A DNA stretch of 64,000 nucleotides from Torpedo marmorata (taxonomy: Eukaryota): positions 39,928,001 to 39,992,000 of the forward strand of contig OZ360230.1 in the NCBI GenBank assembly GCA_977017645.1. The letters run 5' to 3'. The position numbers and the translations under genes are program-made. Each line of letters begins with the position of its first letter. The stretch's first letter is position 1. The notes beneath the pieces were generated by a model, which was given only the letters and a program-made list of their open reading frames with translations, was not told where the DNA came from and did no database searches. Positions 1-64,000 of this stretch are shown one piece after another.

Positions 1-308
1 TCTTTCATCAAAGTAAGAACTCTTTTAGCAGTTTTAGTTTTAGCAACTGATCTTGATGTTTTATCCATTATCGGATCTAAACAACAATTAAAATCCCCAC
101 CAATTAAGATATTATCATTAGCTTCTGACAAATACAAAAAAGAATCTTGAATAAATTGTTCATCATCCTCATTTGGTACATATATATTCATAAGTGTCCA
201 AAATTCCGAGTATATCTGACAATGTATTAAAACATATCTACCTACCACATCTATAACCACAAAATGTATTTTAAAAGGTAATTTTTTATTAACTAGTATG
301 GCTACTCC
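1..308 (-). mobile_element. L1-clade LINE ORF2 endonuclease (APE) fragment, running off the window edge
   Basis: Minus-strand translation GVAILVNKKLPF...GRYVLIHCQI...LMNIYVPN...LIGGDFNCCLDPIMD has the L1 endonuclease motifs GVAIL, NIYxPN and GGDFN. Confidence 0.9.
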
Positions 309-311
309 GGT

Positions 312-410
312 TAATATGAATGTTAATTGCACTATGATGCTGCCGCAAAACACCGAATTTCATGAATTGTTCATGACAATAAATTCTGATTCTGATTCTG
401 ATTCTGATTC
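312..410 (+). repeat. 3' tail of a Rex/Babar-type retroelement
   Basis: ...catgacaataa(attctg)n tail; an inverted copy lies at about 23067-23121. Confidence 0.65.
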
Positions 411-429
411 AATCACCGGCAGCTAAATA

Positions 430-1470
430 AATTAGATCTATATTCTCTGGATCTTAGAATAATAAGAAATGCTTTAATTGAAGCATAGGGACTCTACAGG
501 ATCGATGTCAAAATATTTCCGCGATTGGGAGAATCTTGAACTGGACATAGTTACAAGATTAAGGACAGTGATGTGAAACTGAGGTGCATCGGAACCTCTT
601 TTCGATGAGGGTGGTGAATCTCTGGATTGGAGGGTAAATCATTGGAGGTATTTAAAGAGGAAGTAGACAAATCTTTGAATGATCATGGAATAATGGAGTA
701 CTTGGAGGCACATTACATAATATGCAAAAAGCCAGCATGGTTTCCTTAAGGGAAAATATTGTTTGACAAACCTATTGGAATTCTTTGAAGAAGTAACACA
801 CAGGCTAGATTAAGAAGATGCAATGGATGTTTAATTTTAATTTAGACATACAACACGATAACAGGCCATTTCGGCCCACAAGCCCATGCCGTCTAATTTA
901 CACCCAATTGACCTACACTCCCAGTACGTTTGGAACGGTGGGAGGAAATCAGAGCCCCCGGGGAAAACCCACGCAGACACGGGGAGAACGTGCAAACTCC
1001 TTACAGACAGCGCGGGATTCAAACCCCGGTCCTGATCGCTGGCGCTGTAAAGGCGTTGCGCTAACCGCTACGCTAACCGTGCCGTGTATTTGGATTTTCA
1101 GAAAGCCTTTGACAAGGTGCAACACATGACACTACTTAACAAGATAAGATCCCATGGAATAACAGGAAACATACTAGCGTGTGTAGATCACTGGCTGATT
1201 GGCAGGAAGCAGAGAATCAGAATACAGGGATCATATTCTGGTTGGCTGCCAGTTGCTACTGGCGTTCCACAGGGGTCGGCGTTGGGGCTTTCTTTTTATG
1301 TTGTATATTAATGATTTGGATTATGGAATGAATGGCTTTGTGACCATGTTTGCAGATGATACGAAGGTAGGTGGAGAGTAGGTAGTGTTGAGGAAACAGG
1401 GAGGCTGCAGAAGGAGTTAGACAGATGAGGAGAATGGCCAGAGAAGTGGCAAATGAAATACAATGTTGGA
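430..1470 (+). mobile_element. CR1 LINE fragments (3' end plus RT), split by a SINE
   Basis: HGFLKGKYCLTNLLEFFEEV..DV (about 737-830) resumes as YLDFQKAFDKV..GVPQGSALG..YINDLD..FADDTK after the SINE. Confidence 0.85.
831..1084 (-). mobile_element. tRNA-derived SINE (HE1/V-SINE-like)
   Basis: A/B-box-like head, V-core gttctccccgtgtctgcgtgggtttt, CR1-like 3' part and (ttaaa) tail; multi-copy in window. Confidence 0.9.
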
Positions 1471-3220
1471 GAGGGATCTCCTTGTTTCTGAGCTCCAGAT
1501 TTCATGTACAATCTAAACAAAGTCTGTAAGATTGAATAACACAGCCCATCTTGGCAGTGCTGGAGACAAATCAGCGTTGCACAAGAATTCACGCAAATGG
1601 TGCAATGCAATGGACCAATTGCAAGAGATTGACATTGAAGGTTGACCTGCTGACCAGGGTATTAAAAATAAACTGGTAAGGAGCCCAATTTCTTTCCACT
1701 TCCCTCTTAAAAAATGGTACAGGAAAGTTCTTTGTGGAGATGTCACATTCGAATCTATGGTTTTGTACTGTGCCATGTCTCAAATCTGATAAACATATAA
1801 TCAATTACATGAAAACAGTTCAATGCTGCAGTAGAATGCACAGGAAGCAAGGCTGTTAATCCTTGGGGCTTTTTTTTGTGATTTTCTCAAAAACGTTGGT
1901 GGCCCAAAAGCGTAATCAACTCTGTGATCAGGCATTTGAGCTCAATTAATAGAAAAATAGTCTCAGAAAAAGATTAGATAGAGTCCATGGCAGAGTTGGT
2001 TCGGTTGCGATTTTTAAGTGTGTGAACAGCTAGGGCTGCCATGCAGGGGTCACATTTACTATTGAAAGGAAATTCACAGATTATTCACATTACTGATTGA
2101 AGTGGTCACTGGGTGGTTCACACTTGTGTAGGAACAGGAAGGCAGTTATTAGAGCCAATTGTTTTCCTGAATGCCATGATAACTGAGCAGCAAAGGAAAT
2201 ATCATAGTTTGGCCATTGTCCAGAAGCCTGCGGTTGGAGTGCATTTAGAACACTAAAAAGGAAGAGCTCTTGCAGTGATCTGACTTTATTTAAGATTTCA
2301 TTTATTCCTGATTTAGTGAGATGTTTTCCTCAATTCCTTGGGGTCTGTCAGAAGAGCATTCATTCCTGAGGCCTCTACAATTTCCACTCATTTACATGGG
2401 TGTACAAAAGCAGACTAAAATTATATTGTCATTTTTGGCTTTGAAATCCTACTCACAGATGATGAAATTCATCTCCTGTTGCAGGCACAATACAGTAATG
2501 TACATTTATTCAACCTCCCTCCTGAAACTCATTTCTGATTACTTCAATGCATATACTGCATTGCATATTTATCATATGTAACAGAGGTCAGATGTCTACC
2601 CTTTTTTCTACCATTTTCTAAATTACAACAAGCATTCTGGACATACTGGTGTCACATAAGGTGACATATTACTGCAATTCTACTGCTTTCTTTTAATTAC
2701 TATCTCCATTAACCTCAGTAAAACCTCCTTGGCTCTGAGCACAAACAACCTCAACTCTTCGCTTCCTCCTTGTTCCACCCATCTTGCTCCTTACTCTCTA
2801 TGGTCTCTCTATACCCTCCTTAGCCACGTTATAAGCAAATCCCCATTTTTTGTGAACTCTTCCTGCATCTCAGCTCCCTTTCAACTGTGGAATCACCTAT
2901 GGCCTTGTCTACTGACAAAATGAACTGTGGCCATTTCTTTGCATGGTTCTTCTACATCACAATTGGCTTTGGAAAAAGGTTTTCCTTACTTTAAATGGTG
3001 ATTTGAAAAACTTTTCTGTCTGGCTTCATTTATTCCATTCACCATGATAACTCTGCAGCCACTGGTCTCAACCATATTACCTCCGCTATCCGTAGCTCTG
3101 GTGCCAGTACACCAGTTAGAGAATAATTTTTAACAATCACTTCAGGACTAAAGAGCTTCTGAGATGATGAGAATGGGATGTTGAGCTCAAGTAGATGCTC
3201 AGCTTACATTTACGCAAGAA

Positions 3221-3361
3221 CAATACACGCAAGTGCTGGAGGAACTCAGCAGGTCTTGCATCCATGGAAAGCAATGGGTAAACAACGTTTCAGGTCTGAG
3301 CCCTTCATCAGGATTCATTGTGTATTGTTCCAGTTCTCCAGCACCTGCAGACTGCTTGTTT
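3221..3361. mobile_element. Penelope terminal-repeat mini-insertion with internal inversion and hammerhead motif
   Basis: Flanked by 13-bp direct repeat atttacgcaagaa (3208-3220 and 3362-3374); minus strand reads CTGATGAAGGGC-TCAG-ACCT-GAAACGTT. Confidence 0.8.
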
Positions 3362-3794
3362 ATTTACGCAAGAATCCATTTTAGTAAAGGATTTGGTAAG
3401 GTTAAACAATATGGAGAATTATGAGCAGTTTGATTGACAATTACATTGCTTTTTAAAGAGACAGCAGGGTATTTTGATGAACACTCAATCTATGACCCTC
3501 AAATTGAAGCCAGATGGCTGTGAGTAAGCAAGTGACCACTGAGGTTTTGAGCACCATTTAAAGGAATATTATCTTTTACTGTTCATTTGCTGCTGCAGAT
3601 TTAAAGATAATTTTCAAAACCCATTGGGAGATTTTATTGGTGAGAATTCATTAATATTTGGGGAATATTTATGTCTCTGAAAACTGCATCTAAAAGGAGA
3701 GGGTGCTGCAGTATGCAGGATTCACCAGGGAAAAGGAAATATTGGTCACTGGCATCTTGCTTGGAGTTCGTTTTGAGCTGCAAGAGGATTAGGA

Positions 3795-3902
3795 CAGTGG
3801 TTCTTAACCTTTTTCTTTCCACTCACATACCACTTTAAGTAATCCCTTACTAACCACAGAGCACCTATGCCATATGCCTATGAAAAAGGTTGAGAACCAC
3901 TG
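3795..3902. mobile_element. hAT (Charlie-like) MITE
   Basis: TIRs cagtggttct(t/c)aaccttttt; perfect 8-bp TSD gattagga. Confidence 0.92.
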
Positions 3903-6237
3903 GATTAGGACGACATGAAGCCAGGCATAGCAAATCCAGCGACTGCTGGAGGATGGGTGGACTCTTTCCCATTGTGAGTAGAAACCATCCCTTCTCTGAC
4001 AACACCTTGACTACCTTGAGAGCGTGCTGACTCCCTCAGCCCCTGAGCCATTCTGGACAATACCACTGGATATTTTCTGTGCATGAACAACATGCTCATT
4101 AAAGCAATCCAGAGGATAACTGCCTCTAATTATGCAGAGATACCATGGAGGTATTGAAGGAGACAAAAATAAAATAGCTAAAGTTGACCTTGGCCAAGGG
4201 TCAAATACCTTTCTGATGTTCTAATTGGTGCATGTGCTAAATCTGTACGGGTTCGTTAAGCATTTGCAGGCAATTTTAAATTATTATCAGCCACTAAACT
4301 CAAAACTGTGCTAAATCCAAAGATTCTTGCTAGATCTGCACCATTTTCATCCTTTCAGCAAAATAACCTTCTTACGTTTGTCATAGCTGCTGACCCTAAT
4401 CATGCAGCTCCAGTCCTTGCTTCAAGAGGAAACTTCCAAGTTCTGCAGATTTGACTGTGGCTTGCGTAAAGCTGGCTTCACCATTCAATACAGGATCTAG
4501 CTGGATGAAGTGAAAACTAGTCGACTCGTAGTGTCAGCATTACCAACCATAAAATGTAACGTAGGACACAGATTGAAAACAAAACCTTCAGTTGCTGGTA
4601 TCTAGAGTAACTGACCATTTCTCTCCATGGACGCTGCCTGATCCGCTGCATCCCTCCAGCTTCTCATTGTTCATTTACTGTTTTTACACTCCAGTACCTC
4701 TATTACCAAGAGTCACTGTGGACCCTTTTGCTATCTTCCAGCTACTATGCTAAATAATAAAAGCTGCTCCATGATTGGTTAATAATTAAAAATGCTGAAA
4801 AGGTCACACCTTGCTGTCTCCAAAACAGCAAGTGCCTTGAAAGTCCTTACTTTGGCTAAGAAAGTGAATGGGCTTGTGGGAGATGGGATTCTGTATGGAT
4901 AGATTAAATTTTGGCCAGGTTTCCACGCACAAGAGAAATCCTTGCTCCATCTTAAGAGTTCAGCGTGGTACACTGAGTTTGTATAACTTATTTTGATGGT
5001 CCAGAGAGCAGCAGTGAAAATAATTCATTTTTTTAACAACATGCTTTTTCTTTCTTGGTTTAATTTGTGTTAAAGCTAGTGAATCTTGCCCAACATTTGG
5101 TAACTCCTGCCCACATTCACCCCTTAAAGCATCTTTTGAAAATATAACTGAGCAGTGGATGTGTGTTTGTTGCATGTTGATGGATTTTTTTGGGGAGGAA
5201 ATATTTGAAAGACATAAGGCAACACCCTTGCAGTGGACTGAACTGGTAGACATGGTTAAAACCCAGAGACATTTTCTTATATTTACAGGAAAAGATTGTT
5301 TTTGTGAATTTCTGGTTTACCTCATTATATTTTCTTTTCATATTGGAAAATATCCAACCCCCAATCTGGCCAAAAATAATACTAATTCAGCCCAAACTAA
5401 TAACAAATATTTCAAATACTTTATCCTTTTAGACTGATTTAGTAACATTCAGGAGAAAATTATCTAGATATTTAATATTGCAATTTTGAATGTCCCTCAT
5501 AATTATAGTGGTATTACACAAATAGGCCTCGGTTAAGCATCTCCTATCATATACTAAGAACTATGCATCAAAGGACCTTCACTGGCTGTGAGTATTTTGG
5601 GTAGTCCTGAGATTATGAAAGGTGCTATATAAATATAAATCTCCACTAATGCTGCTAATGTAGTTCAAATACGAGTGCACCTCAACACAATATTTTTTCC
5701 TTTATTTGAATAATGAAGCACACTCTGGTCATGCCGAACTGTGGCAGTTTCAGTTTAGAGTTAAGAACCTTCAACAATTCTGCAAATTGAGCTGCAACTT
5801 CAATCTCCAAAATATATCTTAACTGCTATAGAATGATTCCCCCATCAGGTAATTCCTGTGGCTCTCTGAACTTAAAGCAAATAACTTGTGGTAGAAATAA
5901 TAGTGAGGTTATCAGAATTTGATGACTTTCAAGCATAAATCAGACAGTAACATCCAATGAATGGTTTATGCAATGATTTGATAAATTCACTTTTGGGATT
6001 TGGACATCACTATCCTGGCCAGCATTTAATGCTTATCCTTAACTACCCTTGAGAAGTTAATGATGACTCTTCTTGAAATGCTGCAGTTGTTCTGGTGAAG
6101 GTACTCCCTCAGTGCTGTTGGGGAGGGAGTACAAAGGTTTAAACCCAATGGCAATATACTTCCAAATCAGGGTGGACCAGTGAGGGGCTCTGTGATTGCA
6201 GGACACACCGGCAGCGGGCTGTTGGTGACTCGAGGCA

Positions 6238-6360
6238 AATAATCTCCGGGGCCCTCCAGGCCACTGTCCCGGCGAACAACTTCTTGGTGCTCTTGTTGCT
6301 CAGCTCCTTATATACCCAAAGTCGGATATCTTCACCAGGTCTTCGGAGGTGATCAGCAGG
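6238..6360 (-). pseudogene. MAP3K12: Isolated MAP3K12 (DLK)-like kinase exon fragment (DFG to APE)
   Basis: LLITSEDLVKISDFG-[1-bp deletion]-KELSNKSTKKLFAGTVAWRAPEII versus DLK/LZK [41 protein letters not shown]; preceded by acceptor cctctccgcag. MAP3K13 is not excluded. Confidence 0.88.
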
Positions 6361-6394
6361 CTGCGGAGAGGATAGGGTCAGAAACGGAGACAGT

Positions 6395-6523
6395 TAAACA
6401 GGAAAGTCTGCAGATGGGGGGGTTGCAGTGCAATACACAAACATGCTGGAGAATTACAGCAGGTCATGCCGCATCTGTAGGAAGTAATGGGTAACCAACG
6501 TTTCGGGCCAGGACCCTTCATCA
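6395..6523 (-). mobile_element. Penelope terminal repeat with hammerhead motif
   Basis: Minus strand TTGATGAAGGGT-CCTG-GCCC-GAAACGTT followed by gacctgctg...ctccagca, as in other Penelope termini in the window. Confidence 0.8.
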
Positions 6524-6589
6524 ACATCTGCAGGTATTGCTCCTCCCATGTATCATCCACCCTTGTTATTCTTGCTGGCATTTGTGGAG

Positions 6590-6992
6590 CTGAGTTATAA
6601 GGAACAGTTGAATAGTTAGGACTTTATTCCGTGGAGGGTCAGAGAATGAGGAGAGATTTGATAGAAGTGTACAAAATTATGAGTGGTATGTACAGGGTAA
6701 ATGCAAGCAGGCTTTTTCTACTGAGACAACCAGAGGACATGGGTTTAGGGTGAAAGGTGGAATGTTTAAGGGTAACATTATGGGAACTTCTTCACTCAGA
6801 TGGCGGTGAGAGTGGGGAATGAGCTGCCAGTGGGGGTTGTGAATACAGGCTTGATTTTGACATTAAAGAGAAGTTTGAATAGGTATGTGGTATGATCCAG
6901 GTGCAGGTGAATGGGACTAGATGGACTAATAGTTTGGCACGGACCAGATAGGCTGAAGGGTCTGTTTCTATGCTGTAGTGTTCTATGGTTCT
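6590..6992 (+). mobile_element. CR1 (HER1-like) 3' fragment
   Basis: LGLYSVE..RGDLIEVYKIM motif, CR1 3' UTR and ttctatggttct tail. Confidence 0.8.
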
Positions 6993-7149
6993 GAGAAATT
7001 GTGCAAGTGCTGTTGGTGTAGCCAGGTAATTAACTGCAGTGCATTTTATAGCTGGTACACAATGCAACCTCTGTGGAGGGAATGTATGTTTAGGTGGTCG
7101 ATGAGCTACTAACTAAGTAGGCTGCTTCTGCCGTGGATGATTACCGAAT

Positions 7150-7456
7150 CATGCAGCATTGAAACAAGCCTTTCTGCCCACTGAGTCTGCATGAAACATC
7201 AAACGCCCATTTACACCAATCCTACATTAATCTTATTTTATTCTCCTTTTTCCATCAGTTCCTCCCAGATTCTACTACTCACCTACACATTAGGTGCAAT
7301 TAACCTAACATAGGACGTGGGAGAAAACTACAGCATCTGGAGAAAATTCACAGTCAGTGGGAGCATATGCAAATTCGACTCAGGCAGCACAGGAGATCAG
7401 GATTGAACCTGGGCAGCTGGAGATGCAGATGTACAAACTGCACCGATTGTGCCATT
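7150..7456 (-). mobile_element. Degenerate tRNA SINE
   Basis: Diverged V-core and B-box (caggattgaacct). Confidence 0.55.
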
Positions 7457-7694
7457 CACGTTCGTTGCCATTGAAGACATCCAGGCAAGTGAAGAGTTTA
7501 ATTTTCAGTTTTGATTAGCATAAAACTATCAGACCGTGATGCAAATCCATTTGGTTAAATGTTCTTTGGAGAGGAATTCTGCCATCCTTAACCAGTCTGA
7601 CCTGTATGTGTCATCAAAATGACTGCAATGTGATTGGCATTCAACTGTCCTTTCACATTCATGACAAGTAAAATTTCAAAGGCCTATTCACAGT

Positions 7695-8735
7695 CTAGGG
7701 ACCCAATGTGGTCCTCATCCTGGTGACCACCTTCGTGTGTGGCTGTATCAGGCTGTGCATGGAACCAAAGTACGCTGGTACCAAGTGCCGCTATGTGTTG
7801 AAGTTCTACCTGTCTCAGGTGTTGAAGAATGGGCCTGGCCCCATTGCCACGCAATGTCCCAGTCAGCTGGACATTTCCACACTAGCTATTCTTTGTGGAA
7901 TTTTTTTTTGTTGCAGACAATCATCTTTGAATGCATGTCCATCAGGAAATGGTCAGCACGGAACATCCTTTAGACACTGAGGGACCAGAAGTTGATGGAT
8001 ACTGTGGGGTGGTTCCCTGAGCAGACTGTCCAGGTCATCTGGCGAAATGCAAGTGCTCACTAATAAGCACCAGGACTAGCAGTGAGAGGAGCCCTCCTGG
8101 TCACATCCTTCCTGTATGACAGAAATATTACCCACAACACACATTGTCCCCAAGATGACTGCGGTGGGGTAGACAGTCACTCACCTATTTGCAGAATGAA
8201 GATTTGCTTAGAGTGTGTGGAGAAGGATGTAAGGGTCCTTGTCACGGTTCATCCCCAGAAGCAACGTGATTTACTGGCTGTTCCTGGGGATGCACACAGA
8301 GTCAGACATCCAGAGCTGCTGGAAGATCGTCAGCTCGGTGAAAGATGCCTTTTGGTCTGCCCAAAACTTATGGTATTCCAGCACACCAAGATGTCGGTGA
8401 GTGAATGCTGAAGACTGGCACATTCCAGGCTGCAGAAGTTCGTGTTGAGGTATGCACTGAGGCTCCCAACACGAGGGCATTGTGGAGAAGGACCACAGTT
8501 TAGAGTTCTTCCATTACTGGGCATTGAGGGGCTGAGACTGGAGGGGAAGTCCATCAAACAACAGAGGTGAGAGTAACTACAAAGGACCATAGTGGTACCA
8601 ATGGTGTTAAATGTAACAATGTACAGTGATGTACAGTGATGGAAATGTATGGATATAACACTAAGGATATGGACTTTGTACGGTTTTCTTTTGTAAATAA
8701 TTTATTGTGAATAAAATTTATTTTTGGAAAGAAAA
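7695..8735 (+). mobile_element. Tx1/L1-clade LINE 3' fragment
   Basis: Broken ORF2 C-terminus with CxxxxC..H..C zinc-knuckle-like motif (CPQDDCGG...HLFAE); ends aataaa...aaagaaaa. Confidence 0.7.
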
Positions 8736-8910
8736 TATACAGTCTAGGGGCCTTCTGCTACTGGAAATTGAAGGGCTGAGATGAATGGGGAGCCCCTCAA
8801 ACAGCTGAAAGGTGTATTATCCCAGGGAGCCACAGTAGAGGCAATGAGGCTGATTAGAATAAAGATTGGCCAACACTACAATGTACAAAATCGGAATATA
8901 TAGGCTAAAT

Positions 8911-9328
8911 CCACCATTCTCAATGGGGTCCACAGCACATTTAAGAGGGATCATGGAGTGAAATCATTATTTTTTTGATGTTTTTAATGTACAGTAAAAC
9001 CCCTGGTATCCTATGGGGATACGTAGATGCCGGATAAGTGAATGTTCTGGTTGCTTGAGATTGCGTGTTGTGTGGATTGGCAAACTAACTGCGAGGCGCG
9101 CCAATTTTAAACTTCCATATTTTTTACCTATTTATTTTCTGCAATTTTATTTTTGTCGGTTGCTTGAGGCTGCCGGTTGGTTGAATTCCAGATAACAGGG
9201 GGTTTTACTTAAGTCGGTAGGAGAGAAGTACAGAAGAAGCCAACTAATCGACTGCTTCACAGGGAAGGGGGTCCATAAACTTTGAGCAGAGCCATAAGGG
9301 GGCCGTAAATAAAGGTCAAGAATGGCTG
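8911..9328. mobile_element. hAT-like MITE containing a nested Tigger MITE
   Basis: Imperfect TIRs ccaccattctcaa / caagaatggctg; near-TSD ggctaaat/gactaaat. Confidence 0.6.
8992..9209. mobile_element. Tigger-type MITE, deletion derivative of the 41108-41949 family
   Basis: TA-cagtaaaacccctggtatcc ... gataacagggggttttact; internal sequence matches both ends of 41108-41949. Confidence 0.88.
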
Positions 9329-10029
9329 GACTAAATGGCAATATGAATATATAGAATGTATAACACTAAGAATGTAAAAAGCCTGTGCACTGTTTTCCTT
9401 TATATTTTTTTTTATTGTGAATAAAGTTTATTTTTGAAATATAAAAATATGTTTTAATTACCACCGAACAATTCATTTTGACATTGAAAACTAATTTTTT
9501 AAAATGCATTGTCTCATTCCTTTGGATTTTAGTTATTGACAATATATGTTAAAAGATTAAATCATTTAAAATTTGTTCCTTTTAACACTAATTTAATTCT
9601 ATTTTTCCAGATCATAACTGGTAACTCATTTTTACATTGCCTTTAATCTGTATTTACTGACCTTATTGCCGCTGGAAACAGTTGCTCCTTGATCGCCAAA
9701 AGATGACCCATGACCACCCGAAGATTAACTGAGACTGCCTGAGCTCAATTCACATAGAACGTCAACAATCACGGGAAAGAGGAAATCCCTCTTCCTCTTA
9801 GTCTGGGTTGCATTTAAATACAGGTCTCAGAGGTGAAGGGCCACTGTATGAAGTTCTGAAATGAGGTATAAATGTCACATTCTTGAAACCCTTCAAAAAA
9901 TGCAACAAAAAAAAAAAAATGTGGTACGGTTGCTGCAGAGAAATGGATTGGAGGTCAATCCACAGGACCGTTATAGTGGCAGAGAGGATCACTGGAGTCT
10001 CCCTCCCCCCACCCCCCCACATTCATGTG

Positions 10030-10365
10030 ATCTAAAGAGGGCACGCACAAAATCATTGAGGACCCCTTCCACCTGCACACAGCATCTTTCAGCTGCTTCC
10101 ATCGGGAAAGAGATACAGGATTATCAGAGCCAGCACCACCAGGCTAAGGAACAGCTTCTTCCCACAGGCAGTGAGAATGCTGAACGACCAAAGGAACTGC
10201 TCCCACTAACCGTCCGAGACTCTCATATGTACAAAACAAAATGTATTTATTTGTATATTGTTTGTATGTGTGTTATGACTGCTTGTGTTTTGCACCGAGG
10301 ACCAGAGAACGCTATTTCGTCACGTTGTGCTTGTGCAATCAGATGACAATAAACTTGAAATTGAA
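10030..10365 (+). mobile_element. Rex1/Babar LINE 3' fragment
   Basis: KIIEDPFH..FQLLPSGKRYRIIRASTTRLRNSFFPQAVRMLN plus tgacaataaacttga tail. Confidence 0.85.
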
Positions 10366-10514
10366 CGAGAAAATATTAGATGTCATTTTTTTCTCCAGTT
10401 CTGTGTTCCATATTTCCATCTTAAAATGTCAGCATAACTGGATGAATAACTTAAAAACACATTTATCTAGGTTAGACACTTAGAATCAAGGGGGAGGGGG
10501 CAACACATTATAGA

Positions 10515-11050
10515 TTTTAGAGTCATAGGATCATATAGCCACAAAGCATGAAAGCAGGTCCTTTGTCCAATGTGACCATCCCAACCAGGTTGTCCATATA
10601 AATTCGACACATTTACCTGCATTTGGCCCATATCCCTCCAGACTGTTCGTATTTGTCTACACTTGTCTAAATTTCTTTTTAACATCACAATTGTACCCGC
10701 CACTACAGCTTCCTGTATTGCAGGACACCTGACAATAAACAATTCAATTCAATAAACAATTCAATTCATATTCAATTCCTCTGGCAGCTCATTCCGAACA
10801 CCCACCGCCATCTGTGTGAAAACGTTGGCCCTTTGGTGGCTTTTAACCTTTCCTCTCTTACATTAAACCCATGTCCCCCTAGTTTTGGATCCCCTACCCT
10901 GTGACCACTCATCTTATCTATGCCCCATATAATTTCATAATTCGTTACAAGGTCACCCCTCAGCCTTCGACATTCCAGGAAGAACAATCCCAGCCGATTG
11001 TGCCTCTCCTTGTAACTCAAGCTCTCCAGTCCCAGTAACATCCTTGTGGA
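10515..11050 (-). mobile_element. CR1 3' fragment with a small aataaa/(aattc)n tail inserted at about 10715-10776
   Basis: LSYKER..LGLFFLECRRLRGDL motif (ORF 10772-11041). Confidence 0.8.
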
Positions 11051-11189
11051 TTTACTGGAACGAAACCCAAGGACTCAAGAGTTATAATGAAAGCACATAG
11101 AAATTATGCACTGCTCAGGTTTGCCACATTGTGTGATTGTTATCATTGTAGACAGAGGCATGTCATGAACATAACCTCTTTATGCTTGA

Positions 11190-11458
11190 ATTTAAAAAAA
11201 AATTTAGACGTACAGCACGGCTACAGGCCCTTCCAGCCCACGAGCCCGTGCGCCCCCCCCCCAAATACACCAAGTAACCTTAAACCCCCTACAACTCCCC
11301 CGTATATTTTGAATGGTGGGAGCAAACTGGAGCTCCCGGAGGAAACCCACGCAGACACGGGAAGAACGTACAAACTCCTTACAGGCAGCGCGGGATTTGA
11401 ACCAGTGTCGTTGTCACTGTAATAGCGTCGCGCTAACAGCTATGCTAACTGTGCCACC
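11190..11458 (-). mobile_element. tRNA SINE (HE1/V-SINE-like)
   Basis: Same family as 831-1084. Confidence 0.88.
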
Positions 11459-12589
11459 CTTATTGCTATGCACTGATAGGCATGATGAATGCCAGACATA
11501 TCTTCATAAGGATGGAAATGGGATTGAGCTAGAGGGAAAAAACACACTCCCAGCTTCAACCTCTGCCAAACCCAAGACTTACCAACGTCATCTAAAGCAA
11601 TGAAAGCTACAGACACAAAGTACAAACCAATGAATAGATTTCCATCAAGGAGACCAGTCACCAGCATGGACTTTCTGACAGTGACTACTTTCACACACAT
11701 CACAGGCACTGCTATAGATACTGATTGCAGAGGAAGTCCACTATTTACAATCCAAAATTCCCCAATGTTTATACAACAGCTATAAATTTGGAGTATTTGT
11801 TGTCAGCTTACAGGGCATTAGTCTTCTTAACTCACTGGCATTGTGAAGAACTATAAACACATGTTACTCTATGTAAAAAACATTCCAACCTCAGGAAGCT
11901 GCATAAACAGTTTTGTGACCTCAGAAAATAAAATAGAAAATTCTGGAAATATTCACTCACCAGGAGAAAGGAAAGTTGTGAATCTTGGATTGTGTGTACT
12001 TCAACAGATCTTGAACTATGCCAGTTGCCAATGGAAGAGACCCTTTCGCCATTTTCCACCAATCAGTTTGCAAGGGGAGGGGAATAAATGGGATGAAATG
12101 CTTGGTTGGGATGGTGAAGTTATAATCAGCCTCAGTACAGAAGATTCCAACTCAATAGATACTCGAGTAAACACAGTTTATTGCTAGTGAACCAAGCAGT
12201 TACACAAATCCATTCACTCCTCTGTTGAAGACTTTTAAATCGTGTGACAAATACCATTATATTATATGTCTGTAAGCAACTTCTAAGCACTATCTTTGAA
12301 TTGGCAGCTACAAGCACTTGATGTCAACAGGGAGCCCTGAAAGTATGCACTATCCAGCATACATAATGCAGTATATGTGCTAGAATGGTACAAAGTACAG
12401 TTTTACTTGTAATAAGCAGTGAAATAACATAGGATTCTCTCCAGCGAAAATACGTTCAACTGCTAAAAATCTGAACTAAAAATACAAAGGAAAAGAGTAA
12501 TGACACTTAAGTACACATCGCATTGAAATCTTAAAAAAGGTGTGTGGCTATTTTAGAAAATAAAGGCGATGCAAAATTTGAAATAAATG

Positions 12590-14942
12590 TTCATGGAGGC
12601 GATCTGGGAACTGTGTGGGGCTATAGGCGAACTGCAGACCGCACACCCTGATGGACTGCTGATTATCGTTGGCGACTTCAACCAGGCAAACCTCAAGTCA
12701 GGGCTACCAAAATTCCATCAGTATGTAGACTTTGCTACGAGAGGGGCGAACGCGTTGGATCTTGTGTTCACGAACATTTCCGGCGCGTATCGGACGCAGC
12801 CCAGCCCCACCTCAGATACTCAGACCATATCTCAGTAATGCTAACCCCAGCATACAGACCGCTCGCCAGACGCTCCAGACCAGTTCGGAAGCAGGTTAAA
12901 ACCTGGCCAGCAGGTGCCATCCATGCACTTCAGGACTGCTTTGAGCGTACTGATTGGCACATGTTCAGGGAAGCAGCAACCGATGGCGACTGCATCAATC
13001 TGGAGGAGTATACGGCATCAGTGACTAGCTACATTAGCAAGTGTACTGACGAAGTCACTGTGCCCAAGACCATCATTACTCACTCTAATCAGAAGCCAGG
13101 GATGACTGCGGAGGTGCGTGTGCTGCTGAGGAGCCAAAACTCTGCCCTCAGTGCGGGCGACAAGGTAACCCTAGCTATTGCGAGCCAAGCTGTCTAAGGC
13201 CATCAGGGAGGCAAACCGTGCACATGCCCAGCGAATTCAGAGTCACTTTCAGGACAGTAAGGACACGCGACGCATGTGGAAGGGCATTCAAGATATCACC
13301 AACCACAAAACTACACCATCTGACTGTGCTGGTGATGCTTCCCTCCCAGATGCACTGAACAACTTCTACGCGCGTTTTGAGGCGAAAAATGATGTAGTGG
13401 CAAAGAAGACAACCCCTCCTCCAAATGATCAGGTGCTGTGTTTCACAGTGGCTGACGTGAGGAGAGTGTTAAGCAAGGTTAACCCACGGAAAGCTGCTGG
13501 TCCAGATAACATTCCCGGCAGAGTGCTCAGGGCATGTGCGGCCCAGCTGGCTGATGTTCTCACCGACATCTTTAACATCTCCCTGACCAGTGCCGTGGTA
13601 CCAACGTGCTTCAAAGCCACTACCATCATCCCCGTGCCAAAGAAGTCGACGGTGTCCTGCCTCAATGACTACCTCCCTGTCGCACTCACATCTACTGTCA
13701 TGAAGTGCTTCGAGAGGCTCGTCATGGGGCACATCAAGCTTCTGCTGCCCCCCTCACTGGACCCCCTGCAGTTCGCATATAGATCACACCACTCCACGGA
13801 TGATGCCATCATTACCACCCTCCACCTAGCCCTCACCCACCTGGAAAATAAGGACACGTATGTTCGAATGCTGTTTATTGACTTCAGCTCGGCATTCAAC
13901 ACGATCATACCTCAGTACCTGATAGGGAAGTTGAGCGGGCTGGGCCTAAACTACACCCTCTGTAATTGGATTCTAGACTTCCTGACGGGAAGACCTCAGG
14001 CAGTCCGGATTGGAAACAGCATTTCTAAGGTCATAACATTGGGCACGGGGGCTCCCCAGGGCTGTGTGCTTAGTCCATTGCTGTTCACCCTGCTGACTCA
14101 TGACTGTGCAGCAAAACACAACTCGAATCACATCATCAAGTTCGCTGATGATACGACCGTGGTGGGCCTTATCAGCAAGAATGATGAGTCAGCATACAGA
14201 GATGCAGTGCAGTCGCTAATGGAATGGTGCGGAGCCAACAACCTGCATCTGAATGTAAACAAAACAAAAGAGTTGGTTGTCGACTTCAGAAGGGCCCGGG
14301 GGGATCATTCTCCATTGACCATGGACGGCTCTACCGTTGAGGTCGTGAAGAGTACCAAGTTTTTTGGAGTGCACTTGGCGGAGAGTCTCAGCAGGTCCCT
14401 CAACACCAGTTCCATAGTCAAGAAAGCCCAGCAGCGTCTTTACTTCCTGCGAAGGCTGAGGAAAGTTCATCTTCCACCCCCTATCCTTACTACATTCCAC
14501 AGGGGATGTATTGAGAGTATTCTGAGCAATTGCATCACCGCTTGGTTTGGAAACTGTACCATCTCGGACCGAAAGACCCTGCAGAGGATAGTGGGGTCAG
14601 CGGATAAAAATATTGGTGTCTCTCTCCCCACCATGACGGACATCTACAACACACGATGCATGAGGAAGGCTAAAAACATTGTGAAAGACTTCTCACACCC
14701 CCTTGGTAAACTTTTTTCCCTTTTGCCATCTGGAAGGAGGTACTGAAGCACTCGGGCTCGTACGTCCAGACTGTGCAACAGTTTTTTCCCCCAAGCCATC
14801 AGGCTCCTCAATTCCTAGATATATATGTGTATTAGCATGTTATAGTTTTTTTTATTGTATTATTGGTCCTGGAGAAACGCTATCTCGTCTTACTGTGTAT
14901 ATGGTAATGAACGACAAATAAAGGTGACTTGACTTGACTTGA
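12590..14942 (+). mobile_element. Rex1/Babar non-LTR retrotransposon, 5'-truncated
   Basis: APE end ([10 protein letters not shown]), RT motifs [34 protein letters not shown] and KFADDTT; 3' aataaag(gtgactt)(gactt)n tail. Confidence 0.95.
13178..14746 (+). CDS. Rex1/Babar reverse transcriptase ORF (522 aa; frameshifted upstream, premature stop at its end)
   Basis: Open RT domain including FADD. Confidence 0.85.
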
Positions 14943-14977
14943 TGTGTACCTTGACCTGGATTTTATTTGACAATAAT

Positions 14978-15224
14978 GGGGCAGCAGTTAGCGCAGTGGT
15001 TAGCGCAATGCTATTACAGCGCCAGCGATCCGGGTTCGAATCCAGCACTGTCTGTAATGAGTTTGAACGTTCTCCCCACGTCTGCGTGGATTTCCTCCGG
15101 GCGCTCCGGTTTCCTCCCACCTTTCAAAATCGTACCGAGTTCGTAGGTCAATTGGGTATTTGGGCGGCATGGGCTCGTGGGCCAAAAGGGCCCGATATTG
15201 TGCTGTATGTCTAAACTTAAATTA
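14978..15224 (+). mobile_element. tRNA SINE (HE1/V-SINE-like)
   Basis: A box tagcgcagtgg, B box ggttcgaatcc, V-core. Confidence 0.9.
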
Positions 15225-16544
15225 ACAGTTATTATTATGCAGAACTCCAGCAATGACACCAGTGCCCAAACTTGCTCAATGAAATGTGGAAGATACTTCA
15301 AAAATACGGTGGTCCTCCACACGTCATATGCCACAGTCTTCGCTGACGAACACGATCTTTACAATGTCATACACAAATTGCTGCTTTGTCCACTGACTTA
15401 CAGAACAAAAAACATTGAGGCTGTTGAATTAAAGAAGTAGATGTTTAACAATATAATAAATAATAATTACTATTAAACATGTTCTCTCATCAAGGATGAA
15501 TTTAATTAGTTTGAAGGTTTCAAATGAAAATAAATATTTACTTTTACTTACCTGCGGTGTCTGTCACTCTCTTTTAATCTCATCTTTCTCACTGGGTTTT
15601 TGTTTTCTTTGTGAACATCATTTTAACCAAATTTATATTTCCTGGGCCTCTGGATGATGGCGACAAGGAGAATACCTCCCTCTACCATCTTCCTTTTCCT
15701 ATAGTAGTCATGCTGTCATTGCATTATACCCTCTGGAGCACACCCTACCAGCCCCTCAAAGCCCAAACAACAGAAAGACCAACATCCTGAGCTCTGACAG
15801 CTGCATCATCTCATTCCATTATCAATTCTCTCCTGATTCACTCTTAAGGCAGCAAATTTTAAAATGTCACCATTTATAAATCCTTTCAGAGATTTCCCCA
15901 ATCTTCTTCAGCCCTGGATATGAACCAGTGTACAACTCTCTTACAAGAATGGGGGCCTTTGTATTTCTTCAAATGTTTCTATGACTTTTCAAACTTCCAA
16001 AATTCTTCTCTTTTAAATAAACTCTAAGTAATCCTCTCTAAATACTATAGTCAGCAGTAGTAAACCCCAGCCAGAGAGCTCAAGGCTGCTTCGCTCTTAA
16101 CATGTTCACTGAAGGAAAATACTACATGAAATTGTTTCAAAAGCCTTCTCATAAATGGAAATAATTCCCATTTAGCACCTAATAGGTTAAAATATTGTCA
16201 GATCAATTTTATTTTGTGGAGCAAATTCCCATCCCATTTTATACTTTGTATAAATTTAAAGCATATGTTTCATGTGTTAAATAAGGCTCTGGGTTTTGCT
16301 TATAGTTTCCTTGTTTGTTTTGAGTATCAAAGCTAATGTATCATTAAGTGCTTAACTCGAGCAATGCATGCTATATTGACACATTTTATTACTACAGTGT
16401 ACCATCATTAATTCCTAATATGAATGTTGTACAGCCTGAAGGGTGTTGAGTACAACCTAAAAAGTCATTTCACGTTCTCCACCATTCTGCCTTGGAGAAT
16501 TTTGGAAATTCTTTTCAATATCCAATTTTTCTTGTATTATAGTA

Positions 16545-18125
16545 CACAAAAAAAGGTGGAGGAACTCAGCAGGTTTCGCAGCGTCCATAAGAGGTAAAGA
16601 CATTTAACCAACGTTTCGGGTCTGAGCCCCTCTTCAAGGTATGAGCAAAAAGCAGGCAGGCGCCTGAATAAAAAGGCTGGGGGAGAAGCATAGGCCAACA
16701 GACAAAAGGTGATAAATTGGACATAGATAGGAGGACAAGAGAGGAAAGGTAAGAATTGATCAGGAGAGGGGTGTGGCTCTGTGAGCTGGAGGAAAGGAGA
16801 CAGATGGAGAGGGAGGGAATGAGAGGGGAGAGAGCTATAGAAAAGAAGACATATGGATAGGGAAAGAGAGAGATGTTGGGAGGGGGGGGGGTGCTAACAG
16901 AAACCAGAGAAGTCGATGTCAATGCCTTCCAGTTGGAGGGCGCCCAGATGGAACATGAAGTGTTGTTCCTCCAATTTGCAGGTGGTCTCAGTCTGGCTGT
17001 GCATGAGACCATGGACAGACATATCGGCATGGGAATGGGGTGAGGAATTGAAATGGGTTTCCATTGGAAGATCCCCGCTATTGCGGCAGACAGATCGAAG
17101 GTACTCAGTAAAGTGATCTCCCAGTCTGTGTCTAGTCCCTCTGATGCAGAGGAGACCACAACGGGAGCACCAGATCAGCAAATACAGATTCACAAGTGAA
17201 GTGTTCCTTCACCTGGAAGGTTCACCCAGGGCTCTGAACGGTGGTGAGCAAGGACGTGTGTGTGCAAGTGTAGCACTTCCTGCAGTCACAGGGGTAGGTA
17301 CAAAGGGGGCAATTAGTGGGAAAAGGTGAGTGGACAAGGGCGTCATGGAGGGAGCGGACCCTGCATAACACGGAGAAGGGAGGAGAGGGGAAAATGCGTT
17401 TGGCAGGGGACCACACTGTAGGTGGCGGAGGATGATATGTTGGATGCAGAGGCTGGTGGGGCAGCAGGCAAGGACAAGGGGAACTCTTCCCCCATTGTGC
17501 CTGGGGTCAGAGGTGGCCAGGGCAGATGTGTGGGTAATGGAGGATGTGCAGGTGAGGGCCAAGTTGATGGTAGGAGAGGGAAAGTCACGTTTTTTTGAAG
17601 GAGGACATCTCAGGTGATCTCGCATGGAAGACTTCATCCTGAGAGCAGACACGGCAGAAATGGAGGAACTGCAAAAAAGGAACGGAATCCCTACAGGAGA
17701 CAGGGAGTGAAGATGTGTAGTCGAGTAGCTGTGGGAGTTGGTGGGCTTGTAGAAAATATCTGTCGAGAGTTTGTCTCCTGAGATGGAGACAGAGATCGAG
17801 AAAGGGGAGAGTGTTGCTAGAGATGAACCGAGTGAATTTGAGGTCAGGGAGGAAGTTGGCAGCAAAATGGATAAAGTGGACAAGCTCATCATGGGTGCAT
17901 GAGGCAGCACCAATGTAGTCGTCAATGAAGAGGAGGGTGAGTTGAGGAGCCTTGCCTGTGTAGGTTTGTAGCATGGCTCCACATAGCTAACCAAAAGGCA
18001 GACATAGCTGCGACCCATGTGGGTACCCATGGCTACCCCTTTGACTTGGAGAAAGTGAGTCAAAGGAGAAGTTATTGAGGGTGAGGACAAGTTCTGCCAG
18101 CAAGAGGAGGGTGGTGATGGTGGGT
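16545..18125 (-). mobile_element. Penelope-like element: degenerate RT, GIY-YIG endonuclease and terminal repeat
   Basis: GVAMGTHMG and FIDDYIG RT motifs; C..CGLL..GTR..LGDHFTEYLRS..HFN..H..EQH endonuclease; hammerhead-like motif at about 16610-16640. Confidence 0.92.
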
Positions 18126-19489
18126 CTTTTGTCGAGGATAAGTAGTATTATCACTGCTTTCACATTTATGGAACTAGATCTTTTTCTTTTCTTTCAATAG
18201 ATTCCAGTCTCACATTTTTGAATGGTTCACTATTTTTTTTTTAACCCGTATTCCTTTTCTTTTTAAGAAAGTTTCATTATTAAAGTCTGCGTCCATGTGT
18301 AGTGAGAACAGTTGGGTTGAAAATTGTGCAGCCTGCTTTTCTGCACATTCTGAGAACAAACCTCAATTTTTCAGACCAATCTCGGCAAAGCAGGCAAAGA
18401 TCATTATCGTCATAGGACAGCAGTAGATAAGAGTCTGCTTTAAGTTTGCTTCCAAATTCAAGCAAAATGTAAAATCACCTTAAGGCACCCACTGACCTTC
18501 AAATGACCAGTGTCTGCCAAATAGTTGCAGCATTGAAAGAGCAGCTGTAGAAGAGATTCATCAAAACAAAGCAACTCTGACAGAGAACCATAACTCAATT
18601 ACTCTTAGCTGGAAATCTCCCACAGTTGAGTAAAGGAGCAAATAAAGGTGCACAGGACACACACATTCTTCAGTTCATGGTTGTATTATCACTGCATTCT
18701 CTATGACAGCACAATTTCAAAGATCAGTTACAGAAGATTTAGCACTTTTCGTATTATAAAATCTCATTGTATAACAGAACAATTTAGTGCTCTGCACCTC
18801 TATTTTCATATTACAGCTCAAATTCACAAAGCCACTCATCAAACTTCATTCTTCTTAAGTAATAACTTAAAGAACGAGTTGCTGTGAGACAAATGGAAAA
18901 GACTTTTGAGAATCCTTTTTATTACTATCCCATGAATAAGGATTGCAGTTAGCTTGATGTGCCTTGTCTTTAACCAAGGCAGTGTGTTAAAAATGTAATA
19001 TCAATCTGTTTCCCATCATGTAACATCTGCACAAGAGGACATACTGTAACTATTTAATTTGAAATGTTAAAGAGTCTGAGAAATGAGCAAACATAAAGGG
19101 CCCTTGGGTGTCCAAAGCTGTCTGGGAGGAAAGTGCAACATTTCCAGCTTTCAACGTGTTTTACTTGGGTTCAAACTTTTAATCTCCAAGATATGGACAA
19201 GCAAATATTTCTGACATAGTTTTCGGAGCCACCATTTTGTATAATGAGAAGCTTTGCCATGTTAAAATGTCCAAATATTGCACGAGAACAAGATTAAGGC
19301 TATTTCAACTTGATTTCAAATTCAGCTGCTATTTATCAAGAGCCTTCTGTCTCAGGACAGAAATTTGAAGGGTAGTTCTGCAAGTAAGCATGAAAATGTA
19401 TCTAGGACGAGTAATGAAAATATATTTCACATTGGGCAAAATGAATGCCAAATATTAGACATATTCTTCACTCTCTTAGTTGTACTTGC

Positions 19490-19945
19490 AGTTTTGATTG
19501 TCCAGCTATAGGAAAGATGTCATTAAGCAGGAAAGGGTGCCGAAAGATTCATGAGGAGGTAACCGGGACTGCAGGATTTGAGCTATGAGGAGAGGCTGGA
19601 TAGATTGGGGCTTTACTCCCTGGAGCATAGAAGGCTAAGGCATGACCCCATAAGAGGTATTTCAAATCATGAGGGGAATAGTCTTTTTCCCCAATGTAGG
19701 GGAATCTAAACCTGGAGGGCATATATTTAAGATGAGAGGGGAAATATTTAAAAGGGACCTGAAGGGCACTCTTTTTACAGAGGGTGTTGGGTATATGGAA
19801 CAAGCTGTCGGAGGAAGCTGTAGAGTACAACTGTATCGTTTACATAGGACATTTGGACATAGACATGGATAGGACAGGATTATGGGCCAAACACGGGCAA
19901 ATGGGACTAGCTCAGGTAGACAACATGGACAAGTTGGACCAAAGA
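19490..19945 (+). mobile_element. CR1 3' fragment
   Basis: LSYEERLDRLGLYSLEHRRLR motif and CR1 3' UTR. Confidence 0.78.
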
Positions 19946-20044
19946 ACTGATCTCAGTAATGGCAACAATGAAACCATCAGATTGTCCAAAAACTCCATCT
20001 GGTAATGCCTTTCAGGGAAGTAAGTCTACCATCCTTTTATAACC

Positions 20045-20240
20045 AAAAACTGCAACTACTGGAGTTCTGAAATAAGAACAGAAAAAGTTGGAAGAACTCG
20101 GCTGGTTGGCAACATCTGCGGAGGGAGAAACAGAATGAGTGCTTCCTGTCAATGGCCTTTCATCAGAACAGGATATTTTTCTCTCTCCGTAGATACTGCC
20201 TGGATTTCTGAGAACATTCAGCATTTTCTGTTTGTACCTC
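20045..20240. repeat. Degenerate palindromic Penelope-terminus derivative (similar pieces at about 4570-4680, 46590-46810, 51500-51615, 53690-53790)
   Basis: ggaagaactc...ttcatcag...ctgcctg...cagcattttctg architecture. Confidence 0.55.
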
Positions 20241-20641
20241 AATCTAACATGTGACTCGAAACCCACGGATGCATCTTTCAACTAACTCCTCAGTTCAGGA
20301 GCAATTAGAAATGGATAATAAATGTTAGTGATAAAAGTTTAAATGTTCTTGTAATAACTAATTACAAGAACCCAATAACTCTCCCTTTCCATCCAGTGAT
20401 AATTAAGATACTGGATTGTTATTAAAAACCTATCTGGTTCATTAATGTCCTTCAGAGGAAAAAATCTGCCATTATTACTCAGGCTGTGATTCCCAATTGC
20501 TAACTCGTGATAGAGCACTCTGTTTCAAGGGTAAATAGGGATGGGGGAAAAAAAGTGCTGGTCCTGCTTGTGCATCGTCATTACATGAATGAATAAAACG
20601 TTTGTAAAATTATGCATTACCTGCAAGACATAAGCCATAAG

Positions 20642-20925
20642 TAAACACGAAAATCTGTAGACACCATGGTTGAAGTAAAAAACACAAAAGCTGGAGAACT
20701 CAGCAGGTCAAACAGTGTCTTTTATGTAGCAAAGGTAGAAATACATAATCAACGTTTCGGGCTTGAGCCCTTCATCAAAGTATGAGAAAATGCCGGCAGG
20801 CGTCCGAACAAAGGAGTGAGGGGGGAAGGGGGGTGGCAAAGGCAGGAGATGATAGGTGGAGAAAGGAGGGAGGGGACAGCAGCAAAGAGGGGGAGGAGGG
20901 ATGGCTGGGTGGGTGGAAAAAAAAA
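20642..20925 (-). mobile_element. Solo Penelope terminal repeat with hammerhead motif
   Basis: Near-identical to the reverse complement of about 56030-56310. Confidence 0.9.
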
Positions 20926-21529
20926 GACATAAGCCATATTTTACAGAACCCTTTTATAACACCCACAACACCGGTAGCATCTCAACCTTAGTTTCAGCTC
21001 CTCCCAGAATTTTCCTGCATTAACCCATACTATCTCCCCATGAGCTAATAGACCTCACCTGTTGCTCTACATCGATAATGGAACAAAAATCCCAATTTAA
21101 AATGTTCTATTCTACTGTTCACAGGATTTTTTACTTCCCATCTCTAGAGCACACTCCACCTCTTCAACTTCTACACACCCACCACTCCTTCAATTCTTAG
21201 CTTGCATATTGACCACCTCCCTGATCCAGCTTTGGAGACCCCAAGATCTGGTATGCTCTCTCAAAATCTCATTTGCTAGTCCTTCCTCCTTAAAAAAACA
21301 CTTCCAAAGGCTACCTCTCAACACGTTACACATCTGTAAAGTGTTTTTGGATACTATCGCCCTGCAAAAGGAACAATATAAAACAGAATTGCTTTTGTGA
21401 ATTGTGTTTTCCAGATGAAAGTGAAGAAAAGTATATACTAATTTTTATATTCTTATTCGCAATGTACAACTAGATAATTAACAGATCTAATCTTAACAAA
21501 TAATGTACAAAAGCAGAGAAAATTACCTG

Positions 21530-22063
21530 AGACTGCAGCAGGATATTGTGCACAGTTATGGTCGCAATGCTATACGGATATAATTAAGCTGGAGAAGATG
21601 CATAAAAGATTCAAAAGGACGTTGCCAGGATTATAAGGCTTAAGATAGATGGAAATACTGGATAAGATAGGATTGTTTTCACTGGAGTTCAGGAGGCTGA
21701 GGGGTGACATTTTAGCAGTTTATAAAATCATGAGGGGCAAAGATAATGTGGGGGAGTCTAAAACTAGGAGACATAGGTTTAAGCTGAGAGAGGAAAGATT
21801 CAAAACAGGGCCTGAGTGGTAGTTTTTTTTTCCCCCCACACAGAGGGTGGTGGGTATATGGATTGACCTGCCAGAGGTGTGGTAGAAGCAAGTACAATTG
21901 TTTAAAATGTTTAAAAGACGCTTGAACATGTTCATTGATCGAAAAGGTTTAGAGGGATAGGGGCTAAATGCAGAGAAACAGGCTAACTCAGGAAGCCACC
22001 TTTGTTGACATGGAGATTTGGGCCAAAGGCCCTGTTTCCATACTGTATAACTCTGTGACTCTA
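21530..22063 (+). mobile_element. CR1 3' fragment
   Basis: GLFSLEFRRLRGD motif and CR1 tail ctctgtgactcta. Confidence 0.75.
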
Positions 22064-23192
22064 AGTTTCCTCAACAAAAAAGGCAACCCATTAGGCTGAA
22101 AATGTGAATAATATTATCCAGGGAGTTGTCCTAATAGGAGCTTGGTCTATCACTAGTTCATTGTGTTTTAGATTCTTACATGCAGCTGAGAAAAAAAAAC
22201 AACACAAAGATACAAGCACAAGTTTGAAATGGTACTTTCAACTTGTCGTGTCGCCACATTAAAAGTAAAAACATATTGGGAATGAGTATTCAGATCCTGT
22301 TTACTGGTCCTGTGCAGTTCAGCCTCAAGCTTCACCAATTACTATTAATAAAAGTGCTGTAGCTAAAAGTAGAATGCGAATAGATCAAGTCACTTTCCTC
22401 ACAGTGCTGTGATGACAATGATCAGCATCTCTGTCAATGTTGCAAACTGTGAACTAAGTCTTATCTGATCTCATGATAACCAATTATGCCCTGATAATTC
22501 AGAAACTACGTGGCATCTATCATCCATCTGTCTTGTCAAACAGTCTCTAAACCATTCCTAGTCTCGCTGTTAAACCAGACACTGAAGTTCTCGTAAAAGA
22601 ATGTGCCCTGCTGCAATTATACATGATTCAATTTTTTAAACCTGAATTTCAATTTTTACCTATGTAGGTTCTTACATATTACTAAGTTAGAGCCCCTTGC
22701 CAACTCTATGATCTTTTAGCAGAGTACTTTAGTCTCTGAACAGGGCACAGACTACAACAAATTCATCCAATTATTGGCCTACTGAAATTAATACCCTTTC
22801 CATATACTTTGTTTCAAGAGATGCTAAATTCTGCCCTAAAGTTATCATATTCCTTTCATGAACATCTTAATTTCATTCATTTAGTTTTCTAAGTATTTTC
22901 TTTGGAACCCATGTGAAGTTCAGCTATTATTTTGGCTATAGTATATTTGCAAACTATATATTTTTTAAATTCATGCTCAGAAAATTCACTGGTAAATCAG
23001 TCATTGGTAACAGTGAGCAGTCTGACAATAATGGTGAGATGGGAAGAGTTAAGAGAACTGGTGGTAGAATCAGAATCAGAATTTATTGTCATGAACAAGT
23101 CATGAAATTCGGTGTTTTGCGTTAGTTAGTTAGTCTCATAGATGTAACAATCTAGTCTTCTCTGAATTCAGAAAGCAATTTTATTGCAAATA

Positions 23193-23462
23193 TGGTGGCA
23201 CGGTTAGCATAGTGGCTAGCGCGACGCTATTACAATGCCAGCGACCCGGTTTTGAATCCAGCACTGTCTGTAAGGAGTTTGTACGTTCTCTGTGTCTTCA
23301 TGGGTTTCCTCTGGTTTTCTCCCACCTTTCAAAACATACAGGGTTTGTAGGTTAATTGGGGTATTTGGGCAGCATGGGCTCGTGGGCCAGAAGGGCCTGT
23401 TACTGTGCTGTATGTCCAAATTAAAAATATTTAAAAAATTTAAATTAAAATTACAAATTAAA
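23193..23462 (+). mobile_element. tRNA SINE
   Basis: Same family; A-rich (ttaaa) tail. Confidence 0.85.
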
Positions 23463-23929
23463 TATCCAAAGTTGTGGAGATTCAGTTATCTGCCATAAAT
23501 GTCCAGATACATTAATGGGACATGGGATCAGAGTTGGACACGAGCAGAGTGCCAGGATGTCAAGGGATCAGTCAAGGGTAAAAATGAGCAAAATTAAGAG
23601 CCATGCACCAGCTATAACGAAGAGAGCCAATGAGTAGACAACTGAGATTTTAAAATGCAAATGCACAAGAATTGGAATTTTGTTTTCTGAAGCAGAGAAA
23701 ATGTGGCTGAGAAGGGGAAGGGGATATTGTGGAGAGCAATGTGAGCAGCAACATCAAGGGAGTTTATATTAAAGGAGATATTAAGGTAGGAAAAGAGAAT
23801 TAACTCGTGACTGATTTAGAGGCGGAATCACTTGAGAAATCACATAGTGCAGAGCCTGAAGGTGGAAAGCAGCTACATTACTTTGGTGAGAAAATGTGGA
23901 AATTCTGCTTGGGTGGCATTAAAGAACAA

Positions 23930-24190
23930 ATTTAGACTGAACCTAGAACAGTAATGCACATGAACAGGCCCTTCAGCCCACACGTGTGCCAAACATGATG
24001 TCCAAATCAAACTGAAACATTGCTACTTGCACCTGATAAATATCCCCCCATCCCCTTCATATTCATGTGTCTATCTAAGTCTCTTAAATGCTACTCCTGT
24101 ATCTGGTTCCACCACTGCTCTTGGCATCTACCACTCTCTGTAAAAAAGAACTTGCCCCACACATGTCCCTTAAACTTCCTCCTCCTCACT
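23930..24190 (-). mobile_element. CR1 3' UTR fragment
   Basis: acaggcccttcagccca head and CR1 UTR similarity. Confidence 0.55.
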
Positions 24191-24719
24191 TAGACAAGTT
24201 CACTCCCATTTTTAGTTCAGAAAATTGAGGGACAAAATGATAGGGTCATGTCATTTTGTTGACTGAAATATCATTAAATTCCCAAAATAAAGATGCATGT
24301 TTATTAGACAGAATAAACTCCCAGTGGCATGATAGTATGCCTTAACATTAGATTACTTCAAGAGGTATTTCAAGTACTTTCACAAACTCTTGCTCAAAGC
24401 AAAGGAACAAATAAGAAAACACATAAAATAAGGGGAAGCCCTTCTGTTCATGCTGGACAAAAATGGGCTTTAGAGTAATGCTGGCTCCCCGACCCTGTTC
24501 ATTGTCTTGAGGATCTTCAGATGCACATCTAGTACTTCTTAAATACTGGAAATTAAAAAAAATCATAGTTGCTGAAAACACTCTATTACTTTTTATTTAC
24601 ATAAAAAACTAACTAGTTCATTGATATCTTCCGATAGACTAAAACGTTCTCTTTATCACTCTAACAACTTTGGTATCATCCGCAGACTTCTTAACCGTGG
24701 CTCCTATTTTTAAATGCTA

Positions 24720-24972
24720 ATTTTTAAATTTAGGCATACAGCATGGTAACAGGCCCTTTCGGCCCACGAGCCCGTACTGCCCAATTACACCTAATTGACC
24801 TTCAACCCCTGGTATATTTTGAACGGTGGGAGGAAACCGGAGCCCTGGAGGAAACCCACGCAGACACAGGGAGAACATACAAACTCCTTACAGGCAGCGC
24901 GGGATTCGAACCCCGATCCAGATTGCTGGCGCTGTAACAGCGTTGTGTTAACCGCTACGCTAACCGTGCCGC
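24720..24972 (-). mobile_element. tRNA SINE
   Basis: Same family as 831-1084. Confidence 0.9.
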
Positions 24973-27900
24973 TCTTAAATGATTTGTACATCATTAAAAA
25001 CAAGTTGCCCAGTCACCAAGACTATCGTCAACTATTACCTTTTGCTTTCCCTTATCAATTTTTATCGAACTTGGAACTTCTATGATCAAATAGATTTATT
25101 GAGAGCAGGCTAAAATTGGAAAGTTCGATTAAAACCACCTCAGTTAATAAACACGCACTGAAATACAATGGCATTCCTTATTTCTAACACTGCCTTTTAG
25201 TTTAATGCTCAAATACTTCCTGTAGCAGGTGATCAAAACAGTTTATGATTAATTAGAAGCTATGGTAATTGTTGATATTGCTAGAAGTTTGTGGCTTTTG
25301 ATTCCTCTTATTTTGAAAAGTATTCCAGGTTATCTTTGAATCAAACAAAAAAAATCTCTTTATGAAAAGTGATTGTTCAGCTTTGATTTGCTAAATGTTT
25401 TCTTGTATAAAACATCAAAGTATGACAGACACTGTCAAAAACTTTCACATAAGTAATATTTTGCTTTCAGCATTTTTGCAGTAAAATCTGATAGCCATAA
25501 AGGCTCCTATGAATATAGTATCAAACTTATAAGTGAATATGTGGAAAATTACCACACTTGAAATGGTAATATGTATTGTCTTAACAGATGAAAGTATATT
25601 AATAATCATTTATGCTGTGCAGGTATGGATAAGTATTTAAAATCCTACTCAAGGCCCCAGATAAATGCTGCTAGCAATCCAGTGAAACAAGCAATAGCTT
25701 GAACTCTGCTTCGTCCTTGGAGATAGCTATTCAGAACTGCTTATAAAACGCCACTTCTACAATCTTTGAAGCCAATTATTATGGTTAAGTGAATAGTTCC
25801 TTGTAATAAAATCTCTACATTAGAGACAAATCTAGCTATTTTACAAGCATGGTGACTTTTTGCCCCTTGACATTCACAAATACCATCAGGCTGATGTGTT
25901 ATCTTGCTGCACATTTTAGGGTTGTGAGTAAACTGAGCTTGGGAGAGTTTCAATTCAAATTTAGTGGATAATTTCACAGCCTAAAACTACCAAAAGCACA
26001 GCACTGATCAAGTCTGACTAACTAAGACAGATTTATTTGGAGGCCATCTGAAATGGAACTGATCTCACGAGTACAAGAGGATATTGTTCCAAAAGGGGTA
26101 GATTTTAAAATCACTGTCCTAGTGTAAAACAGGCACTGCAGATCATCCAATTGTCACTGCAGTTTCATCCCCATTGCCATTTTAACAAAATTGAGAATAG
26201 GCAGGCAGTTTCTAGAAATGGGTACAGTCTATAGAGTACTATGCCAAAATAGCAAGTTACATAATGAGCTCCATTTTTTGGGCATTAATTAACTTTGACC
26301 TGCTTTTGACCAGAGTTAAGCATTTAAGCTAGACCACAAATTGGAAATTAAATTTTAAATCAGTCTTATTTCCATAACATTCCTCTGCACTGCCCAAATA
26401 AACATTTCCTCCTGTTCCAAAACTTATTTTTGCATCCTATTCCAAACACTTTAACAATGTTTAAGCATTAAAAGGCCACAATCTTTTGAAGCATTCAAAA
26501 GATTTACAAATAAAGTATTTTGTCGATCTTTTGGTGAAGAGCAAGGAATCAGATTGTCATTTAATGAAATCACCAGCAGGACAAAAAAGTGCAATCATTT
26601 TCTCATTTATTACTTACAGGGAGTTGGGGGGGAGGGGAATCAGTCTCCAGAAATTACAAACACACTGCCCATCCCAGGGCAGCTCATGTATGTATACATT
26701 GCCCAGGTACATAATATATACATAAAGAAAAGGAAGACTAAATGTGATTGTTTTTGAGTATGGTTTTGAATTCCATTGATGTTCAGTACCATATATATAT
26801 AGTGATGTTCGCATCTTGACTGCAATACATCTCACATAGGAAGGCAGAGTATAAAATTGTGAAATTAACTCAATGCGGATGGATGCATTACTGGTACTTT
26901 AACCATATCAGTGAAAGGGACTGTTCACCAAGGCCTGTACTTCAGTATTATGCTATGTATAAACAACTTGTATCCAAGAATAGAATCGTATTCTATTCTC
27001 ACTGAGTATATTCACAAGTTTTAAACAATATTTCTCTGTTTATATTTAGAACTGTATTTTACTTCCAGGCACATCAATAATGGATGTGCATCAAGAAAAA
27101 AAAGTTACTTTCAGTTCAAAAAAGTATCAATATAAAGGAAGCAAAAATGTTAAATATTATTCTGTATTTTCCAAACATTAGCAACTTTTTAAAAATCAAT
27201 ACTTCTCTATACTTAATAATTTACAGTGAAAACCTTAAATGTTTTTCAGCAGCACATGAAAGTCAAGGTTAATGCATGAGTGTTACAGTCCAGGTTAGGC
27301 ATCTGAGTTGCATTGCTGACAGTTTTTCCACTTCTTTTTACTGAGATTATTGAAATAGAATGTGCTGTTGAGGAAACTGAGGCAGATTCGCTGTAGTGCC
27401 TGTGTCAGATAGGCATGAGGACACACACAATGACGAACATGCAATCCAGTCGGAAAACTATGTCCTGAGGTTTCTGGCAGCAAACTGGAGTGATTTTGAT
27501 GTGTCGTACCATAATTTAGGTGAAAGAATGAGGTCCTAGTTGTACTGTACAAATTATTCGAAGCCTGGGGCATCGTTAAGTCCATGTAAGGCTTGCCGAA
27601 AGCTAAGATGTCATTCTGGAAAAGAAAAACACAAAGCAATTTAGGATTTTCTTGTTGAACAAATTCAGTCACAGGAAATACAATATAGCCAATACATATG
27701 CACACTTACTTACAAAGCTTAAAAGTAGTACAAATACAAGGAAAAAATCTTTTCAATCTTATCCTTTTGATTCCTATATCATAAGTAACTGAATCTCACA
27801 ATTTCTTTATAATACAATATACAATGCCATTTTATTATGAAAACAAACATGCACACATGCAAAGAATGGAACATGTCCAAATTTTGAAGGAAGGCGCAAC

Positions 27901-28204
27901 ATTCCAGTCTACAATCACATATAGAAATGGCACTATCCTAACTTGCAGGTAGGTACAAAGGACTTAATCATCTCCACGTCAATCTACAGGCAACTTCCAA
28001 TGCAACACTGTATAGTTGGCAAAATATGACCACCATAATTGCAATGGAAACCCATTAAAATGAATCGACAAAAAAGTAATTCTTCTGTTTTAATCCTATC
28101 CTTGAATACAATTAAAATTTTGTTCCAGGTAATTACTGAAGTTCACTTTCTTCAAGCAGCTGCCATTAGTGAGTACTGAATATATGAACAGTTTACATGG
28201 GGTT

Positions 28205-28369
28205 TGTCGTGTCCTGCATTAATTTAGTCACTTCTTAGTTGAACAGTTAGCATACTTTATTTTCAAACAAGATGCTGCACACATAAACTGAAGCGCGCCC
28301 TTACCGCGTCGCTTACGTAATCCCGTCACCTGCGTAACTTGCGTGATGACATAACGCGTTCCCATAACA
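28205..28369 (-). repeat. 3' LTR, with PPT (ggggggaagag on minus strand) at 28370-28380
   Basis: Direct repeat of 32324-32485. Confidence 0.95.
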
Positions 28370-28530
28370 CTCTTCCCCCCAAAATACTAGTACATAGATA
28401 ATAAGTCTAACTAAGTTAACTTAACTAAATTTCGTGTTTATATATATATATATATAAAAATATATCCATCCTTGTGATTCTACCGAAACTTATCTAACCC
28501 TAACTTATCTAATTATATTTCACCCCCTTC

Positions 28531-31500
28531 TTATGTCTTTAAATCACTGCACATATCCTTAAGATGTGCTGGGGGGTGTCTTTCTCTCTGGGATCTCCTT
28601 GGGAGTGGAGAACACCGAACAGGGGTACGAGTTTCTGACCTTTCCGGAGCAGCTAATTTCTCCTCGTTCCTTGCTTTCTGGGATCTCCTCGGGAGTGGAG
28701 AACACTGAACAGGGGAACGAGTTTCCGACCTTTCCGGAGCAGCTAATTTCTCCTCATTCCTTGGCACAACGGTTTGTCTCTCGGATGCTTAGCCAGCCCC
28801 TTGCCCTGGCGCAGCCTCCCCTGCTGGTATATCCATAACCAGTACCGGGGCTTTCTAAGGGGTCGCAAAATCTGGCTGTGTCCAAACAGGAAAGTCTTAG
28901 AGCTCTTCTGGGGCTGATTTGAAACTGTAGTCTTCGATTGCTCTTAGCTGGTCTATGTGTCTTTTCCATATGTTGTCCCCGACCAGTACAGAATATGAGC
29001 ATGGGCTTAGTTTTTTTTAAGAGCACGCCTCTTACCCAAGTCTCTTTATTTTGCCTGTAGTCTCTTACGAGTACTGGTTCCCCAATCTCCAAAGATCTGG
29101 TTGGTTTGTTTGGTGATGTTGATTGTTGGATGCGGAGTCCGATATTTGGGTGTACTGCAGTAAGTCGTGTTCTTAAGTTGAGTCCAAACATCAGTTCTGC
29201 TGGCGATGTGAATCCTATGCCATGGTTGTGACGGCCATTTCCATGGATTGGCTTCTGCTTGAGGTGCCTTCGGTTACATTTCTTGACAGATGTGGCACCT
29301 CGGTACCAACTGTTCAATGTCCCTATCAATTTCTGGCCACCAGACGTGCATACGTGCCAGCGCCTTCATCCGCACCATTCCGGGATGACTGGTGTGGAGC
29401 TCCTGTAGCAAAGCCTCCTGCCATTTTTTTGGAATGATCGTTCTTGTCCCCCACAACAGGCAACCCTCTTCAATGGATATTTCATTTCGCCTTGTGTAAA
29501 ACGGCCTCAGTTCGGGGGTGATGCTCTCGGCGTCTGGCCACCCATTCAAGGTGAGGTACATAACTTTTAACAATGTAGCCTCCTTTCTTACTTCTTGGCT
29601 GATGGACTTAGATGTGATTGGTAATTGACGCAGTTGTTCTTGGTTGATAGCCGTGGCTTCTGACGTCCAATTGATATTCCTTTCCATCTGTTCTGTCGTC
29701 GGCAGGGTAAGTGTGATAATGCGTCCGCATGGCCGTTCTTGTCCGCAGAGCGATGTTTTTTTATCATAATCATACGCCGCAAGCTCCATCGCCCACCTTT
29801 GGATTCTTGCCGCCGCTAATACTGGGATACCTTTCTTCGGTCCTAAAATTAAACTCAGTGGTTTGTTATCTGTTACCAAAGTGAACTTTCTACCGTATAA
29901 GTATTGGTGAAATCGTTTAAGACCAAATATAATGGCCAGTCCTTCCTTTTCTATTTGTGCACAATTTAATTCGCAGGCCGTTAAGGAGCGGGACGCATAT
30001 GCCACTGGCTGTTCCCCTTTTTCTGTGGTTTGTGATAACACTGCCCCCAGGCCAACTGGTGAAGCATCGACAGCTAAGGTCACTTCTTTATCTGGCTCAT
30101 AGTGGATAAGAACATTATCACTTGAGGTCAATAGTTCCTTCAACCGATTAAAAACCTTGTCCGTTTCATTATTCCAGCACCATTTATGATCTTTCTTTAA
30201 TAATTGGTTTAGCGGGCTGCAAGGGGTAGACATGTTAGAAATGTGCTTTCGATAATGATTAACCAACCCCAAGAACGATTGCAACTTCGCTCGGTTTGAT
30301 GGGCAGGGAGCACTGCGAACGGCTTCGGTGCCCGCTGTATCCATTCTGACCTCTTTGTGGTCAATCGTGAACCTCAAATATGTTACTGAGGGCGCCATAA
30401 AGACACACTTTTCTTGATGCAGTCGAACTTTAGCCTGTTCTAACCTGGCTAGTACCTTTTCCAGGGTTGTTAGGTGTTCTGCGTCGTCCTGACCCATAAT
30501 GATAATGTCGTCTCAGTAACATCCAACATTTATTCCTTGTAATAATTTATCCATCACTGACTGAAATATCCCTGGTGCTGATGATATCCCATATGGCATT
30601 TTGGTATACGTAAACAATCCTAGGTGGGTGTTGATAGCCCCATATTTTTTTTGATTCCAGATTAAGTCTAATTTAGTGAACTTTTTTCCCCCATTCAGGG
30701 CTTGAAATAGTTCCTCCGCTCTTGGAATTGTATGTCCGGGCACTTGCAGGGCTTGGTTTATTGTGACCTTGTAATCGCCACAAATTCTTATTTCGCCGCT
30801 GGGTTTTCTGACCGGTATGATAGGAGCAGCCCAGTCACTAATTGAAGTTTCTCGATTATTCCTTCCGCTTCTAGTCTATTCAGTTCGGTCTCAATTCCCC
30901 TCTTTATCGCAAAAGGTACTGGCCTTGGTTTAAAAAACTTAGGTTTTGCTTCAGGTTTTACTTGTAATTTGACTTGGACTTCCCAGGCTCTTTCCAAACA
31001 CGGATTGATACTTCTGAAACACTTGTTGTAACTTTGATTTCTCGTCATCCACTGTTTGTACCTTCTTCATGGCCCAAATTTCCTTCCAATCTAGTGGAAT
31101 GTGTGCCAACCAATTTCTTCCCAACAATGCAGGTCCTTTCGTCCCTACAATATAGAGAGATAGTCCTTTCTTTGAACTTCCTTTAAACAATGTCGGACTG
31201 TTTTATGTCAAGCTTTGGCAGTAGCTTTTCTTTCAGATTTTTTGACATTAAGGACACAGCAGCCCCAGTGTCGAGTTCCATGTGGACCGGTTCATTATTG
31301 ATTTTCATTCGAACAAGAATTTCCGACATGCGATTACTTACACTGCAGATATAATGTACTGACACTGTTCCTTCTTCTTCGGAGTTACTTTGGTATTCTG
31401 GCTCACTTTCTTCATCTCCCCTAAAGTTTTTAACTTTGGAAGATCGTTTCTTATACTTCAATGGCGGGGTTTTCATCCTCCTGTGGTTCTCTTTCTTTTC

Positions 31501-32176
31501 GTTCCATCCTGGGCACCTTGTCTTGGTGTGCCCCACCTTATCACATAAGAAACATTTAGCATTTTTGAAAAAACAGTTATTAGGGCTGTGGTTGTTCCTC
31601 CCACATCGGAAACATTCTCGTCAGTCCATTTTCTTGACCACGTGCTTCCCCTGTATAATCTCGGTATTATGTTGGGTCATTTCGAAACTCAATGCTATGT
31701 CATAGGCGTACTTGATATCTAATTCCTTTGCACTTAACAATCTTTATTGGGCCTGACCGTTCGCTAACCCGATCACCAATTATGTCTCTCAATGCTTCAT
31801 CCAAAAAGGTACCAAAATTAAATGTTTCGGACAGCTTACGCAGTTCAGCCAGATATTGGCTAACTGTTTCCCCAGATTTTTGCTTTCTGGTGTAAAATTT
31901 AAATCTTTCGGCGATTACTGACGGTTTTGGTGATAGATGTTCTCCAACCAGGTCACACAATTCCTTATAAGACTTGGAATTTGGTTTTTGTGGTGCCACT
32001 AAAGTCTTGATCAGACTATATGTTCTGCTTCCCACTTCACTTAAAAACAATGCCAGTTTTTTCTTATGGATCTCAGTATCACTCACATCATGGGCCATAC
32101 AGTACATGTCAAATCTATCCACATAATCAAGCCAGTCTTCGGTCTCCTTATACTCTCCAAAACGTCCTTCTGCCAT
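28531..32176 (-). pseudogene. Disrupted gag-pol of the Gypsy element
   Basis: ORFs 31700-32176 (Gag), 31183-31536 (protease), 30513-30743 and 29274-30497 (RT/RNase H/integrase zinc finger); several frameshifts. Confidence 0.93.
28588..28763 (-). repeat. 90-bp (30-codon) tandem duplication at the pol C-terminus
   Basis: NEEKLAAPERSETRxPVxCSPLPRRSQ occurs twice. Confidence 0.85.
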
Positions 32177-32307
32177 TTTTTATTGCTGCTGAATTCTTTT
32201 TTTCCTCCTGCTGTCTTTTGACGTTAATTTTGACGAAATTCCCTTAACTCCTGATTTCTTTTTAGCTGAAACCCTGTAGATTCCGTCGTCCAGAGTTCGG
32301 ATTTTTT

Positions 32308-32320
32308 ATCCTCGTCGCCA
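32308..32320 (-). other. Primer-binding site complementary to the tRNA-Ser(GCU) 3' end
   Basis: TGGCGACGAGGAT, 3 nt inside the 5' LTR. Confidence 0.8.
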
Positions 32321-32323
32321 GTC

Positions 32324-32485
32324 TGTCGTGTCCGCATTAATTTAGTCACTACTTTGTTGAACAGTTAGCACACTTTATTTTCAAGCAAGTTGATGCACAT
32401 AAACTGAACCGTGCCCTTACCGCGTCGCTTACGTAATCCCGTCACCCGCGTAACTTGCGTGATGATGTAACGCGTTCCCATAACA
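32324..32485 (-). repeat. 5' LTR
   Basis: Direct repeat of 28205-28369 with several substitutions and indels. Confidence 0.95.
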
Positions 32486-34152
32486 GGGTTAAGGCAATTG
32501 AGACCTTTGTTAACAGCATAGGAGAAAAATCAATATACAACTCAGCTCCCATTTTCAACTTAAAACCAATTCATTCTTAACCACCAATTTAAATAAATCC
32601 CCAAATTTTGCTAATTTTCATACATTTTGGTGACGATATATTACAATTATGAAAAGCAAGTTATGTCAGTTTGCAAATTCAACATTTCAGAATAAAACTG
32701 GCCAAAAATGTTACAACCATTTTTGCATCCAAATATTTTCTATTGTATAGTTTATTTTGTTGAGTTCAAGATTGGCAATTGTTCTGAAAATTCCTTCACT
32801 CAAACCACTGAGAAAGCATTGTGGCTAAAGGTAGCTAGAACTTTCACTCACATTTTCCCCCCGTCCTATTTTTCTATTGGGTTGATTTTATTAAGTAATG
32901 AAAATTAGGAGTGCAGAAACTTTGAAAGATAACACTGGAATGAAAGAGTTTAACCAGGGTCAAGAGTCTTTTAGCAGCCAAATCAGGTTGTGTCATTTCA
33001 ATAATCTAATTACACATAATTATAGTACTCAGGAAGGAAATCAAATTAAATGGCAGTCAGATGCAATTTCTCAGGATGAGCCAAGGCAGTGCATTTATTA
33101 GTTTGCATTTCGACGGACACCTGATAACCATTATGTTCTTCTGTTGCAACTATTTTTTCAATGTACAAACTGTCAAATGCAATAGAAAATTGAGGATAAA
33201 ACACAAGACGACATTTCTATCAGGCCAAATCACAAACATGTTGAGTTCTGCTTATTTTGAACAAATGCTCTTCTTCCCACCACAACTTTACAACAGCTTT
33301 GAAACAGCAACGGATGAAAGAGATAGTCAAAAGGCTGGCTATATAACAGTCATTGAAAAATGATCTGGAAAGAGAACAGCCAGTAAGAACCAATGTGTAA
33401 AATGACCCTTCTGAAGTCAGTGGTACTATTTGAACACTAGGAGCTGAACCATAAATCAGGAATAAAATGTGCCTGCAATGAATGACAAGATCTTAAGATT
33501 ATGACCCTTTAAGACTTCAAAACATCAAGAATTACATTTAACATTCAGTCTTATCAAAAAGTGGCTAGAATGAAGTATGAAGTGTGCAATTGTAGTTTAA
33601 CTGCATCAGACAGCTTATATGCTGCCAGGGTGGGTACAGGAACTTTATGAGAACATTTGTAAAATGCTGGCCAATGTCTTCTGGAGTCACATCCATGTAG
33701 TGAAACACAGAGGTTAAAATTTTACATCACCATCCACTGGAAGTGAATTTAAAGATTCAGAGCAAAATCCGTTCTACTTCTCCTCGAGATACTTCATTTT
33801 ACCCAACTACAGTACATGGGTTGTAGTAGGGTATATACAAGTCATACAAGTTTGTTTAATGTAATGTGTACCAAGATGCAGTGATAACGGCTGTTTTACA
33901 AGCAGACCAGTTGACATCTCATATATACCGTATATTTCGGCGTATAAGTCGACCCCCTTTTTTTAAGCCTCATTTTAATGGTTTTATTGTACATCCGGCG
34001 TATAAGTCGACCCCCAATTTTCGGACTGTCCGGGCCTCCCAGCAACAACCCAAAATTTGTTACAACACCCCAATCACCAAGTAACAAAGCTGTAAATTAA
34101 GCAAGTAAGTTAAAAATAAAGTAAAAAAAAACCTTTGCTTCTGGCCGGGAAG

Positions 34153-34308
34153 ATGCCAAACGGAGCTGGGTCCAAGTCTTCAGCTTCGGCTGCAGCCAGA
34201 GTCGGCGACGGGCCACTCCATTCTCCACATCGGGTGCGGTGCCACCCACATCGAAGAAGTCGCCTCGCTGCCCAAGTGTGCTCTGTGCAGGAACCACGGC
34301 ATGTGTCG
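34153..34308 (+). pseudogene. DMRT1: Captured DMRT1-like exon-1 fragment (start codon to first half of the DM domain)
   Basis: With single-base indels reads MPNGAGSKSSASAAARVGDG/TPFSTSGAVPPTSKKSP(R)/LPKCALCRNHG/VS; vertebrate DMRT1 is MPN...SKKSPRLPKCARCRNHGY(V/A)S. Confidence 0.85.
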
Positions 34309-34575
34309 GCTCCCAGGTAGGAGCGGCGACCTCCTTCTCTCGGGCAGGAGCGGCGACCTCGTTCTCCCGGGCAGGAGCGGCGACCTCATTCTCTCGGCAG
34401 GAGCAGGAACCTCGGCCTCCGTGGCAGAAGCGGTGACCTTGGCTGACGTGGCAGGAGCGGCGACCTCGTTCTCCCAGCAGGTCGGGAATGGACTCGGACT
34501 ATGTGGCAGGAGCGGGAACCTCACCCTACCGGCCAGGAGCCTCGGCTTACCGGGTAGGAGCGGGGACCTCGGGCT
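34309..34575 (+). repeat. GC-rich minisatellite of about 24 bp
   Basis: About 9 units resembling ggcaggagcggcgacctcnttctc. Confidence 0.85.
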
Positions 34576-34844
34576 CTACAATTGTAGAATGTCTGGGTGG
34601 TTTATGGCAGCGCCCAGCGGTGGGGAGGTGCTTCCAGGGTCGACCTATACGCCGAATTGGTTTTTCATGGGTCGACTTATATGCCGAATCGGGTTTTCAA
34701 GGGTCGACATACGCCGAATCAGCGTGGAGAGGTTTTTGAGCTGATTTTAAGGTCTCCAAAGTATATCCGGTGTATAAGTCGACTCCTGTTTTTTGAGAGA
34801 TTTTTGAGGGTTTCAAGACTCGACTTATACGCCAAAATATACGG

Positions 34845-35150
34845 TAATACATTTAGATACAATACAGAAGTGGAATGTTTCAGAGAGATCAGTTGGTACA
34901 GAACAAAGGCAGTGCAATTTTACTATTTTCAAGTTCATTCAGGAGTCTGCTAACAGCCAGAAAGAAACTGTCTTTGAATCCGGTGAAACAGTGAATCTGG
35001 TGGTGCTTGATATCATACTCATAAATCTACTTGATGAGTGCGGGGTGAAGAAAGCGTGGCCGTGGTGGGATAGGTCTTTTAATACGTTGGCTGCTTTTCC
35101 AAGGATTTGGGAGTTTTTAGATGGACGGCAATGTTAATTTGTGTGTGATC
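34845..35150 (-). mobile_element. Degenerate Rex/Babar-type 3' fragment (tail at about 33840-33925), interrupted by the pogo MITE
   Basis: KAANVLKDLSHHGHAFF motif on the minus strand. Confidence 0.55.
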
Positions 35151-36369
35151 AGAAGTCCACACAGATCAAATGGAACACAAACTTTTGATGCATTTTATCT
35201 GGAGCTTTAAATTTAGATTATAATTTACAAAAAATGTTCAAAATACAAATGGATACATTTGACTTTAATATATAACAATTTTATCTATTGAAGTTTTTGA
35301 AATTCGTGCTTCCACAATTTTAAACGTTGAGACTCGAGTGATTCTTCCAGTCACCTCGCATGGTTCCTCCTCCTTCAGATTCCTTCGCCAACATTTCCCT
35401 CATCTGGTCCCATTTTCTCAACAGCTTCAGTTCTTACCAACGGTACTTGTCATTCCATGCCCAATTATTATCTTCAAATCTTTTCAAGGTCTCTGCAACA
35501 TTTTCTTCATATCCTCACATATTTATTCCTCTGGTTAAAAGTTTATAGAAAGTATTTTGCTTAAATTTAGAAGAACACAACTGTTAGATTACCAACACTT
35601 ACATGTTGAAGCAGCAGCACGCATAGCCTTAACTTTTTTTTTATTTTTGAACGTTATTTTTGAAGATATTTTAAAAATATAAAAAAGTAAACATGCTTAA
35701 AATCTATCTGGGTGTATCATTTAGTGTCGTAAATTTACTGCATAATTTGAAAGATGAATAAATACGATATTTTTCAGTTCAATATATCTGAATCAATTAT
35801 GGCATTTAAACTACTTACACGGAACAGAATAACTTTAAAAATAGGTTCAAAAAAGATGTTGCTCATATCATTTGTGACCTACTAATCATCCATTTGTATC
35901 ATCCACCTTTCTCATAAGCACAGCAATTCAATACCTGTGCTGGTAGCACTGACAAAGTCAATGCATTGAAGTCCAGATTAATGTCAAGACAATGACCAAT
36001 CTAATCAATTATGACCTTATTCAGGCAACAATAATTGCAGTCCAAAGTTCTTTTATATGTCACGTTTATATGTGATAGATTTTTAAAAAGCTTATAAAAA
36101 TGTAACTAAGTTTATCTTAGCTGCACTCTGGGCCTTTCAAAAAAATCAGTACAGGAAGCCATTGGGGTAGAGATTGTGCTGATGATAGCGACCCTATCAG
36201 AGCATCTGTTCTAATGCAATTTCTTTATGAATTTCCCATGTCTTTTACTATTTTCAATCATTTATCTAATTATGATTGTAATTCAGTTAATTTATCATCT
36301 TCTGATCTGGTTTTTCAACCCTCCCTGGGAAATGCCTTGGAAATAGTTACACTCACAGGAACTGTCTTA

Positions 36370-36625
36370 TTTAATTTTTTTTAAAATTTAGACATACAGC
36401 ACAGTAACAGGCCATTTCGGCCCACGAGTCCATGCCTCCATATTTACACACAATTAACCTACACCCCCGGTACGTTTCGAATGGTGGGAGGAAACCAGAG
36501 CTCCCTAGGAAAACCCACGCAGACACGGGGAGAACATACAAACTCCATACAGGCAGCGTGGGATTCGAACCCTGGTCCCGATTGCTGGCACTGTAAAGGC
36601 ATTGCGCTAACCGCTACGCCAACCA
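36370..36625 (-). mobile_element. tRNA SINE
   Basis: Same family. Confidence 0.9.
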
Positions 36626-37294
36626 TTCATATATTTCAAGAGAGTCTGCTAATCAAGAGAAAACAAGGCTTTCATTGCAAAATAAATTTTAATGTTCAAC
36701 CACAAAGAATAAAAATGCAATTCAACAAATGCACACAATACTTATGAGAAACAGACCGCAATGTTGTCGGTGATCTCCCATGTTAAATTGGCATCTATAT
36801 TTGAATTTCCAATGTCAAAATGCCACTTTTATCCTTGGTCAGTGTTGAAGTGAAGAATAAAAACTAGTCACTCGACAGAAGAATTTAAAACACTTTCTTT
36901 ATGCCAAGAATAAAACAATTCTAATAAATATAATATAGAAAATAAGTATCCAATTAAAAAGGTTAAATCTAATAGCTCAAATACTAAAGAAAATTGATCA
37001 AATATTCAGTACATTACACAATTACTGTAAATAATTCTTCAGTATTTATTTCATGATGTAGCAAATGTACAAGATACCAAAAAGATTTAAATTGTTATTC
37101 AGGGCTCACAAGAACAAAAAAAAAATGCACACTTTGTGCTCCCTTTCAAGTTTATAACATTGTACATAGTCAACCATCAGTTTAAAAAGAATGTTGACAA
37201 TGCTTTGGTTTTCCATTTTCACGAGATTTTATTATTCCATTTATTCCAAAGTCTCATTTACTGCAAGGAAAATGTAACGTCTTCTGTTCTACTA

Positions 37295-37935
37295 CAGTCG
37301 AGTACCCCTTGTCCGAAGATCCAAAAACCAAAAAGATCCAAAAACCGATTTTTTTTTTAGCGTCACAAGTGGAAAAAAATTCAACACCTGACTTGCCCCA
37401 TGTGGGGCTCTGACGCTCTGTTGGCGCCAGTTTGATTACAAATACAGTAAAAAAAAAACCCAAAAAAACCAAATCTTTGCTTCTGGCCGGGAAGATACCA
37501 AACGGAGCTGGGTCCAAGTCTTCAGCATCGGCTGCAGCCGGAGTCGACGACTCCATTCTCAACATCGGGTGCGGTGCCGTCCGCATTGAAGAAGTCGCCT
37601 CAGGCTCCCGGGCAGGAGCGGGAACCGTAGTTGGGGACCGGCGGCGGCAGTGGGGAGGTGTCGGGGACTGGCGGCGGGGAGGTGGTCTTCTTTTGTAAGC
37701 AGAGATCGTTTTTTTTTGGTGAGTACCAAACATTATTTAATGTGAATTTTCCACTTGTGGCGTCATGTCGGCGCTCAAAAAGCCTGCCGTTGTTTGTTGT
37801 TGCTGTTTAACCACTGATACAGGTATTCTGCTGATGCTACTGTGCTGCTTAGTTCCATTGTTCCGAAAACCGAAAAAAAACAAAAACCGAAAAACATCTG
37901 GTCCCAAGCATTTCGGTTAAGGGGTACTCGATCTG
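37295..37935. mobile_element. Tigger4/Zombi(MER46)-like non-autonomous DNA transposon with DMRT1-like cargo
   Basis: TA-cagtcgagtacccctt ... aaggggtactcgatctg TIRs; ctggtcccaagcatttcgg and gcgtcatgtcggcgctcaaaaa resemble Tigger4 as I recall it. Confidence 0.85.
37475..37601 (+). pseudogene. DMRT1: Second DMRT1-like exon-1 fragment (ATG mutated to ATA, truncated after KKSP)
   Basis: Highly similar to 34133-34266: (I)PNGAGSKSSASAAAGVD/TPFSTSGAVPSALKKSP. Confidence 0.8.
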
Positions 37936-38765
37936 AATCGCAATGGATTGGATAATATCATGATTTTCTTCCCCACAATCTCTACAAGTTTCAGCTTTGC
38001 CCATACGGATAAGCATTCAAAGCAATAAAATCCACAATGGAATATAGCTTGTGCAGCAAATAGACAACAAATGCCAAAGAGTTGGTTGAACGAACATTAA
38101 TGGATGTTTGAAACTATGGAAAAGTTAAAGTAGCAGAAATTGCCTGTAAACCTCGAACTCTACATTTACAAGTTTAAATTCTGCTTATTTTATGAATCAA
38201 GGACACAAGAGAATAACACACTCTTCCAATTATTTGTTTTAAATGATCAAGTTAGGAAACAAAATCTTTTCTCGAAACGGAGGCTTGCAGAATTCTTTTG
38301 TCAAAGACAACCTGCATACATGTTCATGTTCCATTCTCACCTTCCTTTTCCCTAGAAACACCTTTACATGTTAACGTTGAGGTAAACATAGCTGGTAACA
38401 CTGAATCGTTTTATGTTTTTGTTACTTTGATTATGTCCAGTTAGAAGTTTGAGTTTTTAAATCCAAAATCTCGTTAGAATTAGGTGACAACTTCCTGAGA
38501 TAACATTTTACTCTGATTAGACCAATCTTACAAATTTTGAATGCACTGCAGCCAGTATGTTACCATGCAGTTACAAATAAGTACTTACCAAATGAATAAA
38601 ACTTAAACTGAACTATACGGTTCAAATTGAATATGCAAAATTATTTCATTTGATGCAAATCTCATTTTAATTAGCTTTTAAAGTTGCTTTCTTATCCCAC
38701 CAAAATTAAAAAATAATTTACCAGTACTTAAATGCACATTGTTGTGATCTGCTTTGCCACAGTAA

Positions 38766-38995
38766 CTTGAATCAAGTTTATTGTCATCTGATTGTACAAG
38801 TACAACCCGACGAAACAGCGTTCTCCGGTCCTCGGTGCAAAACACGCAGACATACAACCAGACATAACACACATACCGACAAACAATACATATGCAGGAC
38901 AAGTATTCATCTATACGAATAAATAAATAAATATTGTTTCATGAATATGAGAGTCTTGGATGGTTAGTGTGAGCAGTTCTTCTGGTCATTCAGTA
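38766..38995 (-). mobile_element. Rex/Babar 3' UTR fragment
   Basis: Reverse complement matches 10180-10360. Confidence 0.8.
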
Positions 38996-39489
38996 TTCTC
39001 ACTCCACAAAATTGCACAATTCGAAGAATCAATAAGCATTTTATATGCTCACGCAAGTTACAAATCTATTATTCAAAATAAGACACAATTGTTGCACATC
39101 ATGTTAATACATCGTGGCTTGGATACCTTGGAAGAACTTAGCGTGTGATTGCTTGCCAGATAAAGCATAACAACTGCTCAATAACCAAATCATGCAATGT
39201 GGACAGTTTTGCAAACAACCAGAGCACATTCTCAGCTTAAACATTCTAGTGAAAGGGATAAAATGCATAAAAGATGACAAAATATACCATTTATTCCAAA
39301 GTAAAAGTGAATGAATCTTAATATCTCCCACAAATAAGGCAAGGGTTATTTGTAATTCAGAATAATATTTCTCCAAATTATGAGGAACCATGGTAAAACA
39401 TCTATTCAATTCGTACCCTGAAGGTTATGAAACAAACAATTTATACAACACTAAATTGCAGTAAGAATTCAAATTCACTTATGTACTTG

Positions 39490-39582
39490 CTGTGTTCCCT
39501 CTAAGCTGTGTGCACGCACACTCGCACAAATGTGCGCACATTGATGGCCTTTGTGCGTGCGCACAGCTTAGAGGGAACACTG
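39490..39582. mobile_element. Palindromic hAT(Tip100)-like MITE
   Basis: TIR c(a/t)gtgttccctctaagctgtg; no clean TSD. Confidence 0.75.
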
Positions 39583-41107
39583 CTTATGGGTTGAAAACCA
39601 CAACTTTATTAGTTATACAAATCTGATTCAAAGCAGTTAATGATAGCTAATAAAAGCAATGCTGTCAATATTTCCCACATAGAAATAAAATAAACGACCC
39701 AGATTCAGAAAAGAAAAATTATACAGCATCTGGGTGCCAATGCACACCAGCTTGCTTTAATAACTTTAAAGTATGCTGCAGAATAGCACTGTTTGTGGCC
39801 ATCTTAAACAACATAATTATGCCAAAGTGGCAGAATGTGTGTAGGGAAGTCCACTGTGGTCAGATTAATTCCTTATGTTGTAAATCCTAAATAAAAAGTG
39901 TACAAAAAACACAATTTAAGTTTTTATTAAGTATTCCATTTCTCATACTTGATACTCATCTTGACAATATAAATCATTGCAATTATCCCACTAAAACCCA
40001 AGTAGTTTTTTTGGTAAAAATGTATTTCCAGTTGGTACTAATCAGGACAAAATTATCACACCATAGGGAGCTTTACAGAAAGATCAAGGAACCCTTGAAA
40101 TGTCTTGGAAATTCATTGCAATAAAGACAATTTGCTGTACTACAATCTTGGTTTTTAAAGACGCAAGGTATTTTCTAACACATCTCCCTTCAAATAATGA
40201 AAATATATTTTGAATATTCAACTGTGTTAAATTATCACAGTGTGAAAGGTACACAATATAAATAAGGATTATTGTACAACATTGCATCACTTACAAATTC
40301 TGAAGTCAAGGATATAAAAAAAATTGGTCAAGTTTCCTGAGAAATTCTAAATCCAAAATTTACTGATATGGAAGAGCAAATCGATCTCGTGTTCGTGATT
40401 TTGCAAATTTACAATTTGATTTACAGATTTACAATTCTGCACCGAGACAAGATTTATTTTGCCACAAAGATTTCAAAAATGCAATCTTTACAGGTGATGT
40501 TAATTTTTTTTCAAGCTATGAGAAACAGACATCAATACAAGATGCAAAACATGTCAATTTTAAATGATTGTGTAATAAATCTTCAATCTCTCCTCCAAAA
40601 ACCACACAGCCAAGAAAAAAAATGAATGCGCAGGTGCACTTCATTTAATATCCGCTATCACATTCTATTGATCAGATAAACAGTCTGTGGAGCAGGTCTT
40701 TTTATTACTGTCTGGCACACTGGATTTGCAACAGTGAGTGGTTTATTTCCCAAAGGTACAATGAGGCTGGAGGATTAATCTGTAATGACTCCTGTGAAAA
40801 ATATGGTCCTTTCTTTTTTCAATAGGATATCCAGTCCTAAAGGACTTCATTTAATAAAAAGACACTAAATCAAATAGATGACTGGAGGTATGAAAAAAAA
40901 ATCCCCCAATTTAATCCACTACTGTAAAATTATCCCCAATTATACTCCTTTATTTTCTGATTACCACACTCCCAAATGACCCTGTTTGCTGAATGATTGT
41001 AAAATTGTGCAGTAGCAACAATATGTTGTGGATTCAATACCATTTCCCTTGTTAACATTGTAAATACTTTGGTTTCTACCAAGTGTAAAAGAAAGGTTGA
41101 ACAAATA

Positions 41108-41949
41108 CAGTAAAACCCCTGGTATCCGGCACCTATGGGGATTGGTAGATGCTGGATAAGTGTATTTTCTGGTTGCTTGAGACTTACTCTTACAATGCCT
41201 AACTAAAACCTGTCCTCTGCCTCATGACCCACTGATTTCTGCTCACTAGACAAGTCTAATATACGGATGTAGTGATGAATCTGCTAAGCCAGCCATTTGA
41301 AAAAGAACACTGTGCCTCAATATTCATCTTCTCGTAGAACTCCTTTCCTTTTTGTTGCAACATGGGCTCTGATATGCAACCACCTTCAGACATTTTCATA
41401 CTAAACCATTCAAAAAGAGCCTGGTCAAATAAGTCCATTTTGGAGGTATGAAGAGTGTGACGTCACTCAACACTTTTATCAGTGTCGGAATTCATATAAA
41501 ACTGATTGAGACTGGCCCTTAATGTCGCAGATGGTTGATTTGTCAACATTAAATTCCTCTATAACCACTGTACGACTTTCACCTTTTTCCAGTCTCTTAC
41601 ACATCTCCATCTTCTGCTTAAGGGTAATCACTACATGTTTACGCCTGCCTGGTTGTTTTTCTTTTGGCATGGCAACGGTTAGTGGGGAAATTTGTCCAAA
41701 ATAATGTCCTGTGAAATGGAATCTGTTTGTTTACATTGTTCACAAGGCGGGAACTGGTTGCAGGTGTCGCCTGGTGCGCGAGTGGTGGATTGGCGAACTA
41801 ACGCCAAGGCGCGCCAATTTTAAACTTGCGTATTTTTACCTATTATTTTATTCTTATTTATTTCATTTTTTATTTATTTTCCTCAATTTTTTTTGTCAGT
41901 TGCTTGAAGCTGCCGGTTGCTAGAATTCCGGATACCAGAGGCTTTACTC
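41108..41949 (-). mobile_element. Internally deleted Tigger (Jerky/TIGD-like) transposon
   Basis: TA-flanked cagtaaaaccc TIRs; RKHVVITLKQKMEM (CENP-B N-terminal HTH) and LFEWF..FSNGWLSRF (HTH_Tnp_Tc5-like); no DDE domain. Confidence 0.9.
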
Positions 41950-44659
41950 TATAAACGACTAGGTAGAAACCACTAGCAGAAAGATAGCAACAAGAGAATA
42001 AAGAACAAACAGGCACACACAATTGCAGAATACTCAAAACAAAATGGAGGCTGTTAACAATCCTACGAGATCCCTGTAGTTATTTACTACAATTGTGGAG
42101 ATATTTTCAACTTCAGGGGAGTGCAGATTAGAACCATATGGAAACACAGATACAAATCTACGCTAAATTAGTCTCAGATAGATTAAATAGAAAATTAGCC
42201 AGAAGTTGCACTTTGGCTGCAAATGTACATCGGTGGAAATTGAGGACAATATCATGCCCACCCGCGATATACATGCAATAATCAGCTGACAATGAAGACA
42301 ATTCATGTTACTGCTCACTTGGACTGGATATAATGAGAAACCATGCCTTTGAGAACAATTTTTCAGCAATAAAAATCTTCAGAAGAAAACAAATTGAAAA
42401 TTGGAGGTATTTGCTGTAATTGGCAATATCTAAACACAAGAAGACATGATCTTGTACTGAGAATAAAGTAAAATAGACTATTCCATATCCACAAAAGAGA
42501 TAAATAACTGTCCATTTTAAGTGAACAGGAAGACTAATCAGTCTTCCACCTGTACCCACTGAATTCAATCATGTAACTTTAGACATTTAGTTGTGCATTC
42601 TCAGATTTTTGACTTGATAGATTAGTGCCCCCGTGAATCAAAGTAAATCATTCTTAAGTTATGAATTTGCTTCTTAGTCTGCAGTCAAAATTTTCAGCTG
42701 TGGACTTTGTCACATGCATTTGCAATGTGACCAAATAGTTCTACTGAAAACATGCTAGAATGCCCATCCCCTGTACAAACAGCAACAACAGAAAAATTGT
42801 GGAAGCTATACCACTCTCTACAATATCATGAAGAGTACCTTCATGAAATACACAGTTTTGCCTCCAAATAGGTATCTTTTCAAATAACTGTTTTGTTTTT
42901 TTTGCTGAACTAGTATAAGCACTTTTGAAGTCAAACATCTTTATGCAACGTTCATTATTGCTGATTTTCATTCTCAACATTTGATCATAATATTGCCACA
43001 AATGATTACAGAGATCAGTTAATGTACCAGAGATACTGTTTAGCATATACCACTTCATCTGTATACCTGTCACCTGCATAAATAAGGCAACACAAGATGA
43101 ATACAATTTTCCGGCTGTGCAAAAATCACATTCACCCTTCCTGTAGGCAAAGGGCCTTCCCTGGAGATTATTAGAGCTAATTAAAGCCACATTAACAGTA
43201 ACAAGTAGCTCAATTCTGGAATCAAATCACAGCACAGTTTTTGGCCATCTCAATTTCTGCAGGAGACCCATGGGGAAAAAAAAACCTTTACTCCAGCAAT
43301 TACAAATTACATCACAACAAAACACAAATATCTTGGCTCTAATAGTTGACAAGCCAAAATATAAAAATGTGACCAAATTGGATAGTCTTTGAAAACAGAT
43401 GATGGAGAAAGTGGAAGAGGAGAGAGAGAAAACATGAAGCAGTGTTAACCCACCTCCACTGCTTCCAAAGTAAGCAAAACACCAAGCTTGTGCTGCCTGA
43501 TCATTAAAAATTGCAGTGTCCAGCCAGCACTAACTGTGCTGCTAAATGCTTTAACAGGAGCCAGTATCTCGTGGCAAGCAGCACTTAAAGCTAGCCTGCT
43601 AAGGGATGGTGAATTGTGACTGCAGAACTTGCTAACAGCCATTTTCTGACCAAGCACTCATGAAAATGACAGAAGTTGAGAAATGACAGGCTCTGAGCTT
43701 TTCCTGACATAACACTGCAGGTCTCGAGAGTGGTGGGGATACGGATACGGAGCAAGTATTTTTTTCTTCTTGAAACCAAATGCTCTCCACACAACCTCTT
43801 ATATTCAGATTACCAGGTCATGAAGGCTGGAAGTCATGGCCAAAGGACCTGTTGAAGTGTACCAATGTATTCAATGGCTAATTAACTAATGTAAAGTCTA
43901 CAAAAGCATCTTCGTATGGCATATTCATCACTAACTTTGAGACTGCAATAGTTTAGCATATCCTAATTGCTCACTTAGCAGTCATTCATTTTAATTAGGA
44001 CTCTCACATAATATTCTAATCGACAAACAACAAGCATGCTCAGATTTGCATGCACTTTCCAGATATTGACCCTTGACAACCAGATAAGAATTGCGACTTG
44101 TAGCTTTAATCTCGTCAAATAGGTACATGTATATCAGTCACCATTTCAAAATTGACAGAACATCCATGTAATCCAAACTATAAACCTACAGGTTGGCCCT
44201 CTTACTTCCCTCTGAGTTCTTTCCTGCTTCATTTATATTCCTTTAGGACCTTGTCTGATTTCAGCTTCCTCAACCTTTTATATGCTTCCTTTTTCTTTTT
44301 GACTAAATGTACATCTCTTCTCAGCCAAGGTTCCTGAACCTTGACATCCTTGCATATTACAGAGAGGAAGAAAGACCAGTTCTGAATTCTGACCAGCTGG
44401 TCTGTAAATGGCTCTATAATCAGAACTGGACATGGTCACAATCTACTCTCCCCAGCTCCTGTCTAATAATGTTGGAATTTGCCTTCCCCCAATTTAGCAC
44501 TTATCCCCTCCAAAACAAGGTCCAGACTAATCCATAACTATGTTAAAAATTTTGAGATGTAATCACTGTTCCCAAAATGCTCTTCCACTGAAACCCCAAT
44601 CACCAGGCCAGGAACATTTCCCAATACAAAGTTTAGCATGGCCCATTCCACGATTAAAC

Positions 44660-45950
44660 TTGATCAGCAAGATTCTAGAGTTCATCATTAAAGACGAGGT
44701 TTCAGGATACTTGAAAGGTAAATTAGGCCGAAGTCAGCATGGTGTCCTTCCGGGGAATTCTTTGAGGAAGTAAAGAGTAGGACAAAGAAGAGTCAGTCGA
44801 TGTTGTTTATTTGGATGTTCAATAGGCCTGTAACAAGAATTTGCAAAATAAGATAGGAGGGCATGGTATTACGGGAAAGATACTATCATGGAGAGAAGAT
44901 TAGCTGACTGACAGGTCACGAAGTGAGAATAAAGGGGGTCTTTTCTCCCTGGCTGCCTGTGACTGGTGGTGTTCTTCAGGGGTTGGTGTTGGGTCTGCTA
45001 CTTTTCACGGTGTAAATGATTTAGATGTTGGAATTGATGGGTTTGTGGTCAAGTTTAAAAAGCATACAAAGATAGGTGGAGGGGCGGGTAGTGTTGAGAA
45101 AGCAGGGAGTCTACAGAGGGATTTGGACATGTTGGGAAAATGGACAAAGAAGTGGCAAATGGAATACTGCGTAGGGAAGTGTATGGTCATGCATTTAGGT
45201 AAAAGAAATAAAGACGTAGACTATTTTCTAAATGGGAAGTAAATTCGGGAAGCGGATGTCCGAAGTAACGTGGGAGTGCAAGTGCAGGATTCCCTAAAGG
45301 TTAACTTGAGATTGCATTTGCCTTCCTTACTGGCAGTTCAATGTTAGCATTCATTTCGAGATGACTAGAATACAAAAGCAAAAATGTAATGCTGAGGCTT
45401 TATAAGGTGTTGGTTAAATCACATTTGGAGTATTGTGAGCAGTTTTGGGCCCCCATATCTAAGGATGTGCTGGCAATGGAGAGGGTCCAGAGGAGGTTTA
45501 CAAGAAATATCCTGGGGACGAGAGCGTTTTATGACTCTGGGCCTATACTCACTAGAGTTTGGGGCAAGGGGGGACTCAATGAAACATACTGAATATTTAA
45601 AGGGCCAGAAAGAGCAGTCGTGGAGATGTTTCCTGTGGTAGCAGAGTCTAGGACCAGAGGGTGCAGCCTCAGAATAAAAGAATGTCTCTTTAGAACAGAG
45701 ATGAGGAGAAATTTCTTCAGCCAGAGCATGATGAATCTGTGGAATTCTTTGCCACAGGGGGCTGTGGAGGCCGAGTGGTTGCATAGATTTAAAGCAGAGG
45801 TTGATAGGTTCTTGATTAGTAAGAGTGTGATATATTAGAAGAGAGGAAAATGGGGTTGAAGGAGAGATTACATCAGTTGTGATTTGAATGGCAGAACAGA
45901 CTCAATGGGCCAAATGGCCTAATTCCACTCCTATCTCTTACAGTCTTATG
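44660..45950 (+). mobile_element. CR1 LINE RT/3' fragment
   Basis: KILEFIIK..QHG, GVLQGLVLG, LQRDLD..KKWQME, YKVLVKSHLEYCEQFWAP and CR1 3' UTR. Confidence 0.88.
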
Positions 45951-47214
45951 GATTACCTACATACTGCTTCAAGAAATCCTCATGGATACACTTAACAACT
46001 TAAACCCGAACTAAGGAACTCCCCGTCAATATTGGGGACATTAAGGTCATCCATTACCACCACTCTGTTGCTTTTACATCTTTCCATAATCTGCCTACTT
46101 ATCTGTTCCTCTATCACCTGCTAGCTATTCGAAGGCATACAGTATAACCCCAAAATAATGATGGGGTTACCCACATCACCTCAGTGGATGAGTGCTCCAG
46201 CAGCTCTTTGCTAAGTGCAGATGGGACATTCTCTCGGCTCAGTGATGAAACTTACTCCACTTTTTTTATATCTCTATCACATCTAAATCCTGGAACACTG
46301 AGCTGTCAGTCCTGCCTCTCTCAACCAAGTATCTATAATGGCCACATTACTTGTGATTCTCAATATCACTCCGAATGCTCCCTCTGTACAATAAGTAGTC
46401 ATGGGCTAAGGATTCTATGAAGTCAGCAGGGATTTTGCTTTTTTTTTTAAATGGATGCTTTGAGCATCAAACTTGATTTTTTTTTCTTTTCCCTGTGACA
46501 AGGCTCAGAATAGAGTGTCACTTTCTGGATTCAGGAATTTGAAAGCTGTAGTCTGTCCAACAGAGCTGACCTGGCACTCAATACAGGGGGAAAACAAGCT
46601 GCTGGAGGAACTCAGCAGGTCAGGCATTATCTGCAGAGGTAAAGAGGTGGTTCATGTTTTGGATCGACATGCAGTAAGTCCTGATACAGGGTCTCGAACC
46701 ATAATGCCAACCATCCCTTCACCTCCACAAATGCTGCCTGATCCATTGAGTTCCTCCAGCAGTTCATTTTTTTGCTCCAGATTTCATCATCTGCAGTCTC
46801 TTGTGTCTCAATACTGGGAATATTGCCCTGGGACACAATTCTGCCATTGGTTCGCTTCGTCCTTCCGGTGAATTTGGAGGATGTTGCAGAGAGCATTGAT
46901 TATATTTTTCTTGTGCGTTTAGTTCCCTGCAGTTGTTAGCCCAGATCCAAGAGGCAAATAGATGGGAAGAGATCACAGTACATCATGAGTATGCACCAGG
47001 TCTGAGGTCTTAACTTTCACATGCTCTTTTCATCAATTGACCTAAAATTAGCCTTGTGGATTGAAGGCGATGGTAAAGCTTGGTATTGGTGTCTGCATTC
47101 ACGCAATGCAATAAGCAGTGCTTTTTAAAAAAAAACAGGGAATCATTGTCAGTTGTCAAAATGCCTCTGTGAAAGATGAACTGACAGAGGGTTTGGATAG
47201 TTGATCTAATAGAC

Positions 47215-47755
47215 TGGCATATTGTGCCTTCATTAAGTGGACCGTAGAATATCAGTGCCAGTACATTATGATACAACTTTATAAAATATTTGTTAGGCCA
47301 TAGCTGAAGAAATGTGCACAGCTTTGGTCATCCCTCTGAAGGAAGGAAGTGATTGGGGAGAACATTTACCGGGTCGTTGCCTGGGATTTAGCGTTCGAGT
47401 CATGGGAGACACTGGATAGGCTGGGTTTGCTTTCCTTGGAGCAGGGACAGCTGAAGGGGAACTTAGTTGACACATGCAAAATTTTGTCGGGTGCAGAAAG
47501 AGAAGGTAAGAAACTTTTCTCCATGGCAGGTGTACAAAACCAGACAGAATAGGTTTAAAGGGGTATGTGAGGGAGAATCTTTTCATCCAGATGATGGTTG
47601 AAATCTAGAATTTACCACTTGAGTGGATGGTAAAAGCACACACTCACAACATTTAGACTCTAGACAAGCACTTGAATTGCCAAGAAAGAAAATGGGAATG
47701 GAATAATGATGGTCAGCATGGACACGGGCCTTGTTTCTGAGCTGCTATGATTCTA
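47215..47755 (+). mobile_element. Degenerate CR1 3' fragment
   Basis: LDRLGLLSLEQGQLKGNLVDTCKIL. Confidence 0.65.
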
Positions 47756-49055
47756 TAAACTAACCATGAAAAATTATTTTCTTGAAAATTATAGAATAGC
47801 ATGTGCTCAAATATTAAAAATGAATTTCATCAGAAATGGCTGGTTCATATACAGGTATCCATCTTAACATACAACTTCAATCTGGTACAGTACTAAAAGT
47901 GATTAAGAATTTTTATTTTAATTTTTTTTAAAAAGAGGGCTCTCTTCAATGCCATTTGATACGCCTTTGTATCTATCAAGTTAGCACCTTTCATCAGAAG
48001 GCGTCCAGTCCAGTTGTGGATAAACATTGAAATTCCAATCACAGTTGGTTTTCTGACTTAAGCTGTTAAATACCATTTGTCAATGGTCATTTACATGCAG
48101 AGATTAGTTCATTGCTGCAATGCCTCTTGATACAACATACGATTTAGGCTGTTCATAACAGATAATTTCCAGCAGTAACATTTTCTATTATAGTTGTTTT
48201 TGCAATGCAAGAAACTTTGCTTTATGCCAAATTTCGAATAGAGATGCATTCCTAATTAAGTGGTATTCAAGAATGAGATTCAGGAACAGTCCCTGCCACA
48301 TCCAAGAAATGTCTTCATTTCAAACTGATAATTCAATCAGAAAAATCAATTACATGAATTTCTTTCAATATGTTTAGATTGATCTAAGATTACTTTCTGA
48401 CTGATCTGCCCTCAGTATGGAAAGGGAATTTTGTTGGGAATTTTGTTTTGAAATGTTCAACAGTTCAAGGTAGATAACTGAATTTTGCACGATCTCCATC
48501 TTTAATCACACAAATGTATTTAACCTTGAGAATAAGGGAGCTATATTAGCACAAGTGTACAGAATCTCTTATTTACCAGAAATCCAATGAAACGCATTTT
48601 TCCAATATGGTATCTTGTGGTTAATTTCATTCATAATTTTTGTACCACGTAAAAGTTAGAACCTCTCAAAATTATTCCAAGTACAGTATTTGCTTTTCTT
48701 TACAATCAAAAACAAAATATAAAGCTGGCATTTATCAACTTGATATAAAAAAAAAACTTTACTTACTGAACTTTTTTTACTACCAGGAATTATTTGTGTG
48801 TTGAATATTGATTGCCATCAAATACAATAGTTAATATTCACATTAAGAGATATAGAAATCAAAAGTAAAACTTAAAGTTCTTCAGATATTTAAAGGCATC
48901 CATGGTAGGTGCACATATACTTCTTAAAATCCAACAGAACATGACATGGATAATATCTGGTAACAATCATTACCTTTTGGTGCAGCCTTGTACTTATAAA
49001 AATATCTGCCATAAATTTCTGATTTTGCAGCAATGCTCACCATCACTATATAGTT

Positions 49056-51263
49056 TTTATTGGAATATTTTATTTAAATTTAAATTTTCACACACATGTA
49101 ATACATAAGTAAATAGTGTACATTATTAAATTCAAAAAAAGAGACATTCATGGTGTGATCTACCCCCTCCCATAACCCCCCAAATCCCATAACAACTTTA
49201 TTCAACATTTCAGATTAAATTATTACATAATATTTATAAACCCACCCTCAACCCACTCCCTCCCCTTACCTTCCCTCCCCATTCTAATATCTAAGAAAGA
49301 GAAAGGAAAAAATAAAAAGAAAGAAGTAATGTAGTGTTATGGAAACAAGTATATGGATTGCCTGGAGATTCACAGTCCGATGCAAGGTTTTAACAGTGTT
49401 TCTATCAGTTTAGTTTGGAGGGGGTTAGCACAGGGCCTAAGGTGTGCAAGAACAGTTAAATATTTATACCTAACATCTGGATATATGGGCACCAAATTTG
49501 CAAAAATACCCCATTAATACTCTCTTTCTCTTCACTGGCCTATTTATCCCATTGATATTAAAGTTCATAAATTTCACTATATTACTCATATTGATTAACC
49601 ATATTCATTCTTTTTAGTGTTACCTCCTCCACCCCAGCTTGCTAAGCCCCTCCCTTTAACTTCATTATTCAGTCTCCATTGCATCGGCACATGTCTCCTC
49701 TGGCAATCCACATAAAGAAAAGAGAATAAGTATAGAATTAAAGAATACATTTTCCAACTTTAACAACATTATAAAACAAAATAAATCCTTCCCATCTAGT
49801 GCCGTTTAAATATACATCACTACCCCCCTCCATTTTACGGGTCGCAAAAACACACATGATCCAGCAGGAGTTAGAGCTTCACCCTCCTCCCCAACCCCCC
49901 TGGTACATTTACCCTTTTTTAAATAACCAATTACTAGATTATTCAGGTTCACAAGCTTCTGAAGATGATTTAATCCTTGTAAGACATAATTATAACAATC
50001 CAAGTTTTTAATTTTACTTCTTCAATCCCTCTGTATTGTTATAAGATCTTTAGCAAATTCTTCTGCCTGTACATAACTTGAGAAGAATTTATTTTGTCCA
50101 TCAGGCAAAAAAATCTTCAAGTTTGCCGGATGACGCAGTACAAATCTGTAACTTTTCTCCCAGAGGATCTTCTTGACTGGATTAAATTCTCTTTTTCTCT
50201 TCAATAAATCAGTACTTATATCAGGATAGAATAAAATTCTGCCACCTTCATACACAAGCGGGCCTTTTTTTATTCTTGCTCTTTTCATCGCCAGTTTCAG
50301 AATCTTCTCTCTATCCTGATAGCAGAGAAATTTGATTAAAACAGAGCATGGATTCTGATTTTGAAGTGGTTTCCCTCTTAGAGCCCTATGGGCTCTTTCA
50401 ATCTCAATTGAACATTCAAAATTCTTTTGTCCCTAGACTTCAGGTATCCACTTTCCAAAAAAACCAATTGGGTCTTGCTCTTCTACTCCTTCTTTAAGAC
50501 CCACAATTTTTATATTATTCCTTCTACTAAAGTTTTCTAATATATCTACTTTCTGTTGAAGCTTCTGATTTTCCATTAAGATTGTAGTAGTGTCTTCCAC
50601 TTTTGTCATTCTATCATCAACATGTTCCATCTCTTCCTGTACCTTCTTCATTTGTCCATCTATTTTATCCAGCTTTTTCTTCATTTTTTTCATTACATTT
50701 ACAACTCTGTTAATCTCCCCTTTCATTTCTCGCAGCTCTTTTAATATTTCTAGGTTGCTAATTTTTTTGCTTTTCACTTTTTAAATTCCTTCCATTACCA
50801 CCTCCTCTTGTTGCTGTTCTTCCAATTCTTCCTCGCTGTCAGAGCTGAGGGAGCCCGACTCTTTTTCTCCTGACATTACAGACTCAGCTGATAGCATCAG
50901 TGTTTCGCGAATGCGCATTGTACTTCCGGGTTCTTCTTCGGCGCCATCCTTCCGATGTCGCGGGTGTGCACCGCCTGCAGAGGTCCCTGCCCAGCGGTCC
51001 ACTCCCCCCTGGGACCGATTTGGATGCCAGCTCCCTGCTTCTGAGGCCTCGGATCCATTCCAGTCTTCTCCTTGCGTCGGGCTCGAGGTAAGACTGCGGC
51101 TGTTTTTTCTTTTTTCGGAGGCATTTGAAATATTATTCTACTGTTCAAATGTATTTTAAAAAGGTTTAAATTTTCTAAAACTTTATTTATTTTGTACTTT
51201 TTTTGAAATTCCCAGGAGGGTCAGATTCCTGCGTCCTAACCCTATGGCATCACGTGACGTCCC
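49056..51263 (-). mobile_element. TSD-flanked L1 with 5' UTR and ORF1 but ORF2 almost entirely deleted (HAL1-like)
   Basis: 16-bp TSD ccatcactatatagtt (49040-49055 and 51264-51279); ORF1 motifs LENFSRRNNIKIVG, IERAHR, FYPDIS; ORF2 N- and C-termini fused at about 49513. Confidence 0.92.
50022..51124 (-). pseudogene. L1 ORF1p (coiled coil, RRM, CTD) with stops and frameshifts
   Basis: MPPKKEKT start; ORFs 50433-50777 and 50022-50288. Confidence 0.88.
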
Positions 51264-51699
51264 CCATCACTATATAGTTGATACTGAGGCACCTTTAACT
51301 TCACAGCTATGCCTCAATCTCAAGATCACTTCACTTCTTAATAGAAAATATTTAAATAGAATTTAGCAAAATAATTGTTTACCATTTCCAGATCTGCAAG
51401 TTTTAAAAAGGTTCATGATGAGAATAATAGAAAATGAATCTGCTAAACTCAATCAATGATTTCATTGAGATATGATGCATTGGGATAATTTGTACAAAAG
51501 GAAAATGCTGGAAATAAAGCAGGTATCTGTGGAGAGAGTAACAATGATGTAGAAGAACATTTTTAAAATCAGATGCTTTATCTGCTTATAAAGTTCCAGC
51601 ATTTGCAGTTTTTTTTAACATTTATGATTCAGAAGTTTTATAATGTGCAATTGTGTTTCAATTAAATTGTATACAAGAACGAAGTCACGTAACAGCAAA

Positions 51700-52690
51700 G
51701 ACTTAAAAAATAGCCCATTCATTCCTTACCTGTTTTCTGTCCATTAATCTCAATTCACTCTCTATATTGCCAGAGTTACACGTTAGTTCTATTTATCAAC
51801 TTCTTAAATGAGATCTTGTAGAATACTTATACACCATATTCATTGGAGCCCCATATCTTGTTAGTTGAAACTTCAAAAAACCTAACAGATTGGTCAAATA
51901 TTAGTTCCTCTTCCTGCTCAATCCTATTAATATTTTCTAAGTGCCTCATACCACTTCCCTAATAATAGCTTCCAGCACTTCCCCTAGCAGTGATAGCAGG
52001 CTAATTGGTCTGTAGTTGCATGTTTACGCTTTCTTGCCTTTCTTAAAGCGTGGAACTACATTTGCTATCTTCCAATCAGTTGGAACCATTCAAGAATCAA
52101 TGAATTTCAGAAGATTACATCCAATTGCAACTTGATTCATGGGATTTTTAGCCTTTCAGTTTCATTAATTTTTCCAATGCCTTTTTAAAAAAAAACTCAC
52201 CAGCGCTAATTTTGTTCAGCTCTTTATTTCACACTAGACACGTTTTCCACCATTTTAGGGAGGTTTTCTGTCTTCTGTGAAGTCAGACAATATTTATTTA
52301 ACTGAAGTGTAACTGCAGTTTTTCCCAAACTGCAACTTCCTTATTTCCCCTACTTTATTTTTATTTTTTAAACATATATTATTTTCTCCTGCACAAGTCT
52401 CCAAGATCACCACAATAACATTTGCTAATATTTTCCCTTTACATATCCATAGAAGCTCATGTTTCACCTCATAAGATCATTTTTTTGGTATTCTTCTTTC
52501 CCTTTGCTTATCAAATTCTTCGTCCTCTGAAGTGCTCCCACTCTTCAGGTATAATCACATCTCATCCACCTTTCCTTTTGGTTTTCATTGCCATGAAGGG
52601 ATAAACATGCTTTAATTCTTTGAACCAAGCCATTGCCTGTTTGCTGACATTCCTTATAATGAATATTTCTAACTTGTACTTCATACTTTA
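51700..52690 (-). mobile_element. Old degenerate CR1 fragment
   Basis: Weak CR1-like RT-region similarity, seen by eye. Confidence 0.45.
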
Positions 52691-52731
52691 GATTTTGAAA
52701 TTACTTTCATTTTTATATAAATTTATATTAA

Positions 52732-53537
52732 AAAATGGCGGCACTGCTGGAGCTGCTGAAACGGCAGTGCTGCTGCTGGTGCGGACCCATGGAGAGCAGG
52801 GAGCGGAGATGCAGCGCTCCCGCGGGGTCCAACAGCCCAGTTCGACTGTCGTCAGCTCCGTACAGGCTTTGAACGGCCCATAAAAGGAGCCGACAGTAGT
52901 TTTATTTAAAAACCCGCGATCGCGGGGTCTGGATCTAAGATGGCGGCGCCTATGATCGGCAGCAGCCACGAGGGGTTGCAGACTCCAGGGAACGGAGGAC
53001 TGGCGCAGGGCACCAAAAAACGGGGAGACCAACCCCCGTCTGAGAAGGAGAAGCAGAGGAGACCACAGCGGCGGACCAGTGCGGGGATGGTGACCACTGC
53101 GGCTGAAGGACCCACAGAGGCAGCCTCGAGGCGAGGAACCCACAGAGGCTGCGGGCTGCTGGATACTGTGGTCAATGGACTCATACCAGGCTGCGGACTG
53201 GTTCGAAATTGGCTGAAGGAGTACCAGGTATCGGAACCGGGATGTGAGAGAGTGCCGAGGGCATTGAAGGGATCCTAATGGTATCGGAGGTTCGAATCTG
53301 GAGCTCGGGTTGCCGACGGTTTGGACTGGACTCTGTGTGGCTGCGGGAGCGCTGGAGGCGAATCCACGGACACTCGGTGACTCTGGGGGAACTCTCTTTT
53401 GCTTCTCTTTCTCTGACTGTAAGAGGCGCTTCAGGCAATTTCTGCCGATGGCGAATCTGTCTGCCTTACAGCAGGCAAAGCAATTTCATGTAATATGACA
53501 CTGTTTTTATTACATGACAATAAATTGAATCTTGAAA
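52732..53537 (+). mobile_element. CpG-rich non-coding retroelement with Rex/Babar-like tail
   Basis: GC island in AT-rich DNA; two (A/G)ATGGCGGC YY1-like motifs; ends gcaatttcatgtaa..catgacaataaattgaatcttga. Confidence 0.65.
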
Positions 53538-54756
53538 TTTAATTATACAATAGAAAACACCCACGTAAATTAGTGACACTTTTTAAAAAAATCACATTTT
53601 CCAATCTATGTAACAGATATTTATTTACATGATGTACATTGAACACGAGTTTTGCATAATGTAGCCAAATTAAATCCAAGAGAAATCTCAAAAGGATTCT
53701 AATGAAAGATTATTGACTTGAAATATGAACTGTTTCTCTGCACAGCTGCTGCCTGATCTACTGAGTATTTCCAACACTTTTTTTCTTCAGAAATTAGTTG
53801 TGCTGGTTCCCACAAGTCTATTTATAAAATTTCTGTGATTGAAAGCATCACAAATATCCATTAGCTTTCCCTATACTAATACATTCAATGCTTTTCTGCA
53901 ATAGAAAACCAGACAATGTCAGTGAGACTTTATATATTTAATATTTGTGGAAAAAATCTATAATGTGTTTGAAAGTATTTTCAAAATCCTATTCACTCTA
54001 AAAAACTAAATGCACCTCAATCTATAACCTCTCTAAAACTGCAAAAGTTAAACATATTTTATATTACCTGGCCAAAGGAAAATCACATTGTAGCTTGTTC
54101 AAGAAATGCCTGAACATAAACATGCCATAGCCGTACCTCTTCAGATGTAGTGTTCTTATCAATGTAACATGTGACTGACTCCATAGTACAACAGACTAAC
54201 CCATTTACTGTAAATGAAATAACATCAGTTCAACAAAATACAAATACAAAAATGCAATGCCATTCTCAACACATCACTTCCTGCGTTACATAATGGTATT
54301 TTTTGCTGCTAGCTGACATTCTAGGAAAGAAAACTGTATGCATAGGGAGCAAAACATCAAAATATAAGTCACAATAGTGATATGAATTTAATCTTTCATT
54401 GAGCACTTAGAACAGTGCTATGACTTTGTGCTACTTTTTGCTCACAGCTGCAAACTTAGGAGCAGTATATAATTACAAGCATAAAAGGTTCAGTGAATAG
54501 TAGTACCAGGAGGTCAGAGTCTATCCTCTATACCAGATTGAAAGGTCAGATATTGCAAGTAGTTACTACAGAGCACGATAGGAATGTTGCCCAAGTAATG
54601 TTACACAATCTCCTCACAAGCCTATTTTCACTGAAAGATAAATAAAACAAATTTAAATTGGCAAGACAAAGACAACTACCATTGGTCAGTTTGATTTTCA
54701 AATAAAGTCTGGTGGTACAAAATGGAAATATTTGAGATTATAATGATCATAATTAT

Positions 54757-55010
54757 AAATTTAAAATTTTAGACATACAGCACGGTAACAGGCCATTTTG
54801 GCCCACGAGTCCGTGCCGACCAATTTACACCCAATTAACCTACACCCCCGGTATGTTTTGAACGGTGGGAGGAAACCGGAGCCCCGGGGAAAACCCACGG
54901 AGACACGGGGAGAACGTACAAACTCCTTACAGACAGCGCAGGATTCGAACCCCGGTCCCGATAGCTGGCGCTATAAAGGCGTTGCGCTAACAGCTACGCC
55001 AACCATGCCA
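54757..55010 (-). mobile_element. tRNA SINE
   Basis: Same family. Confidence 0.9.
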
Positions 55011-55244
55011 AATTATAGGTTTGGGTTTCAGGTTAACAGATATAACTGTAACCTTTCAGGCATGAAGACTGATTATTGGGATAAATACAAAGAATTAGAT
55101 ACATAATATCAGCTGATTAATTTCTGATACTGTATCAATTTAACATGTCAAATTTCAAAGGATCGTAGAAGTGCCAGAAACAGCACAAGGTGTACCTGAA
55201 AACAATATGCCAATTAGGATAAATGTTTACACATGTTAAATGTT

Positions 55245-56310
55245 CAGAAGATCTTCTGAAATGTCCGCCTTCTTCCACAAACATGGCTTCCCCTCCACCA
55301 CCATCAACTCAGCCCTCACCCACATCTCCTCCATTTCCCGCTCATCTGCCATGGCCCCCTCTTCCCCCAGGCGCAACAAACATAGAATCCCCCTCATCCT
55401 CACCTACCACCCTCCGCATCCAACACATTATCCGCCGGAATTTCCGGCACTTACTACAGGATCCCACCACCAGACACATTTTTCCTTCTCCACCCCTCTC
55501 GGCCTTCCGCAGGGACCGCTCCCTCCGCAATTCCCTCGTGCACTCATCCCTCCCCACCCATCACACCCCCGGTACCTTCCCCTGTGCCCGCAGGAGGTGC
55601 AACACTTGCGCCCACACCTCCTCCCTCACCACGGTCCGGGGCCCCAAACAGGCCTTTCAAGTGAAGCAACACTTCACGTACATCCAGAGAACTTATTTAC
55701 TGCATCCGGTGCTCCCTTTGTGGCATTCTCTACATCGGAGAGACCGGTCGTAGATTGGGAGATCGCTTCTCTGAGCACCTCCTCTCCATCCGCAACAACA
55801 GCGACCTCCCAGTAGCTATTTCAATTCCAAGTCACACTCCCACTCACATGTCTGTCCATGGCCTTATGTACTATCCCACCCAGACCACCCGCAAATTGGA
55901 GGAACAACACCTTATTTTCCGTCTGGGCACTCTCCAGCCAGATGGCATTAACATTGACTTTTCTGCTTTCCACTAAACCTGCTAGCCTTTTCCTTCCCCT
56001 CCCCCCTTCCCTGTCCTTCCAGTTCTTCCACCCACCCAGCCATCCCTCCTCCCCCTCATTGTTGTTGTCCCCTCCCTCCTTTCTCCACCTATCATCTCCT
56101 GCCTTTGCCACCCTCCTCCCCCCCCCACCCACTCTTTTGTTCGGACGCCTGCCGGAATTTTCTCATACTTTGATGAAGGGCTCAAGCCCGAAACGTCGGT
56201 TATGTATTTCTACCTTTGCTACATAAAGGACACTGTTTGACCTGCTGAGCTTCTCCAGCATTTGTGTTTTTACTTCAACCACGGTGTCCACAGATTTTCG
56301 TGATTTACTT
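55245..56310 (+). mobile_element. Penelope-like element, 3' part: GIY-YIG endonuclease and terminal repeat
   Basis: AFRRDRSLRNSLVHS, PC.RRRCNTC, CGILYIGETGRRLGDRFSEH, RKLEEQHLIFRLGTLQPDGIN. Confidence 0.93.
56164..56204 (+). ncRNA. Minimal type I hammerhead ribozyme motif (Penelope type)
   Basis: Stem I CAUACU/GG(U)UAUG, core UUGAUGA(A), stem II GGGC-UCAA-GCCC, GAAAC-GUC cleavage site. Confidence 0.7.
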
Positions 56311-56319
56311 TTCAATAAA

Positions 56320-56805
56320 TTCTTTGTTTTGCGGCAGCATCACAGTGCAAACATTTACATAAACCACTTTACAAAATGAATTTTAAAAATTGTGCAAGAA
56401 AAAGTCAAAGTAAGGCAGTGTCTGTGGTTCACTGTTCATTCAGAAATCCTTGTGCCGCTGAGTGCTCGTCTTCAGGCTCCTGTACTTCCCCCCCCCCCCC
56501 CCCCCCCGATGGTAGCAGAATGAAGAGGGCATGGCCTGGGTGGTGGAGGTCCTCAAGGATAGAGGCTGCTTTCTTAAGACACTGCCTCTTGCAGATGTCC
56601 TCGATACAGGGAAGACTGGTACCCATGATGTCCAGGCCGAGTTAACTACCTTCTGGAGTTTTTTCCTGTCTTGAGTGTTGGCACCTCTGTACCAAAAAGT
56701 AATGCAACCAGCCAGAATGCTCTCCACAGTACACCTGTAGAGGTTTTAGAGAGTCTACGGTGACATACCCAAACTCCTTACAAAGTATAGCCGCAGGCGA
56801 GCCTT
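56320..56805 (-). mobile_element. Rex1/Babar 3' fragment
   Basis: ESILAGCITFWY..DRKKLQKVV; CLKKAASILEDLHHPGHALFILLPSG. Confidence 0.85.
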
Positions 56806-57593
56806 CTTATTCCCTAAAGAGTGATTCAATTCCCAAATTTATAACCACCTTGAAAGAATAGAGGCTCACTAGGTTATGAATCACCCGACTTTTGACAAAT
56901 TTACCCCATACATTTTCAAACATTTTTCAAAATAATAATGTTTCATGGTGTTCATTAATGACTGGATACAGTATATATTCCATTAATTTAATTACTAGTA
57001 GCATTAGGGTGAACATTAAATGAAATTAAAGAATTATAGCAAACTTACATTGAGCCTTTACGATGTGGGTTACTATAGAAATGAATATTTCTGACAAGGA
57101 AAAAAATTGCCCTGGATAGTTTATTGGGAATGGAACCCTAACATAACTGGGACTGTAATAGAAAGCAGTACGATGGAATATTCTCCATTTGCCTGGATGC
57201 TTGCAATTCCAACAAAGCTCAAGACAAAGACGACCACTTGAGCAGCACTCCATCTGCCTCACTCCTTCACCACTGATGTAGTAACAAGCCAGCAACTGCA
57301 TTTTAGCAAAGCGCAAGATTTCACCAACAACTACTTCGTGATCCACCTTACTGAAAGTAGATCGCCAATTCATGCCAGTGAATCAACTTCCAACCTGACA
57401 GCAACTTGTATCTTTTGTAAAAGAACTGCAGAAACTCAGCAAGCTCGATCATCATTTCTTCAAGCTAATTATTAATGGTTAACACTTCCCATCATTGTCA
57501 GCAACAGCCACATCCGATGAATAAACCATAGAGTATTTTGCATATTAATTCAGTTTTTCCTTGCTATTTCTGGACAAATTTTATTGTAGTAAA

Positions 57594-57918
57594 TACTGTA
57601 ATAGCCGAATTTTGTGGACAAACTTTTAGGGTAAAATTTAGGGGGTCGACTATTACACGCATACTACATTTGACCGTGGTAAGTGCCTGCATCATTAGAG
57701 GCGTCGGGAGCTCGGAGAGGTGGGAGGGCAGCCGGGACTGGGTTGTAAGTCAGCGCTCGGGGCGTCGGGACCTCAGATGGGCGGGCGGCCGGGGCCTAGG
57801 CGAGAGTCCGCGGTTATGGCGTCGGGAACTCTGGTGGGTGGGCGGCCTGGGCCAAAAATAGTGGGGGGTGCGGCTCTACTTTTACATGGAATTGACTATT
57901 GCACGCATGTGCACAGTA
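57594..57918. mobile_element. Probable Tc2/pogo-type MITE with GC-rich internal repeats
   Basis: tactgt...acagta ends; ggggtcgactattacacg subterminal motif; three copies of a ggcgtcggga..gggcggcc unit of about 55 bp. Confidence 0.55.
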
Positions 57919-58573
57919 AAAAGAGCAGATGTGGCCATGAATGTAGGAAACACACTCTGCCACGGGCATCATACAGTCAGTAGAGTGATGTTAAAATCAT
58001 AACTGGCATTTCATTTTTGACTGAGCAAGTATTACTGGCATCCATGGGATCTCTGGAAAAGAATGCACCAAAAAAAAACCTTTGGGAATCTGCACTCATG
58101 ACATAGTCATGACTCAATATGATCACAGGCTGCTGCTGTCAGTAATGAATCCATTACAGAAAAAGAATGTTTGAAAGACAATATTTTATGGCCTTTAACA
58201 CAATTAATCTTTAATACAAATCATGTTTTATTTGGTCCCAATTCCACTAGAGAACTTAAATCTCCCTTGTATGGTCCCTATTAAACTACCATGGAGATCA
58301 TAGTAGGAAACAGACCACGTTGTTAATTACTTTAAAACAAGTAACAAAATATCCTAGATGGTTAATCTTCTGGAGATAAATAGTCAATGCACATTTTTAT
58401 TTCAAAATTTACAAAAGTGAGCATGGAAATGCTAAAATAAACATTTGGAAAAATAATCAAACTTACTTTCATAGTGGCTTAACATCTCAAAATGCTACTC
58501 AAACTCACAACATATATTTGTGTTAAAATACAATTACACCAATTGATCAAAGAAGAAGAAATCATCTTAAATA

Positions 58574-60453
58574 CCGTATATTTCAGCGTATAAGTCGAGT
58601 CTTGAAACCTTCAAAAATCTCTCAAAAAACGGGGGTCGACTTATACGCCGGATATACTTTTGAGATCATAAAATCAGCTCAAAAACCACTCCCGTATAAG
58701 TCGACCCTTGAAAACCCGATTCGGTGTATAAGTCGACCCCTGAAAACCCGATTCGGCGTATAAGTCGACCCTTGAAAACCCGATTCGGCGTATAAGTCGA
58801 CCCTTGAAAAACCAAAAAAAAACCCGACTGCAACAAATTTTCATTGACATTTTTATTGAAAACAACAAGACATTTAGAACCCTTCAAAATCACTTTCGCT
58901 ATCATCGTCTGAGGCAAAGATCTCGGCAAGCACATCCGGGGTCTCACTGTTTAAACACTCATCGTACGGGACCCAGTCTGATTCTGATGAGGCGGCTTCA
59001 GCTTCATCGTCAGTGTCCCACAATAAATCATCTACCGTACCATCAATTGCACAAGAGATTTTTAAACTTTTTAAACGATTTTATTACAGTCTCTACTTTC
59101 ACTTTGTCCCATGCCTTGAGCATGAAGTCACACAGCACATCAAGCGATGCAGCACGCATTGCCTCGCCTTTTGTAAATGATTTTTCTGCACTCGACATCC
59201 ATGTATTCCACTCTTCACGCACATGGTCTTTGAATGGCTTGTTCAAGCAGACATCGAGAGGTTGCAATATAGACGTCAAACCACCCAGGATAACCGCCAT
59301 GTAAGTATTATGTTGTGCTAATCTACTTTTAGTCTTCTCAGTTAAGTGGCTACAAAACATATCCCAGACCAGCAAACTCCGTTCCTTGCGTAAACCGCCT
59401 GTTCCACACATTGTCCATCCATAGTTTTACACCATTTTCATCCATCCATCCTTTTTCATGAAAATGTACAAAAATACCCGCAGGGAATTTTATTTTAGGT
59501 TTAAATTTACGTTTGAAGATTACCATGGGTCTTAACTTTGTCCCGTCGGCCATGCACGATAACACCACGGTAAACCTGGTCCTTTCATGGACTGTACTCC
59601 TGGTTTGCACAGTTTTCACACCTTTCCATTCCACTGTTCTATTGCCTATCATGTCAAAATTCATGGGGGTTTTGTCCATGTTTCCAATATTTGCCAATGC
59701 AAACTTGTGTTTCTGCCGGTTACGTAAAATAAATTGGTGAAAATTTACAACTTTATGATCAAGATCTTTTGGTAGTTTCTGAGCAATTTTTGTTTTTTGT
59801 CGTAATACCAGATTTTTCCTGTTCATGAAACGGTTGCACCAGCCTACTGTAGCTTCAAAATCATTACTGAGTTCTGGGTGCGACTTTGCCCACTTCAGTG
59901 CAAATGTTCTTATTTTATTTCGGGTGACTATGTAGCAATCTTGCCTCTGTTCACGTACCCATGCTGCGACATGATTTTCCAACTCTGGCCAACGAGTGAT
60001 TCCTCTTCTCATCGAACATTGCCTTTTTGTTATTTTTCTTAAAGTATCTTCTTTCTTCCTCCAATCTCTTACCAACTTCTCATATATATCAACTTTTCTT
60101 GCAGCAGAACAGTTGTTGGTTTTCTTGGCCATTTCTATCACTTTTAATTTAAAACTCGCCTCATACTTTCGTCGTTTCAATTGAGCCTCCATGATAACAA
60201 TCACCTCCAGCCAACGCCCAGCAGCTCAATCAGCGCGATCGTTGTGGGTCGACCTATACGCCGGTCAACGCCCAGCAGCTCAATCATCGCGATTTTTGGG
60301 GGTCGACCTATACGCCGGTCGACGCTCAGCATCTCAGGCATCGCGATTTTTGGGGGTCGACTTATACGCCGGATATACAATAAAACCATTAAAATGAGGC
60401 TGAAAAAGGGGGTCCACTTATCCGCGAATCGACTTATACGCCAAAATATACGG
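58574..60453 (-). mobile_element. pogo/Tc2-type (POGK-like) DNA transposon, near full length
   Basis: TA TSD, ccgtatattt TIRs and arrays of subterminal cggcgtataagtcgaccc repeats. Confidence 0.96.
58874..60192 (-). pseudogene. pogo DDD transposase (Brinker-like HTH, CENP-B HTH, DDE_1) with two frameshifts
   Basis: YEASFKLKVI, GWCNRFMNR, NMDKTP, VWDMF, LQPLDV and C-terminus SDDDSESDFEGF*. Confidence 0.93.
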
Positions 60454-62119
60454 TATTTAACCCTGTAAAAGGAGTACTCTTAAACATATGTACTTCTTAT
60501 GACAATACATATTATAGACCAGGTTGTCATTCAAGTTTATTACCATTGCACATACTAGATCAAGTAATACCCCACAATTTTCATCCATCATTCTGCACCC
60601 ATATAGTGGAACTTGCAATAAATCCGTCATTAATTTAATGGGATGAAGACAAAACATTTTAGTTCTTCAAATGTTAAGCTATTTTGCAAGATCTCTGTTT
60701 TCCTTCCACAAAACCTATGTGAGGAAGAATGGAGGGTGAAAAGGAAATCACATTTACACTAAATGATGCAAAAATCAAACATGGCTATGGATTTTTTTTA
60801 ATCATTACAGATCTCAAAACCAGTGTTTTATGTAAATTTCACAGCCAGAAGTTTTTGAAGCCCAATTTTTGGTATGAACTTACTTTTAAATCCTCAGATA
60901 CTAAACCAAATTCCCTTTTTAAAAAGCAAGCTCCTCTATTTTCTATTATGAAATGAATTTCAAAGGAAACCTGTATCACAATGAAAAATAAGACCACAAT
61001 GGAGGAAGGCATCTTGGAAGGATTTTCTGGAAGATGTCATCATCAGAACAGATGCAACAAAGCTTCTAGTTTAAACAGAGGTTTGAGCCACAAATTATAT
61101 TATTCCACTAAATTCATGTAACGCTTTTTCAATCCTATTTATATGGGGAAAAAGACTCAGCACATTAGGAAACCTATCTGAGACCAAGGTGTAATGTCAA
61201 TTTACCAAATAAATGTGAAAAGAAATTCGAAACAGAAACTGACACATTATAAGTTCTATTGAAATGAATTTAATTACATTTTAAAAAATTATTCATTCTG
61301 GTTAACAAAGGTAAAAGAAAGATTGTTTGGCATACCAAGAAATGCTGGGGTCACTCAGGTATCCAGCAGTTCTTTTTATTACATTCCTCCCATGAAAGTC
61401 ACTACCGTAATATTATTTAGGAAATATCAGCACCGTTAATAGCCCCGGCAACAATACAACAGGTGTTCTGCTTGTGTGCGGCTGAAGTTGAATAAAAAGG
61501 CAATCCAGGAGAAATGCCACGATTAATCAACACATACAAGCAAAAAAATTGTTTGGGTCTTATAGTTCTACAATATAAACATGTCTGACAGAAATGCTTT
61601 CTCCACCCACTGAATAATTTGTGATATTTTAATCACATTCTGAAATCCCTTTATTTAGTGGTACAGTATTATAATACAATACACAGACAAAGTGAAAACC
61701 TTTAGGTGTTTTGTTTTAAACAAAGCCCAGCTGTTATAAATCCATGACCTCAATTTTAAGGACATTATATTCAAGCCTTAATGGCCTACAACTATTGTAC
61801 CTATGCCACAAGTCAAACATGTGCAATCCAGGTTATTTACAGATAAAAAGATTAAGGTTTTCAGAAACTCATTATGGTTAACCATGGCAAGCTTTCAATA
61901 AATAAAGTTAAAATGATTTAGATTAAAAATAGCTTTTATTCTTAAAGCAGTGTTTTTTTTAAAAAGTTGTTTATCAACTCTGCTGAATTTATTCCCCGAA
62001 TTTCTCAAATTGGGCAAAAAAAAGGTTCAATTCAACTATGCACTCCTTTGCTATTCACCAATTGTACGAATGCAAAAAAGCAAAAACCTGTACTGAAGTC
62101 TCCTTATTTTATTGCATTT

Positions 62120-62290
62120 AGTGGGGCTGCAGGAAGTTCAGAAAGTTCAAATGTCTCACAGCTCTGTTGACCTGGTTTCAATTCTGAACTATCTGTATGT
62201 CATCTTGACATTCTCCCCATGTTCATATGAGCTTCTCCTGCATGTGCTGGTTTCCTCCAAAATCACAAAGATGAGCTGATGGTGTGGTTA
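62120..62290 (+). mobile_element. Degenerate V-SINE
   Basis: ggtttcaattc B-box and ttctccccatg..ggtttcctcc core remnants. Confidence 0.5.
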
Positions 62291-62895
62291 ACCTACTATG
62301 ATAAAATGTAGGCAGGTGGCAAGAAAGTCAGGTGTTAAGGAGCAATGTACCAAAATGTGTTGCATTTTGTACCCCTTTTACAGAGATCCCACTAAATTGC
62401 CGTGTCAACGACCCATGTTTAAAGCCAGATCGAGTCGGATCATTCACACTGAACCAAGAAAAGCCAGTTCAGTGCGACCTTTTACACAGCAACCCGGCAT
62501 CCCGGATCAAAAGGAGGTGGGACCTGAAGCAACAGCGTCCTGTGTGATGTATTACATCCGCGCCGGGCAGTGACAGCTTTCAGTACACAATAATGGCGGG
62601 CGATTTTGAGGTGCGTATGCTAGCCATGTTAATTTATGGCACTCTTCGAACGCACGCAAATTTGCTGCGTACACTTTCGGATCCATATGAATGACGTGTG
62701 CGTGCGATCAGAAAAGCGTTCGAGGAGAAATTGAAGAGAAGCAGGGAGCTGTTTGAGGCAGAAAGGCGCGCAGAACTGAGAAGCCGTTACGTCCTTGTAG
62801 TGTGCAACGACCTCTAGAAGGCATTGGTGAACTGACTGTTTGTGCTGTCACAGGTTGCATAAGGTACTTAAAAGTCTACATTTCTTTGTCCACAG

Positions 62896-63316
62896 AAATC
62901 CAAAACCGTTAACGGAGTGGAAATCCCCGTGCATCTAATCGGAGACACCGCTTACCCCCTCAGGAATTGGCTAATGAAGGGGTTCACTAACCACCAAGCT
63001 TTCGATCAACAGCAGCGAAACTTCAACTACCATTTGAGCTCGGCAAGACTGGTAGTTGAGAATGCTTTCTGACGTCTCAAAGGTCGCTGGAGGTGCCTGG
63101 CCAAACTACTTGATTTTTGTACCACTTTTGTGTCAGACATTGTTGTTGCCTGTTGTGTCCTACACAATATTTGTGAAATTAACAAGGAGCACTTCATGCC
63201 CGAGTGGATCACCGAGCTACCTGATCTCTGAGCCTGATCGAGTTGCTTATCAGGGTTCACAAGCGAGGAGTCACCAGGCTATCCGAAGCGATTTTACCGG
63301 TATGTCCATTATGTAA
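62896..63316 (+). pseudogene. Harbinger (HARBI1-like) transposase last exon
   Basis: After acceptor tttctttgtccacag: LIGDTAYPLRNWLMKGF..FNYHLSSARLVVENAF*RLKGRWRCL..ACCVLHNICE. Confidence 0.92.
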
Positions 63317-63453
63317 ACAAATTACGCAAACAAATTACGCAAACAAATAACGCATTTTCGTGAACGTTTATTGCACATGTAAGGAAACGGTAGTGCAAAT
63401 GAAAAATGTAAATAACAATTAATAATTAAAACAGTGAATTCAACAGTGAATAA

Positions 63454-64000
63454 CTATGTACAACTGTAAACCTGAACAAACACCAATAAACAAGTTTTAA
63501 TGCACAACACAATGATGACAACTGTTAAATCATTCCAACAGCTGGAGGAAGATGACGAATTAAATGATTCGTATCCCTCCTCCATGCAGTGGAGGCTATC
63601 AGCGTGACTTGGTGGCGCTGAATAATACTGCCACGGGGTTGCAGGAGCTCGGTGATGCCCTGCGGAACTTCGGTGCAGAGGAGTGGGAGCAGGGTTATGC
63701 TGTGCAGGAGGTGCCATGTGTCCAATCAGTTCCCGCATAAGGGAATTCTGTTCATGCATCTCCTGCTGAATGTTGTCAATCATTCTCCCAAAGGCATCCA
63801 TGCGCTGTGCGTCCGCCTCCCATGCCAACTTCTCCGCCTCCATCTGCTCTCGCTGCATCATCGTCTCGCGGACCATCTGCCTTTCCTGTTGAAGGCGAGC
63901 CCTTTCATAGTCCTCACGGTCTATCTCCTGTAGCATCTCCTTTATCTCCTTCGTGACCGCGTAAGTTTTCCCCCTTTTCTGTTTCTTCTTCCGCGGCAGG
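63454..64000 (-). CDS. C-terminal part of the probable Harbinger Myb/SANT-trihelix accessory protein
   Basis: Open frame to the window edge with NLS-like PRKKKQKRGK and an E/Q/R-rich coiled coil, convergent with the transposase. The Myb domain itself is not visible. Confidence 0.65.
   Translation of the reverse strand, partial: LPRKKKQKRGKTYAVTKEIKEMLQEIDREDYERARLQQERQMVRETMMQREQMEAEKLAWEADAQRMDAFGRMIDNIQQEMHEQNSLMRELIGHMAPPAQHNPAPTPLHRSSAGHHRAPATPWQYYSAPPSHADSLHCMEEGYESFNSSSSSSCWNDLTVVIIVLCIKTCLLVFVQVYSCT

Follow-up and report, generated by a model that had tools for sequence, protein, structure and literature searches.

A truncated MAP3K12 kinase exon joined to a Penelope terminus within an old repeat: a possible one-off templated insertion

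The window analyzed here is a single 64-kb stretch of the Torpedo marmorata genome, in which a short insert at 6177-6523 lies between two tracts of repeated DNA. The G+C content of the insert (54.2%) exceeds that of the left flank (43.5% for 5993-6176), the right flank (45.9% for 6524-6584) and the window as a whole (40.3%), in keeping with the initial annotation, which had described a GC-rich insert of ~350 bp. Read along the minus strand, the order is old repeat, a hammerhead core at 6524, a Penelope terminal repeat running to 6392, a 31-base intron piece ending with CAG, and a kinase exon starting at 6360. The terminus, intron end and exon of the layout proposed earlier are thus all present, while two of its features, a cut in the middle of the exon and a further repeat at 6204-6236, had been overlooked. 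Contig depths and sequence differences given below refer to three sequencing runs (X1, X2 and X3) compared with the window at 80% likeness; X1, which we guess to be a DNA run and which comes from a near-identical organism, was read to 92% and X3 to 55%.

The left flank (5993..6176, minus strand) is an old, moderately repeated LINE-like element with a summed contig depth of 55-1,900 in X1, as compared with 8.55 over 5900-5992; the label LINE and the strand are our assumption. No second copy of this element occurs within the 64-kb window, the frame of the left flank produced no usable match in the ESM Atlas, and an exact-pattern scan for the flanking repeat gave 0 matches in metagenome, viral and prokaryote contigs, as expected for animal DNA. 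The right flank (6525..6584, minus strand) is also an old repeated element (depth of bin 6551-6581, 215 in X1 and 107 in X3) and probably represents the upstream continuation of the left one. The insert had been described as splitting one old LINE; contig depth upholds the repeated nature of each flank, and that the two are halves of a single LINE is what we presume. The neighboring 3' fragment of a very abundant LINE (6585..6990, plus strand; X1 depth >200,000), which we take to be CR1-like, is a separate insertion with several further copies in the window.

The kinase segment (6238..6360, minus strand) was recognized by protein and DNA comparison as a 3'-truncated, frameshifted exon of MAP3K12 (DLK) covering the DFG to APE region, as had been annotated. 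A phmmer search of PDB chains with 28 residues of the window (6229-6312, minus strand) placed human MAP3K12 on top (E 1.9e-6), the next family being MAP3K9 (E 0.33). In a tblastn comparison of 121 full-length MAP3K12/13 proteins with the window, two linked stretches, 6362-6315 (75%) and 6309-6238 (79%), were obtained, with E values of about 4e-9 to 8e-9 and a shift of frame from one to the other (122 matches in each of the two frames, all at 6238-6362), placing the frameshift near 6312. The ends of the exon are fixed by a genomic exon-plus-intron peptide (P0004), which begins at the same residue as the window exon and runs for 53 residues to VDIW before passing into intron; hence, the true exon start is present in the window along with 39-41 of 53 codons, and the donor and the final 12 codons are missing. 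The other of the two matches of the representative search (P0003) was a repetitive chance match and was dropped, and a word-based protein search with the 40-aa piece of the window returned one candidate, with none scored. An exact-pattern scan of metagenome contigs for the exon gave 0 matches, again as expected for animal DNA.

The assignment of the exon to MAP3K12, rather than to its relative MAP3K13, is supported by the residues preceding KISDFG, where the LITSEDLVK of the window follows the MAP3K12-type pattern LIT..D(L/M/V)VK, unlike the MAP3K13-type LVTH.D(A/T)VK. The agreement with MAP3K12 proteins (75%, against 62.5% for the sole protein named MAP3K13 in the fetched set, a thin comparison) points in the same direction. 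Neither the best 120 of 1,461 matches nor the best 120 of 1,502 included a protein named as a cartilaginous-fish MAP3K12. With the 121 query proteins, tblastn detected no other MAP3K12/13 exon in the 64 kb (nothing elsewhere better than E 0.055), so that the order of neighboring kinase exons expected of a duplicated or decayed gene is absent from the window. Likewise, no kinase family was found in 299 of 299 frames of at least 62 aa, a scan insensitive enough to have missed the exon fragment as well.

The intron end retained next to the exon (6361..6391, minus strand) comprises a CTGAC resembling a branch point (by a consensus that we assume), a pyrimidine tract and the CAG acceptor. The tract includes 24 pyrimidines in the 30 bases before CAG (binomial p 7e-4), such a tract plus AG occurs at 51 of 127,934 window positions, and the position of CAG coincides with the start of P0004. 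The retention of the acceptor together with its tract indicates an unspliced source, as the initial annotation had argued, and not a processed mRNA. In fact, the segment departs from a processed pseudogene, having kept the acceptor and tract and lacking poly(A), as well as from a functional gene, with its frame broken, the donor and 12 codons lost, and no neighboring exon. The exon copy is dead, with no likely function.

The other part of the insert (6392..6524, minus strand) is a 5'-truncated Penelope-like terminus consisting of a minimal hammerhead core (6524-6497), a terminal repeat and a 35-base tail (6427-6392). All four sibling termini in the window, at 3310, 16636, 20777 (-) and 56171 (+), match it with 73-93 identities over 126-129 columns, and a GIY-YIG domain (PF01541, E 1.2e-4) precedes the sibling at 56171; the Penelope terminal repeat read earlier from the sequence alone was thereby confirmed. 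Loose ends of relatives cluster at two points, 6427 (120 contigs in X1, 110 in X3 and 9 in X2) and 6392 (164 in X1 and 141 in X3). A tail of 30-40 bases has been described for Penelope-type elements (PMC8557442), and in the anole Poseidon element the tail is reported to lie between two reverse-transcription start sites (PMC11167929). The 35-base gap between the loose-end peaks at 6427 and 6392 matches such a tail, so that the copy ends at the normal 3' end of the family. On the 3' side of the exon no terminus is present, the nearest others being those at 3310 and 16636. The 30 bases past the Penelope end of the insert have 57% G+C compared with 33-40% for two siblings.

The hammerhead of the insert has the core boxes and a helix II closed by GGG/CCC. 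On the other hand, its helix I, for which the published model gives 4-5 bp along with a C3-G8 (or U3-A8) pair (PMC4209133), amounts at best to one Watson-Crick pair, as compared with 3-4 in the four siblings, and its 5' arm is missing; position 3 is a U opposite G8, as in three of the four siblings. Judged from the incomplete helix I, the hammerhead of the insert would not be a working ribozyme. Thus, the insert indeed starts at a hammerhead core, as annotated, although the ribozyme is incomplete, and the insert edge falls 28 bases upstream of the cut site (about 6496) inferred from the published model. At gathering score, Rfam gave 0 matches in the whole 64 kb. Compared with Penelope/Poseidon termini as described in PMC4209133, PMC11167929 and PMC8557442, the insert copy shares the core motifs, helix II, the 5' truncation, two 3' end points 35 bases apart and the GIY-YIG domain in a sibling copy; it differs in the lost 5' arm of helix I and the U3 opposite G8.

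Penelope sequences recur elsewhere in the window. Longer remnants with hammerhead-bearing ends are found at 16537-18147 (minus strand) and 55223-56310 (plus strand), the latter including the GIY-YIG domain, and a Penelope end at 20640-20921 is 92-93% alike to the 55223-56310 remnant. A short Penelope end at 3220-3365 is preceded by an inverted tail piece, and a fold-back pair at 46591-46770 is similar to it.

Beyond the exon, the insert is completed by 27+33 foreign bases at one junction, a 27-base junction stretch (6177..6203) and a unit from the interior of another GC-rich repeat, unrelated and of high copy number (6204..6236, plus strand), recognized from contig depths in X1-X3. The depth of bin 6210-6240 is 12,759 in X1, 1,222 in X2 and 17,171 in X3, and three X3 contigs jump back from 6234-6238 to 6204, which identifies tandem units; the scrap is an internal piece without element ends, on the strand opposite to that of the exon and the Penelope terminus. 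The insert is therefore composite, with a third unrelated repeat joined beyond the exon. A reading of the stretch 6237-6200 as what is left of the following kinase exon was rejected, as tblastn stops short of it and it belongs to the high-copy repeat. A GC-rich element with tandem subunits lies at 52730-53530 (plus strand). An X2 loose end resembles this element at 53.1 kb, and its family may be the source of the scrap at 6204-6236, the direct alignment score of 39 against 40 for the best of 300 shuffles being borderline.

At the junction, minus-strand poly(A) and AATAAA are both absent. The longest repeat common to the two junction zones is 6 bases, namely the hexamer TGCAGG at 6197-6202, which recurs at 6529-6534, 5 bases off the junction. 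Among size-matched random pairs from the window, 14% share a repeat of at least 6 bases, and the hexamer is a weak candidate for a target-site duplication, at chance level.

The comparison of the exon with the sequencing runs rests on X1, as X2 and X3 have no cover over 6241-6364. The insert is present in X1, as seen from the left flank up to 6235 (333 letters with 4 differences and 3 gaps relative to the window), the exon copy at 6237-6354 (3 differences in 118 bases) and the right junction at 6424-6667 (3 differences); no single X1 contig covers it entirely. Since X1 is slightly different from the window and yet has the insert, the latter is at least as old as their split. A second X1 exon contig carries 9 listed differences from the window plus an inferred one-base length difference. 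Four of the nine cluster at the frameshift (6310-6314), where the end distances imply one extra base in the second contig; at 6297, 6281 and 6278 this contig has D, M and S as in normal MAP3K12 (the 6281 difference being private to the window), and two more changes are silent. This second, intact-looking version, about 9-10% from the window exon and similar to it up to about 6244, we infer to be the parent exon. No third version over the exon core was present in the 92% of X1 that was read. The existence of only two versions, one of them intact-looking, argues for a one-off dead copy, and for neither a decayed gene nor an amplified family. Together with the lack of a further kinase exon in the window, it bears out the earlier description of the segment as relocated.

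Both X1 exon contigs end at 6354, and the depths of 8.61 and 8.56 in two bins fit one further contig of depth 8.6 extending from 6325 to at least 6364. From these averages it would seem that the sequence common to copy and parent extends into the acceptor, although other splits also fit, if less well. From 6392 onwards, the parent is masked by thousands of repeat contigs. An X1 contig starting at 6424, 30 bases ahead of the window-private change at 6454, points to a 31-mer in common with another sequence; this 31-mer could come from any of thousands of family copies and was not counted as evidence of the parent. As for an empty site, none of the 15 joints listed (of 20) links about 6177-6203 to about 6525; an X3 joint of 6040 with 6392 was set aside, having only 23 letters on one side, and record 9 of X2 matches 5932-6151, followed by 15 unmatched letters.

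The initial annotation had left a choice between 3' transduction and a templated repair of DNA. We tentatively favor the latter, at somewhat less than an even chance, in the form of a non-functional insertion that arose once, its template being a map3k12 intron with a Penelope end already in place (this and the other likelihoods expressed here are judgements, none of them computed). In such a course of events, a normal Penelope insertion into the map3k12 intron would have come first, about 31 bases upstream of the DFG-exon acceptor. A germ-line break within the old repeat elsewhere would then have been patched with about 285 bases of the map3k12 locus, using as template either DNA or unspliced pre-mRNA, with one end of the copied stretch within the exon and the other within the Penelope terminus, and a 33-60 base scrap of another repeat would have been added at one side, so that the Penelope end is a putative passenger. 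The subsequent decay is directly seen in the frameshift and conserved-residue changes of the copy and in the persistence of an intact version. This repair option fits well with the lone exon in 64 kb, the mid-exon cut, the kept acceptor, the composite junction, the absence of poly(A) and the absence of a convincing target-site duplication. Transduction was not established, given the normal Penelope 3' end, the exon cut mid-way and the attached third repeat; for the anole Poseidon element it is reported that reverse transcription starts internally and that additional 3' RNA leaves the main product unaltered (PMC11167929). On the other hand, with 5 termini in 64 kb, a random 300-base fragment would include a terminus in only about 2.3% of cases, whereas the Penelope-driven rivals predict one always. 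Also against the repair patch are the 57% G+C beyond the Penelope end, a poor fit to an AT-rich target, the common orientation of exon and Penelope, as transduction requires, and the fact that the terminus shows no sign of a greater age than that of the exon copy (listed differences, 10 from other copies over 133 bases for the terminus vs 9 over 111 for the exon, a weak hint).

A precedent for such repair is provided by the human class 2 templated insertions (TSIPs; Onozawa and Aplan 2016, PMC5110952), described as having intronic donors and a length of 73-414 bp in cell lines, without target-site duplication or poly(A). The insert resembles them, as far as that account describes them, in being a short copy of a distant locus with an intact donor, an intronic donor being allowed, in the absence of poly(A) and, apparently, in the lack of a clear target-site duplication and the added bases at a junction. 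Among these features, an intact donor (the second X1 version), a donor outside the 64 kb and the lack of a poly(A) tail or signal were verified. In contrast to the class 2 cases, the insert is old, common to a related genome and not polymorphic, and it includes a Penelope end.

Penelope-driven transduction, the other half of the initial proposal, we consider unlikely. Here, an unspliced RNA reaching from the intronic terminus into the exon would be copied by the Penelope enzyme from its downstream 3' end, or else an antisense RNA would be used from the hammerhead side. The terminus, intron and exon do run in one direction, the insert edge falls on the hammerhead core, and the terminus and the exon copy seem to be of similar age, in weak agreement with a joint move. 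However, the edge lies upstream of, and not at, the inferred ribozyme cut, the third repeat demands an extra step, and no more cargo copies were seen over the exon core in the 92% of X1 that was read. A 6-base repeat does bracket the insert, although, as noted, at chance level and off the junction. With respect to the enzyme, a faint in vitro product was 'likely' primed at the RNA 3' end, but the main product begins inside the terminus (PMC11167929). The closest known case is that of rotifer Penelope elements that moved an intron-containing gene, for which an antisense template was proposed (2013, PMC3846280), and the insert is alike in having unspliced host sequence beside a Penelope terminal repeat at a new site. 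The rotifer cargo, as described there, comprises an entire gene flanked on both sides by direct terminal repeats; its target-site duplication is 8 bp long and its empty site is proven. The insert, in contrast, has one upstream terminus, a partial exon and at most the candidate duplication discussed above. The failure of the two-repeat feature makes a rotifer-type event less likely, even though the enzyme may still have acted. Compared with L1-type 3' transduction (PMC6431247, PMC5110952), the order of 5' element and 3' host flank and the length of <1 kb are alike, while the insert has neither a poly(A) signal or tail nor a clear target-site duplication, and its element is not a poly(A)-primed LINE. 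The repair patch and Penelope transduction jointly predict a parent with a Penelope end, an outcome that we regard as probable.

The opposite prediction, a parent intron that never had a Penelope end, is made by a capture of filler, in which Penelope would cut the old repeat, repair would add scraps (first the repeat, then map3k12) and the reverse transcriptase would start at its normal internal site. A single event of this kind would account for the 3' end exactly as is normal in the family, the loss of the 5' part, the joining of several pieces at one junction and the similar ages, and it is compatible with the reported ability of the enzyme to do without homology between the primer DNA and the RNA start site (PMC11167929). 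Yet it requires two distant templates within one event and a target of 44-46% G+C, which is not AT-rich, and under it the neat survival of an acceptor with its tract and branch-point motif directly adjoining the Penelope end would be a coincidence; we regard it as about as unlikely as transduction. Still further down is a sequence of independent steps, very doubtful in our judgement, with the gene fragment arriving first and a Penelope end landing later at its edge: Penelope ends are common (5 in 64 kb) and a further LINE fragment did insert just 60 bases away, but the chance of landing within 35 bases of a given point is about 0.3%, and all of the upstream intron would have to be lost. Finally, a decayed gene or segmental duplication of map3k12 would explain a genomic-type exon with its acceptor, but is most improbable given that the 121 MAP3K12/13 proteins match 6238-6362 only (rest of the window, E 0.055 or worse), that the insensitive scan of 299/299 frames gave no kinase family, and that the exon is cut in the middle and, at about 9-10%, diverges too little from the intact version for an ancient paralogue.

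The insert can serve as a test case, as three mechanisms make differing predictions for one map3k12 intron. The wider question is whether the abundant Penelope elements move vertebrate host exons together with working splice acceptors. A literature search by title and abstract, with a coverage largely outside subscription journals, revealed no Penelope transduction of a vertebrate host exon, and in a review (PMC6431247) the rotifer work alone is named for the mobilization of host sequence by Penelope. If true, Penelope transduction would provide a vertebrate case with one terminus, and fish genomes rich in Penelope would be expected to contain hundreds of gene scraps with retained introns.

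With respect to host genes, none of the 299 frames of at least 62 aa in the whole window had a convincing host-gene domain, in a scan that would miss small exons, and weak tblastn matches (E 0.04 or worse), located at 42.9-43.1 kb and 57.2-57.4 kb, were discarded as noise. Other mobile elements also lie in the window, whose repeat landscape resembles that of a cartilaginous fish. A decayed Gypsy-type LTR retrotransposon at 28216-32485 (minus strand) has gag, protease, RT, RNase H and integrase zinc domains between terminal repeats that are 91-94% alike. A LINE reverse-transcriptase remnant at 12652-14746 (plus strand) has a 523-aa open frame (RVT_1, E 1.5e-27), and a coiled-coil frame with a weak L1 ORF1-like domain (PF17490, E 0.004) at 50025-51220 (minus strand) probably derives from the 5' portion of an L1-like element. 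Pogo/Tigger-type transposase remnants (BrkDBD, HTH_Tnp_Tc5, DDE_1 and CENP-B_N) occupy 58500-60480 and 41259-41730, with related terminal pieces at 33955-34846, and a fragment of a DDE_Tnp_4 transposase (E 1.1e-7) is found at 62872-63069 (plus strand).

What the first reader, a model, noticed from the sequence alone, without database searches (positions are those of the whole stretch)
37295..37935. The same DMRT1 cargo sits in a different, Tigger4-like MITE: cargo transfer between transposon families
Seen: 37475-37601 is highly similar to 34133-34266. It is preceded by an A-run and followed by the same ggctcccgggcaggagcgg repeat unit, but the TIRs are completely different (cagtcgagtacccctt versus ccgtatatttcggcg). 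Inference: the shared non-gene junction argues for one capture followed by transfer between two pogo-superfamily lineages, for example by template switching in gap repair or gene conversion. Two independent captures seem less likely. Two carriers within 2.5 kb imply either high genome-wide abundance or local copying.
Basis: partly seen in the sequence, partly recalled or inferred. Interest (0 to 1): 0.85.

Follow-up and report, generated by a model that had tools for sequence, protein, structure and literature searches.

The report
Three transposons share one dmrt1 fragment
In this ray genome, a piece of the sex-development gene dmrt1 sits in over 3,000 jumping-gene copies from three different transposon families; it was likely captured once and then copied from one family into the other two.

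Summary
Both window elements carry the 5'UTR, exon 1 and intron-1 minisatellite of dmrt1; the intact source gene lies on C2. One exon-1 23-mer has 3,094 exact genomic hits. Of 90 consecutive hits, 68 are in a Passer (pogo) element, 9 in a Tigger element, 12 in a hAT (Charlie/Buster-type) element and 1 unclassified. The conclusion still holds on other grounds. Passer copies form a deletion series back to gene-like copies. All 76 readable Tigger and hAT cargos share two deletions with one minor Passer subfamily. hAT cargos include Passer-derived bases, and Tigger cargos include a second minisatellite from the Passer arm. Cargo-free parents exist for all three families, and none of 86 Tigger or hAT carriers keeps a Passer end. 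Best reading: one capture, then two separate transfers by template switching during gap repair. Nested insertion followed by trimming is the rival. The neighbouring window copy is not the donor. The cargo is frameshifted and no function is shown.

The parts
33926..34846 (+). Element 1: non-autonomous Passer (pogo) element with TA target duplications; main subfamily; carries dmrt1 cargo; not the donor of element 2
   Evidence: (I2)
34027..34312 (+). dmrt1 5'UTR and exon 1 in element 1 (ATG at 34153; 44-bp frameshifting deletion; ends inside the DM domain)
34313..34576 (+). dmrt1 intron-1 minisatellite in element 1 (about 27-bp units)
   Evidence: (D1)
34577..34630 (+). Passer-parent linker followed by a remnant of minisatellite 2 (not from dmrt1)
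   Evidence: (D11)
37293..37434 (+). Element 2: TA target site, left TIR and left arm of a Tigger-family element
   Evidence: (I13)
37435..37601 (+). dmrt1 5'UTR A-run and exon 1 in element 2 (start codon at 37495-37497 mutated; 44-bp deletion at about 37565; ends at the start of the DM domain)
37602..37626 (+). one unit of the dmrt1 intron-1 minisatellite, joined by the 'short' deletion shared with the donor Passer subfamily and the hAT carriers
37627..37687 (+). minisatellite 2: absent from dmrt1 and from empty Tigger copies, embedded in the right arm of Passer carriers; the informative non-gene marker of transfer
   Evidence: (D11)
37688..37937 (+). Tigger right arm and right TIR (ends 37935); right target site reads AA
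   Evidence: (I13)

Best explanation
Non-autonomous Passer, Tigger and hAT DNA transposons in this genome carry the same deleted fragment of dmrt1 exon 1, which a Passer element likely captured once and which was likely copied later from one Passer subfamily into a Tigger and a hAT element by template switching during break repair. Steps: (1) Shown: cargo-free parents and transposase remnants exist for all three families. (2) Shown: three Passer copies keep a nearly gene-like cargo; others lost 44 bp and then different amounts of the DM domain. The order of these losses is inferred. (3) Shown: Tigger and hAT cargos match the 'short' Passer subfamily and include Passer-side sequence that the gene lacks. 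(4) Inferred: two separate transfers, because neither recipient holds all the pieces the other has. (5) Inferred: repair synthesis at a broken Tigger or hAT copy switched onto an abundant Passer carrier and back, using 2-4 bp microhomology; each new chimera was then amplified by its own transposase. The cargo is most likely a neutral passenger.
For: Source gene intact, in the dmrt1-dmrt3-dmrt2 cluster, four exons at 85-97% to a named ray DMRT1. The 44-bp segment survives in the gene and 3 copies, all Passer; outgroup proteins show it is ancestral. Among 175 distinct copies, 46 of 46 Tigger and 30 of 30 hAT copies with a readable right end have the 44-bp and 'short' deletions, as do 8 of 85 Passer copies; 10 Tigger/hAT copies were truncated. 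All classes share substitutions against the gene at positions 171 and 323. hAT: 18 of 30 sampled copies are empty and 12 carry cargo in place of a 39-bp segment, with 3-bp and 4-bp microhomology and Passer-like bases on both sides (compared by eye). Tigger: 19 copies keep the least-deleted left junction (3-bp microhomology), none with a Passer end; 8 of 30 sampled Tigger copies are empty. 0 of 86 Tigger/hAT carriers have a Passer TIR within 700 bp upstream or 900 bp downstream. By eye, a short inverted copy of adjacent Tigger sequence sits beside the left junction, as templated repair leaves.
Against: The 8 sampled 'short' Passer copies look younger (1.8% non-CpG divergence) than the oldest Tigger carriers (3.9%); a donor should be at least as old. 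Sampling by exact patterns and alignment noise at the A-run may explain this, but I did not show it. The tree on 134 columns is a star apart from element 1's subfamily, so direction rests on indels and junctions. Microhomologies of 2-4 bp can be chance. The 'short' deletion uses a 5-bp microhomology and could have recurred. The Tigger right junction has 1-2 unexplained bases. The source of minisatellite 2 was not found. The 39 bp lost from hAT contain TA sites, which suits nested insertion.
Confidence: 0.72

Rival explanations
1. Nested insertion then trimming: a whole Passer carrier jumped into a TA inside a Tigger and a hAT element; later deletions removed both Passer ends, and only trimmed forms amplified. 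Same history of one capture and two transfers, different mechanism.
For: These families form serial deletion series. The segment lost from hAT contains TA sites. Nested insertions into carriers are common (L059; interrupted copies).
Against: 0 of 86 recipients keep a Passer TIR, including the 19 least-deleted Tigger copies and the 12 longest hAT carriers, although rare early stages of the Passer series do survive. It needs two deletions per family, and hAT lost only 39 bp of its own.
Confidence: 0.2
2. Independent captures from the dmrt1 gene by three families, because the GC-rich first exon and intron minisatellite are a capture hot spot.
For: The A-run and GC repeat are in the gene. The same families captured other GC-rich host sequences, and a further hAT family captured dmrta1 exon 1.
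Against: Identical 44-bp and 'short' deletions, shared substitutions, Passer-parent bases inside hAT and minisatellite 2 inside Tigger. Minisatellite 2 had one hit in 200 kb around the gene, about 107 kb from exon 1, where a Tigger-like match also lies nearby.
Confidence: 0.02
3. Local copying or gene conversion between the two neighbouring window elements.
For: They lie 2.45 kb apart.
Against: Element 1's subfamily has derived changes (positions 220, 254, a longer DM remnant, loss of part of the UTR) absent from Tigger carriers and groups apart in the tree (96/73). Element 2 has hundreds of relatives (811 hits to a Tigger-arm pattern, 12 of 30 with this cargo). With 3,094-5,000 copies in 6.2 Gb, about 5-13 pairs this close are expected by chance (hand arithmetic).
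Confidence: 0.01
4. Different order: the 'short' cargo arose in Tigger or hAT from a longer Passer cargo and recurred in, or was converted back into, Passer.
For: Apparent ages; the deletion has 5-bp microhomology.
Against: No Tigger or hAT copy with longer cargo among 76 readable. It needs the same deletion up to three times, or a back-transfer.
Confidence: 0.05

Closest known systems
Animal Pack-TIRs (Tan et al. 2021, PMC8277862; abstract and sections 7-9 read)
   Same: TIR elements of hAT and Tc/mariner type carrying host sequence, including a 5'UTR case; microhomology at breakpoints (median 2 bp); gap-filling or fork-switching origin.
   Different: They found 370 in 100 genomes, only four multicopy, the example with three copies. 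Here one cargo has at least 3,094 copies and sits in three families from two superfamilies. The sections read describe no transfer of cargo between families.
Plant Pack-MULE / Pack-TYPE elements (Gisby and Catoni 2022, PMC8903248, passages; review PMC13317346, passages)
   Same: Non-autonomous elements with gene fragments, empty and filled subgroups, stepwise gain of further cargo, clusters of over 100 copies.
   Different: Vertebrate host; the donor of the cargo is another family's carrier, not the gene. The passages seen do not describe this.
hAT-amplified histone H3 in Pseudocercospora fijiensis (Dhillon et al. 2019, PMC6710886, abstract)
   Same: One host gene amplified to hundreds of dead copies by a DNA transposon while the original stays intact.
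   Different: One carrier type in the abstract; copies killed by RIP. Here a partial exon, several thousand copies, three carriers.
Passer and Tigger families of pogo (Gao et al. 2020, PMC7386202, passages); hAT Charlie/Buster
   Same: Domain content, catalytic spacing and target duplications of the parent elements.
   Different: The carriers have lost all or nearly all transposase sequence and hold host DNA.

Membership tests
Pack-TIR / Pack-TYPE element | TIRs at both ends with target-site duplication | tested here: met
   the right TA of element 2 reads AA, but relatives have TA
Pack-TIR / Pack-TYPE element | Internal sequence from an identifiable host locus that remains in place | tested here: met
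   dmrt1 at G000:C2:246.43 Mb, four exons matched
Pack-TIR / Pack-TYPE element | Cargo-free relatives and dispersed copies with different flanks | tested here: met
Passer (pogo), element 1 family | [quoted passage not shown] | tested here: met
   on a related 2-kb element (L247), 83-88% identical in DNA to the carrier family's own transposase remnants; criteria
Passer (pogo), element 1 family | DD35D spacing and TA target duplication | tested here: met
   35 residues counted by hand; TA
Tigger (pogo), element 2 family | CENP-B_N + HTH_Tnp_Tc5 + DDE_1 transposase | tested here: met
   indirect: homologues of a 71-aa remnant in L174 carry these domains, one named jerky-like; the remnant itself had no Pfam hit
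Tigger4 / Zombi subfamily | Identity to the Repbase or Dfam consensus | not testable with these tools
   no repeat library held; the TIR resemblance is recalled, not tested
hAT Charlie/Buster, third carrier | 8-bp target duplication | tested here: met
   12 of 15 carriers had both ends found: 7 exact, 5 with 1-2 mismatches
hAT Charlie/Buster, third carrier | hAT transposase | tested here: met
   L182 remnant is 80-93% identical to ZBED5/SCAND3-like proteins; no direct Pfam hit; the Charlie/Buster label for this group is recalled
Independent nested mini-element | Cargo with its own termini or target duplication | tested here: not met
   cargo ends differ between families and grade into gene or Passer sequence
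Functional dmrt1 duplicate (DM-W / dmrt1bY type) | Intact frame with a complete DM domain | tested here: not met
   frameshift and truncation in both window copies; the least-deleted copies stop before the end of exon 1

The most novel reading that the evidence does not exclude
Cargo relay is a standing process in this lineage: GC-rich first exons and promoters, including two DM-domain genes, are passed between unrelated transposon superfamilies because they help the carrier spread or avoid silencing, and thousands of dmrt1 exon-1 copies feed small RNAs or methylation back onto the testis gene dmrt1.
Probability: 0.15. Interest if true: 0.88.

Novelty: new variant of a known kind. Interest (0 to 1): 0.66.

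Why it matters
Multicopy gene-carrying TIR elements are reported as rare in animals (four in 100 genomes in Tan et al.). This one has thousands of copies, and its cargo crossed from pogo to hAT. Empty parents, early stages and junctions all survive, so the route can be read base by base and the template-switch and nesting models can be tested in one assembly. The copies also preserve an older state of dmrt1 than the living gene. They can mislead dmrt1 annotation, PCR and read mapping in sex-determination work on these rays, and they make TE-to-gene silencing cross-talk testable on a vertebrate germline gene.

Tried and rejected
Tree of 75 cargo copies: 134 columns, mostly unresolved; used only to show that element 1's subfamily groups apart. 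Source of minisatellite 2: not found near dmrt1; no genome-wide search made. Source of the 763-bp 'X' cargo: 20 best hits were Tigger-borne and 12 further hits gave no clear source locus. Expression: no RNA holder listed; run X10 is only guessed to be RNA, so its cover says nothing on transcription. A contig of organism B begins at 34848 with 74 unlaid letters, a weak hint that element 1 is absent there; not confirmed. Direct Pfam scan of Tigger and hAT remnants was blank. Earlier findings of this scan: none. A planned correction of the copy number for mutated copies was not computed, so 3,094 is a floor; by eye only 3 of 12 Tigger carriers keep the exact 23-mer, so about 5,000 in total is a rough guess. 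L086 was auto-classed 'short' but is interrupted by an insertion; L075 and L076 are identical. L307 was auto-flagged as a carrier but is an empty hAT beside a Passer carrier and is counted as empty.

Full report
Observation. The two window elements share the stretch described and have different terminal repeats. Element 1 is 33928-34844 and element 2 is 37295-37935. The shared stretch translates, across frameshifts, to the start of DMRT1 and of its DM domain.

Source gene. A DM-domain search of the genome gave 87 matches among 150 scored candidates. One, at C2:246.43 Mb, lies upstream of dmrt3-like and dmrt2-like genes on the same strand. Its exon 1 has the DM domain and matches named ray and shark DMRT1 proteins best. 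Four exons match a Narcine DMRT1 at 85-97% within 200 kb. The host is therefore a ray, probably an electric ray (inference). The gene's 5'UTR contains the A-run and its intron 1 contains the GC minisatellite. The cargo starts 187 bp before the ATG; promoter-like boxes seen by eye further upstream are not included.

Abundance. One exon-1 23-mer has 3,094 exact hits, with 0 for the reversed control. I fetched the first 90 of the 100 listed hits on C1. Of these 68 were Passer, 9 Tigger, 12 hAT and 1 unclassified. At this density about 5-13 pairs as close as the window pair are expected by chance, so no local copying is needed.

Families. Element 1's family has cargo-free relatives with transposase remnants (22 of 30). 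A related 2-kb element has BrkDBD, HTH_Tnp_Tc5 and DDE_1 with DD35D, which defines Passer in Gao et al. 2020 (passages). Element 2's family has empty copies (8 of 30), and a transposase remnant matches CENP-B_N-bearing, jerky-like proteins, that is Tigger. The third carrier has 8-bp target duplications and a ZBED5/SCAND3-like transposase, that is hAT.

History of the cargo. Only the gene and three Passer copies keep a 44-bp segment of exon 1, which outgroup proteins show to be ancestral. These copies join Passer to dmrt1 at a 2-bp microhomology on the left and return to Passer-parent sequence after the minisatellite. A fourth copy has lost the 44 bp but keeps the long DM remnant and already has minisatellite 2 in its right arm. 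Later subfamilies cut the DM remnant to 'mid' (73 of 85 Passer copies, including element 1) or 'short' (8 of 85). All 76 readable Tigger and hAT cargos are 'short' (these 175 copies are a biased sample). The hAT cargo replaces 39 bp of the empty element and includes Passer-parent bases on the right and Passer-like bases on the left. The Tigger cargo includes minisatellite 2. hAT lacks minisatellite 2, and Tigger lacks the first part of the UTR and the Passer linker, so neither came from the other. Two transfers from Passer are the simplest reading. Element 1 is not the donor: its subfamily carries derived sites absent from the recipients. Element 2's left junction is itself a deletion product of an older junction kept in 19 copies.

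Mechanism. Junctions show 2-4 bp microhomology. No Passer TIR was found in 86 recipients. By eye, a short inverted copy of neighbouring Tigger sequence sits at the old Tigger junction. This fits gap filling with template switching as described for Pack-TIRs (Tan et al. 2021, sections 8 and 9), but with another family's carrier as template. Nested insertion and trimming gives the same end product and is not excluded. Against my reading, the sampled donor subfamily looks younger (1.8%) than the oldest Tigger carriers (3.9%), and the tree is unresolved.

Age. Copies differ 2-4% from their class majority at non-CpG sites. Contigs from two other coded organisms run from the left flank 33 and 44 letters into element 2; the second differs by about 6% in the flank, so this insertion predates that split. 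Cargo sequence is covered in runs of four coded organisms. The copies keep two residues and one codon state shared with other elasmobranchs that the living gene has lost, so capture predates those changes. The 6-bp loss also recurs among copies, so it is a weak clock.

Function. The window copies are frameshifted and truncated, and element 2 has lost the ATG. Nothing here shows expression or selection. A neutral passenger is most likely.

Comparison and novelty. Gene capture by TIR elements is known. In eight literature searches (listings only except where stated) I saw no report of a dmrt1 cargo or of one cargo moving between TIR superfamilies. I read sections of Tan et al., passages of PMC8903248, PMC13317346, PMC5753468 and PMC7386202, and the abstract of PMC6710886; no supplements. 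Subscription papers and repeat libraries were not searchable, so a prior annotation is possible. Verdict: a new variant of a known kind, unusual in copy number and in the relay across families; interest 0.66.

Noticed in passing
L035, L036, L039-L042, L044-L050 (e.g. L046:1124-2618): A separate hAT-type family (15-bp TIR, 8-bp target duplication) carries dmrta1 exon 1 with a nearly complete DM domain and the intron start; 13 of the 20 DM-domain loci fetched belong to it. A second DM-domain gene captured in the same genome.
   Followed up: partly
L151-L153, L156, L158, L168, L170, L172, L173, L179, L260-L279: A Tigger subfamily (10 of 30) in which the dmrt1 exon is replaced by up to 763 bp of unknown GC-rich sequence, while the dmrt1 intron minisatellite and minisatellite 2 remain. 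Likely a later cargo swap; source not found.
   Followed up: partly
L185, L194, L195, L200-L203, L205-L209: The same hAT family has other subfamilies (12 of 30) carrying promoter-like sequence with motifs that resemble YY1 and Banp/ZBTB33 sites (recalled), plus a G-rich minisatellite.
   Followed up: no
G000:C2:246466840-246468881, 246506777-246507602 and about 246534700 (L246/L247, L250/L251, L253): dmrt1 intron 2 holds a 2-kb Passer element with a long transposase frame, a Passer carrier of dmrt1's own exon 1, and a probable Tigger-type carrier.
   Followed up: partly
L051:1797-2470: The intron-1 minisatellite in the living gene has about 30-bp units, while carriers have about 27-bp units and expand them to over 1 kb in some copies (L020, L096).
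   Followed up: no
window 36385-36625: Very abundant SINE-like repeat between the two elements (extreme depth); not related to the finding.
   Followed up: no
L191/L288 and L199/L291: Long hAT carriers split by retroelement insertions; L191 keeps a transposase remnant, suggesting the recipient hAT was a long copy that took the cargo near its right end.
   Followed up: partly
L031, L038 and G000:C22:158.07-158.18 Mb: A second three-gene DM cluster (dmrt3-like, dmrt2-like and a third DM match) on C22.
   Followed up: no
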